In this document: positions 1 through 64,000 of the stretch, piece by piece
Layout: each line of letters begins with the position of its first letter
Position numbering within the stretch: position 1 is the first letter of the stretch
Source: Candidatus Poribacteria bacterium
GTDB lineage: Bacteria; Poribacteria; WGA-4E; WGA-3G
Assembly: GCA_965217715.1 (NCBI GenBank)
Contig: OZ244563.1
Span: 405,116-469,115 of the forward strand
Reading direction: 5' to 3'
Length of the DNA stretch: 64,000 nt
Notes under the pieces: generated by a model
What the model was told of the DNA's origin: nothing
Seen by the model: only the letters and a program-made list of their open reading frames with translations
The model's database searches: none
Position numbers and translations under genes: made by a program

Positions 1-351
1 ATACCCATTCGGTTTCAGCACACGGCACATCTCAGCCACAACGCGGTGCGGGTCTCGGACATGCTCCAGCACCGCCTCAGAGATAACCGCATCAAAAACG
101 TTATCTGCAAACGGCAGAGAGTGTCCATCCGCCACAACATCCACAGCGGGGGTCTCCTCAATCTCAAGGTTAATCACATTCGGGGCACGGCGATGCATTC
201 CCGAACCCAGGTCTAAAACCTGTGCCTCTGGTCCCAGTTCTCGGAGAACTCGTTTAACAGCACGATTCCAACGCGGCGCTGGATACGGGCATCCCATCAG
301 AGGTGCTAACAATCTGTTTTGCCGTAATCGGCGTTTTATCCGTTCAACCAT
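1..351 (-). CDS. class I SAM-dependent methyltransferase (N-terminal part; 3' end runs off the window edge)
   Basis: Minus-strand ATG at 351 translates to MVERIKRRLRQNRLLAPLMG...VLDLGSGMHRRAPNVINLEIEE...ADGHSLPFADNVFDAVISEAVLEHVRDPHRVVAEMCRVLKPNGY. It has the LDLGSG motif I and a Methyltransf_11-like acidic loop plus 'VLEH...RVLKPNG' motifs. It is absent from the ORF track because it is truncated by the window start. Confidence 0.65.
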   Translation of the reverse strand, partial: MVERIKRRLRQNRLLAPLMGCPYPAPRWNRAVKRVLRELGPEAQVLDLGSGMHRRAPNVINLEIEETPAVDVVADGHSLPFADNVFDAVISEAVLEHVRDPHRVVAEMCRVLKPNGY

Positions 352-424
352 TTCTCTTGTTGGAGGGGTTTACAACCCCGATTTCTTGATTTGGCGTTGA
401 TTCGTAAATCCTGGTTCAGACTGC

Positions 425-455
425 AATAAAAAACGGGGTCAGAACTCTGACCCCG
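425..455 (-). terminator. rho-independent terminator downstream of the dsRBD gene
   Basis: On the minus strand a 9-bp GC-rich stem (CGGGGTCAG / CTGACCCCG, 5-nt loop) is followed by TTTTTT. It lies directly after the stop of the 470..1012 gene. Confidence 0.7.
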
Positions 456-469
456 CCATAGCCGATTAT

Positions 470-1012
470 TTAGACATCAGGTATATCAGGAAACTTTATA
501 TTCGCTTCATCCGCTGCCTGCGCTATATCTCTAACAATTAGCATCGTCAACTGCGCCAACTTCCGTGAAAATTCAGCATCAGAAAGCCCGCGGTATCGTG
601 ATGGTTGCGATGTACTGAGCCGTTCATTTGCAATCACCATTGCGCTTGTAACAAGCGGTAACGCAACATCAAGCGGTTCATCGGACGTTAGTATTTCAAC
701 CGGTTCGGGAAATATATCGTCTTCCGTATCAGTTTCACCCACCAACAAACGTTCACGGTTTTCAGAAATTGTATCAAGCACCTGTTTCGCAGCGAATTGG
801 TGAGCCCCTTTCTTCGCACCCGGTATCGGATCAACCGTTTCGTGAACCCGATCACCGTAGTAGACCGTTACCTTCCAACTCGGCGCGTCTGGTGTGCCGA
901 GTTGTATTTCAGTAAACCGTGGTTGGCTCAACCCGCGTTCTTGGCAATATTGAATTAAAAGTCCTTTATAGTTTCCATCAGGTTCGGCAACATCAACATC
1001 CCCAACAAGCAT
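470..1012 (-). CDS. double-stranded RNA-binding domain (dsRBD) protein
   Basis: The N-terminal 70 aa 'GNYKGLLIQYCQERGLSQPRFTEI...GDRVHETVDPIPGAKKGAHQFAAKQVLDTI' match the dsRBM alpha-beta-beta-beta-alpha pattern with its KK-x-A-x-x-AA helix. Start taken at the ATG at 1012; a TTG at 1018 is also possible. It sits immediately downstream of rpsU. Confidence 0.6.
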   Translation of the reverse strand: MLVGDVDVAEPDGNYKGLLIQYCQERGLSQPRFTEIQLGTPDAPSWKVTVYYGDRVHETVDPIPGAKKGAHQFAAKQVLDTISENRERLLVGETDTEDDIFPEPVEILTSDEPLDVALPLVTSAMVIANERLSTSQPSRYRGLSDAEFSRKLAQLTMLIVRDIAQAADEANIKFPDIPDV

Positions 1013-1036
1013 ATACAACTACCTCCCGGAGCAGCA

Positions 1037-1258
1037 CTATCTACCGTTATCGTAGCGTGGGCGATACTCCATCGTGCGCGGTTTCACTTTCCGCTGACGC
1101 TTCAACTCGATTCTGCGGCGTTTTTCGCTCGGTTTTTCATAAAAACTCCGCTTCTTAATTTCGGTGACAACACCCGCCTTACCACACATCTTTTTAAAAC
1201 GAGCGAGCGCCCTATCAAAGGATTCGCCTGAATCAACCGTAACTTCAACTTGAACCAT
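1037..1258 (-). CDS. rpsU: 30S ribosomal protein S21
   Basis: The 73-aa product MVQVEVTVDSGESFDRALARFKKMCGKAGVVTEIKKRSFYEKPSEKRRRIELKRQRK aligns with S21 over its full length (FD-AL-RFK...GV....R-FYEKP-E-RR). Confidence 0.9.
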   Translation of the reverse strand: MVQVEVTVDSGESFDRALARFKKMCGKAGVVTEIKKRSFYEKPSEKRRRIELKRQRKVKPRTMEYRPRYDNGR

Positions 1259-1349
1259 GTTTACAATCCTCCTTAGGTAAAATTACTATAGTAGTATATC
1301 ATATCTCAGCGTAGATGTCAACTTTTTTTGGCTATCAGTTCCCTCTTCC

Positions 1350-1414
1350 TGTAGGAGCGAGCTCCAGCTCGCGACCATGTCAAAATGTTGAGAAAAACAC
1401 GAATACTGAACTAC
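1350..1414. repeat. variant copy of the palindromic repeat arm (GCGAGCT/AGCTCGC hairpin) plus a conserved 40-bp tail; second copy at 22342..22405
   Basis: TGTAGGAGCGAGCTCCAGCTCGCGACCATGTCAAAATGTTGAGAAAAACACGAATACTGAACTAC is about 85% identical to 22342..22405. The hairpin stem differs by compensatory changes (GCGAGCT..AGCTCGC versus GCGACC..GGTCGC). Confidence 0.7.
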
Positions 1415-1436
1415 TTTTGGCTATCAGTTCTATTCT

Positions 1437-1560
1437 TGTGGGAGGGGTTCTCTATTGTGGGAGGGGTTCTCTATTGTGGGAGGGGTTCTCTATTGTGGGA
1501 GGGGTTCTCTATTGTGGGAGGGGTTCTCTATTGTGGGAGGGTTCTCTATTGTGGGAGGGG
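1437..1560. repeat. tandem repeat, 20-bp unit TTGTGGGAGGGGTTCTCTAT in about 6 copies, ending in a GGGGTTTGTAACCCC hairpin
   Basis: Read directly in the sequence. The last unit degenerates into 'gggaggggtttgtaaccccgattt', a motif also present at 359..385 and 62624..62650. The flanking 'ttttggctatcagttc' is duplicated at 1324 and 1418. Confidence 0.85.
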
Positions 1561-1584
1561 TTTGTAACCCCGATTTACCAACAA

Positions 1585-1620
1585 CGTGTTTGTAGTCGCG
1601 CAATTCATTGCGCCTCTTAT
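1585..1620 (+). repeat. family-2 hairpin repeat GTTTGTAGTCGCGCAATTCATTGCGCCTCTTA
   Basis: It has a GCGCAAT-TC-ATTGCGC 7-bp stem. Related copies sit at 11741, 32971, 44115 and 63583, all in the same orientation. Confidence 0.75.
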
Positions 1621-1768
1621 ATTTTCCGGGCGTACTCCATAGGTTGGGTGAGCGAAACCCAACTCTTCTTGCAGTTAACGCATTGTAGTTCCAACAACTG
1701 ATAACCGACTGCCAATTCCACCTTGACAAAACCGACAAATTTCGCTATCATAAACCGCACAATAACCG

Positions 1769-2563
1769 TTGAACCCTATCAGGAGAAACCTTATCTACGA
1801 AATAATTATCTTATGTTTTGGGACATGGTTAACAGGCGTAAGCAAAGCAGGATTCGGTGGCGGCATCGGCATGATAGTTGTTCCTCTCTTCGCCCAGTTC
1901 CGTCCCATCCGATATGTTCTCGGTTTAATGCTTCCGTTACTCTTCTCAACAGATGTTTTTTCATTGGGGCCCTATTGGAAGCAGTGGCACCGCCAAAACA
2001 TCTGGCAACTTGTACCGAGTGCCATCATCGGCATCGCTTTCGGGAGTTTCATCTTAAAAGACATATCAGATGTCCATCTAAAGAAAGTCATTGGAGGTAT
2101 TGTCTGCCTATTTGCCATATTGGAATTTCTTAGACCCCGAATAACGCAGCGCCTAAACCCAGATGCTGCGGACAAAGAACCTGTTATACGTTTCAAAACG
2201 TGGCATGGCGTGCTTGCAGGTACCGTTGCAGGTATATTTTCAACACTTGCGCACATGGCGGGACCGATCATCGTCATGTATCTTTTACCACAGAGGTTAG
2301 GTAACCGAACGTTCGTTGCCACAACAACTGTGCTTTACTTCTTCATCAATATGGTTAAGTTTCCGTTCTATTACCAACTTGGGCTCTTTTCACCCGAAAT
2401 CATCATAGAAGCTTTAGTCCTTCTGCCGTTTATTGGACTCGGCGTACAGGTCGGTGTTCATCTGAACAAACGATTTCCAGAGCGAATCTTTTCCAGAATC
2501 GTGTTAATTATGCTGTTCGCAACCGGTATACATCTATTATTTTTTACTTCAGGAGTGCACTGA
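1769..2563 (+). CDS. TSUP/TauE-SafE family (DUF81) membrane permease
   Basis: Polytopic membrane protein with 'AGFGGGIGMIVVPLF' and a second 'AGTVAGIFSTLAHMAGPIIVMYLL' glycine-rich half-repeat typical of TauE/SafE. The ORF-track start is a TTG, so the true start is uncertain. Confidence 0.7.
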   Translation: MNPIRRNLIYEIIILCFGTWLTGVSKAGFGGGIGMIVVPLFAQFRPIRYVLGLMLPLLFSTDVFSLGPYWKQWHRQNIWQLVPSAIIGIAFGSFILKDISDVHLKKVIGGIVCLFAILEFLRPRITQRLNPDAADKEPVIRFKTWHGVLAGTVAGIFSTLAHMAGPIIVMYLLPQRLGNRTFVATTTVLYFFINMVKFPFYYQLGLFSPEIIIEALVLLPFIGLGVQVGVHLNKRFPERIFSRIVLIMLFATGIHLLFFTSGVH

Positions 2564-2586
2564 ATAGTTTTCAATAGCAAGTTCAA

Positions 2587-3078
2587 TTAATCTATCTCAC
2601 CTGCTTCTTGTAAGACTTTATTGATGAGCGATTCACTCAGACGTATGCCGTTAGCCTGCAACTGAATTAAAAGTGGTTTAATAGCAACAATCAAACCCTC
2701 TTCCTTTGCCTCCAGCAAAACACCTAATGTGCCCTTGACCTTTAATCCAATTTTTGTGGCTTTCTGTCTTCCCTTATTTTCATCAAGAATAACAAGCCGT
2801 GCATCATGTTCAACTGCAAGCGCGAAAACTTCGGCTTCTCCAGCGTCAATACCTTGATAAATTGTAGCACTTTGGGAATTTGTCACATCTACAACTTTAA
2901 TCCACGGTGCTTTATTGAGTACTTCCCGATAGAATGTTTCATCTACTACTAAAAACTCTTTTTCAACTTCTCTTGGAATCCACACCTCGGTGTAGAGATC
3001 TCGTAATAACGGAAGGCAATTGAGCCCCAAAAGTCCAATAAGCGGACTCGTATTGCTAATAACTGGTTGTATCGGCAT
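2587..3078 (-). CDS. PIN-like nuclease domain protein (DUF3368-type), putative toxin
   Basis: The N-terminal 'VISNTSPLIGLLGLNCLPLLRDLYTEVWIPREVEKE' matches the DUF3368/PIN signature (SNTSPLI-L, IP-AV-EE). Its start lies 2 nt after the stop of the upstream UPF0175-like gene. Confidence 0.65.
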   Translation of the reverse strand: MPIQPVISNTSPLIGLLGLNCLPLLRDLYTEVWIPREVEKEFLVVDETFYREVLNKAPWIKVVDVTNSQSATIYQGIDAGEAEVFALAVEHDARLVILDENKGRQKATKIGLKVKGTLGVLLEAKEEGLIVAIKPLLIQLQANGIRLSESLINKVLQEAGEID

Positions 3079-3080
3079 TC

Positions 3081-3998
3081 TTAAAATCTGCTATTGATGA
3101 GCTCTTCTTCATTAACATACAATGGAGAGAGTCCATAATCCCCCATCAGCAATATGAATTCAACGCGTGGCACCCTCGCAAGGCGGGCTGCGAGTCCACT
3201 GCTGAGTACATCTTCTCCGTAGTACTTCATGCCCAATGCTATCCGCGACTCTTTATCAATTTCAAACGGCTCACTTCGTGGTGTCAATAATGCTACAATC
3301 TCTTTTGGCAAACGATCCTTTATTTTCTGTTCAAAGGCATCTATGCTCCCGTAGGTATTGTGAAACACACCTGCGACATCTACGTCTTGTAGGAGTGCAG
3401 CTGTCAGGTCGGTTTTCGCTTCTTCCCAACCTTTCACAAGCAACCACGCTTCACCCCGTGTGTAATAGTATTCGGCAACCTTCGGTCTGAGTTTTAGTAC
3501 TTCAGTATAATCGTTGATGGCTTTTTCAAACTCGCCCTTGGCTGCGTAAGTGGTGCCTCGATTGTAATATGCCTCAACATAATCGGGGTTGAGTTGTATT
3601 GCTTTATCAAAGTTTTCTATGGCGTTATCAAAATCGTCTTTATTGGCGTAAGCAAATCCGAGACCGTTGTAAGCATTGGCATAATCAGGTTTGAGTTGTA
3701 TCGTCTTATTGAAGTTCTTGATAGTGTTGTCGAAATCGCCTTTGCGAGCGTAAGTGATGCCTCGATTGTAATAGGCATTGGTAAACTTTGGAACCAGTGC
3801 GATCGCATTGTTAAACTGTACGATTCCCTCGTCATATTTTCCTTTTTCACAATAAGCAATGCCACGTTTGTAGTACGCAGCCGCTTCATCATTGATGGTA
3901 GTTGCTGTCTTTATATACTCCCCAATGGCCATGTTAGACTTACCTATATGGTTGTATCCAGCACTGGTAGCAGAAAGATCCAAGTTCGGTTGTCGCAT
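3081..3998 (-). CDS. TPR-repeat protein with C-terminal UPF0175-like (antitoxin-type) domain
   Basis: About 7 TPR units (AYYNRGIAYCEKGKYDEGI.., AYYNRGITYARKGDFDN.., AYNGLGFAYANKDDFDNAIENF.. and so on). The last ~55 aa 'ESRIALGMKYYGEDVLSSGLAARLARVPRVEFILLMGDYGLSPLYVNEEELINSRF' follow the UPF0175 pattern (LAL-LY--G-LSLGKAAELAG-S--EF---L---GI-----EEEL). Start taken at ATG 3998; a GTG at 4001 is also possible. Confidence 0.6.
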   Translation of the reverse strand: MRQPNLDLSATSAGYNHIGKSNMAIGEYIKTATTINDEAAAYYKRGIAYCEKGKYDEGIVQFNNAIALVPKFTNAYYNRGITYARKGDFDNTIKNFNKTIQLKPDYANAYNGLGFAYANKDDFDNAIENFDKAIQLNPDYVEAYYNRGTTYAAKGEFEKAINDYTEVLKLRPKVAEYYYTRGEAWLLVKGWEEAKTDLTAALLQDVDVAGVFHNTYGSIDAFEQKIKDRLPKEIVALLTPRSEPFEIDKESRIALGMKYYGEDVLSSGLAARLARVPRVEFILLMGDYGLSPLYVNEEELINSRF

Positions 3999-4106
3999 CA
4001 CTTTTCACCCGCACAATGTGAGTTGTTTGAAGGTAATAATAACATGCAAGATTAGTAGATATCAACCGAAATTCCTATTTCACCCTCAAACTTTCGCCTT
4101 CCGCAA

Positions 4107-4170
4107 CCGCGATTCAGACAAACCCCAAAATCCGCGATTCAGACAACAATCCTGAAAATCCTGGTTCAGA
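4107..4170. repeat. short direct repeats CCGCGATTCAGACAA (x2) plus AATCCTGGTTCAGAC (also at 406..421)
   Basis: Seen directly. They lie in the shared upstream region of the divergent TPR gene and the oxidoreductase gene, so they could be operator sites. Confidence 0.5.
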
Positions 4171-4322
4171 CAGGTAGATATCCACAGTTCCCTTGATTTC
4201 ATTTGAAGAATATGATATGTTATTTATCAATGTGAAAGCTTGCACAATCTATACATGTTGGAGTTGCTGTAAGGTACACAAGAAGAATGAATTGAGCGAT
4301 TAAAACACAAGGAGTAACATAA

Positions 4323-5303
4323 ATGACATTAAAATGGGGTGTCCTCGGAGCAGGCAGCGTCGCGCAACGCCGAGCGATGCCCGCCATCCAAAAAGCAACA
4401 GGGGCAGAACTGCATGCCCTCTTCTCCAGAGACGCAGCACGCGCCAAACGACTCGCAGTAGAACATAATGCTACAACATCATACAGCAGCGTTGACGATC
4501 TACTCACCGATACGGACCTTGATGCTATCTACGTCTCAACACCGGTTAATCTTCACTGTGAGCAGGTTATCGCCGCTGCAGAACAAGGATTACATGTTCT
4601 TTGTGACAAGCCGATGGCACTCACACCGCAGGAATGCGAACAGATGATTGATGCCTGCAATGCAAACAACGTGCATCTGCAGGTCTGCTTCCTCTTCCGA
4701 TTCCACTCCTGCTTTCAACAGATTAGAGCATGGGTCAAAGAAAACCGTCTCGGACAGATAGTACACGGCAGGATGCCGTTCCTAAAAAAATATCTATTGA
4801 CAGCGGACGAATGGCGCGCACAACCCGATAAAGGTGGGGGCGGATGTCTAATGGACTTAGGACCGCATAGTGTTGATCTGCTACGTTATCTCGTCGGTGA
4901 AGTCACGGAAGTATCCGCATTTTGCAACAGCACAATCCACAATTACCAAGTTGAAGAAACTGGTGGTATCCTGATGCGGTTTGAGAACGGTGCACAAGGA
5001 TTCACCGATCTTAGTTTCTCTGTCGCACAATGTGATATTGTCCTTGAACTCTATGGCACAGAAAACACCGTATCTGTTATAAACGATGATGGTTGGAAAA
5101 TCCATACATATTTTGATGGTGAAAAGCGAGTCACCACATCTCAATACGAGGATTTGTATCAACACCAATTTGAACACTTTGCTGAATGCGTAGCAACAAG
5201 TATTGCACCGATTGCCAGCGGCAACGATGGTTTAAAGGCAAATATCATCCTATCCGCAGCATACCAATCTGCCCGAACCGGACAAGTTACCCAATGTGCA
5301 TAA
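4323..5303 (+). CDS. Gfo/Idh/MocA family NAD(P)-dependent oxidoreductase
   Basis: N-terminal Rossmann segment 'LKWGVLGAGSVAQRRAMPAI' and 'IYVSTPVNLHCEQVIAAAEQGLHVLCDKPMAL' are typical of Gfo/Idh/MocA. An AAGGAG RBS sits 8 nt upstream. Confidence 0.8.
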   Translation: MTLKWGVLGAGSVAQRRAMPAIQKATGAELHALFSRDAARAKRLAVEHNATTSYSSVDDLLTDTDLDAIYVSTPVNLHCEQVIAAAEQGLHVLCDKPMALTPQECEQMIDACNANNVHLQVCFLFRFHSCFQQIRAWVKENRLGQIVHGRMPFLKKYLLTADEWRAQPDKGGGGCLMDLGPHSVDLLRYLVGEVTEVSAFCNSTIHNYQVEETGGILMRFENGAQGFTDLSFSVAQCDIVLELYGTENTVSVINDDGWKIHTYFDGEKRVTTSQYEDLYQHQFEHFAECVATSIAPIASGNDGLKANIILSAAYQSARTGQVTQCA

Positions 5304-5458
5304 AGATAGAATACCATAGACACACCTATTTATAACTATGTCAAAATGACACACTTTTCGCGCAACTTTAAAAAATTATGGACAAATTGTCACGATTCTA
5401 TACACGTCAAAACACCACGATACCTCGCCAATAGTGAGTACATCTATATTCCGAGAAT

Positions 5459-5474
5459 TGGCACATATCTTGCT
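5459..5474 (+). promoter_or_regulatory. sigma-54-type (-24/-12) promoter candidate upstream of groES
   Basis: TGGCAC-atatc-TTGCT matches the full RpoN consensus TGGCAC-N5-TTGCW. It lies about 95 nt upstream of the groES ATG. No CIRCE (TTAGCACTC-N9-GAGTGCTAA) element is present. Confidence 0.4.
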
Positions 5475-5567
5475 ATAGTTAATAACGTATATAATTATTT
5501 AGTCGGGTTTACAAAAATCAAACAAAACCCGTAATACGTTAATAACCCATTAGGAGGAATTTTAGAT

Positions 5568-5858
5568 ATGGCACTCGTACCTCTTGGCGATCGAATCCTC
5601 GTCAAACGTTCCGAAGACGATGAACAGAAAACCAGTGGCGGGATTATCATCCCAGACACCGCCAAAGAAAAGCCTCAAGAAGGCGAAGTTGTTGCGGTCG
5701 GCAAAGGCCGTATACTTGATAGCGGCGAACGGCAGGCTGTTGATGTTGAAGTCGGCGACAAAGTCTTGTTCGCAAAATATGGCGGAACAGAAGTAACCTA
5801 CGATAATATTGAATTTCTCATCTTGCGCGAAGATGATATCTTAGCCAAGGTTAACTAA
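5568..5858 (+). CDS. groES: co-chaperonin GroES
   Basis: The 96-aa product [45 protein letters not shown].. matches Cpn10 over its full length. AGGAGG RBS. Confidence 0.95.
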
Positions 5859-5866
5859 ATAAGTAA

Positions 5867-7504
<1,638 letters not shown>

Positions 7505-7589
7505 TCCAATAGATTCTCTCATAAATAGTAAGCAGGTTCAACCTGTGGGTAGGGTTTATGAGAAAAATCTATTTATAGAAAACGGGCGG

Positions 7590-7844
7590 ATGTTCAATCT
7601 GCCCGATTTCTTTTTACTAAGTCCGAAGGAAGTATTTGAAAACTACCAACGAGAAGTGAAACCGCATGTGTCGGATTGTTGGTTAGACAGCAAGAAAAAT
7701 AGGGTAGATTACGAGATCAACTTCAATCGGTATTTCTACCAGTACACGCCGCTGCGCTCACTGAAGGAGATTGCTGATGAAATACTGGCACTGGAACGGA
7801 AAAGTGAAGGCTTGCTGAATCAGGTTTTGGAGAAAGCGATATGA
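7590..7844 (+). pseudogene. hsdM: remnant 3' end of type I restriction-modification methylase gene hsdM
   Basis: '..PHVSDCWLDSKKNRVDYEINFNRYFYQYTPLRSLKEIADEILALERKSEGLLNQVLE' is the conserved HsdM C-terminus (GYEInFnRyFY, P-R-LeEI). No upstream methyltransferase body exists, since groEL ends at 7504. The stop overlaps the hsdS start (ATGA at 7841). Confidence 0.7.
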
Positions 7845-8826
7845 GTTTATGGCGTAACATAACTATCGGTAATTTGGGAGAAATTATCACAGGCTATACT
7901 CCACCAACAAAAAACACAGAGTATTTTGGTGATAAATATCCATTCATTACCCCGACTGACATAAAGTTAGATTCACGAATCGTTCACACAGAACGCTTTT
8001 TGTCTCAGAAAGGTTATGAGTAAAATAAAAATCGCTTACTTCCTTCAAATTCTGTTTGTGTTACTTGTATTGCAAGCATCGGTAAGATTTGCATGACAAC
8101 CGTTCCCAGCGTAACGAATCAACAAATTAACAGCGTTGTAGTGAATCAAGACAAATACGACCCATCCTTTGTCTATTATCTCCTTATAAACCAAACAGAT
8201 GTAATTCAAAGCGTAGCAAATAGTGCAACAACTCCTATTGTAAATAAATCAACCTTCGCGAGTATCAATGTTTGTGTTCCTCCACTTCCCACACAAACCC
8301 AAATCGCCAACTTCCTTGACCGCAAAACAGAACAGATTGACGAACTCATCCGCATCAAAGAAAGACAGATAGAACTGCTGCAGGAACAACGGACCGCACT
8401 GATAAATCAGGCAGTAACAAAGGGGCTTGACCCGAATGTGGAGATGAAACCGTCGGGCGTGGAGTGGATTGGGGAGATACCAAGACATTGGGAAGTCAAT
8501 AGACTCAAATACGTTGCAAAGATACTACCAAGTAATGTTGATAAACACATTTATCCAGATGAGATCCAGGTCAGGTTATGCAATTATACAGATGTTTATT
8601 ACAACGACTATATTACAGTTGATACCGTTTTGGAAAAGGGTAGTTGTAAAGAACGTGAGTTTACGAAATTTGCTTTGAAGAAAGGTGATGTTATAATTAC
8701 CAAAGATTCTGAGACTCCAGATGATATTGGTGTTCCAACATTTGTCAAAGACAATTTGGACAATGTTGTCTGTGGTTATCATTTGACAATGATTAGACCT
8801 TATGCTTGTCGTGGTGAGTTTGTTTT
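7841..8826 (+). pseudogene. hsdS: disrupted type I RM specificity subunit gene hsdS (nonsense/frameshift at 8023 and IS insertion at ~8827)
   Basis: The fragment 7841..8023 'MSLWRNITIGNLGEIITGYTPPTKNTEYFGDKYPFITPTDI' is an HsdS N-terminus (TRD1). The fragment 8093.. carries the central conserved 'PLPTQTQIANFLDRKTEQIDELIRIKERQIELLQEQRTALINQAVTKG' region and TRD2, then reads into the IS. No HsdS C-terminal repeat or hsdR is found downstream. Confidence 0.75.
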
Positions 8827-8844
8827 TATACCAATTCTAATAAA

Positions 8845-9492
8845 TTATATCTCATTTGCGACTTTCGTTAAATAACGATAATTTGTTATACTTTCAATAG
8901 TGGTTTTAGTGTAATTTCTTAATATATCGGTCAGTTTGTCCTGCATCTCTTCTATTGAAGCAAACACATTTTGAAACAACTTTGCTTTGATGTCTTGCCA
9001 TAGTCTTTCAATAGGGTTCAACTCCGGACTATAAGGTGGCAGAAAAAGTAAGACCACATTGTCAGGGATTTGCAGTGATTTCGCTTGATGAAAACGCCCA
9101 TTATCAAGCACAAGGATATTCAGAGACGCAGGATAAACCTTAGCAAACTCATCAAGAAATATTTGGAAACAGGCACTATTGAGCCAGGGCATTTCAAGGA
9201 AAAAACTTTCTCCCGTTATTGGTTCCACAGCACCATATAGATAAAAGTTCTCATAAGTATAACTGATTTTGGCAATCGGTTTGACACCGGGCAAGGTAAT
9301 ACACCGATATGAAAAAGGATGAAGACCAAATCTTGACTCATCTTCGCAAAAAAGGCGGACATTTTCAAACGCACAATCTTTCTCCGAAATCGCTGTCTTG
9401 ACTGTTTCAGGGAAGTCTAACTTGAACGTCTCACACGCTTTTTCGTTTTTTTTATATGGCTCTTGCGGGGCACTTTGAGTTTTGCTTTCCAT
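8845..9492 (-). CDS. IS630-family transposase, DDE catalytic part (orfB)
   Basis: DDE_3-like 'LNILVLDNGRFHQAK...LLFLPPYSPELNPIERLWQDIK' is a DD(34)E signature. It overlaps orfA by 76 nt in another frame, consistent with programmed frameshifting. Confidence 0.8.
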   Translation of the reverse strand: MESKTQSAPQEPYKKNEKACETFKLDFPETVKTAISEKDCAFENVRLFCEDESRFGLHPFSYRCITLPGVKPIAKISYTYENFYLYGAVEPITGESFFLEMPWLNSACFQIFLDEFAKVYPASLNILVLDNGRFHQAKSLQIPDNVVLLFLPPYSPELNPIERLWQDIKAKLFQNVFASIEEMQDKLTDILRNYTKTTIESITNYRYLTKVANEI

Positions 9493-9914
9493 CTATACCG
9501 AACCAACGCGTGAACTGCTTTATAGTTCATTTTGACATCAAAAGTTTCTTCAATATAATCTATTATCTGTTGATAACTGGAAAAACCCTCAGGTTTATTG
9601 AGTTCTGCTCGCAACATTTCTTGTTGTGCTTCGGTAAGCTGAGCTGGACGCCCGGGAGAATATTTCCGTGTCAAAAGCGCATCAAGTCCATCAGAGGCAT
9701 AAGTTTGAAACCAATGACCAATCGTTTTCCGATCAACACCTATCATCGACGCGATTTGCTTGCGAGTTAGAGCCTGACCGCTGCGAAATAGTAAAAGGGC
9801 TGTCAACCTTTGTTTTTGATAACCTATGGATGTTTTTCTCAACATTTTTTTCAACTCGGCAACACTTTCTGTTATCTGTGCGGGTTTTAACTTCATTGAT
9901 ACTAATCCTATCAA
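9417..9914 (-). CDS. IS630-family transposase, N-terminal HTH part (orfA)
   Basis: 'LTRKQIASMIGVDRKTIGHWFQTYASDGLDAL' is a helix-turn-helix, with a second winged-helix segment after it, as in IS630 orfA. Confidence 0.75.
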   Translation of the reverse strand: MIGLVSMKLKPAQITESVAELKKMLRKTSIGYQKQRLTALLLFRSGQALTRKQIASMIGVDRKTIGHWFQTYASDGLDALLTRKYSPGRPAQLTEAQQEMLRAELNKPEGFSSYQQIIDYIEETFDVKMNYKAVHALVRYRWKAKLKVPRKSHIKKTKKRVRRSS

Positions 9915-10085
9915 CTATAAATTTGTGATAAAATATAGCAGAAAAGAAAAAATATTAAAAGCGAAAATATTAAATAGAAATGGTATAACTATAGTTTGGA
10001 CAATTTCTTTCTGTTTCCTGTTGAGTCCTCAAGCATTCTTAATTTTCTTTGAGTTTTGTCCGGCATCGTAACTCGTAGAAAAACA

Positions 10086-10260
10086 TATTGAGCAGCCCCA
10101 GCGGGGCGGAATGTTTATAGCAATGGTGAACAATCCATATTGAGCCCCAGCGGGGCGAAATGTGTCTAAAATAGAGTTTCTTCCAATCACACAACTCGTG
10201 TTCACATACCACCCCTACGGGGTTCAAGAGGGCGTTTCCTCATATCTATAAACATATCGT
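10086..10260. repeat. family-3 composite repeat with ATGTTTATAG / CTATAAACAT inverted termini and GC hairpins (GCCCCAGCGGGGC x2, CCCCTACGGGG, GTCCCTACGGGAC)
   Basis: Direct repeat 'catattgagc(ag)ccccagcggggcg(g)aatgt' x2. A related copy at 36540..36700 has 'ggcggtatgtttatagcaaacggtg' and '...ctataaacatatcgttcctacggaactcaagag'. Confidence 0.65.
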
Positions 10261-10490
10261 CCCTACGGGACTAAAAATGCACTTTTGAATGATCTTGGTT
10301 CTTAATAGTATCAATGTCCTTTGGGAATTCACTATGAACAAGCACTTAAACAAAGTCTAAAACTGTCCAAACTTTAGTATAGTCTTATAAGAACGGGAGT
10401 TTTATTCAGAACGTTGAGATACACTCTTATGAAATTCTTAGGTGATGGCACGAGGAAGATATCTCCTCGCACCCATCCTACTCATGATCC

Positions 10491-11612
10491 TCAACAACCC
10501 TCTTCCATTAAAAGGGCATTAATTTTTTCAAGAACACATCCTTTGAAAAGGCATAGTTTCTCATCAGCACTTTTTTCGCAATGTACAAAATGTATTTCAA
10601 GATAGAACTTCCACAACAAAAGTGTTGTGTCCCGGCTGATATTAACTTCTTCAGATTGGAATTCTGGAGTATTTTCCGCTATAACCTCATAGAACACACG
10701 AATGAGTTCATTTTCGAATGTGCGGGGGTGTCCAGTATAGTACTTCACGATCCTATCGAATTTTGCCTCAAGTCCTGACTGTGGCGTAAAACCTTCTGAG
10801 ACGCTATAGAGAGCACTATCAAATCCGTTTTGCATGTTTTCATGCAACCAAGAAGACATATCAGTCTCTACATTTGTTGACTTTACAACGTTTATTGGCA
10901 ACACACATCTGAAACCGACAGTGCCTATACCATCATCAGCGGGATGTTGGCTTTTCCTTGAAATCTTAAGTTCTTCTGCTGTATTAAACCAAGAACCGCC
11001 GCGCGTTCTATGATATCTTCCATGGATATCGTCAACATCTAACCGATCCAGACACCATTCTGATACGTTCCCTGCCATGTCATATAAACCATATTCGTTG
11101 GGAGGATAACTACCCACGTCTTTTGTCGGAGGTCGGCTGAAACTGACCTTTGGTGTGTAGCGATCAAAGTTTGCTTTACTGGAAGGTGCTGTATCTCCCC
11201 AAGGGTATTTTTTTCCAGTCATAGTGCCACGCGCTGCTTTTTCCCACTGTGCTTGTGTGGGGAGTTCTTTGCCGATCCATTCTGCGTAGGCTTTGGCTGC
11301 AAACCAACTGATGCCCACTATAGGATGGTTAGCTCTTCCCTTTGGGTACATATTACCTTTCCAACCCCATAAATATGTATCACCTACAATTGAAGTTAAA
11401 GCTGTGTCTTTCTGCCACAGCGGATTGACATCAATAAACTTTTTATATTGTGCGTTAGTGACTTCGTATTTGTCCATATAGAATGACGCAACCCCTTCTC
11501 CTTTAGGGATCAACACCATATTTTCTGGCGGATTTGCTTTGCAAGGGTAAATACCAATTAATACCAATATGCAAATGGTTAGCGCGTTGTATATTCTGTT
11601 TCGGTTTTTCAT
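10491..11612 (-). CDS. formylglycine-generating enzyme (FGE/SUMF1) family protein with extra C-terminal domain
   Basis: Signal peptide, then 'FYMDKYEVTNAQYKKF', 'HPIVGISWFAAKAYAEWIGKELPTQAQWEKAARG...KYPWGD' and 'YGLYDMAGNVSEWCLD', all FGE-sulfatase hallmarks. About 100 aa follow that are unrelated. Confidence 0.8.
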   Translation of the reverse strand: MKNRNRIYNALTICILVLIGIYPCKANPPENMVLIPKGEGVASFYMDKYEVTNAQYKKFIDVNPLWQKDTALTSIVGDTYLWGWKGNMYPKGRANHPIVGISWFAAKAYAEWIGKELPTQAQWEKAARGTMTGKKYPWGDTAPSSKANFDRYTPKVSFSRPPTKDVGSYPPNEYGLYDMAGNVSEWCLDRLDVDDIHGRYHRTRGGSWFNTAEELKISRKSQHPADDGIGTVGFRCVLPINVVKSTNVETDMSSWLHENMQNGFDSALYSVSEGFTPQSGLEAKFDRIVKYYTGHPRTFENELIRVFYEVIAENTPEFQSEEVNISRDTTLLLWKFYLEIHFVHCEKSADEKLCLFKGCVLEKINALLMEEGC

Positions 11613-11740
11613 TTTGAAATCTCCATATTTGCCGCTACCATGCTATTTTCAGCATGTGCTGCGATTTGGCTAACTTACGTTCACTGTTTATTTTTTATAG
11701 TAAAATCTAAAAATACCTTTACATTTTCTTAAGGTTAGCG

Positions 11741-11775
11741 GCGTTTGTAGTCGCGCAATTCATTGCGCCTCTTAC
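11741..11775 (+). repeat. family-2 hairpin repeat (GCGTTTGTAGTCGCGCAATTCATTGCGCCTCTTAC)
   Basis: Near-identical to 1585..1620 and 63583..63617. The upstream 'aaatctaaaaataccttta' is also shared with 63548 and 32925. Confidence 0.75.
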
Positions 11776-12273
11776 ATTTTTAGTATGTTTGAAATCCACA
11801 TAAGAACAGAATGTAAATATAATTATGGATTTCACTATAAACAGTGAAAATTAGCCACATGTGTATTTGTTGTGTTTATTTTTCTAATGCTGATATTTTA
11901 ACTTCGGTAATTTACACTCAAATCTATTCATAGCGACACGTTTCGTTAGGACGTTGATGATTTTTTTAAACATATTCAGACAAATTTAGTAGATTACCTT
12001 ACATTATTTGTAAGCAACTATCAACATATTGCAAACGATGTGCAATTATTGTGCCAATTGTGTTCACTTATGGAAGAAAATGGCTCATTATACGTTGAAA
12101 CATTGGGTTTTTAAGGGAAAATATATATTACTTCATATTTTTTGATTGAAGCCGCCAAAAATTACGAGTTTGGGACTGTTTCTCCACTAAATTTAATTTG
12201 GTTTTCATTCTTATATGTGGTATCATTTAAAGAGAAAACATTACTATTCACGAGTCACTATAGGAGGTTTTTA

Positions 12274-12738
12274 ATGGCAGAAATAGGAAAAGCTGCTCCA
12301 GATTTTAGTTTATCAGGGTCTACAGGTCAGGAAGATACAGATGTTAAATTGGCTGATTTTGAAGGGAAAAAGTTGGTAATTCTTTTTTACCCACTTGATT
12401 TTTCACCTGTATGTTCAGAACAAGTTCCGGATTTTAATGAAAACTTAGACACTATTCGCGCTAAAGGTGCGGATGTAATTGCTATCAATCGCGACTCAAC
12501 GTTTGCACACAAAGCTTGGAGTGAAGCACTCGGTGGCATCGGTTTTCCACTCCTCTCAGACATGAACCTTGAAGTCTCAAAACAATATGGCATGGCGCTT
12601 GAAGAAGTTGGTATAACGACCCGCGGTGTTTTTATCGTTGACGAGACAGGTAAAATTACCTTCAAACACGTTGAAGATGCACCACCGGATAATACACTGA
12701 GCGCAGAACAAGTCCTAAACGAACTTGACAAACGATGA
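12274..12738 (+). CDS. peroxiredoxin (AhpC/TSA family)
   Basis: 'KLVILFYPLDFSPVCSEQ' carries the peroxidatic Cys motif on a thioredoxin fold. Start taken at the ATG after an AGGAGG RBS at 12263, not the ORF-track 12142. Confidence 0.85.
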   Translation: MAEIGKAAPDFSLSGSTGQEDTDVKLADFEGKKLVILFYPLDFSPVCSEQVPDFNENLDTIRAKGADVIAINRDSTFAHKAWSEALGGIGFPLLSDMNLEVSKQYGMALEEVGITTRGVFIVDETGKITFKHVEDAPPDNTLSAEQVLNELDKR

Positions 12739-12763
12739 GCAACAATTCTGCATCTAACAACTA

Positions 12764-12794
12764 CGAAGGCGGGTAAATAGGGTGCCCGTCTTCG
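12764..12794 (+). terminator. possible intrinsic terminator after the peroxiredoxin gene
   Basis: CGAAGGCGGG-N11-CCCGTCTTCG imperfect hairpin followed by TT. The T-tract is weak. Confidence 0.35.
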
Positions 12795-12835
12795 TTATCA
12801 TATAGTAGAATATAAAAATAAGTTTACACATCTTT

Positions 12836-12895
12836 TGTAGGAGCGATCTCCGAATCGCGACCTTTTGTGAATGTCGGGAATCGGAGTTCCCTCCC
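12836..12895. repeat. family-1 nested-palindrome element (arm GCGAT type, spacer, arm GGGAA type)
   Basis: TGTAGGAGCGATCTCCGAATCGCGAC-cttttgtgaat-GTCGGGAATCGGAGTTCCCTCC. Each arm folds as a 5-bp stem (GCGAT/ATCGC or GGGAA/TTCCC) around CTCCGA. The upstream 'ataagtttacac' is shared with copy 22949. Confidence 0.85.
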
Positions 12896-12965
12896 GCTGA
12901 ATGCCAAAAGCGCATTTGGCGTTGATTTGGCCAAATGCCAAAAGTGCATTTGGCGTTGATTCACA
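12896..12965. repeat. tandem 35-bp hairpin modules (AATGCCAAAAGCGCATTTGGCGTTGATTTGGC, 2 units) abutting the family-1 element
   Basis: Each unit carries an AATGC-N6-GCATT stem. The same modules occur at 59032..59122 and 63751..63850, with compensatory stem variants (CATGC..GCATG, GAATGC..GCATTC). Confidence 0.8.
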
Positions 12966-13154
12966 GTTCGAAAGTGTGAAAGTAATGCTAAAATCTACTA
13001 TAACATGTTTGTGTCGTCCCTTAAAAAAGTGCCTTAGAAAACATAAATTCTGAGGGGATCGGACACATCGCTAAACATAAATTGTTTGAAGTGGACAATT
13101 TTGTTTCTGTATCTTGACAATCCCTATTAGATATGGTATAATTGTCTAAAGGGC

Positions 13155-13226
13155 GCGGGTGTAGCTCAGCGGTAGAGCATCAGCTTCCCAAGCTGAGGGT
13201 CGCGGGTTCAATTCCCGTCACCCGCT
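13155..13226 (+). tRNA. tRNA-Gly (anticodon CCC)
   Basis: Cloverleaf with acceptor GCGGGTG/CACCCGC, D-arm GCTC-AGCGGTA-GAGC, anticodon arm TCAGC-TTCCCAA-GCTGA and T-arm GCGGG-TTCAATT-CCCGT. CCA is not encoded. Confidence 0.85.
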
Positions 13227-13254
13227 TGTATGTGAACAAATTACCGAGGAAATC

Positions 13255-14400
13255 ATGGCGAAAAATACTCGATTGACCAAAGAAGAAATCCAAGAAGATA
13301 AATTTATTGACTTGGTTCTGAACTGTTATTCTTTTCTGAAGAATAATATTTTGCCTATCAGTATCACGCTTGCAGTTATCATTGTTGGGGTAGTAGGTTA
13401 TTTAGTCTACACCCAAAATCTGGAAAAAAAATATGCTGAAGCTGCTGCGAACTTTTCTAATGCTACCGATACTTATAAAGCAGCTGAAGAAAGTTATTTA
13501 GATGTGTCTGCACCGAACGAAAGTGAAGAGGACGCTGAAGGTGAAGCAGAGGCTGAAAAAGTCACCTTTGAAAATGCTGAGGAAAAATTACAGATAATTT
13601 TTGAGAAATATCCAAATACACCCTTGGCAGACAAAGCACGGTACAATTACGCCAAAAGTCTTTACTATCAAGGCAAATATCCGGAAGCGCGCGAACAATT
13701 TGAGAAGATCGTTGAAACACATAAACCTGAAAATCAGATTTACGCATTGTACGCACAAAAGGCAGTAGGCAACTGCTTTGAACAAGAGGAAGACTACGCA
13801 AACGCGATTTCAGCTTATGAGGTAATAGCTTTTCCAAACACACCCCAACTTGCGCCTGAAATTCGTCAGTTTGTTCTAACGAGTGCAAAATATAATCAAG
13901 CACTTTGTCATGAAAAATTGAATGCATTAGAGGATGCAAAGGTATCTTATCAGGAAATTATTGAGGAATTCCAGAGAACACTAAAGGCAGGTATTGAGCA
14001 GAAAAGTATTGAACTGATTAAAGAGGCAAAAGAAGTGCTTACGGTGATTGAAGAACCTTTGGAAATCACAAAAGCAGAACATAAGGAAATGGAAGTACTT
14101 TATTTTGAATCGCTTGTCGCATATACTGACACAATTCGAGCATATAAGGTTGAAAAAGATACTGGCGGTGGGTTGTTGTCGGATGTGCGAAAACGCATAC
14201 GGAACTTTGAGGAAGTCGCAACTACATTCATTAGTGGTGTCGAATCGGCACGTAAATCTGAAAAATCTGGATATCAAAGTGCTGCACTAAATACCTATAA
14301 ACGAACTGTGGAATTCGATGCCTACGGCTTAAATTCTGAACTGTATGAACGTGCCCTCCTCAATTATCAACGTCTCACGATTGCAGGAAAAGAGGAGTAA
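13255..14400 (+). CDS. membrane-anchored TPR-like protein (YbgF/CpoB-like architecture; function unknown)
   Basis: Single N-terminal TM segment (ISITLAVIIVGVVGYLVY), an acidic linker, then TPR-like helical repeats (ARYNYAKSLYYQGKYPEAREQFEKI.., ALYAQKAVGNCFEQEEDYANAISAYE..). Confidence 0.5.
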   Translation: MAKNTRLTKEEIQEDKFIDLVLNCYSFLKNNILPISITLAVIIVGVVGYLVYTQNLEKKYAEAAANFSNATDTYKAAEESYLDVSAPNESEEDAEGEAEAEKVTFENAEEKLQIIFEKYPNTPLADKARYNYAKSLYYQGKYPEAREQFEKIVETHKPENQIYALYAQKAVGNCFEQEEDYANAISAYEVIAFPNTPQLAPEIRQFVLTSAKYNQALCHEKLNALEDAKVSYQEIIEEFQRTLKAGIEQKSIELIKEAKEVLTVIEEPLEITKAEHKEMEVLYFESLVAYTDTIRAYKVEKDTGGGLLSDVRKRIRNFEEVATTFISGVESARKSEKSGYQSAALNTYKRTVEFDAYGLNSELYERALLNYQRLTIAGKEE

Positions 14401-14443
14401 AATGAAAGATAGAAAACGTCATTTGCTTGTTTGGACAATTGAA

Positions 14444-15418
14444 ATGGGAAAACGGTTAAGTTTTGGACTAATTTTAGTGTCTTTGTGTCTTCCCCTTATC
14501 GTAGATGCAGCACCCTCGGGGCGTATTGCTTATGCTGTTTCAGGGTTTAATGACAAACTTGGAAGATTAGATTTCAATCTTCACATGACGACCTTCACCG
14601 AAAATGGTGACTTCAAGACAACCCCTTTAAATCAATCTGGAATGTATCCAGCATGGGGACCAAAAGGTGACACGCTCTATTTTATCCAACGTGCCAACAC
14701 ACAATCACATATCTTTTCAATTAATATCAATAACCCAAAAAATAAAACACTACTGACGCAAATTAGCGGTACTTACCGATTTTTAGCTGTTTCACCGAAT
14801 GGAAAGAAACTCGCTTTTAACGGATGGACAAATGAACAACAGCAACAAGAAAATCAGGTATGGGTACTTGATATTGAGACAGGTGAAATGGAGGCAGTGA
14901 CTGCAATACCGCATTTTGGAAGAACCTTCTTTTTCTGGGGAATCTCTTGGGCACCGAACAGTAAACAACTTGCGTTTTCACTTGAAAGACCCGGTGGATT
15001 AGAACAACTCTACTTGTTAGACCTTGAAACAAAAGAAATAGAAATATTAACTGAATTAAATATTGATTTCTATCCTGTGTGGTCACCTGATGGTCAGAAT
15101 ATTTTGTTCCGTAGATGGAACAGAGAATTTGACACAATGTCTACAATTGATGTTGAAACGCGGGCTGTAAAACCGCTCTTTGATGTTGATAAGCAGACCG
15201 GCATGTGGACAGATTGGTCATTTGATGGTCAATCAATTATCTATTCTCGGTGGGGAGCGTTCTTTTTACACGATCTCCTAACCAGAAAAACAGAACAATT
15301 GTTTGAAGTGGAGGGCAGCATTTTTGTAATTTCCTGGTGGAAACATGAAGTGCTTCCCGTTGTACCTAAACAAAAATTAACTACAACTTGGGGGGATGTC
15401 AAACGTACTTTGAGATAA
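14444..15418 (+). CDS. PD40/TolB-like beta-propeller repeat protein, secreted
   Basis: Signal peptide MGKRLSFGLILVSLCLPLIVDA, then PD40 blades 'PAWGPKGDTLYF', 'AVSPNGKKLAFNG', 'ISWAPNSKQLAFS', 'PVWSPDGQNILF' and 'WSFDGQSIIYS'. Start chosen at the signal-peptide Met; the ORF track extends upstream into the neighbouring gene. Confidence 0.75.
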   Translation: MGKRLSFGLILVSLCLPLIVDAAPSGRIAYAVSGFNDKLGRLDFNLHMTTFTENGDFKTTPLNQSGMYPAWGPKGDTLYFIQRANTQSHIFSININNPKNKTLLTQISGTYRFLAVSPNGKKLAFNGWTNEQQQQENQVWVLDIETGEMEAVTAIPHFGRTFFFWGISWAPNSKQLAFSLERPGGLEQLYLLDLETKEIEILTELNIDFYPVWSPDGQNILFRRWNREFDTMSTIDVETRAVKPLFDVDKQTGMWTDWSFDGQSIIYSRWGAFFLHDLLTRKTEQLFEVEGSIFVISWWKHEVLPVVPKQKLTTTWGDVKRTLR

Positions 15419-15602
15419 CATATTTGTGCGGTACTTCTGAAGCCGTAGGATCTTTATATTCTCCTTTCTATTCTTAATTCCATCTCATATTCATTTGACA
15501 GAACTCCTGATATATTGAAGCAGGGTTTGCAAGCCTCGCAGCTTCACTTATGAGATAACTTTTATTTAGACGTATCATAGCAAGAGAAAGAGGGTTAGAG
15601 CA

Positions 15603-18041
15603 ATGTTGCCCAACGTGGAAACAGCCTTAGAATTTGATAAACTCAAAAAGCTGTTAAAAAGATATACGGCTTCTGAGTTAGGAAATGCGCGGATAGATAA
15701 ACTTGCTCCCTCTGATTCACTGGACACAGTACATAATTTATTGAAATTGTGTACCGAAGCGAAAACCTATCAGCAGCAGTCTGGTGAAATACCTTTGAAT
15801 GGATTAACAGATATTGGTCAGACGCTTCGACACGCCGCAATTACCGGGACTATCTTAGAACCGGAGGCGTTCTTAAATCTTGCAAAGGTAGCACAAATCC
15901 CATCCACAATAAAAAAGAAATTTAATAATCAGGACCGTGAAAACTTTCCACGACTATCATATATTGTAGATTCACTGCCTGTTTTTGACGAAATCGTTGA
16001 AGTTATTTCATATTGTATTAGCCCTGAAGGAACTATTTTAGACCAGGCGAGTTCTGAGTTACGTGCAATCCGACGTAAACTTATCAAATTCCGTGAAAAC
16101 ATACATCAAAAATTAGAAGCGATCCTCCGTTCCCCTGACCATCAAAAATCAATTCAGGAATCGGTCATTACCTTTAGAAATAATCGTTATGTAATACCTA
16201 TCAAACAGGATGCCAAATCTTTTTTTAGCGGCGTTGTTCAAGGTCAATCTACCAGTGGTGCGACCTATTTTATGGAACCGTTGTCAATAGTTGAAATGAA
16301 CAACGCTCTTCATGAGGCAGTTGAAGCTGAAAAAAGGGAGATGCGTAAGATTCTGTTAGAGTTAACAGACCGAGTACGAGAACGGATAGATGATTTTGAA
16401 TCTGCGCTTAATCTACTCGCTGAACTTGACTTCCTAAATGCCAAAGCCCGATTTAGCCATGAATTAAATGCCGTTGAACCAAAATTGAATACGAACGGTG
16501 TTGTCAACATGTCTGAAGCGCGACATCCTCTCTTGGAATTCCAAGTCCGAGCGAATTCTCAATCCCAAAAACAAAAAACATCAAAACCTGACAAACCAAA
16601 ACATAGACAACCTACACATGTTGTTCCTACAGATATACGCGTTGGCAAAAGTTTCAAGACGCTTGTGATCACTGGACCGAATACTGGCGGAAAAACTGTT
16701 GTGCTTAAAACGTTAGGACTATTGTGTTTGATGGCACAATCTGGGTTACATATTCCGGCAGCAAATGGTAGCAAACTCCCGATTTTTAACCACATTTTTG
16801 CCGATATTGGTGACGATCAAAACATAGAACAGAGTCTCAGCACCTTTTCCTCACATATCACGAAAATTGCTGAAATGCTGAACGCAATTGAGGACTCTGA
16901 ATCCGCACATTTTCTTGTCTTATTGGACGAGATCGGTGCGGGCACCGACCCGACTGAAGGAACGGCACTCGGTATGGCAATCTTGGCTTGGTTGAGTGAA
17001 CGAAATGCCAGTACGATCGTTACTACCCATTATGGTGCGCTTAAGGCTTATACCCATACACAAAAAAACATGGAAAACGCTTCAATGGAATTTGATTGGA
17101 GCACATTGAAACCGACTTATCGTTTGAAGATAGGTGTTCCTGGAAGTAGTAATGCACTAAAAATCGCACAACAATTGGGACTTCCTTCCTGTATACTTGC
17201 TGAGGCAGAAAGCAATTTGGGAAATAATAACATCGCTGTGGAAGACCTACTCATCCAACTACAACAAACACAACAGGAATTGGATACTGAACGTAAACAA
17301 CTGCATGAAAAGATCCACCACGCTGAAACAGAATATCAGAAACATAAAACACTTATTGAAACATTTGACACAGAACAACAAACACGCCTACAAGAAGCTG
17401 AAAAAGAAGCACTGGAAATCATATCTACAGCTCGTCGAACGGTAGACAACATAGTTGCAGACATCCGTCGTGAACAAGCCTCCAAAGCCAGTATCCACGA
17501 AGCATTCTCAAAAATTGAAATTGCCAAAAAACAACTTAAACCTGACCCACCCGAAAAACTACCTAAGAAGAAAAAACTCACAGTCAATGTTGGCGACAAA
17601 GTTCGAATTATACAGTTAAATCGATTCGGAGAGGTTACCGCAATTGACAAACATGGCAGTATGCCTTTACAGATTCGGGTTGGGAGTATGCAGATGCAGC
17701 TTTCTTATAACGATATTAACAATGTTGTGCCAAAAAAAGAGTCGCAACATCTCACTCCATCCGTGCTGGACATGCAATATAGCAAGGCAAATTCAGTTAA
17801 AGAAGAACTCTGTATTCACGGGATGCTTGTTAGTGAAGGGTTAGACGTTACCGATAAATATCTGGATGATGCATACCTTGCCGGATTATTAAGCGTGAGA
17901 ATTCTACACGGAAAAGGGACTGGTGCGCTACGAAGTGCGGTTCACGAAACATTAGATGCAAACCCGCACGTCGCTAATTATCAATACGCTCCACAGAGTG
18001 AAGGTGGAGAGGGTGTTACTGTCGTTAAATTCAAAGAATAA
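15603..18041 (+). CDS. mutS2: endonuclease MutS2 (MutS-family ATPase with C-terminal Smr domain)
   Basis: Walker A 'TGPNTGGKTVVLKTLG', the MutS 'STFSSH' motif, a long coiled-coil, and a C-terminal Smr domain 'LHGKGTGALRSAVHETL'. Confidence 0.9.
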   Translation: MLPNVETALEFDKLKKLLKRYTASELGNARIDKLAPSDSLDTVHNLLKLCTEAKTYQQQSGEIPLNGLTDIGQTLRHAAITGTILEPEAFLNLAKVAQIPSTIKKKFNNQDRENFPRLSYIVDSLPVFDEIVEVISYCISPEGTILDQASSELRAIRRKLIKFRENIHQKLEAILRSPDHQKSIQESVITFRNNRYVIPIKQDAKSFFSGVVQGQSTSGATYFMEPLSIVEMNNALHEAVEAEKREMRKILLELTDRVRERIDDFESALNLLAELDFLNAKARFSHELNAVEPKLNTNGVVNMSEARHPLLEFQVRANSQSQKQKTSKPDKPKHRQPTHVVPTDIRVGKSFKTLVITGPNTGGKTVVLKTLGLLCLMAQSGLHIPAANGSKLPIFNHIFADIGDDQNIEQSLSTFSSHITKIAEMLNAIEDSESAHFLVLLDEIGAGTDPTEGTALGMAILAWLSERNASTIVTTHYGALKAYTHTQKNMENASMEFDWSTLKPTYRLKIGVPGSSNALKIAQQLGLPSCILAEAESNLGNNNIAVEDLLIQLQQTQQELDTERKQLHEKIHHAETEYQKHKTLIETFDTEQQTRLQEAEKEALEIISTARRTVDNIVADIRREQASKASIHEAFSKIEIAKKQLKPDPPEKLPKKKKLTVNVGDKVRIIQLNRFGEVTAIDKHGSMPLQIRVGSMQMQLSYNDINNVVPKKESQHLTPSVLDMQYSKANSVKEELCIHGMLVSEGLDVTDKYLDDAYLAGLLSVRILHGKGTGALRSAVHETLDANPHVANYQYAPQSEGGEGVTVVKFKE

Positions 18042-18094
18042 CTTGATAGTCTTTCTACTGAAAATAGTCTACATGTTGGTTTAGAGGTCATCTC

Positions 18095-19963
18095 ATGGCA
18101 ACAAAAAACTATATACCACCCGAAACTATTGAGGAAATTCGGACACAGAATAATATCGTAGACGTGATTTCTGAATCTGGTGTTGCACTCAAACAAGCTG
18201 GGAGGAATTACCAGGCACTCTGTCCATTTCACGAAGAAAAGACACCTTCTTTTTCTGTGTCACCCGAAAAACAGATATTCTACTGTTTTGGATGCCAAAC
18301 AGGTGGTAATGTCATTCATTTCCTGCAAAAACATGAAGGGAAAACTTTTATTGAGGCTATTGAATGGCTGGCAGAACGGGCGAATATTGCGTTGCCGACG
18401 CGAGATGCAAAATCCAGCGCCCGACAAAAACTGATCAATGATTTGAGTGAACTTAACAGGTTCGCTGTGAAATATTACCACGAATTACTTCGCACTGGAC
18501 AACATAGTCAGCATGCACGGGAATATCTCAAAAACCGCGGTATCCTCTCACAAACCAATCAAATGTTCCAACTCGGTTACGCAAAACAACAGAGGCGGGA
18601 TTTGGTAAAAGCAGCGACACATGAAGGTTGGACTGTGCAGCAATTGGTTGATGCAGGATTGATAAAGAACGAAGAAAAGGGTCCTCAAGACCGTTTTTGG
18701 AATCGGATACTATTTCCGATTCACAATGCCCAAGGTGTACCAGTAGGATTTGGAGGACGTGCGTTATCTGATGAACATCAACCGAAATATCTAAACTCAC
18801 CCACAACGGTTCTATACGACAAAAGCAGAATCCTATTCAATCTTGACAAGGCAAGACAATCAATATCAAGAAAACAGTCTGCCATTCTCGTAGAAGGGTA
18901 TATGGATGTGCTGATGCTATATCAACACGGGATTGAAAACGTAATAGCCTCGTCAGGAACATCTTTAACCGATGAACATGCAGCGTTATTGAAACGGTAT
19001 ACGCCAGAAGTTGTCATTGTGTTTGATGGTGATGCTTCAGGGTTACAAGCAGCGCAGCGTGGGTTGCATAGGCTCATCGGTGAAGAGATTCGTGTGCGTA
19101 TTGCCCTCATGCCGAAAGGTGATGATCCAGATTCATTTGTCAAGCAAAACGGCGCGGATGCTTTCAGTGAACTAATCGATAAAGCGATTAACCTAATTGA
19201 GTTCCAAATTCAATCCGCAATCCAAGAAAAAAATATCCGACGTCCTGATGTAAAAACCCAAGTTGTCAAAGACATCAGCGCAATCCTTGTGAATATCAAA
19301 AACCGAGTTGAACGAACAGAATACGTAAAATACGCAGTAAAGGAACTTGAAATTGATGAAGGATTACTTTGGCGGGAATTGCGAGATTTAGGGTTGAAAG
19401 AAAACACAACGCATCGCAACGCACCCAGCCAAAAGACAACTTCAAAAAAGTTGTCACCACGCGAACAAATTGAATGGCAACTCGTCCAAGTTTTAATCCA
19501 AGTTCCTGAACTTATTCCCGAAGTTAAAACCCTACTACACTACCAAGAAATAACAAATCCTCGTCTCGAAAATATTGTTCAGCTGCTTTGGGATGCCTGT
19601 GAGAATGAAGAAAACATCGATATACAACACATCCTTAACACCTGTGAGGACGAAACTCTTAAAAGCATTATTACCAACGCACTTATAAGCAAAAAGAGCA
19701 TACCTAATCCCCATGCCAGAATTGAGGGGTGTCTCAGGAAACTGAAAAGTTTCATATTACAAGAAGTTGAACAACGTATCCGATCAAATGCCCTTGCAGA
19801 TGGGGACGATAATCTTGAAACACTTAAAGAACTGGTAGAGTTATCAAACCAAAGGCGTGCCTTCGTACAAAAAGACCTTCTTGAAAAGACAGGAAATTCT
19901 CCACAGTCTGACGAAGAAACGGATAACCCTCAAATTACTGATAATATTGAGAAGGAGAACTAA
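18095..19963 (+). CDS. dnaG: DNA primase
   Basis: Zinc-finger 'CPFHEEKTPSFSVSPEKQIFYCFGCQTGGNVIHFL', an RNA-polymerase core, and TOPRIM 'ILVEGYMDVLMLYQHGIENVIASSGTSLT...VVIVFDGDASG'. Confidence 0.95.
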   Translation: MATKNYIPPETIEEIRTQNNIVDVISESGVALKQAGRNYQALCPFHEEKTPSFSVSPEKQIFYCFGCQTGGNVIHFLQKHEGKTFIEAIEWLAERANIALPTRDAKSSARQKLINDLSELNRFAVKYYHELLRTGQHSQHAREYLKNRGILSQTNQMFQLGYAKQQRRDLVKAATHEGWTVQQLVDAGLIKNEEKGPQDRFWNRILFPIHNAQGVPVGFGGRALSDEHQPKYLNSPTTVLYDKSRILFNLDKARQSISRKQSAILVEGYMDVLMLYQHGIENVIASSGTSLTDEHAALLKRYTPEVVIVFDGDASGLQAAQRGLHRLIGEEIRVRIALMPKGDDPDSFVKQNGADAFSELIDKAINLIEFQIQSAIQEKNIRRPDVKTQVVKDISAILVNIKNRVERTEYVKYAVKELEIDEGLLWRELRDLGLKENTTHRNAPSQKTTSKKLSPREQIEWQLVQVLIQVPELIPEVKTLLHYQEITNPRLENIVQLLWDACENEENIDIQHILNTCEDETLKSIITNALISKKSIPNPHARIEGCLRKLKSFILQEVEQRIRSNALADGDDNLETLKELVELSNQRRAFVQKDLLEKTGNSPQSDEETDNPQITDNIEKEN

Positions 19964-20521
19964 ATGGCGAATTTAGAAAATGCACACTCACTCGATTTTC
20001 AGTTTAAAGAAGTTGAACAAAATATCAATGAACGCGAACAGGAAATTTCGCGCCTCGTGAAGCAACACAATATCCCCGCAGAATGGTTTGATAGAGAATT
20101 CAACGCTGAAACCCATAATTTTGAAACAGACGCTGTTAAGGAAGCGTATCTTAAAATTGCTCGTTATCAGCACGAAATTAAACAATACATTAATACTTTC
20201 TGCATTTCTCGCGAGAAGTTACAAGATATTACGAAACAGATTGATTCCGGCATAATTAATAATGCCCAAGATGCCAAAATGGCGATTGTAAAAGCAAATC
20301 TGAGGCTGGTCGTTAGCATCGTTAAGAAATATGGGCAAGAAGCTCAAGGTCGTGAATTTTTCGATCTGATTCAAGAAGCCAACATCGGTTTAATGAAAGC
20401 TATTGATAACTATGATTATCAAGGCGGTTTTCAGTTTAACACTTACGTTACTTGGTGGGTACGTCAAAGTATTTCCCGTGCTATTGCTTCAGCAGAAGGA
20501 AACGATGATCTTGATACTTAA
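19964..20521 (+). CDS. truncated sigma-70 paralog covering regions 1.2 to 2.4 only (no region 1.1, 3 or 4)
   Basis: The 185-aa product aligns at about 65% identity to RpoD residues ~180-345 of the gene downstream (KEVE-NI--REQEI-RL--QHN-P-EWF...[22 protein letters not shown]...DLIQE-NIGLM-A-D--DYQ-GF-F-TY-TWW-RQSI-RAIA). It ends 'SAEGNDDLDT*' at the point where RpoD continues '[12 protein letters not shown]'. Its ATG overlaps the dnaG stop (TAAATG) and a GAAGGAGAA RBS precedes it. Confidence 0.7.
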   Translation: MANLENAHSLDFQFKEVEQNINEREQEISRLVKQHNIPAEWFDREFNAETHNFETDAVKEAYLKIARYQHEIKQYINTFCISREKLQDITKQIDSGIINNAQDAKMAIVKANLRLVVSIVKKYGQEAQGREFFDLIQEANIGLMKAIDNYDYQGGFQFNTYVTWWVRQSISRAIASAEGNDDLDT

Positions 20522-20642
20522 GAAACTCGTAAAACTGTCAATTATAGGCGGGTTTTGTTCAGAAAATTTTCGCACAGACACTAAAATCTAACGAACAACA
20601 GAAAGTCCGAAAACGAACGAAATTCAAAAGGAGAACGAACCG

Positions 20643-22250
20643 GTGGATTTAGGTAATACACACCTACTTGATTTTAATGAATCTGATAACACGGATCAGG
20701 CTGAATTTGATGACTTAATGGAATTCACTCCAGGGGAAATCAGTGAACGTGAAGATCTGATTAAAGTTTATCTACGCGACATGGGGAAAGTTCCGTTGAT
20801 AGATAAAGAAAAGGAGATTCAATTATCTCAGCAAATTGAGATGGGACTCCGCCAGGCACAAGCTGCAACATTTACTACTCGACTTGCGGTAGCAGAGGTG
20901 CGAAAACTTCTCTATAAAATCATCATTGCTAAAAAACGGGCATCTGATATAGTTGATATGCAAATTTCGAGTAACTCAACCCGTGATAAGGAACGTAAGC
21001 TGCGCGAAAAAGTAGAAAAGATGATGCGAGTCATTGAAACTTTAGAATTGGAATATCTTCTTGCTGCGAAGAAAGCGGCTAAGAATAATGCAGTCGTAGA
21101 ATTTGAAACAGTTGGAAGTTATACAAACTTCGTCAAACATCTTGAGCAACTGAGGATTGACCGAGAAGAGATTAGCAAAATATCAGGACAGATTAAAGAA
21201 GTTGAACGGAATATTACTGACCGTGAACAAGAAATCGCACGACTCCAAAATCAACATAATCTTCCGCAAGAGTGGTTCAATGGAAGGCTAAACTCTAAAA
21301 CTCATAATTTTAAAACGGTTGCTGCAAAAGAAGCATATATTAACATCGTCCGCTATCAACGCGAGATTCAACAATATCTAAATACAATCGGTAGCTCTCG
21401 CGACTCCCTCCAAGCTATTACCAAACAGATTTGTGTTGGCGAAACCAACGCACAAGACGCAAAAATGGCTATTGTTGAAGCAAATCTCAGGTTAGTTGTT
21501 AGTATCGCAAAGAAATACAGACACCAAGCACCTGGACTTGAATTCCTCGATCTGATTCAGGAAGGCAATATAGGTTTAATGCGAGCAGTAGACAAGTTTG
21601 ATTATCAACGCGGTTTCAAGTTTAGCACTTACGCCACCTGGTGGATACGTCAAAGTATTACCCGCGCAATCGCGGACCAAGGTCGCACTATCCGTATTCC
21701 GGTCCACATGCATGAAAGAATCAATAAACTCAGGCGAGCAGAGCGTTCACTTATCCAAGATTTAGGTCGACGACCTACACCAGAAGAGATCGCTGCAGAT
21801 ATGGGAATTCCAGCTGAAAAAGTCAGAGAAGTTTTAAGGATTGTTCCGGAAACTGTCTCATTGGAAACACCTATCGGAGACGATGATGATGACAGCCAAT
21901 TAGGGGATTTCATTGAAGATGCAAGTGTGCTGTCACCAGCCACAGAAGCTGAGCTTAGCATTCTCAAAGAACGTATTCAGGAAGCACTCGCCGATCTGTC
22001 TGAACGGGAACGAGAGGTGATTGTCCTTCGCTTCGGAATTGAAGATGATACCATTGACCCATTGTTGTCTGAAACAACACGCAAACGGATTGCGGAACTT
22101 TGCATTACTACCGGTTACCCAAAAACACTTGAAGAGGTCGGTGTCGTTTTTGGTGTCACTCGAGAACGGATCCGCCAAATTGAAGCGAAAGCCCTCCGTA
22201 AACTTCGCCATCCAGTCCGAAGCCATCGCCTACGTGGCTTCATAGAATAA
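20643..22250 (+). CDS. rpoD: RNA polymerase sigma factor RpoD (sigma-70)
   Basis: GTG start after an AAAGGAGA RBS. Region 1.2 '[15 protein letters not shown]', regions 2.1-2.4 '...[44 protein letters not shown]', region 3, and region 4.2 '[30 protein letters not shown]'. Confidence 0.95.
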
Positions 22251-22341
22251 CAGCGATTACCACATATAAATACCTGCCACTCAGCAATGCAGAATAATCC
22301 AATTCTCCAGTCATTTTTTCTTTTTCACAAAAACATCTTTT

Positions 22342-22405
22342 TGTAGGAGCGACCTCCTGGTCGCGATATGACCAAAATGCTGAGAAAAACTGAAAACTGA
22401 ATTAC
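22342..22405. repeat. variant family-1 arm plus conserved tail (paralog of 1350..1414)
   Basis: TGTAGGAGCGACCTCCTGGTCGCGATATGACCAAAATGCTGAGAAAAACTGAAAACTGAATTAC. The stem GCGACC/GGTCGC is a compensatory variant of GCGAGCT/AGCTCGC. Confidence 0.7.
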
Positions 22406-22427
22406 GCTTCAAGAATTGCATAAATTC

Positions 22428-22456
22428 TTGATTTTTCGTTAGAAACAAGGTATAAT
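22428..22456 (+). promoter_or_regulatory. sigma-70 promoter of the tRNA-Met/tRNA-Val operon
   Basis: TTGATT-N17-TATAAT, with the -10 element ending 14 nt before the tRNA-Met 5' end. Confidence 0.6.
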
Positions 22457-22469
22457 TAAAAAACAATAT

Positions 22470-22542
22470 GGGTCCATAGCTCAGTGGTCAGAGCCGCCGG
22501 CTCATAACCGGCTGGTCCTAGGTTCGAGTCCTAGTGGGCCCA
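22470..22542 (+). tRNA. tRNA-Met (anticodon CAT; elongator type by the paired 1:72 G-C, though lysidine tRNA-Ile2 is not excluded)
   Basis: Acceptor GGGTCCA/TGGGCCC, D-arm GCTC-AGTGGTCA-GAGC, anticodon arm GCCGG-CTCATAA-CCGGC and T-arm CTAGG-TTCGAGT-CCTAG. Confidence 0.85.
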
Positions 22543-22553
22543 TCTCCTCTCAT

Positions 22554-22626
22554 GGGGCGTTAGCTCAGGGGTACGAGCGCTACCTTCACACGGTAGAAGT
22601 CACTGGTTCAAATCCAGTACGCCCCA
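22554..22626 (+). tRNA. tRNA-Val (anticodon CAC)
   Basis: Acceptor GGGGCGT/ACGCCCC, anticodon arm CTACC-TTCACAC-GGTAG and T-arm ACTGG-TTCAAAT-CCAGT. It lies 11 nt after tRNA-Met. Confidence 0.85.
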
Positions 22627-22948
22627 TCGCTTAGGGAAACGCCCAACCTACCGCGTGAAGGTATCTGTGATTACGTTCTGACAAAATTAGGTAAACCATT
22701 AAATCTGACTTTTGGAGGAATAAAATAAACAGTGTATCTTACTTCAACTATCCTATCTCCATTATCCTTTTGCAAACATGATTTTGCCATGAATTGATGC
22801 TTTTACAAAAAAAGCTAAACTTTTTCTGGTGAAACGTATATATTAAGTATAACAGGTGATCACCATGTTATTTTATAGTTTGAAACGATTAACTTTTCTC
22901 GTTATCTTGCTTATATAGTGAAATATACAAATAAGTTTACACTCCTTC

Positions 22949-23014
22949 TGTAGGAGCGATCTCCGAATCGCGACTGCACGCCTTGATAGTCGGGAATCGG
23001 AGTTCCCTCCTACA
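22949..23014. repeat. family-1 nested-palindrome element (GCGAT arm first)
   Basis: TGTAGGAGCGATCTCCGAATCGCGAC-tgcacgccttgata-GTCGGGAATCGGAGTTCCCTCCTACA. Confidence 0.85.
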
Positions 23015-23065
23015 CCTACAAAGTGTCCAAGTAATTCTAAAATCCACTATAAAAGGAAGTAACCG

Positions 23066-23704
23066 ATGACATATCAACGCGGTCCACATTACTCAGGTAA
23101 GTGTCCATTCAAGATTGTCCCAGAAGATCCGCTCTCTGCTGATCAGTCAATACGTCATTGTGTTGCTTGTGCGACAGAGTACAACACGCGGTTGGAAAGT
23201 CTTAAAGAAGATTTCCATCAAATCGCTATGTTGACGGTTCTGGAAGCGATGCCGAAGTATGACCCGAACCATCCGAGCGGTGCCAGTTTGACTACGTTTA
23301 TTAAGTTAAGCGTGTGTAAACGCCTCTGGGCAGAGCGGCGGAAGGAACTAACACATATTCCATTTCCGCTTGATGAGCAACCCACGGATGATGACAACTG
23401 GACGCCAAATCCGTTAGTTGATGGTTTGAATGCTGAAGCATGTGCGCATGAAGCATTAGAAGACGAAGTGATTCGACAGCTTGAGGTGGAACAATTCTGT
23501 GAACACTTACCTCAATTTTTGGCAAAACTTACCGAAAAACAACGCCGCGTCCTTGAAATGAAGTATTTTGAGGAGCGCAGCGGTGTTGAGATAGCCAAAG
23601 CACTCGGTATCTCTAAAGGTAGGGTGAGCCAAATTATGAAAACCGCTTTGGAAAAGGTGAAAAAGGCATACCTCCTTGCATTAGAGAAAGGTTTTAAATT
23701 TTAA
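23066..23704 (+). CDS. alternative sigma-70-family sigma factor (group 3/4-like) with Cys/His-rich N-terminal extension
   Basis: Region 2-like 'PKYDPNHPSGASLTTFIKLSVCKRLW' (FDP--G--F-TYA--RIR pattern) and region 4 HTH 'LTEKQRRVLEMKYFEERSGVEIAKALGISKGRVSQIMKTALEKV'. The first ~45 aa carry C13, H31, C32 and C35 (GKCPFK...RHCVAC). Confidence 0.7.
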   Translation: MTYQRGPHYSGKCPFKIVPEDPLSADQSIRHCVACATEYNTRLESLKEDFHQIAMLTVLEAMPKYDPNHPSGASLTTFIKLSVCKRLWAERRKELTHIPFPLDEQPTDDDNWTPNPLVDGLNAEACAHEALEDEVIRQLEVEQFCEHLPQFLAKLTEKQRRVLEMKYFEERSGVEIAKALGISKGRVSQIMKTALEKVKKAYLLALEKGFKF

Positions 23705-23768
23705 AACCAACGTCCTTGACGTTGATTTTAAATACCGACACCTGTGTGGGTGTAAAAGGAGAATTATC

Positions 23769-24572
23769 ATGTTTTTTAAGTTGAAGTTCAAGACAATCGC
23801 GATTGCAGCGGTAATCGCTTCTCTATTGCTTATAGGTTTAAATTATAGTGAGGCTGCTTCTATAACGTATCTATCTGTTGATTCGAATACGGATTACGGC
23901 GGCGGCTCGGACTTCTATGCGTCTCTGTCAGCAGATGAAAACATCAGTTATATCGACTGGTATGTCAAACAGACGTATCCGACATCTGACGCAGATAGTG
24001 ACTATGAACATGTCCATACCAGTATGCATAGTAGTGGCACGACAAGCGTCTCTGTGCGCCTTGGTTTGTTCGATGGTCACATAAAGATCGCCGAGTATGA
24101 TATAAAGGCAGAGGTTACGTTTTCGGATGGTTCTGACTCCAGCACGACCACGACATCTGTCTATAAACCTGTTTTTGATGATAGTGGATACCAAAGAACA
24201 GGTGTCTATGGCTATTCAGAATTGACCGCTCACTACTTTGATGGCTCCTCTATCGTCATGGACGGGTATGTCTCGGCATATAACGGCACCGGTGATAATG
24301 CGAGAGGGTTCGGAAGGTTCAGACATACAGCCACCAACAAACCGCTGGATGAGTTAGAAGAGCCTTTGCCCAACGAAATCTTTGAACAGGGTGAAACTTA
24401 CGGTTATAGCACCAGTGATCTTATGACTAACTTCAATTTTGACACCGGCGGAGAACTCCAGGGAAATGACACGTGGGTGTGTAATGCGTATCTTCGGCTC
24501 AAAGTGCATCAAGGAGTGACAGATGACTGGTTGGCGGAAGATACGAATACGTTTACTCATTTAGACAATTGA
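23769..24572 (+). CDS. secreted Ser/Thr/Asp/Tyr-rich hypothetical protein
   Basis: Signal peptide MFFKLKFKTIAIAAVIASLLLIGLNYSEA and an AAAAGGAGAA RBS. No recognisable domain. Confidence 0.55.
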   Translation: MFFKLKFKTIAIAAVIASLLLIGLNYSEAASITYLSVDSNTDYGGGSDFYASLSADENISYIDWYVKQTYPTSDADSDYEHVHTSMHSSGTTSVSVRLGLFDGHIKIAEYDIKAEVTFSDGSDSSTTTTSVYKPVFDDSGYQRTGVYGYSELTAHYFDGSSIVMDGYVSAYNGTGDNARGFGRFRHTATNKPLDELEEPLPNEIFEQGETYGYSTSDLMTNFNFDTGGELQGNDTWVCNAYLRLKVHQGVTDDWLAEDTNTFTHLDN

Positions 24573-24637
24573 TAAACCAATTCATAAGGCAGGGGACATG
24601 TGCCCCTGCCACACCTTTTCTTTTAAGGAGAGTAGTC

Positions 24638-25723
24638 ATGTTCCTACAAAAAGTCAGTTTGCTTTGTTTGCTGCTACTGCTTTTCGGTGTGGTGGCAGAT
24701 GCTAAAATCGTTTTTGGGTCCAGGCGCGACGGTGTGCAAGGTGTTTACGTGATGGACGATGATGGTAGCAACCAGACACTTCTCATTGAAGATGGGGAAA
24801 AGTGGTTACCATTCCCTGATTGCTGGTCGCCCGATGGTCAACAGATTGTATTTGAGAGACGTGGTAGTCAAAACATCATGCATTTAGATGGCACAAACAT
24901 CCAAAAACTCATAATCCCTACAGTGTATGTCGGTAGAATGTCATTTTCCCCGGATGGCAAAGCTCTCGTTTTTAATATGAGAGTAGAAATAGATGGCAAA
25001 GAGATAAAGAGCGTCAACGTGCTGAATATAGAAACGGGGGAGATAAAAGAAATAGCGGATGTCAGTGCAACCTTTTGTGATTGGTCGCCTGATGGCAAGT
25101 CTATTGTGTTCTCAAAGCCGGGTGTGGTTGGAGAGGATGCAGGTGGGACGCTTTGGATAATGGGATCAGATGGTCATAATCCACGCAAACTCTTGCTCCC
25201 ACCCATACAGGGAGCATTCAAAGCGCCGCGCTGGTCGCCCGATGGCAAACAGATCGTCTATCTCCATGACCAGTATGTGTGGGAGCCACGCCCGGGAGTT
25301 GCGCTTGCGCTCATCTACAAGGCGCATCGGTATCTGATTTGTGATCGCACCGGAGAAAACATCAAACAACTCCGGATACCGAAGGACTGGCGCCCCTTAC
25401 AAATTGACTGGATGGATGATGGCAAATCTGTTGTTTTCAGCGCGTATGTCGGGATACCTCTAAACGAAATGGTATTTCCCGATCAGTTACCTCCTTGCAA
25501 TATCTATAAATATCATATACCAACGGGAGAGATTACGCGCCTCACAGACCATCTGGGAAAGGATGACTCGCTGGATTGGATCAGCGATGATGTGCTTTCT
25601 GTTTCACCCGAAGGTAAGATGCAAACGCAATGGGGTAAACTAAAAAAGCTTCTTCAGAGTCGTAGTGAAACGTTCAAGTCGTTATCACAAAACGTGTTAT
25701 TTCTCCTGCAGAAGCAACGTTGA
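24638..25723 (+). CDS. PD40/TolB-like beta-propeller repeat protein, secreted
   Basis: Signal peptide MFLQKVSLLCLLLLLFGVVADA, then blades 'CWSPDGQQIVF', 'SFSPDGKALVF', 'DWSPDGKSIVF' and 'RWSPDGKQIVY'. Start at the ATG after an AAGGAGA RBS. Confidence 0.75.
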   Translation: MFLQKVSLLCLLLLLFGVVADAKIVFGSRRDGVQGVYVMDDDGSNQTLLIEDGEKWLPFPDCWSPDGQQIVFERRGSQNIMHLDGTNIQKLIIPTVYVGRMSFSPDGKALVFNMRVEIDGKEIKSVNVLNIETGEIKEIADVSATFCDWSPDGKSIVFSKPGVVGEDAGGTLWIMGSDGHNPRKLLLPPIQGAFKAPRWSPDGKQIVYLHDQYVWEPRPGVALALIYKAHRYLICDRTGENIKQLRIPKDWRPLQIDWMDDGKSVVFSAYVGIPLNEMVFPDQLPPCNIYKYHIPTGEITRLTDHLGKDDSLDWISDDVLSVSPEGKMQTQWGKLKKLLQSRSETFKSLSQNVLFLLQKQR

Positions 25724-25772
25724 ATGCACATACGGCATTTAGCGGTTTGTCAAAAGTTCAGGATTAAATTAA

Positions 25773-25824
25773 CACCTTTGTGTTGAAGGGTATCTCTTCT
25801 GGGATACCCTTCAACACAAAGGTG
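25773..25824 (+). terminator. perfect 22-bp inverted repeat (8-nt loop): strong hairpin, terminator-like or operator-like
   Basis: CACCTTTGTGTTGAAGGGTATC-tcttctgg-GATACCCTTCAACACAAAGGTG lies between the stop at 25723 and the start at 25832. There is no clear T-tract, and GGGATAC recurs once more just before the ATG. Confidence 0.5.
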
Positions 25825-25831
25825 GGATACA

Positions 25832-26311
25832 ATGCCAAAACATAAACCTGTTCATCCCATCTTCAACAATCGGTGGCAACCTGTTATTGCATTCATAGCA
25901 GGCATACTGATTTCTCATCTTTGGGGAGCAGGAGCAGATGTATGGCGCGGATTCTTTGAAGGAACAATATACGGAAAAGTATTTATAGAAAATGGGAATA
26001 CTTCTCAGCAGAATCTTGAAGGAATTGAGATTTCATTGGATATAATTGGTAGTAACAAGAAATGTAAACCTGTTTTGACAAATGATATGGGGGAATACCG
26101 TTTTGATCATAATGTTCCAGTTGGATGCTATCTATGGATTAATGTGAAATATGGAAAGAACCAAAGACACAGAGAATATATAGATACAATTGAAGGTGTG
26201 AAGTGGTTACTTGGAAGTAGACGTTTGGCTCTCCCTATTTCGTCAGGTATCCCAAAACGGGTAGATTTAGGAATTCATCCTATTATATCTCAGTATGCTG
26301 GCAATCCATAG
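25832..26311 (+). CDS. membrane-anchored carboxypeptidase-regulatory-like (CarboxypepD_reg) domain protein
   Basis: TM segment WQPVIAFIAGILISHLW, then 'GTIYGKVFIENGN..LEGIEISL...TNDMGEYRFDHNVPVGCYLWINV', the G-I-G-V / TD-G-Y-F / G-Y-L beta-sandwich pattern. Confidence 0.55.
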   Translation: MPKHKPVHPIFNNRWQPVIAFIAGILISHLWGAGADVWRGFFEGTIYGKVFIENGNTSQQNLEGIEISLDIIGSNKKCKPVLTNDMGEYRFDHNVPVGCYLWINVKYGKNQRHREYIDTIEGVKWLLGSRRLALPISSGIPKRVDLGIHPIISQYAGNP

Positions 26312-26313
26312 CA

Positions 26314-29300
26314 TTATTCAAATTGACCTCTTACCGTAAGTGCGCTTGCGACTGAGAGGTAATCCCTTCCCTCTTCAACCCTATCGTGGTTGTAGCTAAG
26401 TCCCAAATGTAGATTCGCTGTTAGATGGTCACTGAGTTTGTAGCCTGCACGTAAAGTTGTCTCGTATCGTTCAGACCGTTCCTCTTTGTTGGCACCGTAG
26501 TTTTCTCTGCGAATTGCCAATGATAAGGTATTTGTCAGGTCAATGTCGTGCTTAAGTTGTATTCTGCCGAAAAATGGCACGCGTATGCCACCTTCGGTCC
26601 GGTAACGGTAGTCAATACTAAAGTTAGGTGTGACGATGAAAGCTTTGCTCTCAATTCCACTTCGCAGATGATCGCGAAGAGTCGTGCGAATACCTAATGA
26701 AGTCCTGGTTTCTTCGCTCCATTTATGTAGCCAACTCAGCGATGGGGTGTGTGCAGCACTGTCGCTTAGCGTAACTACAAGATTACCACTTTTCCGTATC
26801 GTATAACTATACCGAAGTTGAAAACTTGTGGCTTGTTGTGCATTTAGCTTAACATCCCCTTCGTAGGTTTCTGCGTGTGATGTATATGTGCTACCGTAAC
26901 TTTTCCGAAAGCTATCAGATGTACTGATATTTGTTCCGAAGGAAAACCATTTCCATGGATCCACTGAAGTACGGACTGTGTAGCGATTACTGTTACGCGA
27001 ATTAGTACGTTCCTCTGCTTCTCTATCAAGTTCCCAGATGTCTATCAGCGACTGACCAGATTCAAGTTGGCGAAAGGATTCAGAAGCAGTGAATGTCGCA
27101 TTGGTGTTTATCGTAAATGTATTGATTATTCGCTGTAAAAAACCTTCCGGTTTAGGTTGTTGCGTGGCAAGAGAACCTGTTGCTGCAGGACTGGGACGCT
27201 GTTTTTGTTCCATCTCCGCTTTATCACGGTTAATCCAGTCATTTTGATCTTCAACTATTTTTTGGATTTGCGTTTCATCAACACCCTTATCACGTAACTT
27301 TTCAAGCCGCTGTTCAATCGGGGTCTGTTGATCTGACTTTTCGATCATTCCATCCTGACTCTCTTCTAAGGCTACAGTTTCCGGTTTTTCCTTATTAAAC
27401 AGCCACCCAAACCATTTTTGAATACGAAGATTCAGACCCAGATTTACGTTTCCGTTAAGTGAAGCGTCTTTCTTTACATTAAACCAATTTTCTCTGAAAC
27501 TCACACGGCTTGTGACTGTGGGACGCAAACCAATAAGATCGCGATTGAGGCGTGGTGTAAGTGAAAGTCGGTGTTCACGTTCAGCAATTGAGAAATATAG
27601 CGGAATTTCTTCATTAGAATCCTCTTCCACAGAAAAATTGGTGTTCGTTACGCCATCCCCCAAAAATGATGTTCTATATCGATTCGGATCACGTTTCTCA
27701 AGTGTTCGCCGCACATCATAACTCGGACTGAGACTGAAAACAGTAATTGGACTAATATTAAGCGTTATAGAGCCACTATCTGTTTTTTCATCTCGATTCC
27801 TACCATAGCCGTAACTGTAATAGGATGTTGATGTTGTAGCCGTATCTGTTGCCGTTTCAGGTTTTGCAAGAATATCCTCATGCCGATACTGCACATTGAA
27901 CCCAAGTTTTGAACCGAGATTATATCGAAAAGTACCTGTGTATAGATGGCTAATTTGTGTGCCTTGTCGTTCGTTCCAAAAGTCTTGATAATTGTAGGAG
28001 AATCCGAGGTTGGGAAAAGGATTTCGGTTAAACTGCACCGAAACATCTCGGTTTAATGTTTCGCTCTTTCCACTAACAAAAGAGCTGTAACTTCCTCGTA
28101 GCGCTTCAGTTTCAGATTCCTGTTCTCGGATAGAGTACCGTATTGGAAGCCATGTAAAAATCGTGACATCAGCATCAATATTGTAGTCGTTGTTTGTAGT
28201 ACTATAGCCACGGGATGATAAACGTTGCCGTCCGATTTCCCCAGCCCCGCTCTCAAAATCTTTGTCTTGGCTTGCATAACCGCCACGGAGTTGGATAACA
28301 CTACCAAGTGAAACAGCCATATTTCCACGTCGTGCCCATCCAGAGCGGACGAGTGGATCACCGAGATGTATCTCGTTTACCCATACCTCACCACTAATTT
28401 CTCTGTCCGTGTCGTTTCGGATACCGAGCAATATACCTCCAATATTCTTGATGGATAGTTGCGTTCTGCTTACCCCTGTTTCTGACCCCCTGACACTAAA
28501 GCCGTCAGGATGCCCGTCAGGTGCATTTTCGATGGGAGATGATTGTAATTGATTTGGTGTCTCTGTATCAACATTCTGATCTGCAACCCGATCCGGATAT
28601 TCGTTCCTAACGTTGTCTTGCAAGTCAATCTCAATCAGTTTCCAGCCTTCAAAGTCTATCGGTACAGTATATTCATAATAGTCCGTTAGGTTTTCAAAGA
28701 TATTAACATCTTGTTCCTGTTGTGGTCGGTTGAGGAATGGGTCGGAACTATAAAAGGAACTTCGGTAACCGGTGCGTACACTGGGTGCAAGTTGTAGTAC
28801 AAAAGTAGTATGGCTTTTATCACCATACAACCATAATCGGAGTGTATCGTGCCTACTAAAATCTTGTCCTTCGCTCTGGCTAAAACCTCTTAGTTGCTTG
28901 GAGGTAATACCGTAAGAATCAGGGTATAGATAATATTCAAGGCTCAGCGTCTGTTCGCGTTGTTGCTGTGTTTGGAAGCCGAGCGAAGTCGCCGTAAATG
29001 GGTGTAGTTTTCTGAAAAGTTCGTCATCTTCAATTTCTATATAGGCACTCTGATAGTCGTCAAAACTGAAGTTATCTTTTGTGCCAACGATGAACTTTTC
29101 GAGCGTATCTTGAACAACTTGACGATCGGAAAGTCCGGTGGTTGTTTCTGCAAAAGATTTTGTGACGATACCTTGTTCCCACTTATTCCCAACAATTTCA
29201 ATAGATGCCCATTGAAATGTGCCCTTAACGCTGCCGGGCCGGTTCTTCATGAGCCAAAAACGGAAGTGCTGAACAAACACGAGACTGGGGACACGAGAGC

Positions 29301-32300
29301 CTTCCGGTAAAAATTTAGAGAGCGGGATACTAAGGAACGTCCACCCGTTTTGGTTTTTACCTTTAACCCATTCGTTTGGAATCTCATTAAGTGGGATAGC
29401 AACCTGAAAATATGCATCAACGCTATCAAGCACGCCATCGCCATTTAAATCCTCGCTATCCAAAATTTGATTATTTCCTCCAAAAGACTTTGGTTCAAAT
29501 GGTCCGTCATAACTCCAACCAACGTCCTCACCCGTATCAAGTGCTCCGTTCCCACGATATCGATGCGCATCCGGTAGATTTTCAAGGTCAAGATCAAGCG
29601 CGTCAACAATACCGTCTCCGTTGGTATCTTCTAATGTTTGTGGAAGGTCTTCACTATCAAGGTGTCCATCAGCATCCGCATCTTCATTTACAGCACCAAG
29701 ATTGAGATAGAGCGTTACATCGTCGTCACCTTGCACGCGCAACCACATCTCAACAAACCCACGCTCGGAGTAGTCAACGCCAGATTTTGAGACACCGTTG
29801 GAGAAACCGCCCCATTCTTCAACGACATCCGTAAAATCGTATCCAATTTCCATAATCAACCGTTCTTCTGTAGAAAGAGAGAGCGGCTGAATTGACGAGG
29901 CAGGTACATCTCGGTTACGCATATAGTTGCCAACTGCCTCCGCTTCTTCCCTATCTTTCAGAACGACATCAAAAAGTGCTCTATTTTCCTGTGTGGGTAG
30001 CACGGTATAATTGTGTATCGGTGTACCTGTTTGAGTCGATTCCCGGATGTATGGCACACTACTCGGTTTCCAGCTGTATTTGATCGTTGGGATGGTGGTG
30101 GTTTCTTTTACTCCTTCCATGCTATCAATTAGGGCAACCCCGACACTATTCGGGTTATTATGTGAGTAAGCCGACTCCCCACTAAAGTCAATAGAGAGTG
30201 GAAAATATTGGACATTCACGAAAGGCAGTGGGTTTATTAACCACGCCATGTTGAACTCCCTCCCAAAACTGGTGTTGATATTAAATGCTTGCAAGCGGTT
30301 GGGAACTTCGTTAACATTCGGTATCTGAGCAGGTTTCTGACCAGTCGTTAAGATATAGCCTGTTGATACATTAAAACCTTTTTGGAAAACAGGATTGAAA
30401 TAATTCATACCTGTTCCGTAACCGCCTGAATAACTGGGTCCGATTCGCGAACGACCTCCGAAACTACCAAAACTACTGTATCCACCACCACCAAAACCAC
30501 TTCCGAAACTGCTACGACCAATGCCGGAATTATTCATTCCCCTACCAGAAAACGTCCCGCTCCGAGAAAACCCGCCCGAAAAGGGGTCATTCGTAAGATT
30601 ACTGTCCAAACCTGTTTGGGAGATTTGCATGCCACCCAGACGATTAAACCTATCTTCAAGATTTTGCTCTCGCTCTGATTTCGGTTTCGGTTTATGTGTA
30701 TATTCTAACCATACACCAGCAACTGCTTGCTGTGAACCACCGAACGGTGTCTTTTCAAATTCCACTACGATTTCATCAAATTCATCAAGTTCTGTAAAAA
30801 ACCTGATGGACCCAACTTCATAAACCATCATGTAGTCCGTGTCGCGCGTGAGAACTCTCCCGTTTAACCGAACGGTTTCGCTATTTGGAATCACAAATAA
30901 TCCGACCTGATAGGTTTCAGATTGATACGAATAGTCAGCTACAATCGTGTAGACATGGTCAGTACTACGGAGGGATTCGAGATAAATCGCTTCGTTATTC
31001 AAAGAATCTCGGTATCGGTAGTAAGGATGTTGCGGATCGCTGATTTGAAAGGGGTGTAAATTTGGGAAACGCAGTAATCCTCTGTCATAGTCTATGTACT
31101 CAGGATCCACAATACCGTCGCCGTTCTGATCTAATCCAAATATTTCTATGTATGGTACAAGTCCTGCATCAGTTTGAAATGTTTCGCTTTCTCCCTGTCG
31201 GATGATTGTCAATTGAAAATCACGAGGATTGATGTTTCGGTTGCTAAGGAAGTAGACGTTATCTGCCACTGTTCCACGAAATCCTTTTGCTTTTAACACA
31301 ACATAGCCAACCTCTTCCCCCTCTTCATCAATAGATCCATCTCCGTTTTCATCAGCAAAAACATTCCCAGGATTTCCAACGCTGCCACCACCGTCTCCCA
31401 GATATTCGTAAGCGACAACAATCGTATAACTTGGGGAGATAGAAGATAAGAACTCAATCTCACCTGTTTCATAGTTAATGTTATAGTCCTGACCTGGAAA
31501 CTGTTGATTGAAGTATCCTTGACTCGTCCGTTGACCTCCTTGGTTATTGCCTACAACGCTATCATCTATATAGATTTCCACACTCCCCTGTTTTATGGGA
31601 AGATATGCGTCATGGAGCAAACCATCTTCGCCTTGGTGGATTAAATAGTACCTATTTTTAACATAATTTGCATCTACAATCTGAATACCGCGCGGCCCGT
31701 AACCGAAACTCGCTCTCCGAGACTGTCCACGGAACGTTCGCACTTCACGAACACCTTTACTTCGCGATCCGAAAAGAGTCATACGAGTGTTTTTATATTC
31801 AAACACGCCTTCCAGCCCAAACAAATTACGGTTGATATTCAAGAATCGTGTGTTCGGCAGGCTAAGTGTAATGTCACCAAAAGAGATAGTTTTAATGAAA
31901 CTTTCAGGTTTACCTTCATACCAGATTTTAATCTTCTGTTCTTTGGCACCTCCAAGTCCATACCCGCCGTAGCTACTACCATATCCACCACCATAGGTAT
32001 CACCTGCGTTGTAATCAACCGCAATATGTGTGCGTTCCCCAACACGACCATGTAATCCAATTGTTTGACTTTGCCGTATATTAATACCGGTAGAACGGGG
32101 AATACCGCTTCTGCCATAGCTGCTGTAACCACCATAACTACTGTAGCCACTCCCATAGCTCGAACCGAAACTGTCGTATCCGCCGCCAAACCCGCTGCTG
32201 TAACCGAAATCTTCATAACTATAGGAAGAAGTTAGTCCAAGGTCAAGTCCTGAACCGTAGTCACCATAACTCCCATAACTATAACCACCGTAACGGTTCA

Positions 32301-32793
32301 AATCCCCTTCTCCAAAATAGTGTGTTTTGTTGACCTCAATTGTCACGGATTGGTCAATTTTTACTTGTAGGTTTGAATCCATAGGCAGATCGATACCTTT
32401 GGTTTCCGTTTTGGGACGCGGTTTCCAATCGTAAAGTTCGGAGAGGTTACCGAGATCGGGTGGATATTTCCAGCGACGTAGTGTCTCTAAGTATGGCATC
32501 AGTATCTGATGACGCAAAGATATACCTGAATCTATATCTTCAGCTGTTGATGGGTCGTCTGTTGTTTTCGTTTTTGATTCGCTCTGAGACCACGTATTTT
32601 CTACTTTTTTGGGTTTCTTGCTAAAGGGATTCTCAACTGGAGTCGGAGTGGGTGTTTCCTCTTGAATAGGTGGAGTAGGTTCGTCTTTTTCCGCAGTGAA
32701 GGCAGGTTGTACAAAAACAAGAAAACTGAACGCAAGGAGAATCAGGAATCTATATCTATGTGAGGGCTTTGGCTTCAAAAGAATATGCTCCAT
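26314..32793 (-). CDS. giant (~2160 aa) secreted outer-membrane protein; possible SprA-like T9SS translocon or surface beta-barrel
   Basis: Signal peptide. Two Gly/Ser/Tyr-rich low-complexity blocks (GGYSYGSYGDYGSG..., GFGGGGYSSFGSFGG...). Calcium-binding Asp repeats (DADADGHLDSEDL..DTNGDGIVDALDLDLE..DSEDLNGDGVLD). Repeated 'DY-INYETGEIEFL' / 'TDYMMVYEVGSIRFF' segments reminiscent of SprA N-region repeats. A long C-terminal amphipathic beta-rich region ends in ...TVRGQFE. The SprA assignment is recalled from motif patterns and has not been searched. Confidence 0.45.
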   Translation of the reverse strand: MEHILLKPKPSHRYRFLILLAFSFLVFVQPAFTAEKDEPTPPIQEETPTPTPVENPFSKKPKKVENTWSQSESKTKTTDDPSTAEDIDSGISLRHQILMPYLETLRRWKYPPDLGNLSELYDWKPRPKTETKGIDLPMDSNLQVKIDQSVTIEVNKTHYFGEGDLNRYGGYSYGSYGDYGSGLDLGLTSSYSYEDFGYSSGFGGGYDSFGSSYGSGYSSYGGYSSYGRSGIPRSTGINIRQSQTIGLHGRVGERTHIAVDYNAGDTYGGGYGSSYGGYGLGGAKEQKIKIWYEGKPESFIKTISFGDITLSLPNTRFLNINRNLFGLEGVFEYKNTRMTLFGSRSKGVREVRTFRGQSRRASFGYGPRGIQIVDANYVKNRYYLIHQGEDGLLHDAYLPIKQGSVEIYIDDSVVGNNQGGQRTSQGYFNQQFPGQDYNINYETGEIEFLSSISPSYTIVVAYEYLGDGGGSVGNPGNVFADENGDGSIDEEGEEVGYVVLKAKGFRGTVADNVYFLSNRNINPRDFQLTIIRQGESETFQTDAGLVPYIEIFGLDQNGDGIVDPEYIDYDRGLLRFPNLHPFQISDPQHPYYRYRDSLNNEAIYLESLRSTDHVYTIVADYSYQSETYQVGLFVIPNSETVRLNGRVLTRDTDYMMVYEVGSIRFFTELDEFDEIVVEFEKTPFGGSQQAVAGVWLEYTHKPKPKSEREQNLEDRFNRLGGMQISQTGLDSNLTNDPFSGGFSRSGTFSGRGMNNSGIGRSSFGSGFGGGGYSSFGSFGGRSRIGPSYSGGYGTGMNYFNPVFQKGFNVSTGYILTTGQKPAQIPNVNEVPNRLQAFNINTSFGREFNMAWLINPLPFVNVQYFPLSIDFSGESAYSHNNPNSVGVALIDSMEGVKETTTIPTIKYSWKPSSVPYIRESTQTGTPIHNYTVLPTQENRALFDVVLKDREEAEAVGNYMRNRDVPASSIQPLSLSTEERLIMEIGYDFTDVVEEWGGFSNGVSKSGVDYSERGFVEMWLRVQGDDDVTLYLNLGAVNEDADADGHLDSEDLPQTLEDTNGDGIVDALDLDLENLPDAHRYRGNGALDTGEDVGWSYDGPFEPKSFGGNNQILDSEDLNGDGVLDSVDAYFQVAIPLNEIPNEWVKGKNQNGWTFLSIPLSKFLPEGSRVPSLVFVQHFRFWLMKNRPGSVKGTFQWASIEIVGNKWEQGIVTKSFAETTTGLSDRQVVQDTLEKFIVGTKDNFSFDDYQSAYIEIEDDELFRKLHPFTATSLGFQTQQQREQTLSLEYYLYPDSYGITSKQLRGFSQSEGQDFSRHDTLRLWLYGDKSHTTFVLQLAPSVRTGYRSSFYSSDPFLNRPQQEQDVNIFENLTDYYEYTVPIDFEGWKLIEIDLQDNVRNEYPDRVADQNVDTETPNQLQSSPIENAPDGHPDGFSVRGSETGVSRTQLSIKNIGGILLGIRNDTDREISGEVWVNEIHLGDPLVRSGWARRGNMAVSLGSVIQLRGGYASQDKDFESGAGEIGRQRLSSRGYSTTNNDYNIDADVTIFTWLPIRYSIREQESETEALRGSYSSFVSGKSETLNRDVSVQFNRNPFPNLGFSYNYQDFWNERQGTQISHLYTGTFRYNLGSKLGFNVQYRHEDILAKPETATDTATTSTSYYSYGYGRNRDEKTDSGSITLNISPITVFSLSPSYDVRRTLEKRDPNRYRTSFLGDGVTNTNFSVEEDSNEEIPLYFSIAEREHRLSLTPRLNRDLIGLRPTVTSRVSFRENWFNVKKDASLNGNVNLGLNLRIQKWFGWLFNKEKPETVALEESQDGMIEKSDQQTPIEQRLEKLRDKGVDETQIQKIVEDQNDWINRDKAEMEQKQRPSPAATGSLATQQPKPEGFLQRIINTFTINTNATFTASESFRQLESGQSLIDIWELDREAEERTNSRNSNRYTVRTSVDPWKWFSFGTNISTSDSFRKSYGSTYTSHAETYEGDVKLNAQQATSFQLRYSYTIRKSGNLVVTLSDSAAHTPSLSWLHKWSEETRTSLGIRTTLRDHLRSGIESKAFIVTPNFSIDYRYRTEGGIRVPFFGRIQLKHDIDLTNTLSLAIRRENYGANKEERSERYETTLRAGYKLSDHLTANLHLGLSYNHDRVEEGRDYLSVASALTVRGQFE

Positions 32794-32970
32794 CAATGTT
32801 TATTGTTATATGATAGTATTGTAACGGAGAAGCAAAAAGTAGGTTTACGTTTAGACAGAAAAACATTTGACATCCAAAAGAAAACCTGTTATAATTATTA
32901 TTTCTTTTTTTACTGGGAAATCTAAATTATACCGTTTCTAATTGATCGCTTTTCATTAACAACAAAAAAC

Positions 32971-33005
32971 GCGTTTAATCGCAATTCATTGCGCCTCGGA
33001 CATTC
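32971..33005 (+). repeat. family-2 hairpin repeat, variant (GCGTTTAATCGCAATTCATTGCGCCTCGGACATT)
   Basis: Shares GCAATTCATTGCGCCTC with the other copies and CTCGGACATT with copy 44115. Confidence 0.6.
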
Positions 33006-33097
33006 TTCAGCTCTGCTTGAACCGATAATTTCACAATGAAGTCTCATCTTTTAGAAATGGTATTAGAATCAGCGGATATGGGTACTCGGAGGCAATT

Positions 33098-34033
33098 ATG
33101 CACCTAATTACACTAAAAGACTGGTCAGAATCGGATATCCTTGAAACTATAGAAAACTGCCTGGAGATCAAAAATTATCCTGAGAAATATAGACACGCTG
33201 CTGGTGGGTTGAGTCTTGCATTACTCTTCCAAAAGACCTCTACCCGTACACGATGTGCCGGAGAAATTGGCATCGTGCAGCTTGGTGGACACGCGCACTA
33301 TTTAGACTGGCGAACAACCAACTTTGGCTTGGCAGACCTCAGCGATGAAATTCGCGTCCTTTCAGCGTACGTTGATATAACTTTAGCGCGATTTCTCAAA
33401 CATGATGATATCTGTGAGGCAGCAGCAGCATCTGTTCCAATGATTAACGGTTGTTGCGATAGATACCATCCATCACAAGCACTCGGTGATCTCATGTCAA
33501 TAAAAGAACACCTTGGTAAGTTAGAAGGGATAAAAGTTTGCTTTATCGGTGTTCATAACAACGTTTGTAATTCACTGATTGCCGCGGGAATGAAGGTTGG
33601 GTTAGAAGTGACTGTCATTGCACCAGAGGTAAACCCTGCCGCAGTTGATAAGGAATTATGGTCCGAAGCGGCACAAAAAGGTTGCTATAAACCGGTTTCA
33701 ACAGATTCAATTGATAGTGCCATAGAACTGCAAGAAGTCATCGCGCAAAATGATGTTGTCTACACAGATACGTGGATAGATATGGAATTCTTCACGGATC
33801 CGGATTTTGCTGAGGAGCGGGAACGACGCATGAAAATGATGATGCCTTATCAATTGAATTCTGCACTTCTTAAGGGACTTGATTGTAAGATAATGCACTG
33901 TCTTCCTGCACATCGCGGGTATGAAATTGCTGGTGAACTCCTTGACGATCCACGAGCAATTATCTTTGAACAATCCGAAAACCGCCTGCACAGCATGAAA
34001 GCCATTATCCTTAAGTTGCTTGGACGTTCATAA
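33098..34033 (+). CDS. ornithine-carbamoyltransferase-like transcarbamylase with atypical second-substrate motif
   Basis: Carbamoyl-phosphate motifs STRTR (SxRTR), HPSQAL (HPxQ) and HCLPAHRG (HCLP, OTCase-type rather than the ATCase HPLP) are all present. The ornithine-binding DxxxSMG is replaced by 'YTDTWIDMEF'. GGAGG RBS. Confidence 0.7.
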   Translation: MHLITLKDWSESDILETIENCLEIKNYPEKYRHAAGGLSLALLFQKTSTRTRCAGEIGIVQLGGHAHYLDWRTTNFGLADLSDEIRVLSAYVDITLARFLKHDDICEAAAASVPMINGCCDRYHPSQALGDLMSIKEHLGKLEGIKVCFIGVHNNVCNSLIAAGMKVGLEVTVIAPEVNPAAVDKELWSEAAQKGCYKPVSTDSIDSAIELQEVIAQNDVVYTDTWIDMEFFTDPDFAEERERRMKMMMPYQLNSALLKGLDCKIMHCLPAHRGYEIAGELLDDPRAIIFEQSENRLHSMKAIILKLLGRS

Positions 34034-34042
34034 AATTAAAGC

Positions 34043-35194
34043 ATGAAAACGTATTTAAGAAATCTTGAGTGCAGCAGCTGCGGTGAAATCTATCCCCACG
34101 AAATACCTCAGAATGTATGTCAATCGTGTGGGAAACCGTTGTTTGCGCGCTACGCGCTTGAACAATTAGTTAATACTTGGAAACCTGAACACCTTCTGTC
34201 AAGACCTCCATCGTTATGGCGATATAGAGAACTTCTGCCCATCTGCGCTGATGAACATATTGTCTCACTTGGAGAGACAATGACTCCACTTATTCATGCC
34301 AAAAGACTTGGCAGTCAACTTGGTTTGCCAGAACTCTGGATAAAGGATGAGTCTCGCTTACCGACTGGAAGTTTCAAGGCGCGCGGTTTAGCGATGGCTG
34401 TTTCCAAAGCGAAAGAACTCGGCATCAGCAAATTGGCTATACCGTCTGCGGGAAATGCAGCAACAGCGTTGTCGGTATATGCTGCGTGTGCTGGTATCCC
34501 TGCTCACATTTTTATGCCGAAAGATACCCCTATCTTTAATCAAGAAACTTGTCGACTTGCAGGGTCAAACGTCACACTGATTGATGGCTTGATTACAGAT
34601 GCAGGCAAAATAGTTGCTGATAGAAAAAAAGATGCAGGATGGTTTGATGTCTCAACCCTCAAAGAGCCTTATCGTGTTGAAGGAAAAAAGACGATGGGCT
34701 TTGAACTTGCGGAGCAGTTCGGTTGGAAACTGCCAGATGTAGTAATCTATCCTACAGGCGGTGGTACAGGTATTGTAGGGATGTGGAAAGCGTTTGCTGA
34801 ATTGGAGGCAATCGGTTGGATTGGTGAGAAAAGACCTCGGTTTATCTCGGTTCAGGCGGCGGGTTGCGCTCCAATTGTCAAGGCGTGGGAGGAAAGGAAA
34901 ACTGCTGCTGAACCGTGGCAAGATGCACACACAGTTGCCAGCGGATTGCGGGTGCCACAAGCAATTGGTGATTTTCTGATTTTAGAAGCCATTTACAAAA
35001 GTGAAGGAGCTGCAGTTGCTGTTACTGATGACGCAATTGGTGAGGCGATGCACTTGTTACCAACGACTGAAGGCATTTTGACCTGTCCTGAAGGCGCTGC
35101 AACAGTCGCTGCATTAAAACCGCTCAAAGCGAACGGAATTATTAAGTCAACTGAACAGATTGTGCTTTTTAACACTGGCGGCTATCAGGCATAG
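34043..35194 (+). CDS. thrC: threonine synthase (short archaeal/thermophile-type, PLP fold II)
   Basis: N-terminal Zn-ribbon-like 'CSSCGEIYPHEIPQNVCQSCGKP' and the PLP lysine motif 'TGSFKARGLAMAVS', plus glycine-rich 'PTGGGTGIVGMW'. It starts 9 nt after the transcarbamylase stop. Confidence 0.75.
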   Translation: MKTYLRNLECSSCGEIYPHEIPQNVCQSCGKPLFARYALEQLVNTWKPEHLLSRPPSLWRYRELLPICADEHIVSLGETMTPLIHAKRLGSQLGLPELWIKDESRLPTGSFKARGLAMAVSKAKELGISKLAIPSAGNAATALSVYAACAGIPAHIFMPKDTPIFNQETCRLAGSNVTLIDGLITDAGKIVADRKKDAGWFDVSTLKEPYRVEGKKTMGFELAEQFGWKLPDVVIYPTGGGTGIVGMWKAFAELEAIGWIGEKRPRFISVQAAGCAPIVKAWEERKTAAEPWQDAHTVASGLRVPQAIGDFLILEAIYKSEGAAVAVTDDAIGEAMHLLPTTEGILTCPEGAATVAALKPLKANGIIKSTEQIVLFNTGGYQA

Positions 35195-35245
35195 GAGAGA
35201 TTGAAACTATGGTAGAGATTAGAATTAACTCTACATTCTTGAACT

Positions 35246-35310
35246 GTAGGAGGGAACTCCGATTCCCGACTGCTCCTAAGTTCGGTCGCGATTCGGAGAT
35301 CGCTCCTACA
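35246..35310. repeat. family-1 nested-palindrome element (GGGAA arm first) just downstream of thrC
   Basis: TGTAGGAGGGAACTCCGATTCCCGAC-tgctcctaagttcg-GTCGCGATTCGGAGATCGCTCCTACA. Confidence 0.85.
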
Positions 35311-35398
35311 GAGGAAATGTAGAATTATTTCTATAATCCACTATAAGTAGTGTCTCCATGGGTGCGTCAAACAAACGCACCCATGGAAATCGGTAATT

Positions 35399-36166
35399 TT
35401 ATCGATCGCGTTCAATGTAATCGTATCTTGGATTCTCTTTCTGATTAGGATTTTCACCTTCCATCAGTTCTGTTGGTTGAGGCGCGTTTCTTCGGTTGAT
35501 ACGAGGTCCGAATTTATAACTGTGAACTTTTACTATCGGATATGGCCCGTCAAATCCGACGATCTTACCCTGCACTTCGACCTCATTATTGTTTCTTGTA
35601 GCATCAATTCGCAGATCATCGAATTCTGGAGATGCTTTGAAAACAAACTTCTGACCACCGTTGCCTGCGTCGAGTGCCTGACGGACCTCAGAAGTTTGAG
35701 GTCTCCACCGTGCCCATCCAGGAATATCGCGGATACTACTTCGTGTGAAGCCGGGGTGTGAAAACATTCTACCTGTAATTGTGGCTTCAGTTTTAAGGAG
35801 GCGGACCTGTCCGAGTCCATGTCGTCCGCGATAACGCGTATCCTTCAACTGTCGCATAATGTTGTAGACATCAAAGGTATGTGTTCGGTTGTACTTTGTA
35901 TCACCTTGTCGCGGTTTTACTTCCACAACAGTTGTGAAATGTCTTGTTCTGCCGTTCTTATCTACGGGTGTATGGAATGTAATTTCTTTTGCGTCTGCCC
36001 ATGGCGACAACAACCTGCGGATTTTGATGGCATCCGCATTACTAACAACATCGGAAATTTCTATCTTCAGGGTTTGTAATTCTGCTACACTTTGCGTGCT
36101 AATGCCACTAAGCAGAAACAGAAACATTGTTACACAGATGATACTGCTGAAATATGCGCGTCTCAT
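35399..36166 (-). CDS. secreted hypothetical protein (no recognisable domain)
   Basis: Signal peptide MRRAYFSSIICVTMFLFLLSGIST, basic, 255 aa. It lies immediately outside the czc operon boundary repeats. Confidence 0.5.
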   Translation of the reverse strand: MRRAYFSSIICVTMFLFLLSGISTQSVAELQTLKIEISDVVSNADAIKIRRLLSPWADAKEITFHTPVDKNGRTRHFTTVVEVKPRQGDTKYNRTHTFDVYNIMRQLKDTRYRGRHGLGQVRLLKTEATITGRMFSHPGFTRSSIRDIPGWARWRPQTSEVRQALDAGNGGQKFVFKASPEFDDLRIDATRNNNEVEVQGKIVGFDGPYPIVKVHSYKFGPRINRRNAPQPTELMEGENPNQKENPRYDYIERDR

Positions 36167-36193
36167 AATGCGTTCTCCCTTGAATTTTTAATT

Positions 36194-36330
36194 TATGGTA
36201 GATTATTGAATTAATTAGACGTATTTATTTGTAGGAGGGAACTCCGATTCCCGACTATCAGTGAGTTTCGTCGCGATTCGGAGATCGCTCCTACAAGTGA
36301 AGTGTATAATTATTTCCATATTTCACCATA
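36194..36330. mobile_element. MITE-like element (~137 bp) carrying a family-1 palindrome core between imperfect TATGGTA... terminal inverted repeats
   Basis: TATGGTAGATTATTGAATTAATTAGACGTATTTAT-[core 36230..36295]-GTGAAGTGTATAATTATTTCCATATTTCACCATA. The left and right flanks are imperfect inverted repeats (TATGGTAGATTATTGAATTAATTA versus TATGGTGAAATATGGAAATAATTA). Near-identical copies at 36846..36982 and 42294..42430, and a half copy at 63851..63891. Confidence 0.75.
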
Positions 36331-36539
36331 ACAACCGTTATTTAGATTATACACTATTTCACAGAAAAGTTGCAAGGAATAATTATTGTAAGGTGATTTC
36401 AACCATAACAGAGAGAATTCATACCTGTAACGACTCCAATCTTATGCAAATTAACATGCTTCCAATTTATAGGTGTGGTTAGAAACCGTATCTATAAGCG
36501 TCAATTTAAGGATTTTAATTCTACTTTTTGGATATATGT

Positions 36540-36700
36540 ATAGCCTCGTAGAGGCGGTATGTTTATAGCAAACGGTGTCAGTCCTTCTTGAGCTCCGTAG
36601 GAGCGGTATGTGTATCCAATTGCGTCTCTATAAACATATCGTTCCTACGGAACTCAAGAGAAAGGTTAACGTTTTTTATAAACATATCGTTTCCGTCAAA
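36540..36700. repeat. family-3 repeat copy (ATGTTTATAG ... CTATAAACATATCGTTCCTACGGAAC), duplicated tail
   Basis: Related to 10086..10260. It also contains 'tggtgtggttagaaaccg(c/t)atcta' at 36473 and 36788, the inverse complement of 'ggtagatgcggtttcctaaccgcatc' at 43896. Confidence 0.6.
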
Positions 36701-36845
36701 TGCCTGATGTGCATTCGACGTTGATTCACGGAACTCAAGATGTAAAAATCGGGCTTAGAAAGCCCCCTACAAGAAAGACTATATGCCTATGGTGTGGTTA
36801 GAAACCGCATCTACCGTCTGGTAAATAGGATGAATACCGTTAATT

Positions 36846-36982
36846 TATGGTACGTTATTGAATTAATTAGACGTATTTATTTGTAGGAGGGAACTCCGAT
36901 TCCCGACTAAGATTGGCATTAGTCGCGATTCGGAGATCGCTCCTACAGGTGAAGTGTATAATTATTTCCATATTTCACCATA
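36846..36982. mobile_element. MITE-like element, copy 2 (family-1 core 36882..36947)
   Basis: Same termini and core as 36194..36330. The ~500 bp between the two copies is filled with other repeat families and no credible ORF. Confidence 0.75.
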
Positions 36983-37049
36983 GTATTACATTTTGTATAG
37001 ATATGTCACTGAAGTATAACGTCTTCAACAACCGTTTGTTGACAGGTAT

Positions 37050-40000
37050 CTATTCTTCAGCATTCCGTTTTTCAACAAGATAATACAACGCTGGTAAAAC
37101 AAGCAGCGTCAGAAAGGTCGCGGTAATCATGCCGCCGCTGATGACAATGGCAAGCGGCTTCTGGAGTTCTGCACCTGAACCGTGTGCAAGCGCAAGGGGC
37201 AGCATCCCTAACCCTGTTGTCAAGGCTGTCATTAGGACTGGACTAATTCGTTCGGATGCTCCCTTCATCACAGCGTCAAATAGCGACATGCCTTCCTTGC
37301 GTAGTGCATTGATATGTGAAACCAAGATGATGCCGTTACGCACTGCGATGCCGAACAAAAGAATAAAACCTACCATAGACGGAATACTCAGCACTCCGCC
37401 AGTGAGGAAAACACTGACAACACCACCGATTAACGCCAACGGTAGGTTCAGTATCACTAATATTGAAAGCCGCATTGAACCCATCGCAAGATACAGTAAA
37501 ATAAAGATACCGATAAAAACAAAACCTGTTTGAATTAGGATACGTCTTTGCGCTCTCTGTTGACTTTCAAACTGTCCACCATAGGTGAGAAAATATTCAT
37601 CAGGTATATCAACATGCGCCTCAATTTCTTTTTGAACTTCAGCAATAAAGTTACCAAGGTCCCTATTTTGCACATTACATTGGATCACGATACGACGAGA
37701 GACGTTCTCGCGATTGATGGTATTCGGTCCGAAGCCAAAACCGACATCAGCAACCTGTTTCAATGGGATGAATGCGCCTGAAGACGTTCGTAGTTTCAGA
37801 TTGCCAAATGATTCAACGGTTTTGACAAGTGTTGGGTCAATCCGAACAACAAGGTCATACTGCCGTTGTCCTTGTATAATTTGACTGACTGTCTCGCCTT
37901 TGAAAGCCGCTTCAGCAAAGTGTGTTATGTCTTGAACGCTTAAGCCGTAACGTGCTGCTTCAAGACGTTTAACTTTGATTTGCAATTGTTCAACCTGCAC
38001 TTGTTGTTCAACCTGTAAATCTGCAACACCATCAATCCCGGACATGACTGCTTCGATTTCCTCGGCTTTCTGTCTTAGCGTATCAAGGTCAGGTCCGAAA
38101 AGTTTCAGTGCCACTTGCGCGCTAACACCCGACAACAAATGGTCAAGACGGTGTTGAATCGGTTGACCAACGGATACTTGGACACCCGGAAAGTTTTCTG
38201 TTGAGAGCAGCTCCCGCACTTCAGTAAGAAGTTCTTCACGTGTTTTTTCACGTTCATCGGGTGGAATGAAGTTAACCACAATTTCATGCGTATTCACATC
38301 GTGTGCATGTTCGTCCGCTTCGGCGCGTCCTGTTCGACTACTGACACTTGTCACCTCCGAAATATCCCTCAACCTTGTTTCCATCTCACGACCAATACGT
38401 GTAGATTCATTCAACGAAGTTCCAGGTGGTGAAAACACGCTGATAGTAAACGTAGCTTCATCCATCACAGGCAAAAACTCTCTTCCTAAACGAGGAATCG
38501 CCATTAAAGTCAGTATTACCAGTACCGATGCAACTGCCACTACAAGCCAACGTAAACGTATAACCAATGAGAGAATAGGACGATACGCGCGTTTGATCCA
38601 CATCACAACAGGCTGGAGCGTTAAGGCAGTCTCAACATCTGAATCAGGTGCCAATGCGACAACAAACAACCGCCATCGTACTAAAAGGTTGCGAAAAACG
38701 TTAGAAGCCCGTTTGCCTGAAGAATCAGCTCCTGGAATGGGTTCATGCAAAGGTATATCTCTGACGCGTCCTAAAAGTAGATCACTTAAAACTGGAACCA
38801 CTGTTAAAGCAACGAGCAACGATGCTGCCATTGAAATCACAACAGCCCAACCGAGCGGACGAAACATTCTGCCCTCAATGCCGCTCAGACTGAACAGTGG
38901 TAAAAACACGAGGATAATAATCAACGTTGCAAAAACGATGGATACACGCATCTCATCGCTTGCGCGTGTCACAACTTGTGTCGGTGTTTCGTCTGTCTCA
39001 TTCCCTAAATCACGTAGATGAAAATACTCCTGCAAGCGCCGAAAGATATTTTCTACGTAGACAATTGCATCGTCAACCACCATACCAACAGCAATTGCTA
39101 AGCCTGCAAGCGTCATAATGTTGAGAGTGCTTCCCTGTAAACGCAGCACAATGATAGCGATAATCAGCGATAACGGAATAGCAGTCAGTGTAATCAGTGC
39201 GGTGCGGATATTGAAGAGGAAGATAATTAGGACAACAACAACAAGAATTGCACCATCCCGCAGCGCTTCTTTGACGGTATCCACAGCGCGGCGAATTAAA
39301 TCAGCTTGTGCGTACTCAACTTCTATCTTTACATTCTCTGGTAGCGACTTCTCCAACGATTTCAGTTCTGATTTAACTTCGTCGCTGAGGGTAAGCGTAT
39401 TGATACCGGGTTGCTTCACGACCTTACCTAAAACGGTTTCTTCACCGTTGCGGCTTCCAGCGCCACGACGGATTTCTGGAAGCGATCCAATTTTGACTGT
39501 TGCGATATCTTTGACGAGGATAGGTGTGTTGTGTTTCCGTACATCAATTACAACATTTTCAATGTCGGCAACCGAGGAAATCCGTCCTAATCCTCTGATC
39601 ATCAGCTCACGCGCGTCTTTGATGAGAAATCCGCCTGCTGCATTATCGTTGCTCTTTTCAAGTGCGTGTGCAACATCTTCAAGTGAAATGCCGTAGCTTA
39701 CCAACCGTTCAGGATTAACGAAAACTTGAAATTGTTTGATATAACCTCCAATGTTAATTACATTGGCGATCCCACCCTGTGATTGGAGTCGGTACCGTAT
39801 CACCCAGTCTGCTATGTCGCGCATTTCCATCGGATCCAGTTTGTCTTTTTCATCTGATTCATCAATGAGCGCGTATTCCATAATCTCTCCCAAGAGGGAA
39901 GAGGTGGGTAAAATAATTGGAGCATCAACGCCTTCTGGTAAATTCGGTGCAACGAGTTGCAGTCGTTCAGAAACCATCTGCCGCGCCAGAAAAATATCCA

Positions 40001-40301
40001 TCCCCCATTCAAATTCAACGAAAACGAGGGATAAACCGATCGCTGATGATGAGCGAACCCGTGTAACATCTGGCGCGCCGTTCATTGAACTTTCTATCGG
40101 TAACGTCACAAGGGTTTCCATCTCCTCAGGAGACCATCCATGTGCTTCTGTTAGGACAGTAATCCGAGGTGGATTGATGTCGGGGTAAACGTCAATTGGC
40201 GCCGTTTGGAACATCCTAAAGCCGATTATGACTACAGCGATGAGTCCACAAATAACAAGTAGTCTATTCCTAAGCGACGCTTCGGTGATTTTTGACCACA
40301 T
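37050..40301 (-). CDS. heavy-metal efflux RND transporter, CzcA/CusA (HME) family
   Basis: 1083 aa with 12 TM segments and two large periplasmic loops, characteristic HME-RND length, N-terminal 'RNRLLVICGLIAVVIIG' and a conserved TM4 region 'AIAVGMVVDDAIVYVENIFRRL'. Strong GGAGGA RBS. Confidence 0.9.
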   Translation of the reverse strand: MWSKITEASLRNRLLVICGLIAVVIIGFRMFQTAPIDVYPDINPPRITVLTEAHGWSPEEMETLVTLPIESSMNGAPDVTRVRSSSAIGLSLVFVEFEWGMDIFLARQMVSERLQLVAPNLPEGVDAPIILPTSSLLGEIMEYALIDESDEKDKLDPMEMRDIADWVIRYRLQSQGGIANVINIGGYIKQFQVFVNPERLVSYGISLEDVAHALEKSNDNAAGGFLIKDARELMIRGLGRISSVADIENVVIDVRKHNTPILVKDIATVKIGSLPEIRRGAGSRNGEETVLGKVVKQPGINTLTLSDEVKSELKSLEKSLPENVKIEVEYAQADLIRRAVDTVKEALRDGAILVVVVLIIFLFNIRTALITLTAIPLSLIIAIIVLRLQGSTLNIMTLAGLAIAVGMVVDDAIVYVENIFRRLQEYFHLRDLGNETDETPTQVVTRASDEMRVSIVFATLIIILVFLPLFSLSGIEGRMFRPLGWAVVISMAASLLVALTVVPVLSDLLLGRVRDIPLHEPIPGADSSGKRASNVFRNLLVRWRLFVVALAPDSDVETALTLQPVVMWIKRAYRPILSLVIRLRWLVVAVASVLVILTLMAIPRLGREFLPVMDEATFTISVFSPPGTSLNESTRIGREMETRLRDISEVTSVSSRTGRAEADEHAHDVNTHEIVVNFIPPDEREKTREELLTEVRELLSTENFPGVQVSVGQPIQHRLDHLLSGVSAQVALKLFGPDLDTLRQKAEEIEAVMSGIDGVADLQVEQQVQVEQLQIKVKRLEAARYGLSVQDITHFAEAAFKGETVSQIIQGQRQYDLVVRIDPTLVKTVESFGNLKLRTSSGAFIPLKQVADVGFGFGPNTINRENVSRRIVIQCNVQNRDLGNFIAEVQKEIEAHVDIPDEYFLTYGGQFESQQRAQRRILIQTGFVFIGIFILLYLAMGSMRLSILVILNLPLALIGGVVSVFLTGGVLSIPSMVGFILLFGIAVRNGIILVSHINALRKEGMSLFDAVMKGASERISPVLMTALTTGLGMLPLALAHGSGAELQKPLAIVISGGMITATFLTLLVLPALYYLVEKRNAEE

Positions 40302-40324
40302 TGATTTTCCTCCTTAGAACTAAA

Positions 40325-42259
40325 CTAATGCGAGTGTCCTGCGTGCGCGTCAACTACATCAGTGGAACCTGCTGAAGCTCTTTTGAGTTGATGAGTTCCT
40401 TGGACAACTACAAATTCACCTATGAATAAACCATCTTTGATTTCAATATACTGGTCATCTTTTGCACCAACTTCAACTTCATGTTTGACGTAAGTATTAC
40501 CCGATTCAACAAAGACAAACTTTGTAGCACCATCTTCCAGTACAGCACTCAACGGCACACTCAAGACATCATCCAATTTTTCAATGACGAGTGTTTGTTC
40601 AGCAAACATTCCCGGTTTCAATTGATAACTGGAATTGTCTACCTCTGTCCAAAAATGGACGGTGCGTTTATCCGGATTCATAACGGCAGAGATTTGAGAA
40701 ATCTTCCCTGTGAAAACTTTTCCGGGATAAGCAGGAACCCGAATTCGCACATCGCTTCCTATTTGCCACTTGTCCTGTAAAAGTGCAAGCGTGTCTTCGT
40801 AAGCCTCACCCTCAATCCATACGACATCAGTATCAAGTATTGAGTATAGAGAATCACTTTTGTCAACGGTTGCACCGAGTGTTACATCTTGTTTGACGAT
40901 CTGTCCAACAGATGGTGCTTTGACGTAAAATCGTGCCTGAGATTTTCCTGTTTCAATGACTTTTTCTATCTCATTTGCGGTCATACCGAACACTTCAAGT
41001 TTCTGATGAACTTTGGCTAACACAATAGCAGCATTGCGCTGTGCTTCTTCCGTTTGGAGCAGTGCTTCTAATGCCTCTGAACTCGTCATGAAAGGCGCGA
41101 AATTTTCAATGAGTTCCTCAGCGGATAAATTTTTGAACGAGATAATTGAAGTAGTTTTAGCAAGGTTTTCAATATGGGTTTCAGTTAAACCCCCGGCTAA
41201 TGCCCGTAGTTTGTTAGCTTCAACTTTGACAACAGCAGATTTGTACACTGTTTCTGCGTCAACCAATCCAGACGCTTCTTCAATTAAAGTAACATATTTC
41301 AAGGCATCAACACTATCAGTCGTTTGTGTTGATGTTGACTGTGATTTGCTGTCCGCATTCAGCAGAACGAGAATTAGCGTTGTTCCGTCATCACTTAGTA
41401 TTTTTTTAAGTGTTTCTTCATTGATACCGAGGATCTGAAATTGTCGCTTTGCCCCAGCGAATGCGTTGGTTGCTTTTGTGTATGCTGCTTTTTGCGCGAT
41501 AAGTTCCTTATGTGCAGATATACGTTTTTCTGTGAGCATCTCAATACGCGCAAGCGTGTTTTCAAGTAATTTGCGTTCAACATCAGTTTTCACAAGATCA
41601 ACACGCATCTGTTCTAAAGCTGAAATGGTCTTTGCAATAGCTAATGTTCTATGTTTCAGAAAAGCTGCTTTTTGCTCTTGCATCTCAGCAAGTGATTGTA
41701 AATAGTCAATTTGTAGCGTTTGCAATTCCAGTCGTATCTGCTTAGCAAAAACTGATTTCTGTTTTGCTAATTTAACGTCTAAAGACTTCTGTTGATGGAC
41801 TGCTTCAATCAGGTCAATCTCAGCCAATTGTAAGTCAAGACTCTCCAATTCAAGTAGGACATCACCTTTTTTTACCGAGTCACCAAGATTAGAGTGGATG
41901 TGTTTTACGATACCACCAATTCTTGGTGTAACGACTGCCTGTTTTCCAGGATGGGCAATGACGTTACCCGTAACTTGAACAACCTTTTCTATAGTGTGAA
42001 TGTCAGTTTCAGCAGTCTTTAAACCAATATTCGCTTTTGCTTTATCGGTGAGACTCACCTCGTTTTCCGCTGTGTGAGCATGACCGTTCTCTCCAGCAGG
42101 GTTATGTGGCGCGTCCTCTTTTTGTTCTCTATTTTCGCTGATAACCTGTTCTTCGTCCGCCCAAGCTAATGTGAGATAGGGATTTGATGAAAGCAAACCG
42201 CCTATTGCTATTACAAAAATTACTAAAAATAGTTGTATGAAATGAAAGTTGCGTTGCAT
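40325..42259 (-). CDS. RND efflux periplasmic adaptor (membrane fusion protein, CzcB/CusB-like) with His-rich termini
   Basis: N-terminal TM, an unusually long coiled-coil hairpin, then beta-barrel and MP domains '...VIEKLDDVLSVPLSAVLEDGATKFVFVE'. His-rich N-terminal (PHNPAGENGHAHTAENE) and C-terminal (VDAHAGHSH) tails suggest metal binding. Confidence 0.85.
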   Translation of the reverse strand: MQRNFHFIQLFLVIFVIAIGGLLSSNPYLTLAWADEEQVISENREQKEDAPHNPAGENGHAHTAENEVSLTDKAKANIGLKTAETDIHTIEKVVQVTGNVIAHPGKQAVVTPRIGGIVKHIHSNLGDSVKKGDVLLELESLDLQLAEIDLIEAVHQQKSLDVKLAKQKSVFAKQIRLELQTLQIDYLQSLAEMQEQKAAFLKHRTLAIAKTISALEQMRVDLVKTDVERKLLENTLARIEMLTEKRISAHKELIAQKAAYTKATNAFAGAKRQFQILGINEETLKKILSDDGTTLILVLLNADSKSQSTSTQTTDSVDALKYVTLIEEASGLVDAETVYKSAVVKVEANKLRALAGGLTETHIENLAKTTSIISFKNLSAEELIENFAPFMTSSEALEALLQTEEAQRNAAIVLAKVHQKLEVFGMTANEIEKVIETGKSQARFYVKAPSVGQIVKQDVTLGATVDKSDSLYSILDTDVVWIEGEAYEDTLALLQDKWQIGSDVRIRVPAYPGKVFTGKISQISAVMNPDKRTVHFWTEVDNSSYQLKPGMFAEQTLVIEKLDDVLSVPLSAVLEDGATKFVFVESGNTYVKHEVEVGAKDDQYIEIKDGLFIGEFVVVQGTHQLKRASAGSTDVVDAHAGHSH

Positions 42260-42293
42260 TTTTTGCCTCCTTATAGATAATATGCGTTATAGA

Positions 42294-42430
42294 TATGGTA
42301 GATTATTGATTTAATTAGACGTATTTATCTGTAGGAGGGAACTCCGATTCCCGACTATCAGTGAAGTTCGTCGCGATTCGGAGATCGCTCCTACAGGTGA
42401 GGTGTATAATAATTTCCATATTTCACCATA
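42294..42430. mobile_element. MITE-like element, copy 3, inserted in the 180-bp spacer between czcC-like and czcB-like genes
   Basis: TATGGTAGATTATTGATTTAATTAGACGTATTTAT-[core 42330..42395]-GTGAGGTGTATAATAATTTCCATATTTCACCATA. Confidence 0.75.
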
Positions 42431-42441
42431 ATACGCGTTAA

Positions 42442-43686
42442 CTATTGAACTAATTCAATTGGTGTGCCGATTGCAGCTTCAAGTTCTACGAATGCTTTTT
42501 GATAGGCTGCGAGTGCATCAAGATAAGCAAACCGCGTTTTGACAAATTCATTCTGCATTAAAATCACTTCCAAGAGTTCTGCCTCGCCCAATTCATAGGA
42601 AGAGCGGGTGAGGGTTAGGTTTTCATTGAGCAACTTCAGTAAATTGCCATCATAAAATTTCAGATTTTTTTCGGTAGCATTCAAGGAAAGAAATGCTGCT
42701 ATCACTTCACGGATGATCTGTCTCTCTGAATTGGTAATTTCTACTGTATAAACCTGTTTTTGTGCCTTTGCAGCATTAATTTCAGCACGATTCCAATCGA
42801 ACAGTGGCAAAGGTATTGAGAACTTCACCCCGAATCCTGCCGACCCGAAACTACGTTCTGCAATGCCGCCGATACTCAGGTCAGGAATGTTTGCCGCTTT
42901 TGCAAGCCTGTAGGTGCTTTCGGTCTGTTTCACGCTTAATCTCAGCGACTTTAGGTCAGCACGATGTGCAAGTGCATGCGCCTTTAAAGTATCAAGTTTC
43001 AATTTTTTAGGTGTTTTTTCGGTCAGACTTCCGGTTGCGGTAGGTATTGCATCAAGTGGAGTCCCCATCAAACCGTTGAGTTCAAGTTGTGCTAACTGTA
43101 AATCACTCTCTAACGTAGCAGATTCGCGCAGTGCTGACTGCAGCTGAATGTTCGCGAGACCTACTTGTGTGACAGAAATATCACCTGCTTCAAACTGAAT
43201 GCTTGCCATCTCAAACATCTGTTGATTGTGTTTGGTAATTTCTCTTGCTAACTTAAGTTTTTCTTGCACAAGAACAAGTTGATAAAAAGCGAGTTTCACA
43301 GACTTAGTAAGTTTCTGAGATTCTTCTGTGAGTTTAAGATTTACTTTTTCAAGGTTTATCTTTGCTATCTGTTTCCGATGACCCCGTTGCCCGCCAAGTT
43401 CAAAGGTCTTCGTTAATTCAAGTATCTGTTTCGCATCAGAACCACCGATAAATTCGGATTCCAATTCGGGATTGCTCAGCAAAGCGATACCATCAAGTTG
43501 GGCTTGTGCGACCTTAGTTTTTTCGCGAATCGCTTTGAGTGAAGGGTTTTCACGCAACGCAGTCTGAATTGCTGTTTCAAGATTTAATTCTTCATTTTGG
43601 ACAGCAAAAGTGGTTATTGGCAAAATAATGAAACTTAAAATGTACATTCCTATGATTGTGATGGTAAAGCTTAATCTGGTGTTCAT
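42442..43686 (-). CDS. TolC-like outer-membrane efflux protein (OEP family, CzcC-like)
   Basis: Signal or TM N-terminus, then two OEP repeats with long alpha-helical coiled coils, 'LETAIQTALRENPSLKA' at the start of the first. Start at ATG 43686, which has a GAGGTG SD; the ORF-track GTG at 43704 is possible. Confidence 0.85.
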   Translation of the reverse strand: MNTRLSFTITIIGMYILSFIILPITTFAVQNEELNLETAIQTALRENPSLKAIREKTKVAQAQLDGIALLSNPELESEFIGGSDAKQILELTKTFELGGQRGHRKQIAKINLEKVNLKLTEESQKLTKSVKLAFYQLVLVQEKLKLAREITKHNQQMFEMASIQFEAGDISVTQVGLANIQLQSALRESATLESDLQLAQLELNGLMGTPLDAIPTATGSLTEKTPKKLKLDTLKAHALAHRADLKSLRLSVKQTESTYRLAKAANIPDLSIGGIAERSFGSAGFGVKFSIPLPLFDWNRAEINAAKAQKQVYTVEITNSERQIIREVIAAFLSLNATEKNLKFYDGNLLKLLNENLTLTRSSYELGEAELLEVILMQNEFVKTRFAYLDALAAYQKAFVELEAAIGTPIELVQ

Positions 43687-43847
43687 TCGTTTTTTGCACC
43701 TCACAAGTTAGATTACATAAAAGTGGTTGGCAATGTTTAAAATGCATAAATAGTGTATAGGATTACCCGCGAAAATCACACTATACGGGTTACATAATAC
43801 CATTTCAAAAAAATAACTACTCTTAACCTAAGTTGCCACCTATGTAG

Positions 43848-44095
43848 CACAAACTTTATGAAGATTAAGAAAATATTTCGGTAATTCTAATTCTTCCCAA
43901 ACCCGGTAGATGCGGTTTCCTAACCGCATCGGAGTTTCTCCAAAATTACCGAATTAATAAATTAATCTTCATTTAGTTTGTGCATATTAGTCCGCAAACT
44001 GAAAGTTTGCGCTACAATATTTCACCATTAACGAACTGTTCTCTATTAAAAATGGTGTCTGTGTGCCTAAAATCTTATAGGTAGCAACTTGGGTT
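43848..44095. repeat. pair of ~21-bp inverted repeats (AACCTAAGTTGCCACCTAT / ATAGGTAGCAACTTGGGTT) flanking a ~200-bp repeat-rich segment
   Basis: 19 of 21 complementarity. The interior carries GGTAGATGCGGTTTCCTAACCGCATC (family shared with 36473 and 36788). Confidence 0.4.
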
Positions 44096-44114
44096 ACTCT
44101 TAAAGAAATAGACC

Positions 44115-44150
44115 GTTCGTAGTCGCGCAATTCATTGTGCCTCGGACATT
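44115..44150 (+). repeat. family-2 hairpin repeat, variant (CGTTCGTAGTCGCGCAATTCATTGTGCCTCGGACATT)
   Basis: One stem mismatch (ATTGTGC). It carries the CTCGGACATT tail shared with 32971. Confidence 0.65.
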
Positions 44151-44296
44151 TCTTTTCAAAAGAGAAAATAATTTATAGAATTGGTATAACAGTATTTTAA
44201 GGTATGGATTTAAGATAATACAAAGCCATCTTAAAATCGCTGTAAATTTATGCAGAATTCAAGATAACAGGAGTACTTATAATAGCGGGGGAAGGA

Positions 44297-44764
44297 TTAA
44301 ATGCGGAGGGCAACAGTACGAAGTGAAACGAGCGTATGGTTAATTAAAGGTGGAACGAGCAAAAGATGGGATGGAGTAAAAACATTTGATAAATGAGTCT
44401 CAAGTGTAATTAGAGAGGCTGCGTGAATGGATTTGTCTGTTGACAAATTTTCTTCAACAGCAACAATGTATAATTCACTGTTTAGTGAAGCAAAAATGGG
44501 TAGGTCAACACATTCGCCGCAGTGGTCATCATGCGCAGCAGGTATCTCTGGGTAAGCCAAATCAGGGGAAGGTACGTCTGCACAACAACCGTTGACAGAA
44601 AATTCAAATTCAACGTGCCCATCTTCACCAATGCACAGAACATACTGAGACAGCTGCATCGGAACTATGGCAAAATAGATAAATAGCCAAATTATAGGTG
44701 TAACAGTTCTGTTTTTTTGGGAGAAAAGAAAAACCATGTGTTGTATGCCTAATTTGCCGAACAT
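44297..44764 (-). CDS. hypothetical Cys-rich protein with N-terminal hydrophobic segment
   Basis: ORF-track 44297..44875 trimmed to the first Met downstream of the family-1 repeat. The upstream 37 codons are a read-through of the palindromic element, giving the same 'SDLRIATS..DSRESEFPPT' pseudo-peptide as ORF 48745..48951. It contains CC-x-D...HC-x-EC motifs. Confidence 0.4.
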   Translation of the reverse strand: MFGKLGIQHMVFLFSQKNRTVTPIIWLFIYFAIVPMQLSQYVLCIGEDGHVEFEFSVNGCCADVPSPDLAYPEIPAAHDDHCGECVDLPIFASLNSELYIVAVEENLSTDKSIHAASLITLETHLSNVFTPSHLLLVPPLINHTLVSLRTVALRI

Positions 44765-44785
44765 TTTGAGTTGTAGGTTTTGAGT

Positions 44786-44852
44786 TGTAGGAGGGAACTC
44801 CGATTCCCGACTATCAGTGAGGCTCGTCGCGATTCGGAGATCGCTCTTACAG
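44786..44852. repeat. family-1 nested-palindrome element plus conserved flank GAAAATGTTCTTCTTTAATTTCAAAG
   Basis: TGTAGGAGGGAACTCCGATTCCCGAC-tatcagtgaggctc-GTCGCGATTCGGAGATCGCTCTTACA. The same flank occurs at 59189 and, inverted, at 48745..48768. Confidence 0.85.
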
Positions 44853-45270
44853 AAAATGTTCTTCTTTAATTTCAAAGTTTACCATATTATGAAGTATACA
44901 CAATTTTCTAACACAATGTCAAGAAGAAAATTTAAAAGTAATCGTTACGTGTGATTCTTCCAAAACAATGCAATTGTTTTGAATAATTAGGTTAAATGTT
45001 CAAATTATAGACAGCAATGTCCATATTATAACTACATTTTCCATTATTGTGGCATAAATCGCTATGATTCCAAGCTCAACCGTTTATTACAATTGGCATC
45101 GTATTTGCTCATATTTCATTATGAGGAAAATCAGTAACGAAATCACTACCTTTGCTTGCACACAAATTCCTTGAAAATTGCATTAAAAAATGCTAAAATC
45201 TAAATGATACGTTCTATCTATTATGTGTAAGTTTTAGTCAAACCTATATGAAGGTAAAGAGGATATACAA

Positions 45271-46242
45271 GTGAAGAAAAAAATGATATGGGTAGCAATG
45301 TTGTTTTTGATGTGTGTTGCTACCGGTCACGGTGAGTACAATGGAGAAGTTTGGGTTGTTAGTGGTGGAGATACCGTTTATAAATTACATGCAAATGGTG
45401 CTGCTGATCCTTCTGCTATCCAAGGATTAAAAAATGCAAGCACTGTGCAAGTCAATCCTGTTACGGGAATTGTTTGGATTGCAGTTCCTGCAAATAGTGC
45501 TGTTTTCAGATACGATCCCGCTGCAGGTGATGCAGGTGAATTCACTCAAACGCCGCCGATTAATGCGCCTACAGGAATCTCTGTTAATCCCACTGATGGA
45601 ACCGTTTGGATTGCTGGGCTTGACGGTGTCCGAAAAATCTCTGCAGATGGAAAAAATATTCTTGCACAAGTAATTCCCCCCGACGGACCTGCGAATGAAG
45701 ACAGCGGTAGGTTCAACGTGGCTGTCAACCCAAAGGATGGCAGCTGCTGGATAACGGATGGAAAGGGTCCAATTGCACGTTATGATGCAAATGGGAATCT
45801 GCTTGCAAATGCACCACCGCTGAACGAACCGAAAGGTGGTTTGTCAGTAGACTACCAAGGGAATGTCTGGGTAGCAGATACGCAGGGGGACATCGTTGTC
45901 CGTTACTCTCCTAATGGCGAAGAATTGGTAAAGATAACCGATATTCCTAATCCTGTTTCACCGAGTGTAAATCCAAAAGATGGAAGTGTGTGGCTTGCAG
46001 GAAATAACAGTATGTTGATCAATTTATCACCCACAGGCACAAAACTCAAAGAATTTATGGTTGGTGGGGCACTTGTTGCGGTTACCTATTCACCTGCAGA
46101 CGGAGAGATTTGGGTTGCAGACATGTTTAGTGAAACGTTTCAGGGACAGGTCAGCAAATGGACGGCAAATGGTGTAAAGCGTTTTGGAAACGCTATTCCG
46201 AATCCCTCGACCGTTTCAATCGGATTTTGGGAAGGGAATTGA
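45271..46242 (+). CDS. secreted six-bladed beta-propeller protein (NHL/YVTN-like repeats)
   Basis: Signal peptide, then six repeats of the V-NP-DG-VWIA type (VNPVTGIVWIA, VNPTDGTVWIA, VNPKDGSCWIT, VDYQGNVWVA, VNPKDGSVWLA, YSPADGEIWVA). GTG start after an AAAGAGGA RBS. Confidence 0.6.
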   Translation: MKKKMIWVAMLFLMCVATGHGEYNGEVWVVSGGDTVYKLHANGAADPSAIQGLKNASTVQVNPVTGIVWIAVPANSAVFRYDPAAGDAGEFTQTPPINAPTGISVNPTDGTVWIAGLDGVRKISADGKNILAQVIPPDGPANEDSGRFNVAVNPKDGSCWITDGKGPIARYDANGNLLANAPPLNEPKGGLSVDYQGNVWVADTQGDIVVRYSPNGEELVKITDIPNPVSPSVNPKDGSVWLAGNNSMLINLSPTGTKLKEFMVGGALVAVTYSPADGEIWVADMFSETFQGQVSKWTANGVKRFGNAIPNPSTVSIGFWEGN

Positions 46243-46339
46243 TTTGGTGTTTGCGATGGTTGGAAACGAAAAGACGTAGTAAATCGGGCGGACAAAGCCA
46301 GTCCACAAGAGTGCTTGTTGATAGTATGGGAGGTGTGTT

Positions 46340-48748
46340 ATGAAAAGATTTTTGGCTTTTGCAATCGGAATGTTTTTTGTGGCTGCTATTCTCGGAAATG
46401 CAGACGCACAACTCCCAGATTTTCAGATTGATTCTGAAAGTATTATCTTCTCTAATCCGAATCCTGTTGAAGGCGAGGAGATTACGATTTGGGTTGAGAT
46501 AAAAAACGTTGGAACTGAGACTCCCACGAGGAACGAAGACTTGGTCGTTGATCTTTTTGAAGGTGATCCAACGACAAAGCCACTTCAGATTTTATGCAAT
46601 GATGTCATTTTGGATTTGAAACCCGGAAAAACTGACCGTGTGGAGATACAGTGGCAGCCCCCTGCCGGTAGAACTGAGATTTATGCTATCGTCAACCCAA
46701 CAGGTGATAAACATATTGTAGAATCTAACAATGTGAATAACGAAGCATCTGCTGTGATAGTCGCTACCCAGATAACTTTTCCTGAAGTAACGCCAGAACA
46801 AATTCAAGCGTCAATAGATCAGGGTATTGCGTGGATAGAAGCACAACAAGGAAAAAGTAGTCGCACTTGTTTACAATGTGGAGTAGAAAACCAAATGATT
46901 TTAACCTGTGTTATCTGCGGCGCGAGTCTGAAAGGTTTAGCAGAAAATTTTATACCAGGTTCCGTCTGGAATTTTGGTGAAGACCCACTACAGGAAACAT
47001 CATTGGCATTACAGGCGTTGCTTGCCGCAGGACGCACCCCATCTGACCTTTCTGTGCAGAAAGGGCTTGCGGACCTTCTTGAACAGGATTGGAATACGCT
47101 TGATGTTTACCAATATGCTGTACTCATTCCGGTCTTGGTTGTAATACGGAACCCGGAAAATCGGGAACGCGCCCAATTCGCTGTGAATCAGCTCGTAAAA
47201 AAGCAACTTCCTATCCCCGGTAGTGAATTCGCTGATGTGAGGGATGATGGTGGTTGGGGTTATGGTTACTCAGCGGATGGTGCACACATGAACATGGTTA
47301 TCTACGCGCTTTATGCTGCAAAGCAGTGGGGTCTTGAAATTCCACAAGATACATGGACACGTGCAGAGAGGTGGATTCGTGGAAATCAGACTGACACGGG
47401 CGGATGGCTCTATAATTTGGTTGAAGAAGGGTCACTGTGGGGAATTGGCGTTTACGGCAGCATGACCGCTACTGGTTTGTGGGCACTTCGTGCATGTGGT
47501 GTTTCCATTGATGATCCTCAGGTACGAAAAGGTATTCGCTGGCTAACAAAGCACTGGTCACTTACACGAAATCCAGGATCGACTTCTTGGCTTTATTATT
47601 ATCTTCTTTCCCTGCAACGTTTTAGTGATATTCCGCCAAAGGAAGAGACATTGGCTGGTCATGACTGGTACAATGAAATTGCAAGCATGATGGTCTCAGA
47701 ACAAAAAGCGGACGGTAGTTGGGATAGTCCTGGGGCGGCGACAGATTTTATGTCTACTTGTTTTGCAGTCATGTTTTTGAGTCGCGCACTTGTTCGTCCG
47801 ACAGCACCAAATATTGGTGTGGTACCACAAAGCTTACGTTTTTCACCGCCATCTCCACGCGTTGGCGAAGCAGTGAAACTGAGTGCGACACTTAGAAATA
47901 CTGGCACTCCTTTTGATAAAACGCTGGAAGCCAAGTTTTTTGCTAATAACACTGAAGTCCAAACAGCGGAGGTATTCTGGACATCCACCCTCAATGAGTC
48001 TGTTGTTTCAGTTGACTGGGTACCAAAACAAGAAGGTGAAACAGAAATTTCTATTCATGTGGACTTTGATGATTTTGATAAAAGTGACAATTCAGATTCA
48101 GTACTTCTCAATGTTTATCCAAAATCTACGTCCGCAACAGACACACAGTTGGCAAAGATCAAGAAAATATCGGAAAATGTCTTTCAGATGGGTGTTGTTG
48201 TAGTTGATATAGAAAAAAAGGAAATTATTGTTCCAGGCGAAGTTAACATTGCAAGTGATGATGCAATAATCGAATTCTTTGCATGTGGGACACTCGGGCC
48301 ATCCCATGAGAGCATCTTGATGCTTGAGGCGGAACCAATTCATCTTTTTACTGCCCTCGGTTTACTGGACCTTGAATACGGCATGAATCTTGAAGTCCAA
48401 GGTGATCCACGCGATCCTGAGGGTTCTCACGTACAAATATGGGTTGAATGGAAACAGGGTAAAAAAGTTATCTCACATCCAGCACGCGAGTTGGTGTGGA
48501 ATACAATGTCTGGGCAACCGATGCAAAAAACACATTGGGTTTTTACCGGCGGACGACTCAGGAAAAACCAATTAACCTCACAACTCACGCATAATATCAT
48601 TGCAGTATACCGTGATCCTGATTCACTAATCAACAACCCATTATCCGGTGCCACTGATGATCGCACTTATCTTGTCAATACCGATGTAGTCCCACCTAAA
48701 GGCACAAAAGTTAAGGTTATTATTCGTCCCATATATGGTGAACTTTGA
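46340..48748 (+). CDS. secreted multidomain protein: CARDB, prenyltransferase/terpenoid-cyclase-like alpha-alpha toroid repeats, CARDB, C-terminal unknown domain
   Basis: Signal peptide. CARDB-like 'ESIIFSNPNPVEGEEITIWVEIKNVGT' and 'SPPSPRVGEAVKLSATLRNTGTP'. Toroid repeats 'DDGGWGYGYSADGAHMNMVIYALYA', 'DTGGWLY' and 'QKADGSWDSPG'. An internal 'CLQCGVENQMILTCVICG' CxxC...CxxC knuckle. Confidence 0.6.
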   Translation: MKRFLAFAIGMFFVAAILGNADAQLPDFQIDSESIIFSNPNPVEGEEITIWVEIKNVGTETPTRNEDLVVDLFEGDPTTKPLQILCNDVILDLKPGKTDRVEIQWQPPAGRTEIYAIVNPTGDKHIVESNNVNNEASAVIVATQITFPEVTPEQIQASIDQGIAWIEAQQGKSSRTCLQCGVENQMILTCVICGASLKGLAENFIPGSVWNFGEDPLQETSLALQALLAAGRTPSDLSVQKGLADLLEQDWNTLDVYQYAVLIPVLVVIRNPENRERAQFAVNQLVKKQLPIPGSEFADVRDDGGWGYGYSADGAHMNMVIYALYAAKQWGLEIPQDTWTRAERWIRGNQTDTGGWLYNLVEEGSLWGIGVYGSMTATGLWALRACGVSIDDPQVRKGIRWLTKHWSLTRNPGSTSWLYYYLLSLQRFSDIPPKEETLAGHDWYNEIASMMVSEQKADGSWDSPGAATDFMSTCFAVMFLSRALVRPTAPNIGVVPQSLRFSPPSPRVGEAVKLSATLRNTGTPFDKTLEAKFFANNTEVQTAEVFWTSTLNESVVSVDWVPKQEGETEISIHVDFDDFDKSDNSDSVLLNVYPKSTSATDTQLAKIKKISENVFQMGVVVVDIEKKEIIVPGEVNIASDDAIIEFFACGTLGPSHESILMLEAEPIHLFTALGLLDLEYGMNLEVQGDPRDPEGSHVQIWVEWKQGKKVISHPARELVWNTMSGQPMQKTHWVFTGGRLRKNQLTSQLTHNIIAVYRDPDSLINNPLSGATDDRTYLVNTDVVPPKGTKVKVIIRPIYGEL

Positions 48749-48768
48749 AATTAAAGAGACACTTTTTC

Positions 48769-48834
48769 TGTAGGAGCGATCTCCGAATCGCGACGAAACG
48801 CATTGATAGTCGGGAATCGGAGTTCCCTCCTACA
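48769..48834. repeat. family-1 nested-palindrome element beginning at the stop codon of the upstream gene
   Basis: TGTAGGAGCGATCTCCGAATCGCGAC-gaaacgcattgata-GTCGGGAATCGGAGTTCCCTCCTACA. The inverted flank 'tgaaattaaagagacacttttt' overlaps the TGA at 48746..48748. Confidence 0.85.
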
Positions 48835-48937
48835 GTTCAGGACTGTAGCGTTAATTGTAATCTTTACCATAAATCTTCAGCCACAATTTATGTGGTAGGT
48901 CAACCACACCTGAATTTCAACTCATGGAAAGAAAACA

Positions 48938-49120
48938 ATGCCTATTTTTGAATACCATTGTAACGCTTGTAAAACCAATTTCGAGGTGTTACAACGCACA
49001 AAGGATACAAAGAAAGTTCTGAAATGTCCTAACTGTGGCACACAAGATACGAAAAAACGTTTTTCAGCATTTGCAGCTATGGCAACCCAAAAGGAAACTG
49101 CTAAGGATAGTGCTACATGA
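48938..49120 (+). CDS. FmdB-family zinc-ribbon protein
   Basis: MPIFEYHCNACKTNFEVLQRTKDTKKVLKCPNCGTQDTKKRFS is the classic FmdB 'MPIYEY-C--C...CP-CG' pattern. Confidence 0.8.
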   Translation: MPIFEYHCNACKTNFEVLQRTKDTKKVLKCPNCGTQDTKKRFSAFAAMATQKETAKDSAT

Positions 49121-49150
49121 GCACTTCCCAATTAGTGACAGTTTGTCCAC

Positions 49151-50563
49151 ATGAAACAAAATCCTGAAACTAAACCGATAAATGTCCTTCGTGAAATTGA
49201 AGGAAACAAGATTGCGCCAGTTTATCTACTCTGTGGTAAAGAAACCTTTCTTATAGAAGGCACACTCAAACAGATGCTGGATAAACTCTTGCCTTCCGAT
49301 ACCCGAGATTTTAACCTAACGATTTTAGACGGTAACACCGTAACTGTCAGAGAGATTCTCAGTAACGCTGAGACCTACCCGATGATGTCAAAATGGCGGG
49401 TTATCGTAGTAGACAATTTTCCCGCATTTAAGGCGCAAAAACGCAGCACTTCACCGCTAAATACTATTCGAAATGCAATGCAGATTGAAACCGAGAATGT
49501 ACAAAAATGTGTTACAGATATTGCTAAACTTCTTGGCGTTTCTACACAGCAAATAACCGATCAGCATGCAGGTTTCCACAGTGCTATTGAAGAAATGAGT
49601 GAAACATTGCGGAGCGGATTAACCGAAGATGTAAAAGCATTTTTCGCACGTATGCCTGAACTTGCCGCGCAACTTGAAGTCCATTCGGAGAATAGTAGTA
49701 GTAGTGATAACGATACGGATATGTTGTTGGAATGGCTTCAAGGTGATTTACCTAAAACGAGTGTGCTAATTTTTACGGTAAAGGATGAGGTAAGTGAGAG
49801 AAACCGATTTGCTAAAGCGATTCAAGAAGTGGGTAGATATGTCTCTTTTGATCCTTTGGAGAAAGGACCATCGCTCAACCGGGATCCGCTTTACAAAAAA
49901 GTTGTGGAAAAGTTCGCAACACATAATAAGAAAATTACACCGCGCGCTTTTGAACAACTCCGTAGCCGAACGGGCGGCGACATGCACACAATCGCTGAAG
50001 CAATTGACAAAATAATCAACTTTGTTGATGATAAACAGCAAATAGATGAATTTGATATCCGTAATTTAGTAACACAGAGTGCTTTTGACAGAATTTTTGA
50101 TCTGACCGATGCAATCGGAAAACGTTCAACCCGACAGGCATTGAAAAGCCTGCGCGAAGTATTAGCAAGTGGTCAGGAACCAATCCCACTTACCGCCTCA
50201 ATTGCAAGCCACCTTCGTTTAACTCTCCAAGCAAAATTGATCGTTCGCCAAAAGGGTATCAAACCGATAAGTAACCAGATGCGCTATCCTGATTTTACTA
50301 AAAAAATTTTTCAACCGCTTGCTGATGAAATAGGAGATATTTTACCTAATTCAGTATCGTATAACATCATGAAACGTAATCCTTATATCGCATTTAAGGT
50401 TTTTCAGACGTTACACGCTTTCACAGTAGAAGAATTGATGACTGCCTTGGAAAAAACATTGGAAGTGGAAATTCAATTGAAAACGACTCAATTTGATGGG
50501 GAAGTGCTTCTGGAACAGTTAATATATGATATATGCAACAGTTCAAAGCACCAATGGAATTAA
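49151..50563 (+). CDS. holA: DNA polymerase III delta subunit (HolA), unusually long (470 aa)
   Basis: N-terminal 'KIAPVYLLCGKETFLIEGTLKQM...DFNLTILDGNTVTVREILSNAETYPMMSKWRVIVVDNFP' matches the HolA clamp-loader delta N-domain. An inserted ~120-aa segment follows, then the C-terminal helical domain. Confidence 0.7.
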   Translation: MKQNPETKPINVLREIEGNKIAPVYLLCGKETFLIEGTLKQMLDKLLPSDTRDFNLTILDGNTVTVREILSNAETYPMMSKWRVIVVDNFPAFKAQKRSTSPLNTIRNAMQIETENVQKCVTDIAKLLGVSTQQITDQHAGFHSAIEEMSETLRSGLTEDVKAFFARMPELAAQLEVHSENSSSSDNDTDMLLEWLQGDLPKTSVLIFTVKDEVSERNRFAKAIQEVGRYVSFDPLEKGPSLNRDPLYKKVVEKFATHNKKITPRAFEQLRSRTGGDMHTIAEAIDKIINFVDDKQQIDEFDIRNLVTQSAFDRIFDLTDAIGKRSTRQALKSLREVLASGQEPIPLTASIASHLRLTLQAKLIVRQKGIKPISNQMRYPDFTKKIFQPLADEIGDILPNSVSYNIMKRNPYIAFKVFQTLHAFTVEELMTALEKTLEVEIQLKTTQFDGEVLLEQLIYDICNSSKHQWN

Positions 50564-50593
50564 AGTGTAAATTTGTTCTTAAAGGACATAAAA

Positions 50594-51385
50594 ATGATAT
50601 TCTGTCAACTCATCACAGGTTTTCTTTTGTTATCATTGGTTTCGCTCAGTGTCCAAGCCTTGCCACCACCTTCTCCACAGGATGGGAGGATGTTGCAGCT
50701 GGATGAAACTCACGATTATGTTGGAACCGTCGATTCGTGGTTTCCTGATGAGGGGTTTGAACAGTTGACTGTTGAAGCCTGGGTCTACTTTGAAGAACCT
50801 CCAGGACAATCGAAATTTTGGTCAATTATTGGTCAGGAGGGACGATTCAATTTGGTTATTGCTGGAAGTAAAGGTGTCTTAGGATCATGGGCAGCTCACA
50901 ATGACACAGCACAAGACATCACAATAACTATTCAAACAAAACCACTACCCATAAAGCAATGGGTGCATGTCGTTGGTATGTACTATGCCAGAGCAGGAAT
51001 GGGAATTAACGGCAATGGGGGCATAAAGTGTTGTCCAGGTGGACATCTCGTTAAATCAAATAAACCCTTTCGTATTGGCGGAATTGTTGTCCCTCAAAAT
51101 CAGGAACCGCCACGTTTCGTTGGAGAAAATGTGAAGTTTCGAGGGTATATTGATGAAGTGCGAATTTCGAATATTCTACGATATCCGGATAGAAATTGGA
51201 AAATTCCAGAAAGAAAATTCAAGATAGATGAACATACTATTTCACTATGGCATTTTGACGAAGCACCTTGGTCAGGTCGTTTTAAAGATGAATCTGGAAA
51301 CGGTCATGACCTTTGGAGAAGTGATGCATTGGCGGTCAAAGCACAAGGAAAACTAACTACTAAATGGGGAGAACTGAAGCAGTAA
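50594..51385 (+). CDS. secreted concanavalin-A-like lectin/LamG-like domain protein
   Basis: Signal peptide MIFCQLITGFLLLSLVSLSVQALP, then a LamG-like pattern ('FEQLTVEAWVYFEEPPGQ...WSIIGQEG..FNLVI', 'WVHVVGMYYA', 'FRGYIDEVRISN'). The ORF track starts at an upstream TTG. Confidence 0.55.
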   Translation: MIFCQLITGFLLLSLVSLSVQALPPPSPQDGRMLQLDETHDYVGTVDSWFPDEGFEQLTVEAWVYFEEPPGQSKFWSIIGQEGRFNLVIAGSKGVLGSWAAHNDTAQDITITIQTKPLPIKQWVHVVGMYYARAGMGINGNGGIKCCPGGHLVKSNKPFRIGGIVVPQNQEPPRFVGENVKFRGYIDEVRISNILRYPDRNWKIPERKFKIDEHTISLWHFDEAPWSGRFKDESGNGHDLWRSDALAVKAQGKLTTKWGELKQ

Positions 51386-51409
51386 ATTCTTTAGAAGACA
51401 GACCAACCT

Positions 51410-52141
51410 TTAATGCGTAAGTGAATAGATAACAGCGTTGATACCTATTTTCAGTGCTATGTTGGAATACTCTCGTGGGTAAAAATCCTCTGCAGCGTGT
51501 TCCCATGCATCGCCGAGGTCGGAATTAAAGCATATCAACATCATGAGTCGTCCTTTGTCATCAAACACTCCCAGATAACGTGCAGGATGTCCATCATAGC
51601 GTTCATAAGTTTGTCCACTGAACAGCGCGCGGAGGCCGGGAATCTGTATCAGTTTTTCGATTTTAAAGAAACATCGGAAAATCGGATGTGATACGAGAAT
51701 ATCCACCGGCTCACGGTTCGGAAATATTTTTTTGAATTCAGTATAAAACCTCTTCCATTCCAACCCACCGTGAAAATCATCAACAAAGATAAACCCACCA
51801 CGTAAGAGATATTCACGCAAGTTTTTAGCATCTGTTTTGCTAAGCCTCATACTCCCCACCTCTAATAGGTAAGCAAAAGGATAATCAAATAGTTCCTCTG
51901 ACCAAACTGGAATAATCTTCCCATCGGGTGCAGCATCAATACTTGTTTGTTTTCGGAGTTGATAGATAAAATTGCGGTCAGAAGCAGGGAAATCCACTTC
52001 CCAATTGCTCAACTGGGTGAGTTTGCCCCGATATTGCAGACGAACAAAGGTGAATTCAGGCTCTCGGTTTGCCTGCGAATCCCGAAGCGTGTTAGGCAAG
52101 AGAGTTGTAATGAGAAAGGTTAATGAGATTATAATTCGCAT
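51410..52141 (-). CDS. DUF4159-like secreted protein
   Basis: Signal peptide, then 'FTFVRLQYRG...WEVDFPASDRNF...YPFAYLLEVGSMRLSKTDAKNLREYLLRGGFIFVDDFHGGLEWKRF...FPNREPVDILVSHPIF' follows the DUF4159 pattern as recalled. The family name has not been verified by search. It starts 6 nt after the Omp85 gene. Confidence 0.5.
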   Translation of the reverse strand: MRIIISLTFLITTLLPNTLRDSQANREPEFTFVRLQYRGKLTQLSNWEVDFPASDRNFIYQLRKQTSIDAAPDGKIIPVWSEELFDYPFAYLLEVGSMRLSKTDAKNLREYLLRGGFIFVDDFHGGLEWKRFYTEFKKIFPNREPVDILVSHPIFRCFFKIEKLIQIPGLRALFSGQTYERYDGHPARYLGVFDDKGRLMMLICFNSDLGDAWEHAAEDFYPREYSNIALKIGINAVIYSLTH

Positions 52142-52147
52142 ATTTCT

Positions 52148-54544
52148 TTAAAAACCGTGATACCATGCAAAAGAAGTTTGGAAATCTACCCATGAATCTA
52201 ATGTTTTTGCTATATTAATTCTGAATGAACCTGCTTCTTGAAACTGTAAACCGATACCCACATCTGCTTTCGGATTGAATGTGAACTCTCCATCTGATAC
52301 ATTCCAAACTTGTCCTTCGTCAAGGAATAAGACAAGAAAAGCGTTTTGGAAAATCCTCCATTTTGTTAGGTTTGCTAAAAGGTAATGATATTCAACGTTC
52401 AGTAAAAATCCACGATCCCCCATAAACGCATGTTGTGAGTAACCATACCATGACTGCGTAGATGCACCTTTCTCAACATTATTGGCGGAAACATAAAATG
52501 GGTAACCTCTCAAGCCACCAAGACCGCTAATAACAAACTTCCTTTGAATCGGTAAGGATGTATCAGCGAAACCGAAAAACAATCGCGTGCGGATACGGTT
52601 GTTATCTAAAGGGAAGGCATAGCGAAAGTGCAATTGAACCCGTGTAAAATCGAAATCAGAACCGACAACAGCGTTGCTATGCTCAACGAGCAGTGTATTA
52701 TGCCATCCGAGGAAATCTATACGTGTATCAAAATCGTATTGAAAAGTGAGGCTTCGCATTTGACCGGAGTCTACTGAAGGATTCTCTCTGGCTTCTAACT
52801 CTTTTACTACCCAATTCAATGTGTTCCAGTCAGTGCTTTTTTTAAGGCTGCTGTGTGATTCTGCGTGTATTCCCAATTTGAAGGAATGAGTAGGCATTTT
52901 TGGACTCCACCGTAGGGCAACCTCTGTCCCCTGTCTCAAATAGTAATTTTGAAGATCGGGATATCCTAACACCCGTTGAAAAACAGATAGGTTATTGTTG
53001 TAGTTTGGAAAAAGTTCAGGTGCCATCGCACTCGTTTGTCTGTGGAGTTGCGCAGACAAGCCGAAATTCCAGAGATAAGGTTTCCCCCAGTTTGCTCTTG
53101 CCCCAAAACGATAATGAAAATGCGGATTTCCAAAGGTGTAGCTGACTTTCCCAAACAGGTTATAGGTTTGCGTGTTCAACGAATCCTGCACATTCCACAT
53201 CCACAAAGGACCGACATCGGTTGGTTTTCCAACCTGAAAACCTGTACCAATTTCCCAATTGGTCACACGGTTGAACCTCAAAAACAGCGGCGGACGGAGT
53301 CCAAGATAGGCATTTGAGGAGAGGCGTTTTTCATCAACGGTAATCGTTGCTACACGAGTGAAGTTCTCTTCAGTGACTTTTAGATTTATCTGTTTAAAAT
53401 AAGGCATCACTTTAAACAGCGTTTTCAGTGCCTGTTCAATATTTTCAGAACCGTTATTAAGTGTCTGACGGATATGTTCCTCAGAAATTTGCTGATTTCC
53501 TTGTATACGTATTTCATGAATGGGTGCGTCTCCTGCTCTGAATCTTGTTGCTGCATGGGAGAATAACTCATCGGTCTCAAGGCGGGAAGAGGTCGTTTTT
53601 ACATTACGATTCGCACCCAATTCTGTTATTGTTAGAGATTTAAGCATTGATAGAGACTTTGATCTCCGACGGTTCTCAACAGTAAAAATTGCAATGCTTT
53701 TTCCTTTCTCCTCTGTGATCCGAATAGATATTTTTCGGTGATTACCCAGTGATTTGATAATCATAGGCAGCACATTTTCCAAGCTACCTGATCCGTTTTC
53801 AAGAAACTTTAAAATATTGGTTCTTTCTGGACTTTTCGTGTTCTGAATTATGAAATGATGAACCTGAATGCCATTAAATACCCAAGATGAAGTAACTAAA
53901 GGTTTTTGTAAATCCACATCCAAAATATTAAGACTTCTCTTCCCTTGGACAGGTCTATTTGGTCCTGTCATCTCTATAGTTGATGGATTGCGGACTGGCA
54001 CAGCAGTTTCAGATGATGACTTTGGAGGTGCAACAATTGAGTCCGGGAACCTCCCAAGTTTTTTCAATTCCGGTATATCAATACCGAGTTGGTTTAAATG
54101 TCGTAATAAATCTCCAACCTGCAGCGGTGGAATCTCACCTGTTATGTTTATAAGATACACACCCTTTCCGCTGTGGACGATAATAAAGATACCAACAACA
54201 AATTCCCCTTGTCTAAACGTGTAAAGAAAAAATCTCTCACTGTTCTGATATGCGTTCCATCCGCGTGCTGTTAGTCTTTCTGTATAATACTGCAGCATTT
54301 GCGAATAATTTAAACCTTTTCTATGATAATTGCGTAGATATAAGTTGTCCACTGTCTTATACAATGAAGCAATTTCGGCATTCGGATTTTCCATTATCTG
54401 CGTGATGATGCGGCGATCCAAATCAAATTTAAATTGGGCAGAAGGGGCATTGTCCCAATTGAAAGATACTTTACCTCTACCCTTTTGCGCGCTTGCTGTC
54501 CCGCAGAGAAGCAGCAAACAGATTACAAAGACAACGTTTTTCAT
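52148..54544 (-). CDS. Omp85/BamA-family outer-membrane protein (paralog 1) with N-terminal extra domain
   Basis: Signal peptide MKNVVFVICLLLLCGTASAQ. A ~190-aa N-domain conserved with paralog 2. POTRA-like 'IHEIRIQGNQQISEEHIRQTL'. A C-terminal 16-strand-type barrel with an 'ISGLGGLRGYPFY' (VRGF/Y-type) loop-6 motif, ending in aromatic ...AWYHGF. Confidence 0.75.
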   Translation of the reverse strand: MKNVVFVICLLLLCGTASAQKGRGKVSFNWDNAPSAQFKFDLDRRIITQIMENPNAEIASLYKTVDNLYLRNYHRKGLNYSQMLQYYTERLTARGWNAYQNSERFFLYTFRQGEFVVGIFIIVHSGKGVYLINITGEIPPLQVGDLLRHLNQLGIDIPELKKLGRFPDSIVAPPKSSSETAVPVRNPSTIEMTGPNRPVQGKRSLNILDVDLQKPLVTSSWVFNGIQVHHFIIQNTKSPERTNILKFLENGSGSLENVLPMIIKSLGNHRKISIRITEEKGKSIAIFTVENRRRSKSLSMLKSLTITELGANRNVKTTSSRLETDELFSHAATRFRAGDAPIHEIRIQGNQQISEEHIRQTLNNGSENIEQALKTLFKVMPYFKQINLKVTEENFTRVATITVDEKRLSSNAYLGLRPPLFLRFNRVTNWEIGTGFQVGKPTDVGPLWMWNVQDSLNTQTYNLFGKVSYTFGNPHFHYRFGARANWGKPYLWNFGLSAQLHRQTSAMAPELFPNYNNNLSVFQRVLGYPDLQNYYLRQGTEVALRWSPKMPTHSFKLGIHAESHSSLKKSTDWNTLNWVVKELEARENPSVDSGQMRSLTFQYDFDTRIDFLGWHNTLLVEHSNAVVGSDFDFTRVQLHFRYAFPLDNNRIRTRLFFGFADTSLPIQRKFVISGLGGLRGYPFYVSANNVEKGASTQSWYGYSQHAFMGDRGFLLNVEYHYLLANLTKWRIFQNAFLVLFLDEGQVWNVSDGEFTFNPKADVGIGLQFQEAGSFRINIAKTLDSWVDFQTSFAWYHGF

Positions 54545-54563
54545 CAGAGTTCCTTACGGCTTT

Positions 54564-55670
54564 TCATTTTTCTATCTTCTTCAACTGTTGTTTTAAGTTT
54601 TTCAAAGCATCTGGAACATCGGGTTTCCCAGGATGAAAAATAACCTCAGGTGGGACTATCTGTCGCGGACGGTTTGGCGGTTTGTAAAACCATTGCAGAG
54701 CAATCATAACTCGAGGTCCTTGGAAATAGTGTACCTCAACAAGGTGAAAACCAGCTGGAAGTGCTACGTATGATTGTCTGCTTTGTGGTTCGTGAAGCCC
54801 ATCATTATCAACAACTAATTTTTCATTAATGTATAACTTCGACCCATCATCTGAGAGCAGTTCAAACATATATGTTCCAGGTGTATCAATCGCTAATTTA
54901 CCACGGAAACGTATTGCAAAATCCTCAACTACAGTCTGTTTCTGAGGTGTAGGGAATCCTTCTGTATAACTTCTGGTAGGCACATCCAAATTGGCTGCTG
55001 CAAAAGTATAAAGGGGAGCCATCCGTTTAAAATCAGGCATAACATAAATTGGACCACCGGGAATGTAGACCTGACCAATTAATCCGTGTCCAGGCTTTAC
55101 ATCAGAGTCAAAGATACCAAGCCCCATAATACCTTCATCCAAAACTATTGAACCGAGATCCTCCACACCCGTTATGTTTGACAACCTTTCTCCCATACCG
55201 CTGCCACGTCCAGTGCCCGAGCCGCCACGTCCAGGTCCACGGACGTTACCTCCAGCTCCACGGTATTCTGGAACGACAACAGGTCCCGCTGCTTCAGCAT
55301 CTTTTCCGAAACTCGCGTTTGGTAGTGAGGCAGCATCCGTTTGTGGTATATCAGCGAAAGTAACAATTTCGGGTGCGACATCATCAAAAATCGGTGCTTT
55401 GGGAGGGTTCATCTCAGGGTCATACTTCGGGGCTGCGCGCGAAAGGGCAGGAGACCCGCTATCGTTACTCCGTTTCGGTTGCACCGCTTTGTGTTGACGC
55501 ATGACACGTCGTTCCACCCGCTCAGGAGTACTCGCCTTAAAAAACACAAGCGAGATCTTATTATCTGCTTCATTGAAATGTTTTACCAAAAACGGTGATA
55601 TAATTAACAGCAAAACGAAATGTATCCCTAAAGAAATTAGAAGTGAGATTCTGTTTCTGTGTTTTTTCAT
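54564..55670 (-). CDS. membrane-anchored protein with Gly-rich linker and C-terminal PA14 domain
   Basis: N-terminal TM (ISLLISLGIHFVLLLIISPFLV), a Gly/Arg-rich segment, then PA14 'GKLAIDTPGTYMFELLSDDGSKLYINEKLVVDNDGLHEPQSRQSYVALPAGFHLVEVHYFQGP'. Its stop is 20 nt before the Omp85 paralog-1 start. Confidence 0.7.
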   Translation of the reverse strand: MKKHRNRISLLISLGIHFVLLLIISPFLVKHFNEADNKISLVFFKASTPERVERRVMRQHKAVQPKRSNDSGSPALSRAAPKYDPEMNPPKAPIFDDVAPEIVTFADIPQTDAASLPNASFGKDAEAAGPVVVPEYRGAGGNVRGPGRGGSGTGRGSGMGERLSNITGVEDLGSIVLDEGIMGLGIFDSDVKPGHGLIGQVYIPGGPIYVMPDFKRMAPLYTFAAANLDVPTRSYTEGFPTPQKQTVVEDFAIRFRGKLAIDTPGTYMFELLSDDGSKLYINEKLVVDNDGLHEPQSRQSYVALPAGFHLVEVHYFQGPRVMIALQWFYKPPNRPRQIVPPEVIFHPGKPDVPDALKNLKQQLKKIEK

Positions 55671-56129
55671 TTACATTTCGGGCAGGAAACTCCATACTTT
55701 AGTGTGGAGAGGAATGCCCGCTCCTTTTTTTGTAGCATAAACGACTGATTTATGCTACACTCTTGTTCGGAAAGTTCGATCACACAGCAGTTGTGTGAGG
55801 TTGTCCGCAGTCTATTGGTGTCCTATATGTTGCGGAGCGTAAAACTGAAAAGCATATACTCTCTCACCACCATAGACAACTCTTGAGTGTAATGGATGTG
55901 AGGAAGTAAAACACCCGATCCGACAAAATGCACTCTTCAAAATAAATAGTTGCCTTCGGGCAAATGGGTTGCTTAGACCCCATTGTGGAGCAGACGTAAG
56001 ACGCTTCTTCGGAAACGCTAACTTGCTATGAAGCACAAGCCCCACGCTTTAGCGTGTGGGTGCTATGACAGCACAATGTACCTCATTATTTGCTTTGTGT
56101 TGCAGATACAACTGGATTTAGAACAAATC

Positions 56130-58478
56130 CTAAAAACTGTAGAAAAACATTAGATTGAATTGAATACCTTGCTCAGATTCGAATGCCTTTGCAACATTGA
56201 ATCTTAAAATATCAACCTCTGATGCAATCTGTAAACCGATACCGGCACTTGCTTTCGGTTTAAACTTCCAACCACTTTCCAATTCATTCCATACCTGTGC
56301 CTGATCATAGAGGAGTACCAAGTGCCAATTTTCCAGAACATTCATGTTGTAAATATCAATACTGGGCAAACCAAAAAGTAATTCGATATTAAATAGATAA
56401 CCCTCATCTCCGGCAAACGTATATAACGGATAACCGTTCAGTGTGCCGATCCCACCAATAATAAACTGGCGCTGGATTGGTAGGAGCGCTGTACCGATAT
56501 GATCTTCAGCAGGTTTGCCAACAACTGAACTCAACACCAATCGGGTGCGGAGTTGATTATTACCGAAGGGATAAGCATTGCGGAGATGTGTTTGAAAACG
56601 AGTCCAGTCAAAATCAGAACCGATGACACGGTTGGTATGTTCAAGGAGAAAAGTGTTGTGCCAACCGAGGTAATTGTTTCGGTTGTTTGAATCAAATTTA
56701 AAATTGATGCTCCGGATGTCACAAGGTGTTATCACAAGATTTTCTCGTACTTTTGTTGATGACCGCCAGTTGAGAAGATGCCAATCAGTAGTTTTTTGGA
56801 GGGTGTCGTGTGTTTCCCAAACAAGTGAGACAGTTGAATAAATTGATCTATTCAGTTGCCCATGCAACGCTATCTCTGCGCCCTTTCTCAAATAGTAGTC
56901 TTGATGATCTGGTACTCCAAATAGGCGTAGGAAAAATGTCCCTGTCTCATTATAGCCAGCGTAAATATCCGGTGCAATTGTGGCTGTTGCACGCTGGAAC
57001 TGCGCGGTTAATCCTAAATTCCATTTATAACTTTTTCCCCAAATTCTGTTGCCTCCAACACGGTAATAGAGTTGTTTATTCCCGAATCCGTAGCCAAACT
57101 GGGCAAAGAATTTTGAGGTGTCTTTTTCAATCGGGATGTTAGAATACCAGTCGAATTCAAATGGGGTTCTATTTTTCCTAATTTGCAAGCGCGACCCAGT
57201 TTCAACACGCGCGCCAAACTCCCAACCGGTGACGCGGTTAAACCCGATTCGTGGAATTGCAGTTGTATAACCCCTAAAGGATAGCGGTTTCTCAGCAACA
57301 GAAATTACCGCAATCCGTTGTTGACCTGATTTCTTAATTCTAACTTCAACGTCTTCAAATTCCGGGATAGACTTAGACAGTTTCTGTGTAGCATCTTCAA
57401 TTTCTACAGGTCCATTTTCAAGTGCCATAATAATCTGATCCGTTTCAATGGACTGATTCCCCTCAACCTGTATCTCGTCAATAACGTTACCGTTGTGGGT
57501 TTGATACCTCTTTGAAAGCGGTATTAGACCGTCTTCATCTGGTGTATCCTCAATATGTATTTTTACCCACTTTTCGCCCGTATTCACGGTAACTTTTTGC
57601 ACAAATTTCGATACATCTGAATTCGATAATTTTTTCAACAATACTGTCAAGTCTTCTGGGTCTTCTTTGGGTGCGATATTTCCGAAAAAAACGTCTTTTA
57701 CCGCATTCACTCTCTCTTTATGGTTGATGCCCTCAGTTTGCGTCCGTGATTGTATCTGAATCTCTTGAATTGGTTGTCCATGGTAAGTCCAATTTGCAAA
57801 ATGCGTTTCTTGCATTGACCCTGAAAACTGGAAAAACGGGTTTGGTGAATCTTCTGAAATACGAAACATTGTTACCGGCTTTTTATCCAGTAATATCTCT
57901 TCTGTCTCTGAAGTTACCGGCTTTTTATCCAATAATATCTCTTCTGACTCTGAAATCACTGTTTCCATTTCAGCACTTGGTAACGCAATGGTTTCACCGA
58001 GCGATCTCAATTCAGGTATCCAAATACCGATTGCATTTAGGTTTGCTAAAAGTTTACCAATTTGTTCTTTTGGAATCTGTCCAACGATGTTGAGCAGATG
58101 CACCTCTGATCTACCCTTGATAACTGCAAATATACCTATGAATATATCTTTTGATACTGTATCATTTAGCACAGAAATTTGCCAGTTTTCATCTTCAGCG
58201 AAACTTGCCCATCCACCCTGCTTTAACTTCTCACCATAATATTCAACCAATTTACGAAAAAGACCTTCTTCAGCATCGTACGTGTGGAGATTTAGATTTT
58301 CCACAGCATCAAAAGGTTCAGCAGTTGAGAGAAGCACGATCAGTTCAAGGTTGAGGTTGAACTGAAACGTGACGGATGGCACATCAGGGCAATCAAAAGG
58401 AATTGTGCCACCAGGTGATTGTGCATATAATAGCACTGTTCCTGTAAGTAGTAGGAAAACAAAAATAGATTTTTTCAT
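56130..58478 (-). CDS. Omp85/BamA-family outer-membrane protein (paralog 2) with N-terminal extra domain and internal 14-aa tandem duplication
   Basis: Start at the signal-peptide Met (MKKSIFVFLLLTGTVLLYAQ); the ORF track starts 21 codons upstream. POTRA-like 'IDEIQVEGNQSIETDQIIMAL', barrel loop 'IIGGIGTLNGYPLY', C-terminal ...MFFYSF. The 42-bp tandem duplication at 57871..57954 encodes ETEEILLDKKPVTS twice. Confidence 0.75.
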   Translation of the reverse strand: MKKSIFVFLLLTGTVLLYAQSPGGTIPFDCPDVPSVTFQFNLNLELIVLLSTAEPFDAVENLNLHTYDAEEGLFRKLVEYYGEKLKQGGWASFAEDENWQISVLNDTVSKDIFIGIFAVIKGRSEVHLLNIVGQIPKEQIGKLLANLNAIGIWIPELRSLGETIALPSAEMETVISESEEILLDKKPVTSETEEILLDKKPVTMFRISEDSPNPFFQFSGSMQETHFANWTYHGQPIQEIQIQSRTQTEGINHKERVNAVKDVFFGNIAPKEDPEDLTVLLKKLSNSDVSKFVQKVTVNTGEKWVKIHIEDTPDEDGLIPLSKRYQTHNGNVIDEIQVEGNQSIETDQIIMALENGPVEIEDATQKLSKSIPEFEDVEVRIKKSGQQRIAVISVAEKPLSFRGYTTAIPRIGFNRVTGWEFGARVETGSRLQIRKNRTPFEFDWYSNIPIEKDTSKFFAQFGYGFGNKQLYYRVGGNRIWGKSYKWNLGLTAQFQRATATIAPDIYAGYNETGTFFLRLFGVPDHQDYYLRKGAEIALHGQLNRSIYSTVSLVWETHDTLQKTTDWHLLNWRSSTKVRENLVITPCDIRSINFKFDSNNRNNYLGWHNTFLLEHTNRVIGSDFDWTRFQTHLRNAYPFGNNQLRTRLVLSSVVGKPAEDHIGTALLPIQRQFIIGGIGTLNGYPLYTFAGDEGYLFNIELLFGLPSIDIYNMNVLENWHLVLLYDQAQVWNELESGWKFKPKASAGIGLQIASEVDILRFNVAKAFESEQGIQFNLMFFYSF

Positions 58479-58713
58479 GGTGGATACTGACAGTAACTCA
58501 TCCACTCCTGCATTGATTTTTGTGTTATCAAGCAGTTCCAATGGTTTGATGTTGAGGGGATTAATTGTTAATACAAAAGTATTAAGAAAAAGTCACAATA
58601 TTAAACGGATGTTTTTTCTATAGTGTTTACAATTTTAACAGATTATGGGTGTTGTTGTCAAATTTGGCTGATAAGTTATAACTGTGTAGTGCTTTGTCAA
58701 CATATTATTGTCC

Positions 58714-58789
58714 GTCGCGATTCGGAGATCGCTCCTACTTCTGGAACGTTTTTGGTAGGAGGGAACTCCGATTCCCGACTACTTTCAAG
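58714..58789. repeat. family-1 arms in inverted (inside-out) order: arm GCGAT type, 14-nt spacer, arm GGGAA type
   Basis: GTCGCGATTCGGAGATCGCTCCTAC-ttctggaacgtttt-TGGTAGGAGGGAACTCCGATTCCCGAC. The upstream flank 'caacatattattgtcc' is repeated at 58994. Confidence 0.75.
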
Positions 58790-58867
58790 CCCCATCAATT
58801 ATTACTTGACGAGGCAGTAGGTGTTTAAGTTAGAGGTAGGGTTAAAATTTATTTGGAAGGATTTCAT

Positions 58868-58897
58868 TAAAAAGAAAGGCGCGCCGTGAAGCGCGCC
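58868..58897 (-). terminator. intrinsic terminator (minus strand) with GGCGCGC/GCGCGCC stem
   Basis: On the minus strand GGCGCGC-ttcacg-GCGCGCC is followed by TTTCTTTTT. Confidence 0.55.
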
Positions 58898-59009
58898 AAA
58901 ATACTTCAGTCGAGTTAATGTTGTTATTTTCCGCCAGATGTTCAGAGGGCCCATAGAAACAATCAATCTTAAAAACGAGGATTAGTGCTTCGTCAACATA
59001 TTATTGTCC

Positions 59010-59188
59010 GTCGCGATTCGGAGATCGCTCCCGCTGAATGCGCGTATGGCATTCAGCCAAATCAACGCAGCATGCGCTTTTGGCATGCTGCCAAATCAAC
59101 GCCAAATGCGCGCATGGCATTTGTCGGGAGGGAACTTCGATTCCCGACTATCAGTCAGGTTCGTCGCGATTCGGAGATCGCTCTTACA
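59010..59188. repeat. composite: family-1 arm, 2.5 tandem 35-bp hairpin modules (inverted orientation), arm variant, spacer, arm
   Basis: GTCGCGATTCGGAGATCGCTCC / cgctgaatgcgcgtatggcattcagccaaatcaacgc agcatgcgcttttggcatgctgccaaatcaacgc caaatgcgcgcatggcatttg / TCGGGAGGGAACTTCGATTCCCGAC-tatcagtcaggttc-GTCGCGATTCGGAGATCGCTCTTACA, then the GAAAATGTGCCTCTTTAATTTCAAAG flank. Confidence 0.8.
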
Positions 59189-59294
59189 GAAAATGTGCCT
59201 CTTTAATTTCAAAGCTCACCAATGCTGAATTGTAGTGCGTAGCAGCTTATGTGATAGCGGAAATACTGTTCCACTTTTCACTTTGTATGTGCTG

Positions 59295-59570
59295 CTATGT
59301 ACTACTGACATTAGGTATAGTTTCAGAATCATCACTACTTTTTTCAGATGCGTCCGGTTGTTCTGTGTCCGTAAGGTCTATTTGGGGCGTTTCTACTTGT
59401 TCTGTTTCTAAAGGCTTTTCCATGTGCTGTATTTCCACGCCGGGGCCAGTATCCACGGATTCGAGGTAAGCCATTTGGTTTTGGTACCACAAAAAGCATC
59501 CAAGTGTAAAAATTAGTATGAAACAAGTTCCACCGAGAATCCAATTTTCTATGGAAAATTCTTTTAACAT
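59295..59570 (-). CDS. small single-pass membrane protein with acidic C-terminal tail (paralog A)
   Basis: 91 aa, MLKEFSIENWILGGTCFILIFTLGCFLWYQNQMAYLES.., a good GGAGAAAAAG RBS. About 60% identical to 62764..63093 over the N-terminal 60 aa. Confidence 0.55.
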   Translation of the reverse strand: MLKEFSIENWILGGTCFILIFTLGCFLWYQNQMAYLESVDTGPGVEIQHMEKPLETEQVETPQIDLTDTEQPDASEKSSDDSETIPNVSST

Positions 59571-59956
59571 CTTTTTCTCCTATTCTATTCATATCTTCAG
59601 GTGGTATCCACTGGGTTATAATATCTTTGTTTAGTAATCTCGGTTAATCATTAGACAAGTGAGGAAACATTGTGTTCATGAAAACTGAATTACCTGATTA
59701 TTGGAATTTCCAGCCGATTCCTCTCCCATTTGAACCTTCTGTTATTAAAGACGCATATGCAAGCAAAAAGATTGCACTTTTTCATAAAAAAATGCATTTT
59801 TTCGGTAAAAAGTGATTTTTTATGCGGTTTTTTCAAGAAATATGTGGAAAGTAGGTTTCCGAAAAATAAAAAGACACGCATTAAAGCGCGCCTAAATGAT
59901 CATGAGATTTTATTTGCCTTTTATAGTGGATTTTACAATTAACTGGACATCTGATA

Positions 59957-60021
59957 TGTAGGAGGGAACTCCGATTCCCGACTATTAGTGGTTTCGTCGC
60001 GATTCGGAGATCGCTCCTACA
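59957..60021. repeat. family-1 nested-palindrome element
   Basis: TGTAGGAGGGAACTCCGATTCCCGAC-tattagtggtttc-GTCGCGATTCGGAGATCGCTCCTACA. Confidence 0.85.
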
Positions 60022-60102
60022 GAATATATGTGAACTTATTTACATAATTTACTATAAAAGCCATGGTGTTCAGGAACTTCAGCTAATAGAGGCGAATATA
60101 CG

Positions 60103-62322
60103 TTAGAATGACTTATTTTCAACATCAGGGTCTAATTCCATAGCCTTTGCGAGATCTGATTTTGCTTCTTCATGCTTGCCGAGTGCTTGCTTCGCCTGTC
60201 CCCGCTCGTAATAATAAAGTGCGTCGTCAGGCTTAATCCGAATCGCCTCATCAAAATCTTTAATTGCGCCAGCATACTCACCAAGAGCAGCCTTTGCAAC
60301 AGCACGGGTATGGTGCTCAGCGTTGGCACTCGAATTATCTGAATTTAGACGAATAGCCTCGTCACTGTCAGCTATCGCTGCTTGAAAAAGATTTTTGGCT
60401 TCTTCTATATTTCCCTGATCGGTTTCTAATTGTCCAAGGACATACTTCGACCACCCCCTGCCGTTGAAGGCTGAGGTGTACTCTGGGTCAAGTTTAAGGG
60501 TTTTGGTATAATCCTCAATAGACTGTTGATATAGGACTCTGGCTTCATCCATGTTCCCTTGATCCGCTTTTAATTTACCAAGACGGTAATCCGCTAAACC
60601 ACGATTGTAGTAAGCAATGGCATACTCTGGGTCAAGTTTGATGGATTCAGTATAATCGTCAATCGCTCCTTGAAAGTACCCATCAGCACCAGCTACATCT
60701 CCATCATCTGCTTTGGAAATACCAAGTCGTTGTTTTGCATACGCGCGTTGGAAGTAGGCAGCATCGCTCTTGGGATTCAATTGGATTACTTTATCGTAAT
60801 CCGTAATCGCTTCTTCATAGTCGCCAAGTTGGCGTTTTGCAAGACCACGATTAAAGTAACAACTTCTATTTTCAGGGTCTAACGTGATGGCTTCAGAATA
60901 GTCATCAATCGCTTCTTGATAGTATTTACGTGCACCTGTTTTATCATTTGTGTCCGCCTTAGATTTACCGAGGTCATACTTCGCACGCCCGCGACTGTTG
61001 TAAGCTTCGTCGTCTTGCGGGTTGGATTGTATAACTTTATCGTAGTCCTCAATTGCGCCTTCATAGTCGCGCTTGAAGCGTTTTACATCTCCTCGATGTC
61101 CATAAACATTTAACAATGGGTTGGGGTCAGGATTTAGGCTGATCATTTTGTCATAGTCTTCAATTGCACCAGCATAGTCCTCCAATACAGCCCTCACATT
61201 TGCGCGAACGAAATAGATTTCTGCTGCATTTGGATTGAGTTTTAAGGCAATATCATAATCCACAAGTGCCTCTTTATGTTGCTCAGAATCAAATTTAGCA
61301 GCAAATTTAGCGGTCGCTCTGATGACATAGGCCTGAACAAAATCAGGATTAAGTTTGAGAGCAGCATCACAGTCAGCAATTGCCTCATTGTGATGATCTA
61401 ACGATAAGTTCGCGGAAGCTCGGTTGATATATGCCTCTACAAAATCGGGGTTAAGTTTGATGGCGGAATCACAGTCGATAATTGCATCTTCTGCCTCCCC
61501 CATCAAAATCTTTAAACCTGCACGATTGACGTATATTTCCACTAAATCAGGATTAAGTTCAAGAGCAGCATCAAAGCATGCCATTGCTTCTTCGTGTTTC
61601 TGCTGCATCATTTTTGCCTGTCCTTCCAGCCCTTTAGCATAACTCTGTATAAGTGGATCTCTTTGCCATTTTACTAACGGTTCTGCTTTACCTATACTCG
61701 CGAGCATGGCGTTCAAAATGTTTGCAGGAATTGCGTGGCTAAGAGATGACTTCGCTCCGCCGCTAAAAACCGATATCTCAATGGCAGCACCGACAGCAAC
61801 ACCTATGACCTCTCCCATACTATTTAACAGGGCACTGCCACTATGTCCGGGATCAAATGCTTCTTTTATTTGGAAACGTTTGTTACTTTTTCGAATACCG
61901 TGAATAGTGACATGTATGGCTTCACCTTTTCCTCCACGCGGGTGGCCTACTGCACAAACAGTATCGCCAATCTGAACCGTATCACTATCGCCGAAGGGCA
62001 GCGGTGTACCTTCTCCAGCAACTTTTAAAATAACAAGGTCGTTCTCAATATCAAACGCAACTGCACCTTCAATATGGAATTCCGTTTTTGTACTAACGAG
62101 CTCAGCAAAAACGGACGGTGCATCTACAATACAATGAATATTTGTCACTACAAGATTTGTGTCAATAAAAAACCCACTTGCACGCGGCCAGATAAGACTC
62201 TTACCAGATTCCTCGTCAGTTTTTTGCCATACCACACGGACAACAGATTCTGTTAGTGCTTTTTCTGCGATTTGCTGTAGTTTTTCATCTCTTGTTTCTT
62301 CCATAATAGTATTCCCTTTCAT
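60103..62322 (-). CDS. trypsin-like (S1/Do-type fold) serine peptidase domain fused to ~12 TPR repeats; no signal peptide
   Basis: N-terminal 'ASGFFIDTNLVVTNIHCI' (His), 'NDLVILKV' (Asp) and 'FDPGHSGSALLN' (Ser), a catalytic-triad arrangement with GHSGS in place of GDSGGP. Canonical TPRs follow (AYINRASANLSLDHHNEAIADCDAALKLNPDFVQAY..). An alternative start at 62304 has the better SD. Confidence 0.7.
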   Translation of the reverse strand: MKGNTIMEETRDEKLQQIAEKALTESVVRVVWQKTDEESGKSLIWPRASGFFIDTNLVVTNIHCIVDAPSVFAELVSTKTEFHIEGAVAFDIENDLVILKVAGEGTPLPFGDSDTVQIGDTVCAVGHPRGGKGEAIHVTIHGIRKSNKRFQIKEAFDPGHSGSALLNSMGEVIGVAVGAAIEISVFSGGAKSSLSHAIPANILNAMLASIGKAEPLVKWQRDPLIQSYAKGLEGQAKMMQQKHEEAMACFDAALELNPDLVEIYVNRAGLKILMGEAEDAIIDCDSAIKLNPDFVEAYINRASANLSLDHHNEAIADCDAALKLNPDFVQAYVIRATAKFAAKFDSEQHKEALVDYDIALKLNPNAAEIYFVRANVRAVLEDYAGAIEDYDKMISLNPDPNPLLNVYGHRGDVKRFKRDYEGAIEDYDKVIQSNPQDDEAYNSRGRAKYDLGKSKADTNDKTGARKYYQEAIDDYSEAITLDPENRSCYFNRGLAKRQLGDYEEAITDYDKVIQLNPKSDAAYFQRAYAKQRLGISKADDGDVAGADGYFQGAIDDYTESIKLDPEYAIAYYNRGLADYRLGKLKADQGNMDEARVLYQQSIEDYTKTLKLDPEYTSAFNGRGWSKYVLGQLETDQGNIEEAKNLFQAAIADSDEAIRLNSDNSSANAEHHTRAVAKAALGEYAGAIKDFDEAIRIKPDDALYYYERGQAKQALGKHEEAKSDLAKAMELDPDVENKSF

Positions 62323-62763
62323 CTGCCTGCGGGTATGCCGAATTATACCTTTTTATAGTAAAGTTGTAATTATTGAAATACGTCTTATAGCACACTTACA
62401 AAACGCTAAATCAATACCGAGTGCCATACGGTATTACGGCGCCTATTGACAATGGAAAGTGCACCTCCATAGGCAAATATCCATATATTCGCAGATTGTA
62501 ATTAAGTGATAATATAATTTTTGGGGAGGATTTTGCTAATAGAATAGCATAAAAATGCTTATCTGTCAATGAAAATACCAGAAATTTCAGAGCCATTCAA
62601 TTGTCGAGAAGCACTCTTATAGGAGGGGTTTGTAAACCCGATTTAAAAACAAAAGCGTTAAATGTGAATGTCGGACGCACATTCACCAAGCGCAATTTAT
62701 TGCGCTTCTTTCTACCTTGCAAATATTCTGACTTTTTTCAGCGGCTGCAATTTCATTGGAACG

Positions 62764-63093
62764 CTATTTTATGACTGCTAATGGAACAGTCACTAAAACG
62801 TTTACAGTGTTCTGCTGTGCGCTACTGTCACTGACACCAGGGTTCCTGTCAACTTTGTTTCTCACATCAGAACTATTTTTTTCAGATGCATCCGGTAACT
62901 CTATTTGTGGCGTTTCTATCTGCCTAATATCTGAAGGCTTCTCCAAGTGCTGTCTTTCCAGTTCGGTGTCAGTATTGTGTGGTTGAAGATATTCCATCTC
63001 ATTTTGGAACCACAAAAAGCATCCAAGTGTGAAAATTAGGAGGAAGACGGTGCCACCGAGAATCCAGTTGTCTATGGAAATTTCTTTATACAT
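62764..63093 (-). CDS. small single-pass membrane protein with acidic C-terminal tail (paralog B)
   Basis: 109 aa, MYKEISIDNWILGGTVFLLIFTLGCFLWFQNEMEYLQP.., AGGAGAAAAAATG RBS. The upstream ~450 bp is also duplicated with the paralog-A upstream region. Confidence 0.55.
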   Translation of the reverse strand: MYKEISIDNWILGGTVFLLIFTLGCFLWFQNEMEYLQPHNTDTELERQHLEKPSDIRQIETPQIELPDASEKNSSDVRNKVDRNPGVSDSSAQQNTVNVLVTVPLAVIK

Positions 63094-63582
63094 TTTTTCT
63101 CCTATCCAATTTCATCTACATGCGCGGCATTCATTGGATAATGAACCCAGTATTTTAATTGCTTTAGTTAACGGTTAGATGCGTGAACAAACTTTATTTT
63201 CAGGTAAACTAAATCTTTTCGAATTTTTAGATACTTCAGTCGGTTTTCTACTTTGAAGAACTCCTTATGATTATAGACGCGTTTTTGAGGGCAAAAGGGT
63301 GCATTTTTTGAAAAAATATACATTTATTGGATGAACAGAAGGTTTTTTGTGTAATTTTCCCTGAGATGATCAAGGTGAGGGTTATAGCGGTTGTTGAAAA
63401 CGGTTTGCGAAGGATAGGGAGACATGCAGCGAAAGATTACCTCATGTGTGTTTGCAAAACTTATAGCAAAGTCCAAATATGTTGAGACTATATTTATTGA
63501 AACCAGACTCTGTTCTTACGAGTCATTCCAGTGTTTTTATAGTGAAATCTAAATTATCTTTACAGTTCTCTATAGATTTAAT

Positions 63583-63617
63583 GCGTTTGTAGTCGCGCAA
63601 TTCATTGCGCCTCTTCC
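63583..63617 (+). repeat. family-2 hairpin repeat (GCGTTTGTAGTCGCGCAATTCATTGCGCCTCTTCC)
   Basis: Near-identical to 1585 and 11741. It is preceded by 'gaaatctaaattatctttac', which is shared with those copies. Confidence 0.75.
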
Positions 63618-63728
63618 ATTACCGGTAGGCGAGGTTTCCTAACCTCGCTGGTGCAGAGTGTCCAATTAATTCCAAAATCTACTATAACACGCTAAATCCC
63701 TTATTAGGGACTTTTGAACCCATTGTTA

Positions 63729-63850
63729 GTCGGGAATCGGAGTTCCCTCCCGCCAAATGCCATGCGCGCATTTGGCGTTGATTTGGCTGAATGCCAAAAG
63801 CGCATTCAGCGTTGATTTGGCTGAATGCCAAAAGCACATTTGGCGTTGAT
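63729..63850. repeat. single family-1 arm (GGGAA type) followed by three tandem 35-bp hairpin modules
   Basis: GTCGGGAATCGGAGTTCCCTCC / cgccaaatgccatgcgcgcatttggcgttgatttggc tgaatgccaaaagcgcattcagcgttgatttggc tgaatgccaaaagcacatttggcgttgattcat. Confidence 0.8.
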
Positions 63851-63891
63851 TCATAAATAAATACGTCTAATTAATTCAATAATCTACCATA
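63851..63891. mobile_element. half MITE terminus (inverse complement of the TATGGTAGATTATTGAATTAATTAGACGTATTTAT end)
   Basis: AAATAAATACGTCTAATTAATTCAATAATCTACCATA directly abuts the tandem modules, which places the modules where the palindrome core sits in full copies. Confidence 0.6.
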
Positions 63892-64000
63892 AGTAGGAGT
63901 CGGTTGCAAAAAAGTTTTCAAAATCTGCACACTTAATATTATAGAGACGTATCTCTGTGTCTGTTCTATGTTATACTGTTTCTAATTGACAAATTGCCAT

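What the first reader, a model, noticed from the sequence alone, without database searches (positions are those of the whole stretch)
36194..42430. 137-bp MITE built around the palindrome core, in 3.5 copies, including one inside the czcCBA-like operon
Three full copies (36194..36330, 36846..36982, 42294..42430) share about 95% identity over conserved flanks that are imperfect inverted repeats of each other (TATGGTAGATTATTGAATTAATTA... / ...TAATTATTTCCATATTTCACCATA). That is a MITE architecture with the family-1 palindrome as cargo. One copy sits in the 180-bp spacer between the czcC-like and czcB-like genes, so it must be co-transcribed. Two others bracket a 500-bp repeat dump just downstream of czcA. 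The efflux operon is thus delimited by this element on both sides. Either it is a hot spot, or the element helped mobilise or rearrange the metal-resistance module.
Basis: seen in the sequence. Interest (0 to 1): 0.5.

Follow-up and report, generated by a model that had tools for sequence, protein, structure and literature searches.

The report
Mobile hairpin repeat in efflux operon
The three 137-bp repeats are real copies of a small non-coding mobile element that is common in sponge-symbiont (Poribacteria) genomes; two are shown to be insertions at a TA, into transcribed spacers of a metal-efflux locus, but they did not move or rearrange that locus.

Summary
Copies at 36194-36330, 36846-36982 and 42294-42430 are 90-95% identical (95-98% outside a 14-nt loop). 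A fourth, disrupted copy lies at 63729-63891.

The MITE reading is largely right. Three related Poribacteria genomes keep the same gene order but lack two of the copies. Their empty sites show the whole unit inserted at a TA that became duplicated: a 133-bp body plus TA.

The element is composite:
- **Arms.** Two roughly 37-nt AT-rich arms form terminal inverted repeats. The family consensus starts TATAGTGGATT, identical to the first 11 nt of the Neisseria Correia repeat.
- **Core.** Two inverted 25-nt GTAG-headed REP units form a REPIN-like doublet.

Exact copies of these units flank RAYT (Y1 transposase) genes in four other Poribacteria genomes. The same arms carry other REP types elsewhere.

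What is not supported:
- The operon was not mobilised. Gene order is conserved without the element.
- The element does not delimit the operon. One copy sits between the outer-membrane and adaptor genes, one after the pump gene, and one in the 5'UTR of the next gene.
- No autonomous parent was found. The window's IS630-family element has unrelated ends.

Verdict: a new variant of known kinds of element, of moderate interest.

The parts
36194..36330 (+). Copy 1 of the 137-bp subfamily: TA + 133-bp body + TA. It lies in the 5'UTR of the 255-aa gene (36166-35399, - strand), between its conserved promoter and its ribosome-binding site.
   Evidence: The empty sites in L111, L112 and L114 read ..AACGGNTGT TA AAT.AAAA..; the filled site reads ..AACGGTTGT TA[TGGTG..CTACCA]TA AATTAAAAA... 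The promoter-like site TTGCAA-18-TATAAT at 36375-36346(-) is conserved in all relatives.
36846..36982 (+). Copy 2 of the 137-bp subfamily, 68 nt downstream of the RND pump stop codon. It sits in the presumed 3'UTR, before a terminator-like hairpin at 36765-36751(-).
   Evidence: The relatives are too diverged at this point to give a clean empty site. Its loop differs from copy 1 at 7 of 14 positions, while the rest differs at 3 of 123.
42294..42430 (+). Copy 3 of the 137-bp subfamily, in the spacer between the outer-membrane (OEP) and adaptor genes of the efflux operon.
   Evidence: The spacer is 35 bp in L111, L112 and L114 and 182 bp here. The window reads TTAACGCGTAT TA[body]TA TCTATAA..; the empty L112 site reads TTAACGCGTAT TA TCTATAAGGAGG. 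As RNA on the operon strand it folds at -44.4 kcal/mol.
42260..42293 (-). Remainder of the spacer downstream of copy 3 on the operon strand. It holds a 16-bp tandem duplication of the target (TAACGCRTATTATCTA x2; the first unit is interrupted by the element) and the adaptor gene's ribosome-binding site.
   Evidence: Comparison with L111, L112 and L114.
63729..63891 (-). Disrupted fourth copy of the same subfamily: left arm, then about 100 nt of AACGCCAAATGCGC..GGCATT palindromic units, then one core unit whose GTAG head has become GCGG. There is no second core unit and no right arm.
   Evidence: The same arm-plus-insert variant occurs complete in L120 and L121.
36231..36294 (+). Core of copy 1. 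R1 is GTAGGAGGGAACTCCGATTCCCGAC, followed by a 14-nt loop and the reverse complement of R2 (GTAGGAGCGATCTCCGAATCGCGAC). The two units differ at 4 positions that are compensatory within each unit's own 5-bp stem (GGGAA/TTCCC versus GCGAT/ATCGC).
   Evidence: read directly from the sequence. The core is invariant in 26 aligned elements from many genomes.
35208..35345 (+). Full element of a different arm subfamily with the same core, between the 3' ends of the PALP gene and the 255-aa gene.
   Evidence: An orthologous copy is present in L111; the site is empty in L114.
22914..23051 (-). Full element with the consensus-type arms (TATAGTGGATTTTAGAATTA..) and the same core.
48734..48871 (-). Full element of another arm subfamily with the same core.
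59922..60056 (+). Full element (135 bp) with consensus-type arms and the same core.
44787..44886 (+). Partial element: core plus right arm, left arm missing. It lies downstream of a strong promoter-like site at 44922-44893(-) and upstream of the 146-aa gene that precedes the OEP gene.
   Evidence: The 146-aa gene is placed by synteny with L111, L112 and L114.
12801..12897 (-). Partial element: GCGG-headed R1, loop, R2 and right arm. The left arm is replaced by AACGCCAAATGCGC.. units (12898-12957).
58714..58779 (+). Bare core units in the opposite arrangement (the GTAG heads face the 16-nt spacer), without arms.
11696..11839 (+). The same kind of arms carrying a different GTAG-type REP (GTAGTCGCGCAATTCATTGCGCC).
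63538..63686 (+). The same kind of arms carrying two other GTAG-type REPs (GTAGTCGCGCAATTCATTGCGCC and GTAGGCGAGGTTTCCTAACCTCGC).
8826..9988 (-). IS630-family insertion sequence: overlapping orfA (HTH) at 9914-9417 and orfB (DDE_3) at 9492-8845. It is the only TA-type transposase in the window. Its 32-nt terminal repeats (TTATACCAWTTCTAWT..) do not match the element's arms.

Best explanation
**What it is.** The 137-bp repeats are three young copies of one subfamily of a non-autonomous mobile element family found across Candidatus Poribacteria. Each copy is a 133-bp body flanked by a duplicated TA.

**Two modules.**
- The arms are two roughly 37-nt AT-rich terminal inverted repeats. The family consensus is TA|TAGTGGATTTTAGAATTAAC..ACA, and this subfamily starts TA|TGGTAGATT.
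- The core is a REPIN-like doublet of two 25-nt GTAG-headed REP units in inverted orientation around a variable loop of about 14 nt.

**Shown here.**
- The whole unit inserts as a block at TA, in AT-rich and roughly symmetric targets (WWT|TA|AWW).
- Copies 1 and 3 are insertions absent from three related genomes.
- The core units are the repeats that immediately flank a clade of RAYT (Y1/HUH) transposase genes in four other Poribacteria genomes.
- The same arms carry at least six other REP types.
- The core is invariant across genomes, while the arms vary by subfamily and keep their complementarity.

**Inferred.**
- Whole-unit transposition is most likely done in trans by a TA-duplicating DDE transposase of the IS630/Tc1-mariner kind acting on the arms. 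That enzyme was not identified.
- The RAYT probably binds, maintains and exchanges the REP cargo.
- The three copies lie in transcribed non-coding spots: an intercistronic spacer, a 3'UTR and a 5'UTR. They should therefore be co-transcribed and fold into a long stem-loop.
- As with Correia elements in Neisseria, such a stem-loop could be a processing or stability determinant. No effect on expression is shown here.

The element did not mobilise the efflux genes.
For: - **Copies and identity.**
- **Hairpin fold.**
- **Host.** The exact core 25-mer occurs in more than 110 stretches in many Poribacteria MAGs.
- **Empty versus filled orthologous sites.** These give a TA duplication for copy 1 (clean) and for copy 3 (with an extra 16-bp tandem duplication). 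An orthologous filled/empty pair exists for 35208-35345. Further presence/absence cases occur among other genomes.
- **Target preference.** 19 of 31 elements have T at -1, 19 of 31 have A at +1, and 29-30 of 31 have A/T at positions -3 and +3.
- **Arm complementarity.** It is kept through changes on both sides at alignment columns 4/138, 23/119 and 24/118. There are 28 doubly changed cells against 10.8 +/- 2.5 in shuffles, and the covariation score is 0.104 against 0.02-0.05 for slid controls.
- **RAYT link.** A Y1_Tnp gene in L068 (Pfam E = 5e-10) and its homologues in L117, L118 and L119 are flanked on both sides by exact R1, with R2 as well in three of the four. A paralogue in L115 has a different REP of its own.
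- **Other cargo.** The arms carry other REP types.
- **Synteny.** Gene order is conserved without the element.
- **Correia comparison.** The Correia repeat sequence comes from PMC5039591. Correia properties come from the abstract of PMC2649163.
Against: - No autonomous element with matching ends was found in about 1 Mb of Poribacteria sequence. The only TA-type transposase in the window has unrelated terminal repeats.
- Every carrier seen holds at least one REP, and no cargo-less carrier was found. That is unexpected if the arms alone are enough for transposition.
- The core is far better conserved than the arms, which are the supposed transposase binding sites.
- A cognate RAYT could not be looked for in the source genome itself.
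- Copy 2 has no clean empty site.
- Two elements sit in 16-bp duplicated targets, which a simple 2-bp duplication does not explain.
- Any effect on transcripts is untested. No promoter or terminator consensus is created at the operon copy.
Confidence: 0.8

Rival explanations
1. The whole 137-bp unit is a long-armed REPIN moved by the RAYT (a Y1/HUH single-strand transposase). The REP core is the binding site and the arm tips are the cleavage sites. The flanking TA pair is then not a true duplication: one TA is the target and the other is the element's own end, as in IS200/IS605-type insertion next to a short target.
For: - Every carrier seen holds a GTAG REP, and none is empty.
- The core is invariant, while the arms keep only structure and tips.
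- RAYT genes are flanked by exact core units in four genomes.
- In L117 a left arm lies directly upstream of the REP array that precedes the RAYT gene. In L118 an arm tip closes the downstream array.
- No matching DDE element was found.
Against: - The target preference is symmetric on both sides of the TA. A one-sided Y1 target would not predict that.
- Different REP families, each presumably with its own RAYT, share the same arms and tips.
- The arms are long terminal inverted repeats with a Correia-like end, which is the classic layout for a double-strand DDE substrate.
- RAYT loci in L119 and L068 have no arms.
- There is no orientation bias relative to flanking genes: 9 against 9.
Confidence: 0.22
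2. The three copies arose by local segmental duplication or recombination around the efflux locus, not by transposition.
For: Three copies of one subfamily lie within 6.3 kb in the same orientation. Short duplicated target sequence lies next to copy 3.
Against: - Similarity stops exactly at the TA on both sides of every copy.
- Relatives have precise empty sites with a single TA.
- The same subfamily occurs in unrelated metagenome contigs.
- Other subfamilies occur at eight more places in the window.
Confidence: 0.02
3. The unit is primarily a host regulatory RNA or DNA element, such as a terminator, attenuator, processing site or protein-binding site. On this view it is conserved because it functions, and its spread is secondary.
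For: - The core is conserved exactly across many species.
- All copies in the window are intergenic and often lie in UTRs.
- The RNA hairpin is very stable.
- Tandem core arrays lie in the leader of a cold-shock-like gene in L001.
Against: - No Rfam family matches, even at E <= 1.
- There is no T-run or terminator consensus at the element.
- Presence and absence vary between close relatives at the same loci.
- There is no orientation preference relative to genes.
- Flanking of RAYT genes explains the conservation of the core.
Confidence: 0.1

Closest known systems
Correia repeat-enclosed elements (CREE/NEMIS) of Neisseria
   Same: - Both are MITE-like elements of about 100-160 bp with terminal inverted repeats.
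- Both have a TA at each end.
- The poribacterial consensus end TATAGTGGATT equals the first 11 nt of the Correia repeat TATAGTGGATTAA.. (PMC5039591).
- No autonomous parent was found here. From my own recollection, not checked in the library, none is known for Correia elements either.
- Both insert in intergenic and operonic spacers where they are co-transcribed as long hairpins.
- From my own recollection, not checked here, a Correia element is reported in the meningococcal mtrCDE efflux locus, which would parallel the present case.
   Different: - Beyond position 11 the arms differ, and the 137-bp subfamily itself starts TATGGTAGATT.
- The interior is a pair of GTAG REP units rather than the Correia core.
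- The host phylum is unrelated.
- IHF binding, RNase III cleavage and end promoters, known for Correia elements (PMC2649163 abstract), are untested here.
REPINs / REP-RAYT systems (GTAG-type REPs; Pseudomonas, E. coli BIMEs)
   Same: - The units are 25 nt with a GTAG head and a short imperfect palindrome.
- They are arranged as inverted doublets around a short spacer.
- They also occur as singlets and tandem arrays.
- Exact copies flank Y1_Tnp/RAYT genes on both sides.
- RAYT paralogues have their own REP variants.
   Different: - As far as I know, classical REPINs have no long terminal inverted repeats outside the REP pair and make no target duplication.
- Here the mobile block is the arms plus the REPIN, with a TA on each side.
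GTAG-15 REP dimers inside long TATAGGA..TCCTATA palindromes in Anabaena variabilis (Di Nocera et al. 2013, PMC3733652, section 7)
   Same: - Both have GTAG REP dimers sitting in the middle of a long AT-rich palindrome that starts TATAG and ends CTATA.
- In both, the outer palindrome was never found without a REP.
   Different: - That case was reported in passing and read as REPs inserted into 'target palindromes'. The section read reports no mobility of the whole unit, no target duplication and no alternative cargo.
- The arm sequences differ.
IS630/Tc1-mariner-derived bacterial MITEs (e.g. RUP of Streptococcus pneumoniae)
   Same: - Both are short, with terminal inverted repeats.
- RUP is proposed to be moved in trans by an IS630-family transposase (PMC3049150).
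- TA-specific insertion with TA duplication is the hallmark of this family (my own knowledge, not checked in the library), and it is what is seen here.
   Different: For RUP the ends resemble those of IS630-Spn1. Here the IS630-family element in the window has unrelated ends, and no matching IS was found.

Membership tests
MITE (generic) | Short (<300 bp), non-coding, with terminal inverted repeats | tested here: met
   The unit is 137 bp. Its arms of about 37 nt are imperfect inverted repeats, and the whole unit folds as one hairpin. No plausible gene fits inside; the only ORF that touches it (36261-36482, 73 aa) runs out of it into the spacer.
MITE (generic) | Target-site duplication shown by filled versus empty sites | tested here: met
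   A TA duplication is shown for copies 1 and 3 and for 35208-35345, using orthologous sites in L111, L112 and L114. Copy 2 could not be tested.
MITE (generic) | Multiple dispersed copies with unrelated flanks | tested here: met
   There are 11 core sites in the window and more than 110 stretches in other genomes. The flanks differ.
MITE (generic) | An autonomous element with the same terminal repeats that encodes the transposase | tested here: not met
   None was found among about 1 Mb of fetched loci. The ends of the window's IS630-family IS do not match. Whole genomes could not be searched.
Correia element (CREE) family | 26-28-nt terminal repeat TATAGTGGATTAA(C/A)..(GGTACGG/AGGACAA) | tested here: not met
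   Only the first 11 nt of the family consensus agree. The 137-bp subfamily has TATGGTAGATT.
Correia element (CREE) family | TA at both ends / TA target | tested here: met
Correia element (CREE) family | IHF site, RNase III processing, promoters created at the ends | not testable with these tools
   The consensus scan shows no promoter or terminator created at the operon copy. Binding and cleavage need experiments.
REP / REPIN with RAYT | 20-40-nt imperfect palindrome with an unpaired GTAG head | tested here: met
   R1 is GTAG-GA-GGGAA-CTCCGA-TTCCC-GAC and R2 is GTAG-GA-GCGAT-CTCCGA-ATCGC-GAC. The definition follows PMC3733652.
REP / REPIN with RAYT | Two REPs in inverted orientation separated by a short spacer | tested here: met
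   59 doublets were found in the window and loci, with spacers mostly of 13-15 nt.
REP / REPIN with RAYT | A RAYT (Y1_Tnp with HUH and Tyr motifs) flanked by the same REPs | tested here: met
   This is met in other Poribacteria genomes: L068, L117, L118 and L119. It is not testable in the source genome, for which only the window is available.
REP / REPIN with RAYT | The mobile unit is the REP doublet itself, with no outer terminal repeats and no target duplication | tested here: not met
   The inserted block is the arms plus the doublet, with a TA on each side.
IS630/Tc1-mariner-dependent MITE | TA target duplicated on insertion | tested here: met
   The target is symmetric and AT-rich.
IS630/Tc1-mariner-dependent MITE | Ends match those of a resident IS630-family element | tested here: not met
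   The IS at 8826-9988 ends in TATACCAWTTCTAWT, whereas the element ends in TATRGTRGATT. Only about 10 of 20 positions agree, which I judge to be near chance for AT-rich sequence.

The most novel reading that the evidence does not exclude
The arms and the REP core form one functional unit of a RAYT-driven system. The Y1/HUH transposase binds the central REP hairpins and cuts at the TA|TAGTGGATT tips. On this view these Correia-like 'MITEs' are long-armed REPINs. By extension, the long-orphan Correia-type ends might be substrates of single-strand HUH transposases rather than DDE enzymes. The exchangeable REP cargo in a constant carrier would then be a modular addressing system that lets several RAYT paralogues share one chassis.
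Probability: 0.2. Interest if true: 0.75.

Novelty: new variant of a known kind. Interest (0 to 1): 0.45.

Why it matters
For the efflux locus the result is mostly deflationary. The operon is ancestral and syntenic, and the repeats are late insertions into its untranslated spacers. At most they could modulate transcript processing, and they did not bring in metal resistance.

For mobile-DNA biology the family is more useful. It physically couples two classes of small bacterial repeats that are usually treated separately:
- TA-inserting inverted-repeat MITEs with a Correia-like end, whose transposase was not found here.
- GTAG REP doublets tied to RAYT genes.

Many complete Poribacteria genomes now exist, and filled and empty sites are easy to find. 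The system therefore offers a tractable way to ask who moves such elements, and why a REP is always on board.

The held literature contains nothing that links Poribacteria with REPs, RAYTs or MITEs.

Tried and rejected
1. **Known RNA families.** Rfam at gathering threshold on the whole window, and at E <= 1 on 36100-37100, gave only three tRNAs elsewhere.
2. **Source record.** An exact look-up of the adaptor protein failed twice. Phylum-level assignment rests on the repeat and on orthologues.
3. **Window's IS630-family IS as parent.** Its ends do not match, and there are no further copies in the loci.
4. **Autonomous element among the loci.** I looked for matching termini 0.3-3 kb apart. The only pairs found were neighbouring small elements.
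5. **Arms flanking RAYT genes, which would point to a RAYT-carrying parent.** The result is inconsistent: a left arm in L117, an arm tip in L118, and none in L119 or L068.
6. **Orientation bias relative to genes.** All unambiguous copies in the window have the same relative orientation. The wider sample gives 9 against 9, so I dropped this.
7. **Outward promoter from the TGTATAAT in the right arm.** The consensus scan does not support it. The motif lacks proper extended -10 spacing and is specific to this subfamily (direct reading).
8. **Intrinsic terminator function.** There is no T-run after the hairpin.
9. **Cargo-less carriers.** None was found.
10. **First MAFFT alignments of filled against empty sites.** These were misleading because of end gaps, so I re-read the junctions by eye and from cleaner orthologues.
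11. **RAYT query.** The hits were then confirmed with Pfam.

Full report

Yes. The repeat finder and pattern searches place three 137-bp copies at 36194-36330, 36846-36982 and 42294-42430, all on the + strand.

They are 127/137, 130/137 and 124/137 identical. Outside the 14-nt central loop they are 120/123, 118/123 and 117/123 identical. Dinucleotide-preserving shuffles give no matches for the 28-nt arm or the 25-nt core unit, against 4 and 11 observed.

The 'half copy' is 63729-63891 on the - strand. It has the same left arm, then about 100 nt of another palindromic repeat, then one core unit.

The unit folds into one long hairpin: DNA -26.8 kcal/mol (z -6.5) and RNA of the operon strand -44.4 kcal/mol (z -6.0).

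Pfam confirms the gene context on the - strand:
- OEP at 43704-42442.
- A CusB/CzcB-type adaptor at 42259-40325.
- An RND pump at 40301-37050.
- A 255-aa gene of unknown family at 36166-35399.

**2. Where does it come from, and how common is it?**

Of the 80 listed, all but two are titled Poribacteria, and they come from many different MAGs and complete chromosomes.

In the window the core occurs 11 times, always between genes.

Most doublets carry outer arms of the same general form: TATRGTRRATTTTASAATTAAC..ACA on the left and ..TGT....TTATTT..ATA.TTCACYATA on the right. The arms fall into subfamilies.

The subfamily in the finding also occurs in two unrelated metagenome contigs, and a related form occurs in L087.

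**3. Is it mobile?**

I searched with the adaptor protein and fetched the orthologous loci from three relatives, at 85, 82 and 80% protein identity. These are L111, L112/L113 and L114.

All have the same gene order: OTCase-PALP-255aa-RND-adaptor-OEP-146aa.

*Copy 3.* The OEP-adaptor spacer is 35 bp in all three relatives and 182 bp in the window.
- Empty site in L112: TTAACGCGTAT TA TCTATAAGGAGG.
- Window: TTAACGCGTAT TA[TGGTG...CTACCA]TA TCTATAA CGCATATTATCTATAA GGAGG.
- This is the element with a duplicated TA. The window also has a 16-bp tandem duplication of the target.

*Copy 1.* This case is clean.
- Empty sites: AACGGNTGT TA AAT.AAAA.
- Filled site: AACGGTTGT TA[body]TA AATTAAAAA.

*Element at 35208-35345.* It is shared with L111 at the same site, and the site is empty in L114.

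*Copy 2.* The relatives have diverged too far at this point to give a clean empty site.

Independent presence/absence differences of about 137 bp also occur between other Poribacteria genomes.

Across 31 elements the flanks are AT-rich and roughly symmetric around the TA. T is at -1 in 19 of 31, A is at +1 in 19 of 31, and A/T fills positions -3 and +3 in 29-30 of 31.

All three are contradicted.

**4. What are the parts?**

*The core.* It consists of R1, a loop of about 14 nt, and the reverse complement of R2.
- R1 is GTAGGAG-GGAA-CTCCGA-TTCC-CGAC and R2 is GTAGGAG-CGAT-CTCCGA-ATCG-CGAC.
- The four differences between R1 and R2 are compensatory within each unit's own small stem-loop.
- This explains why the long hairpin has four mismatches that are conserved in every copy.
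- A GTAG head on a short imperfect palindrome is the signature of the GTAG super-family of REPs (PMC3733652).

*The RAYT link.*
- The gene in L068 (157 aa; motifs PDHVHAV and YCYENPV) matches Pfam Y1_Tnp at E = 5e-10. It is flanked on both sides by arrays of R1/R2 doublets, and its stop codon lies inside the head of an R1 unit.
- Its homologues form a family of 233 proteins. The few that carry a source name are labelled Candidatus Poribacteria bacterium, or RayT by JGI.
- Three fetched homologues, L117, L118 and L119, are again flanked on both sides by exact R1 units. L118 has about 50 tandem units.
- A 64%-identical paralogue in L115 is flanked by a different REP, GTAGGAGCGAGYTGTGCTCGCGATC.
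- A more distant RAYT in L018/L086 is flanked by yet another REP.
- I therefore conclude that the 'family-1 palindrome' is the cognate REP pair of one poribacterial RAYT.

*The arms.*
- The family consensus starts TATAGTGGATT. This equals the first 11 nt of the Neisseria Correia repeat as printed in PMC5039591. The rest of the arm differs.
- The two arms keep their complementarity through double changes at several positions. One is the fourth base from the tip: A-T in 14 elements, G-C in 6 and G-T in 4.
- There are 28 doubly changed cells against 10.8 +/- 2.5 in shuffles, and the covariation score is well above the slid-partner controls. The sequences are related, so this is supportive rather than conclusive.
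- The same two-armed carrier also holds other GTAG REPs, single or double. Examples are window 11696-11839 and 63538-63686, and loci L034, L057, L094, L095, L107, L110 and L120.
- No carrier without a REP was seen.
- The closest precedent I found is a passing remark that GTAG-15 dimers of Anabaena variabilis lie inside long TATAGGA..TCCTATA palindromes that never occur empty (PMC3733652 section 7).

**5. Who moves it?**

This is unresolved.

For a DDE transposase of the IS630/Tc1-mariner kind acting in trans:
- The TA duplication.
- The symmetric target.
- The long terminal inverted repeats.

The window does hold an IS630-family IS at 8826-9988, with an HTH orfA and a DDE_3 orfB. Its ends are unrelated to the arms. 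No matching autonomous element turned up in about 1 Mb of Poribacteria sequence.

For a RAYT-driven mechanism:
- A REP is always present.
- The core is far better conserved than the arms.
- Arms occur at the edge of RAYT-flanking arrays in L117 and L118.

Against a RAYT-driven mechanism:
- The target is symmetric.
- Different REP families share the same arms.
- Other RAYT loci have no arms.
- There is no strand bias relative to genes.

I put the DDE model at about one half, the RAYT model at about one fifth, and leave the rest open.

**6. What does it do to the efflux locus?**

It did not bring the locus in or rearrange it, because synteny is conserved in genomes that lack copies 1 and 3. It also does not delimit the operon.

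| Copy | Position relative to genes |
|---|---|
| 3 | Between the OEP stop codon and the adaptor's ribosome-binding site |
| 2 | 68 nt after the pump's stop codon and before a terminator-like hairpin at 36765-36751 |
| 1 | Between the conserved promoter-like site TTGCAA-18-TATAAT (36375-36346) and the ribosome-binding site of the 255-aa gene |

All three should therefore be transcribed as part of mRNAs and form a very stable stem-loop.

By analogy with Correia elements, this could alter mRNA processing or stability. Correia elements can bind RNase III, bind IHF and create promoters (PMC2649163 abstract).

None of that is shown here. The consensus scans find no promoter or terminator created by the operon copy, and Rfam has no match.

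**7. Verdict**

It is wrong on the suggested role in mobilising the operon and incomplete on the nature of the cargo.

The element is a new variant that combines two known kinds: a Correia-like TA-inserting carrier and a RAYT-associated REP doublet. It appears undescribed for Poribacteria in the literature I could search. Interest is moderate.

Noticed in passing
window 8826-9988 (- strand): An apparently intact IS630-family insertion sequence. It has overlapping orfA (HTH, 9914-9417) and orfB (DDE_3, 9492-8845), as if joined by a frameshift, 32-nt terminal inverted repeats and a TA on both sides. Its ends are unrelated to the 137-bp element.
   Followed up: yes
window 12898-12957 and 63754-63854; also L120 8863-9060, L121, L071, L008: Tandem palindromic units of about 35 nt (AACGCCAAATGCGCTTTTGGCATTCAGCCAAATC) sit at the GTAG head of core unit R1, which then reads GCGG. 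The same junction recurs in several genomes, so this is a distinct repeat family with a precise insertion point.
   Followed up: partly
window 42260-42293 with 42431-42441; L043 2270-2440: The target of copy 3 carries a 16-bp tandem duplication (TAACGCRTATTATCTA x2), and the element interrupts the first unit. An element in L043 is flanked by a perfect 16-bp direct repeat (TAAAAAGAACGGTATA). A simple 2-bp TA duplication does not explain either case.
   Followed up: partly
L118 2513-4333; L117 1761-1926 and 2471-2706; L001 2698-2877; L023 3266-3490: Long head-to-tail arrays of the 25-nt R1 unit with a 35-40-nt period. About 50 units lie downstream of a RAYT gene in L118. In L117 the repeats include duplicated pieces of the RAYT 3' end. 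In L001 the array lies just upstream of a cold-shock-like gene.
   Followed up: partly
window 11696-11839 and 63538-63686; L034, L057, L094, L095, L107, L110, L120: The same two-armed TATAGT..ACTATA carrier holds at least six other GTAG-type REP sequences, single or double. No carrier without a REP was found in about 1 Mb.
   Followed up: partly
window 36256-36269 versus 36908-36921: The 14-nt loop of copy 2 (TAAGATTGGCATTA) differs from that of copy 1 (TATCAGTGAGTTTC) at 7 of 14 positions, while the remaining 123 nt differ at 3. The hairpin tip therefore changes much faster than the stem, or it has been replaced.
   Followed up: no
window 36331-36845: The '500-bp repeat dump' is a mixture. 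It holds the conserved promoter and leader of the 255-aa gene, and a second REP family with GTAGGA heads (GTAGGAGCGGTATGTGTAT / GTAGGAACGATATGTTTAT, about 36540-36700). It also holds a 23-nt direct repeat GGTGTGGTTAGAAACCGYATCTA at 36472 and 36791, and a terminator-like hairpin at 36751-36765.
   Followed up: partly
L117 2720-2760: Downstream of the RAYT-flanking repeats lies a short palindrome, CAGTGGATTGACAAATCCACTG. It is made of two copies of the AGTGGATT tip motif of the arms facing each other. It may be a relic junction or a coincidence.
   Followed up: no
In L018 a partial duplicate of the gene's 3' end follows it. Poribacteria therefore carry several REP-RAYT systems.
   Followed up: partly
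window 470-1018 (- strand): A 182-aa ORF whose only Pfam match is a double-stranded RNA-binding motif (dsrm, E = 1.9e-5). This may be worth a look in a genome whose transcripts carry many long hairpins.
   Followed up: no
L111 1-5932 and L114 1-5899 versus window 44900-48750 and L112: Upstream of the efflux operon the relatives differ. L111 and L114 have a type I restriction-modification system with a HicAB pair. The window and L112 have the Vgb_lyase/SGL-like and CARDB genes, and L112 has a DDE_5 transposase in between. This is the variable side of the locus, and the variation is unrelated to the 137-bp copies.
   Followed up: no
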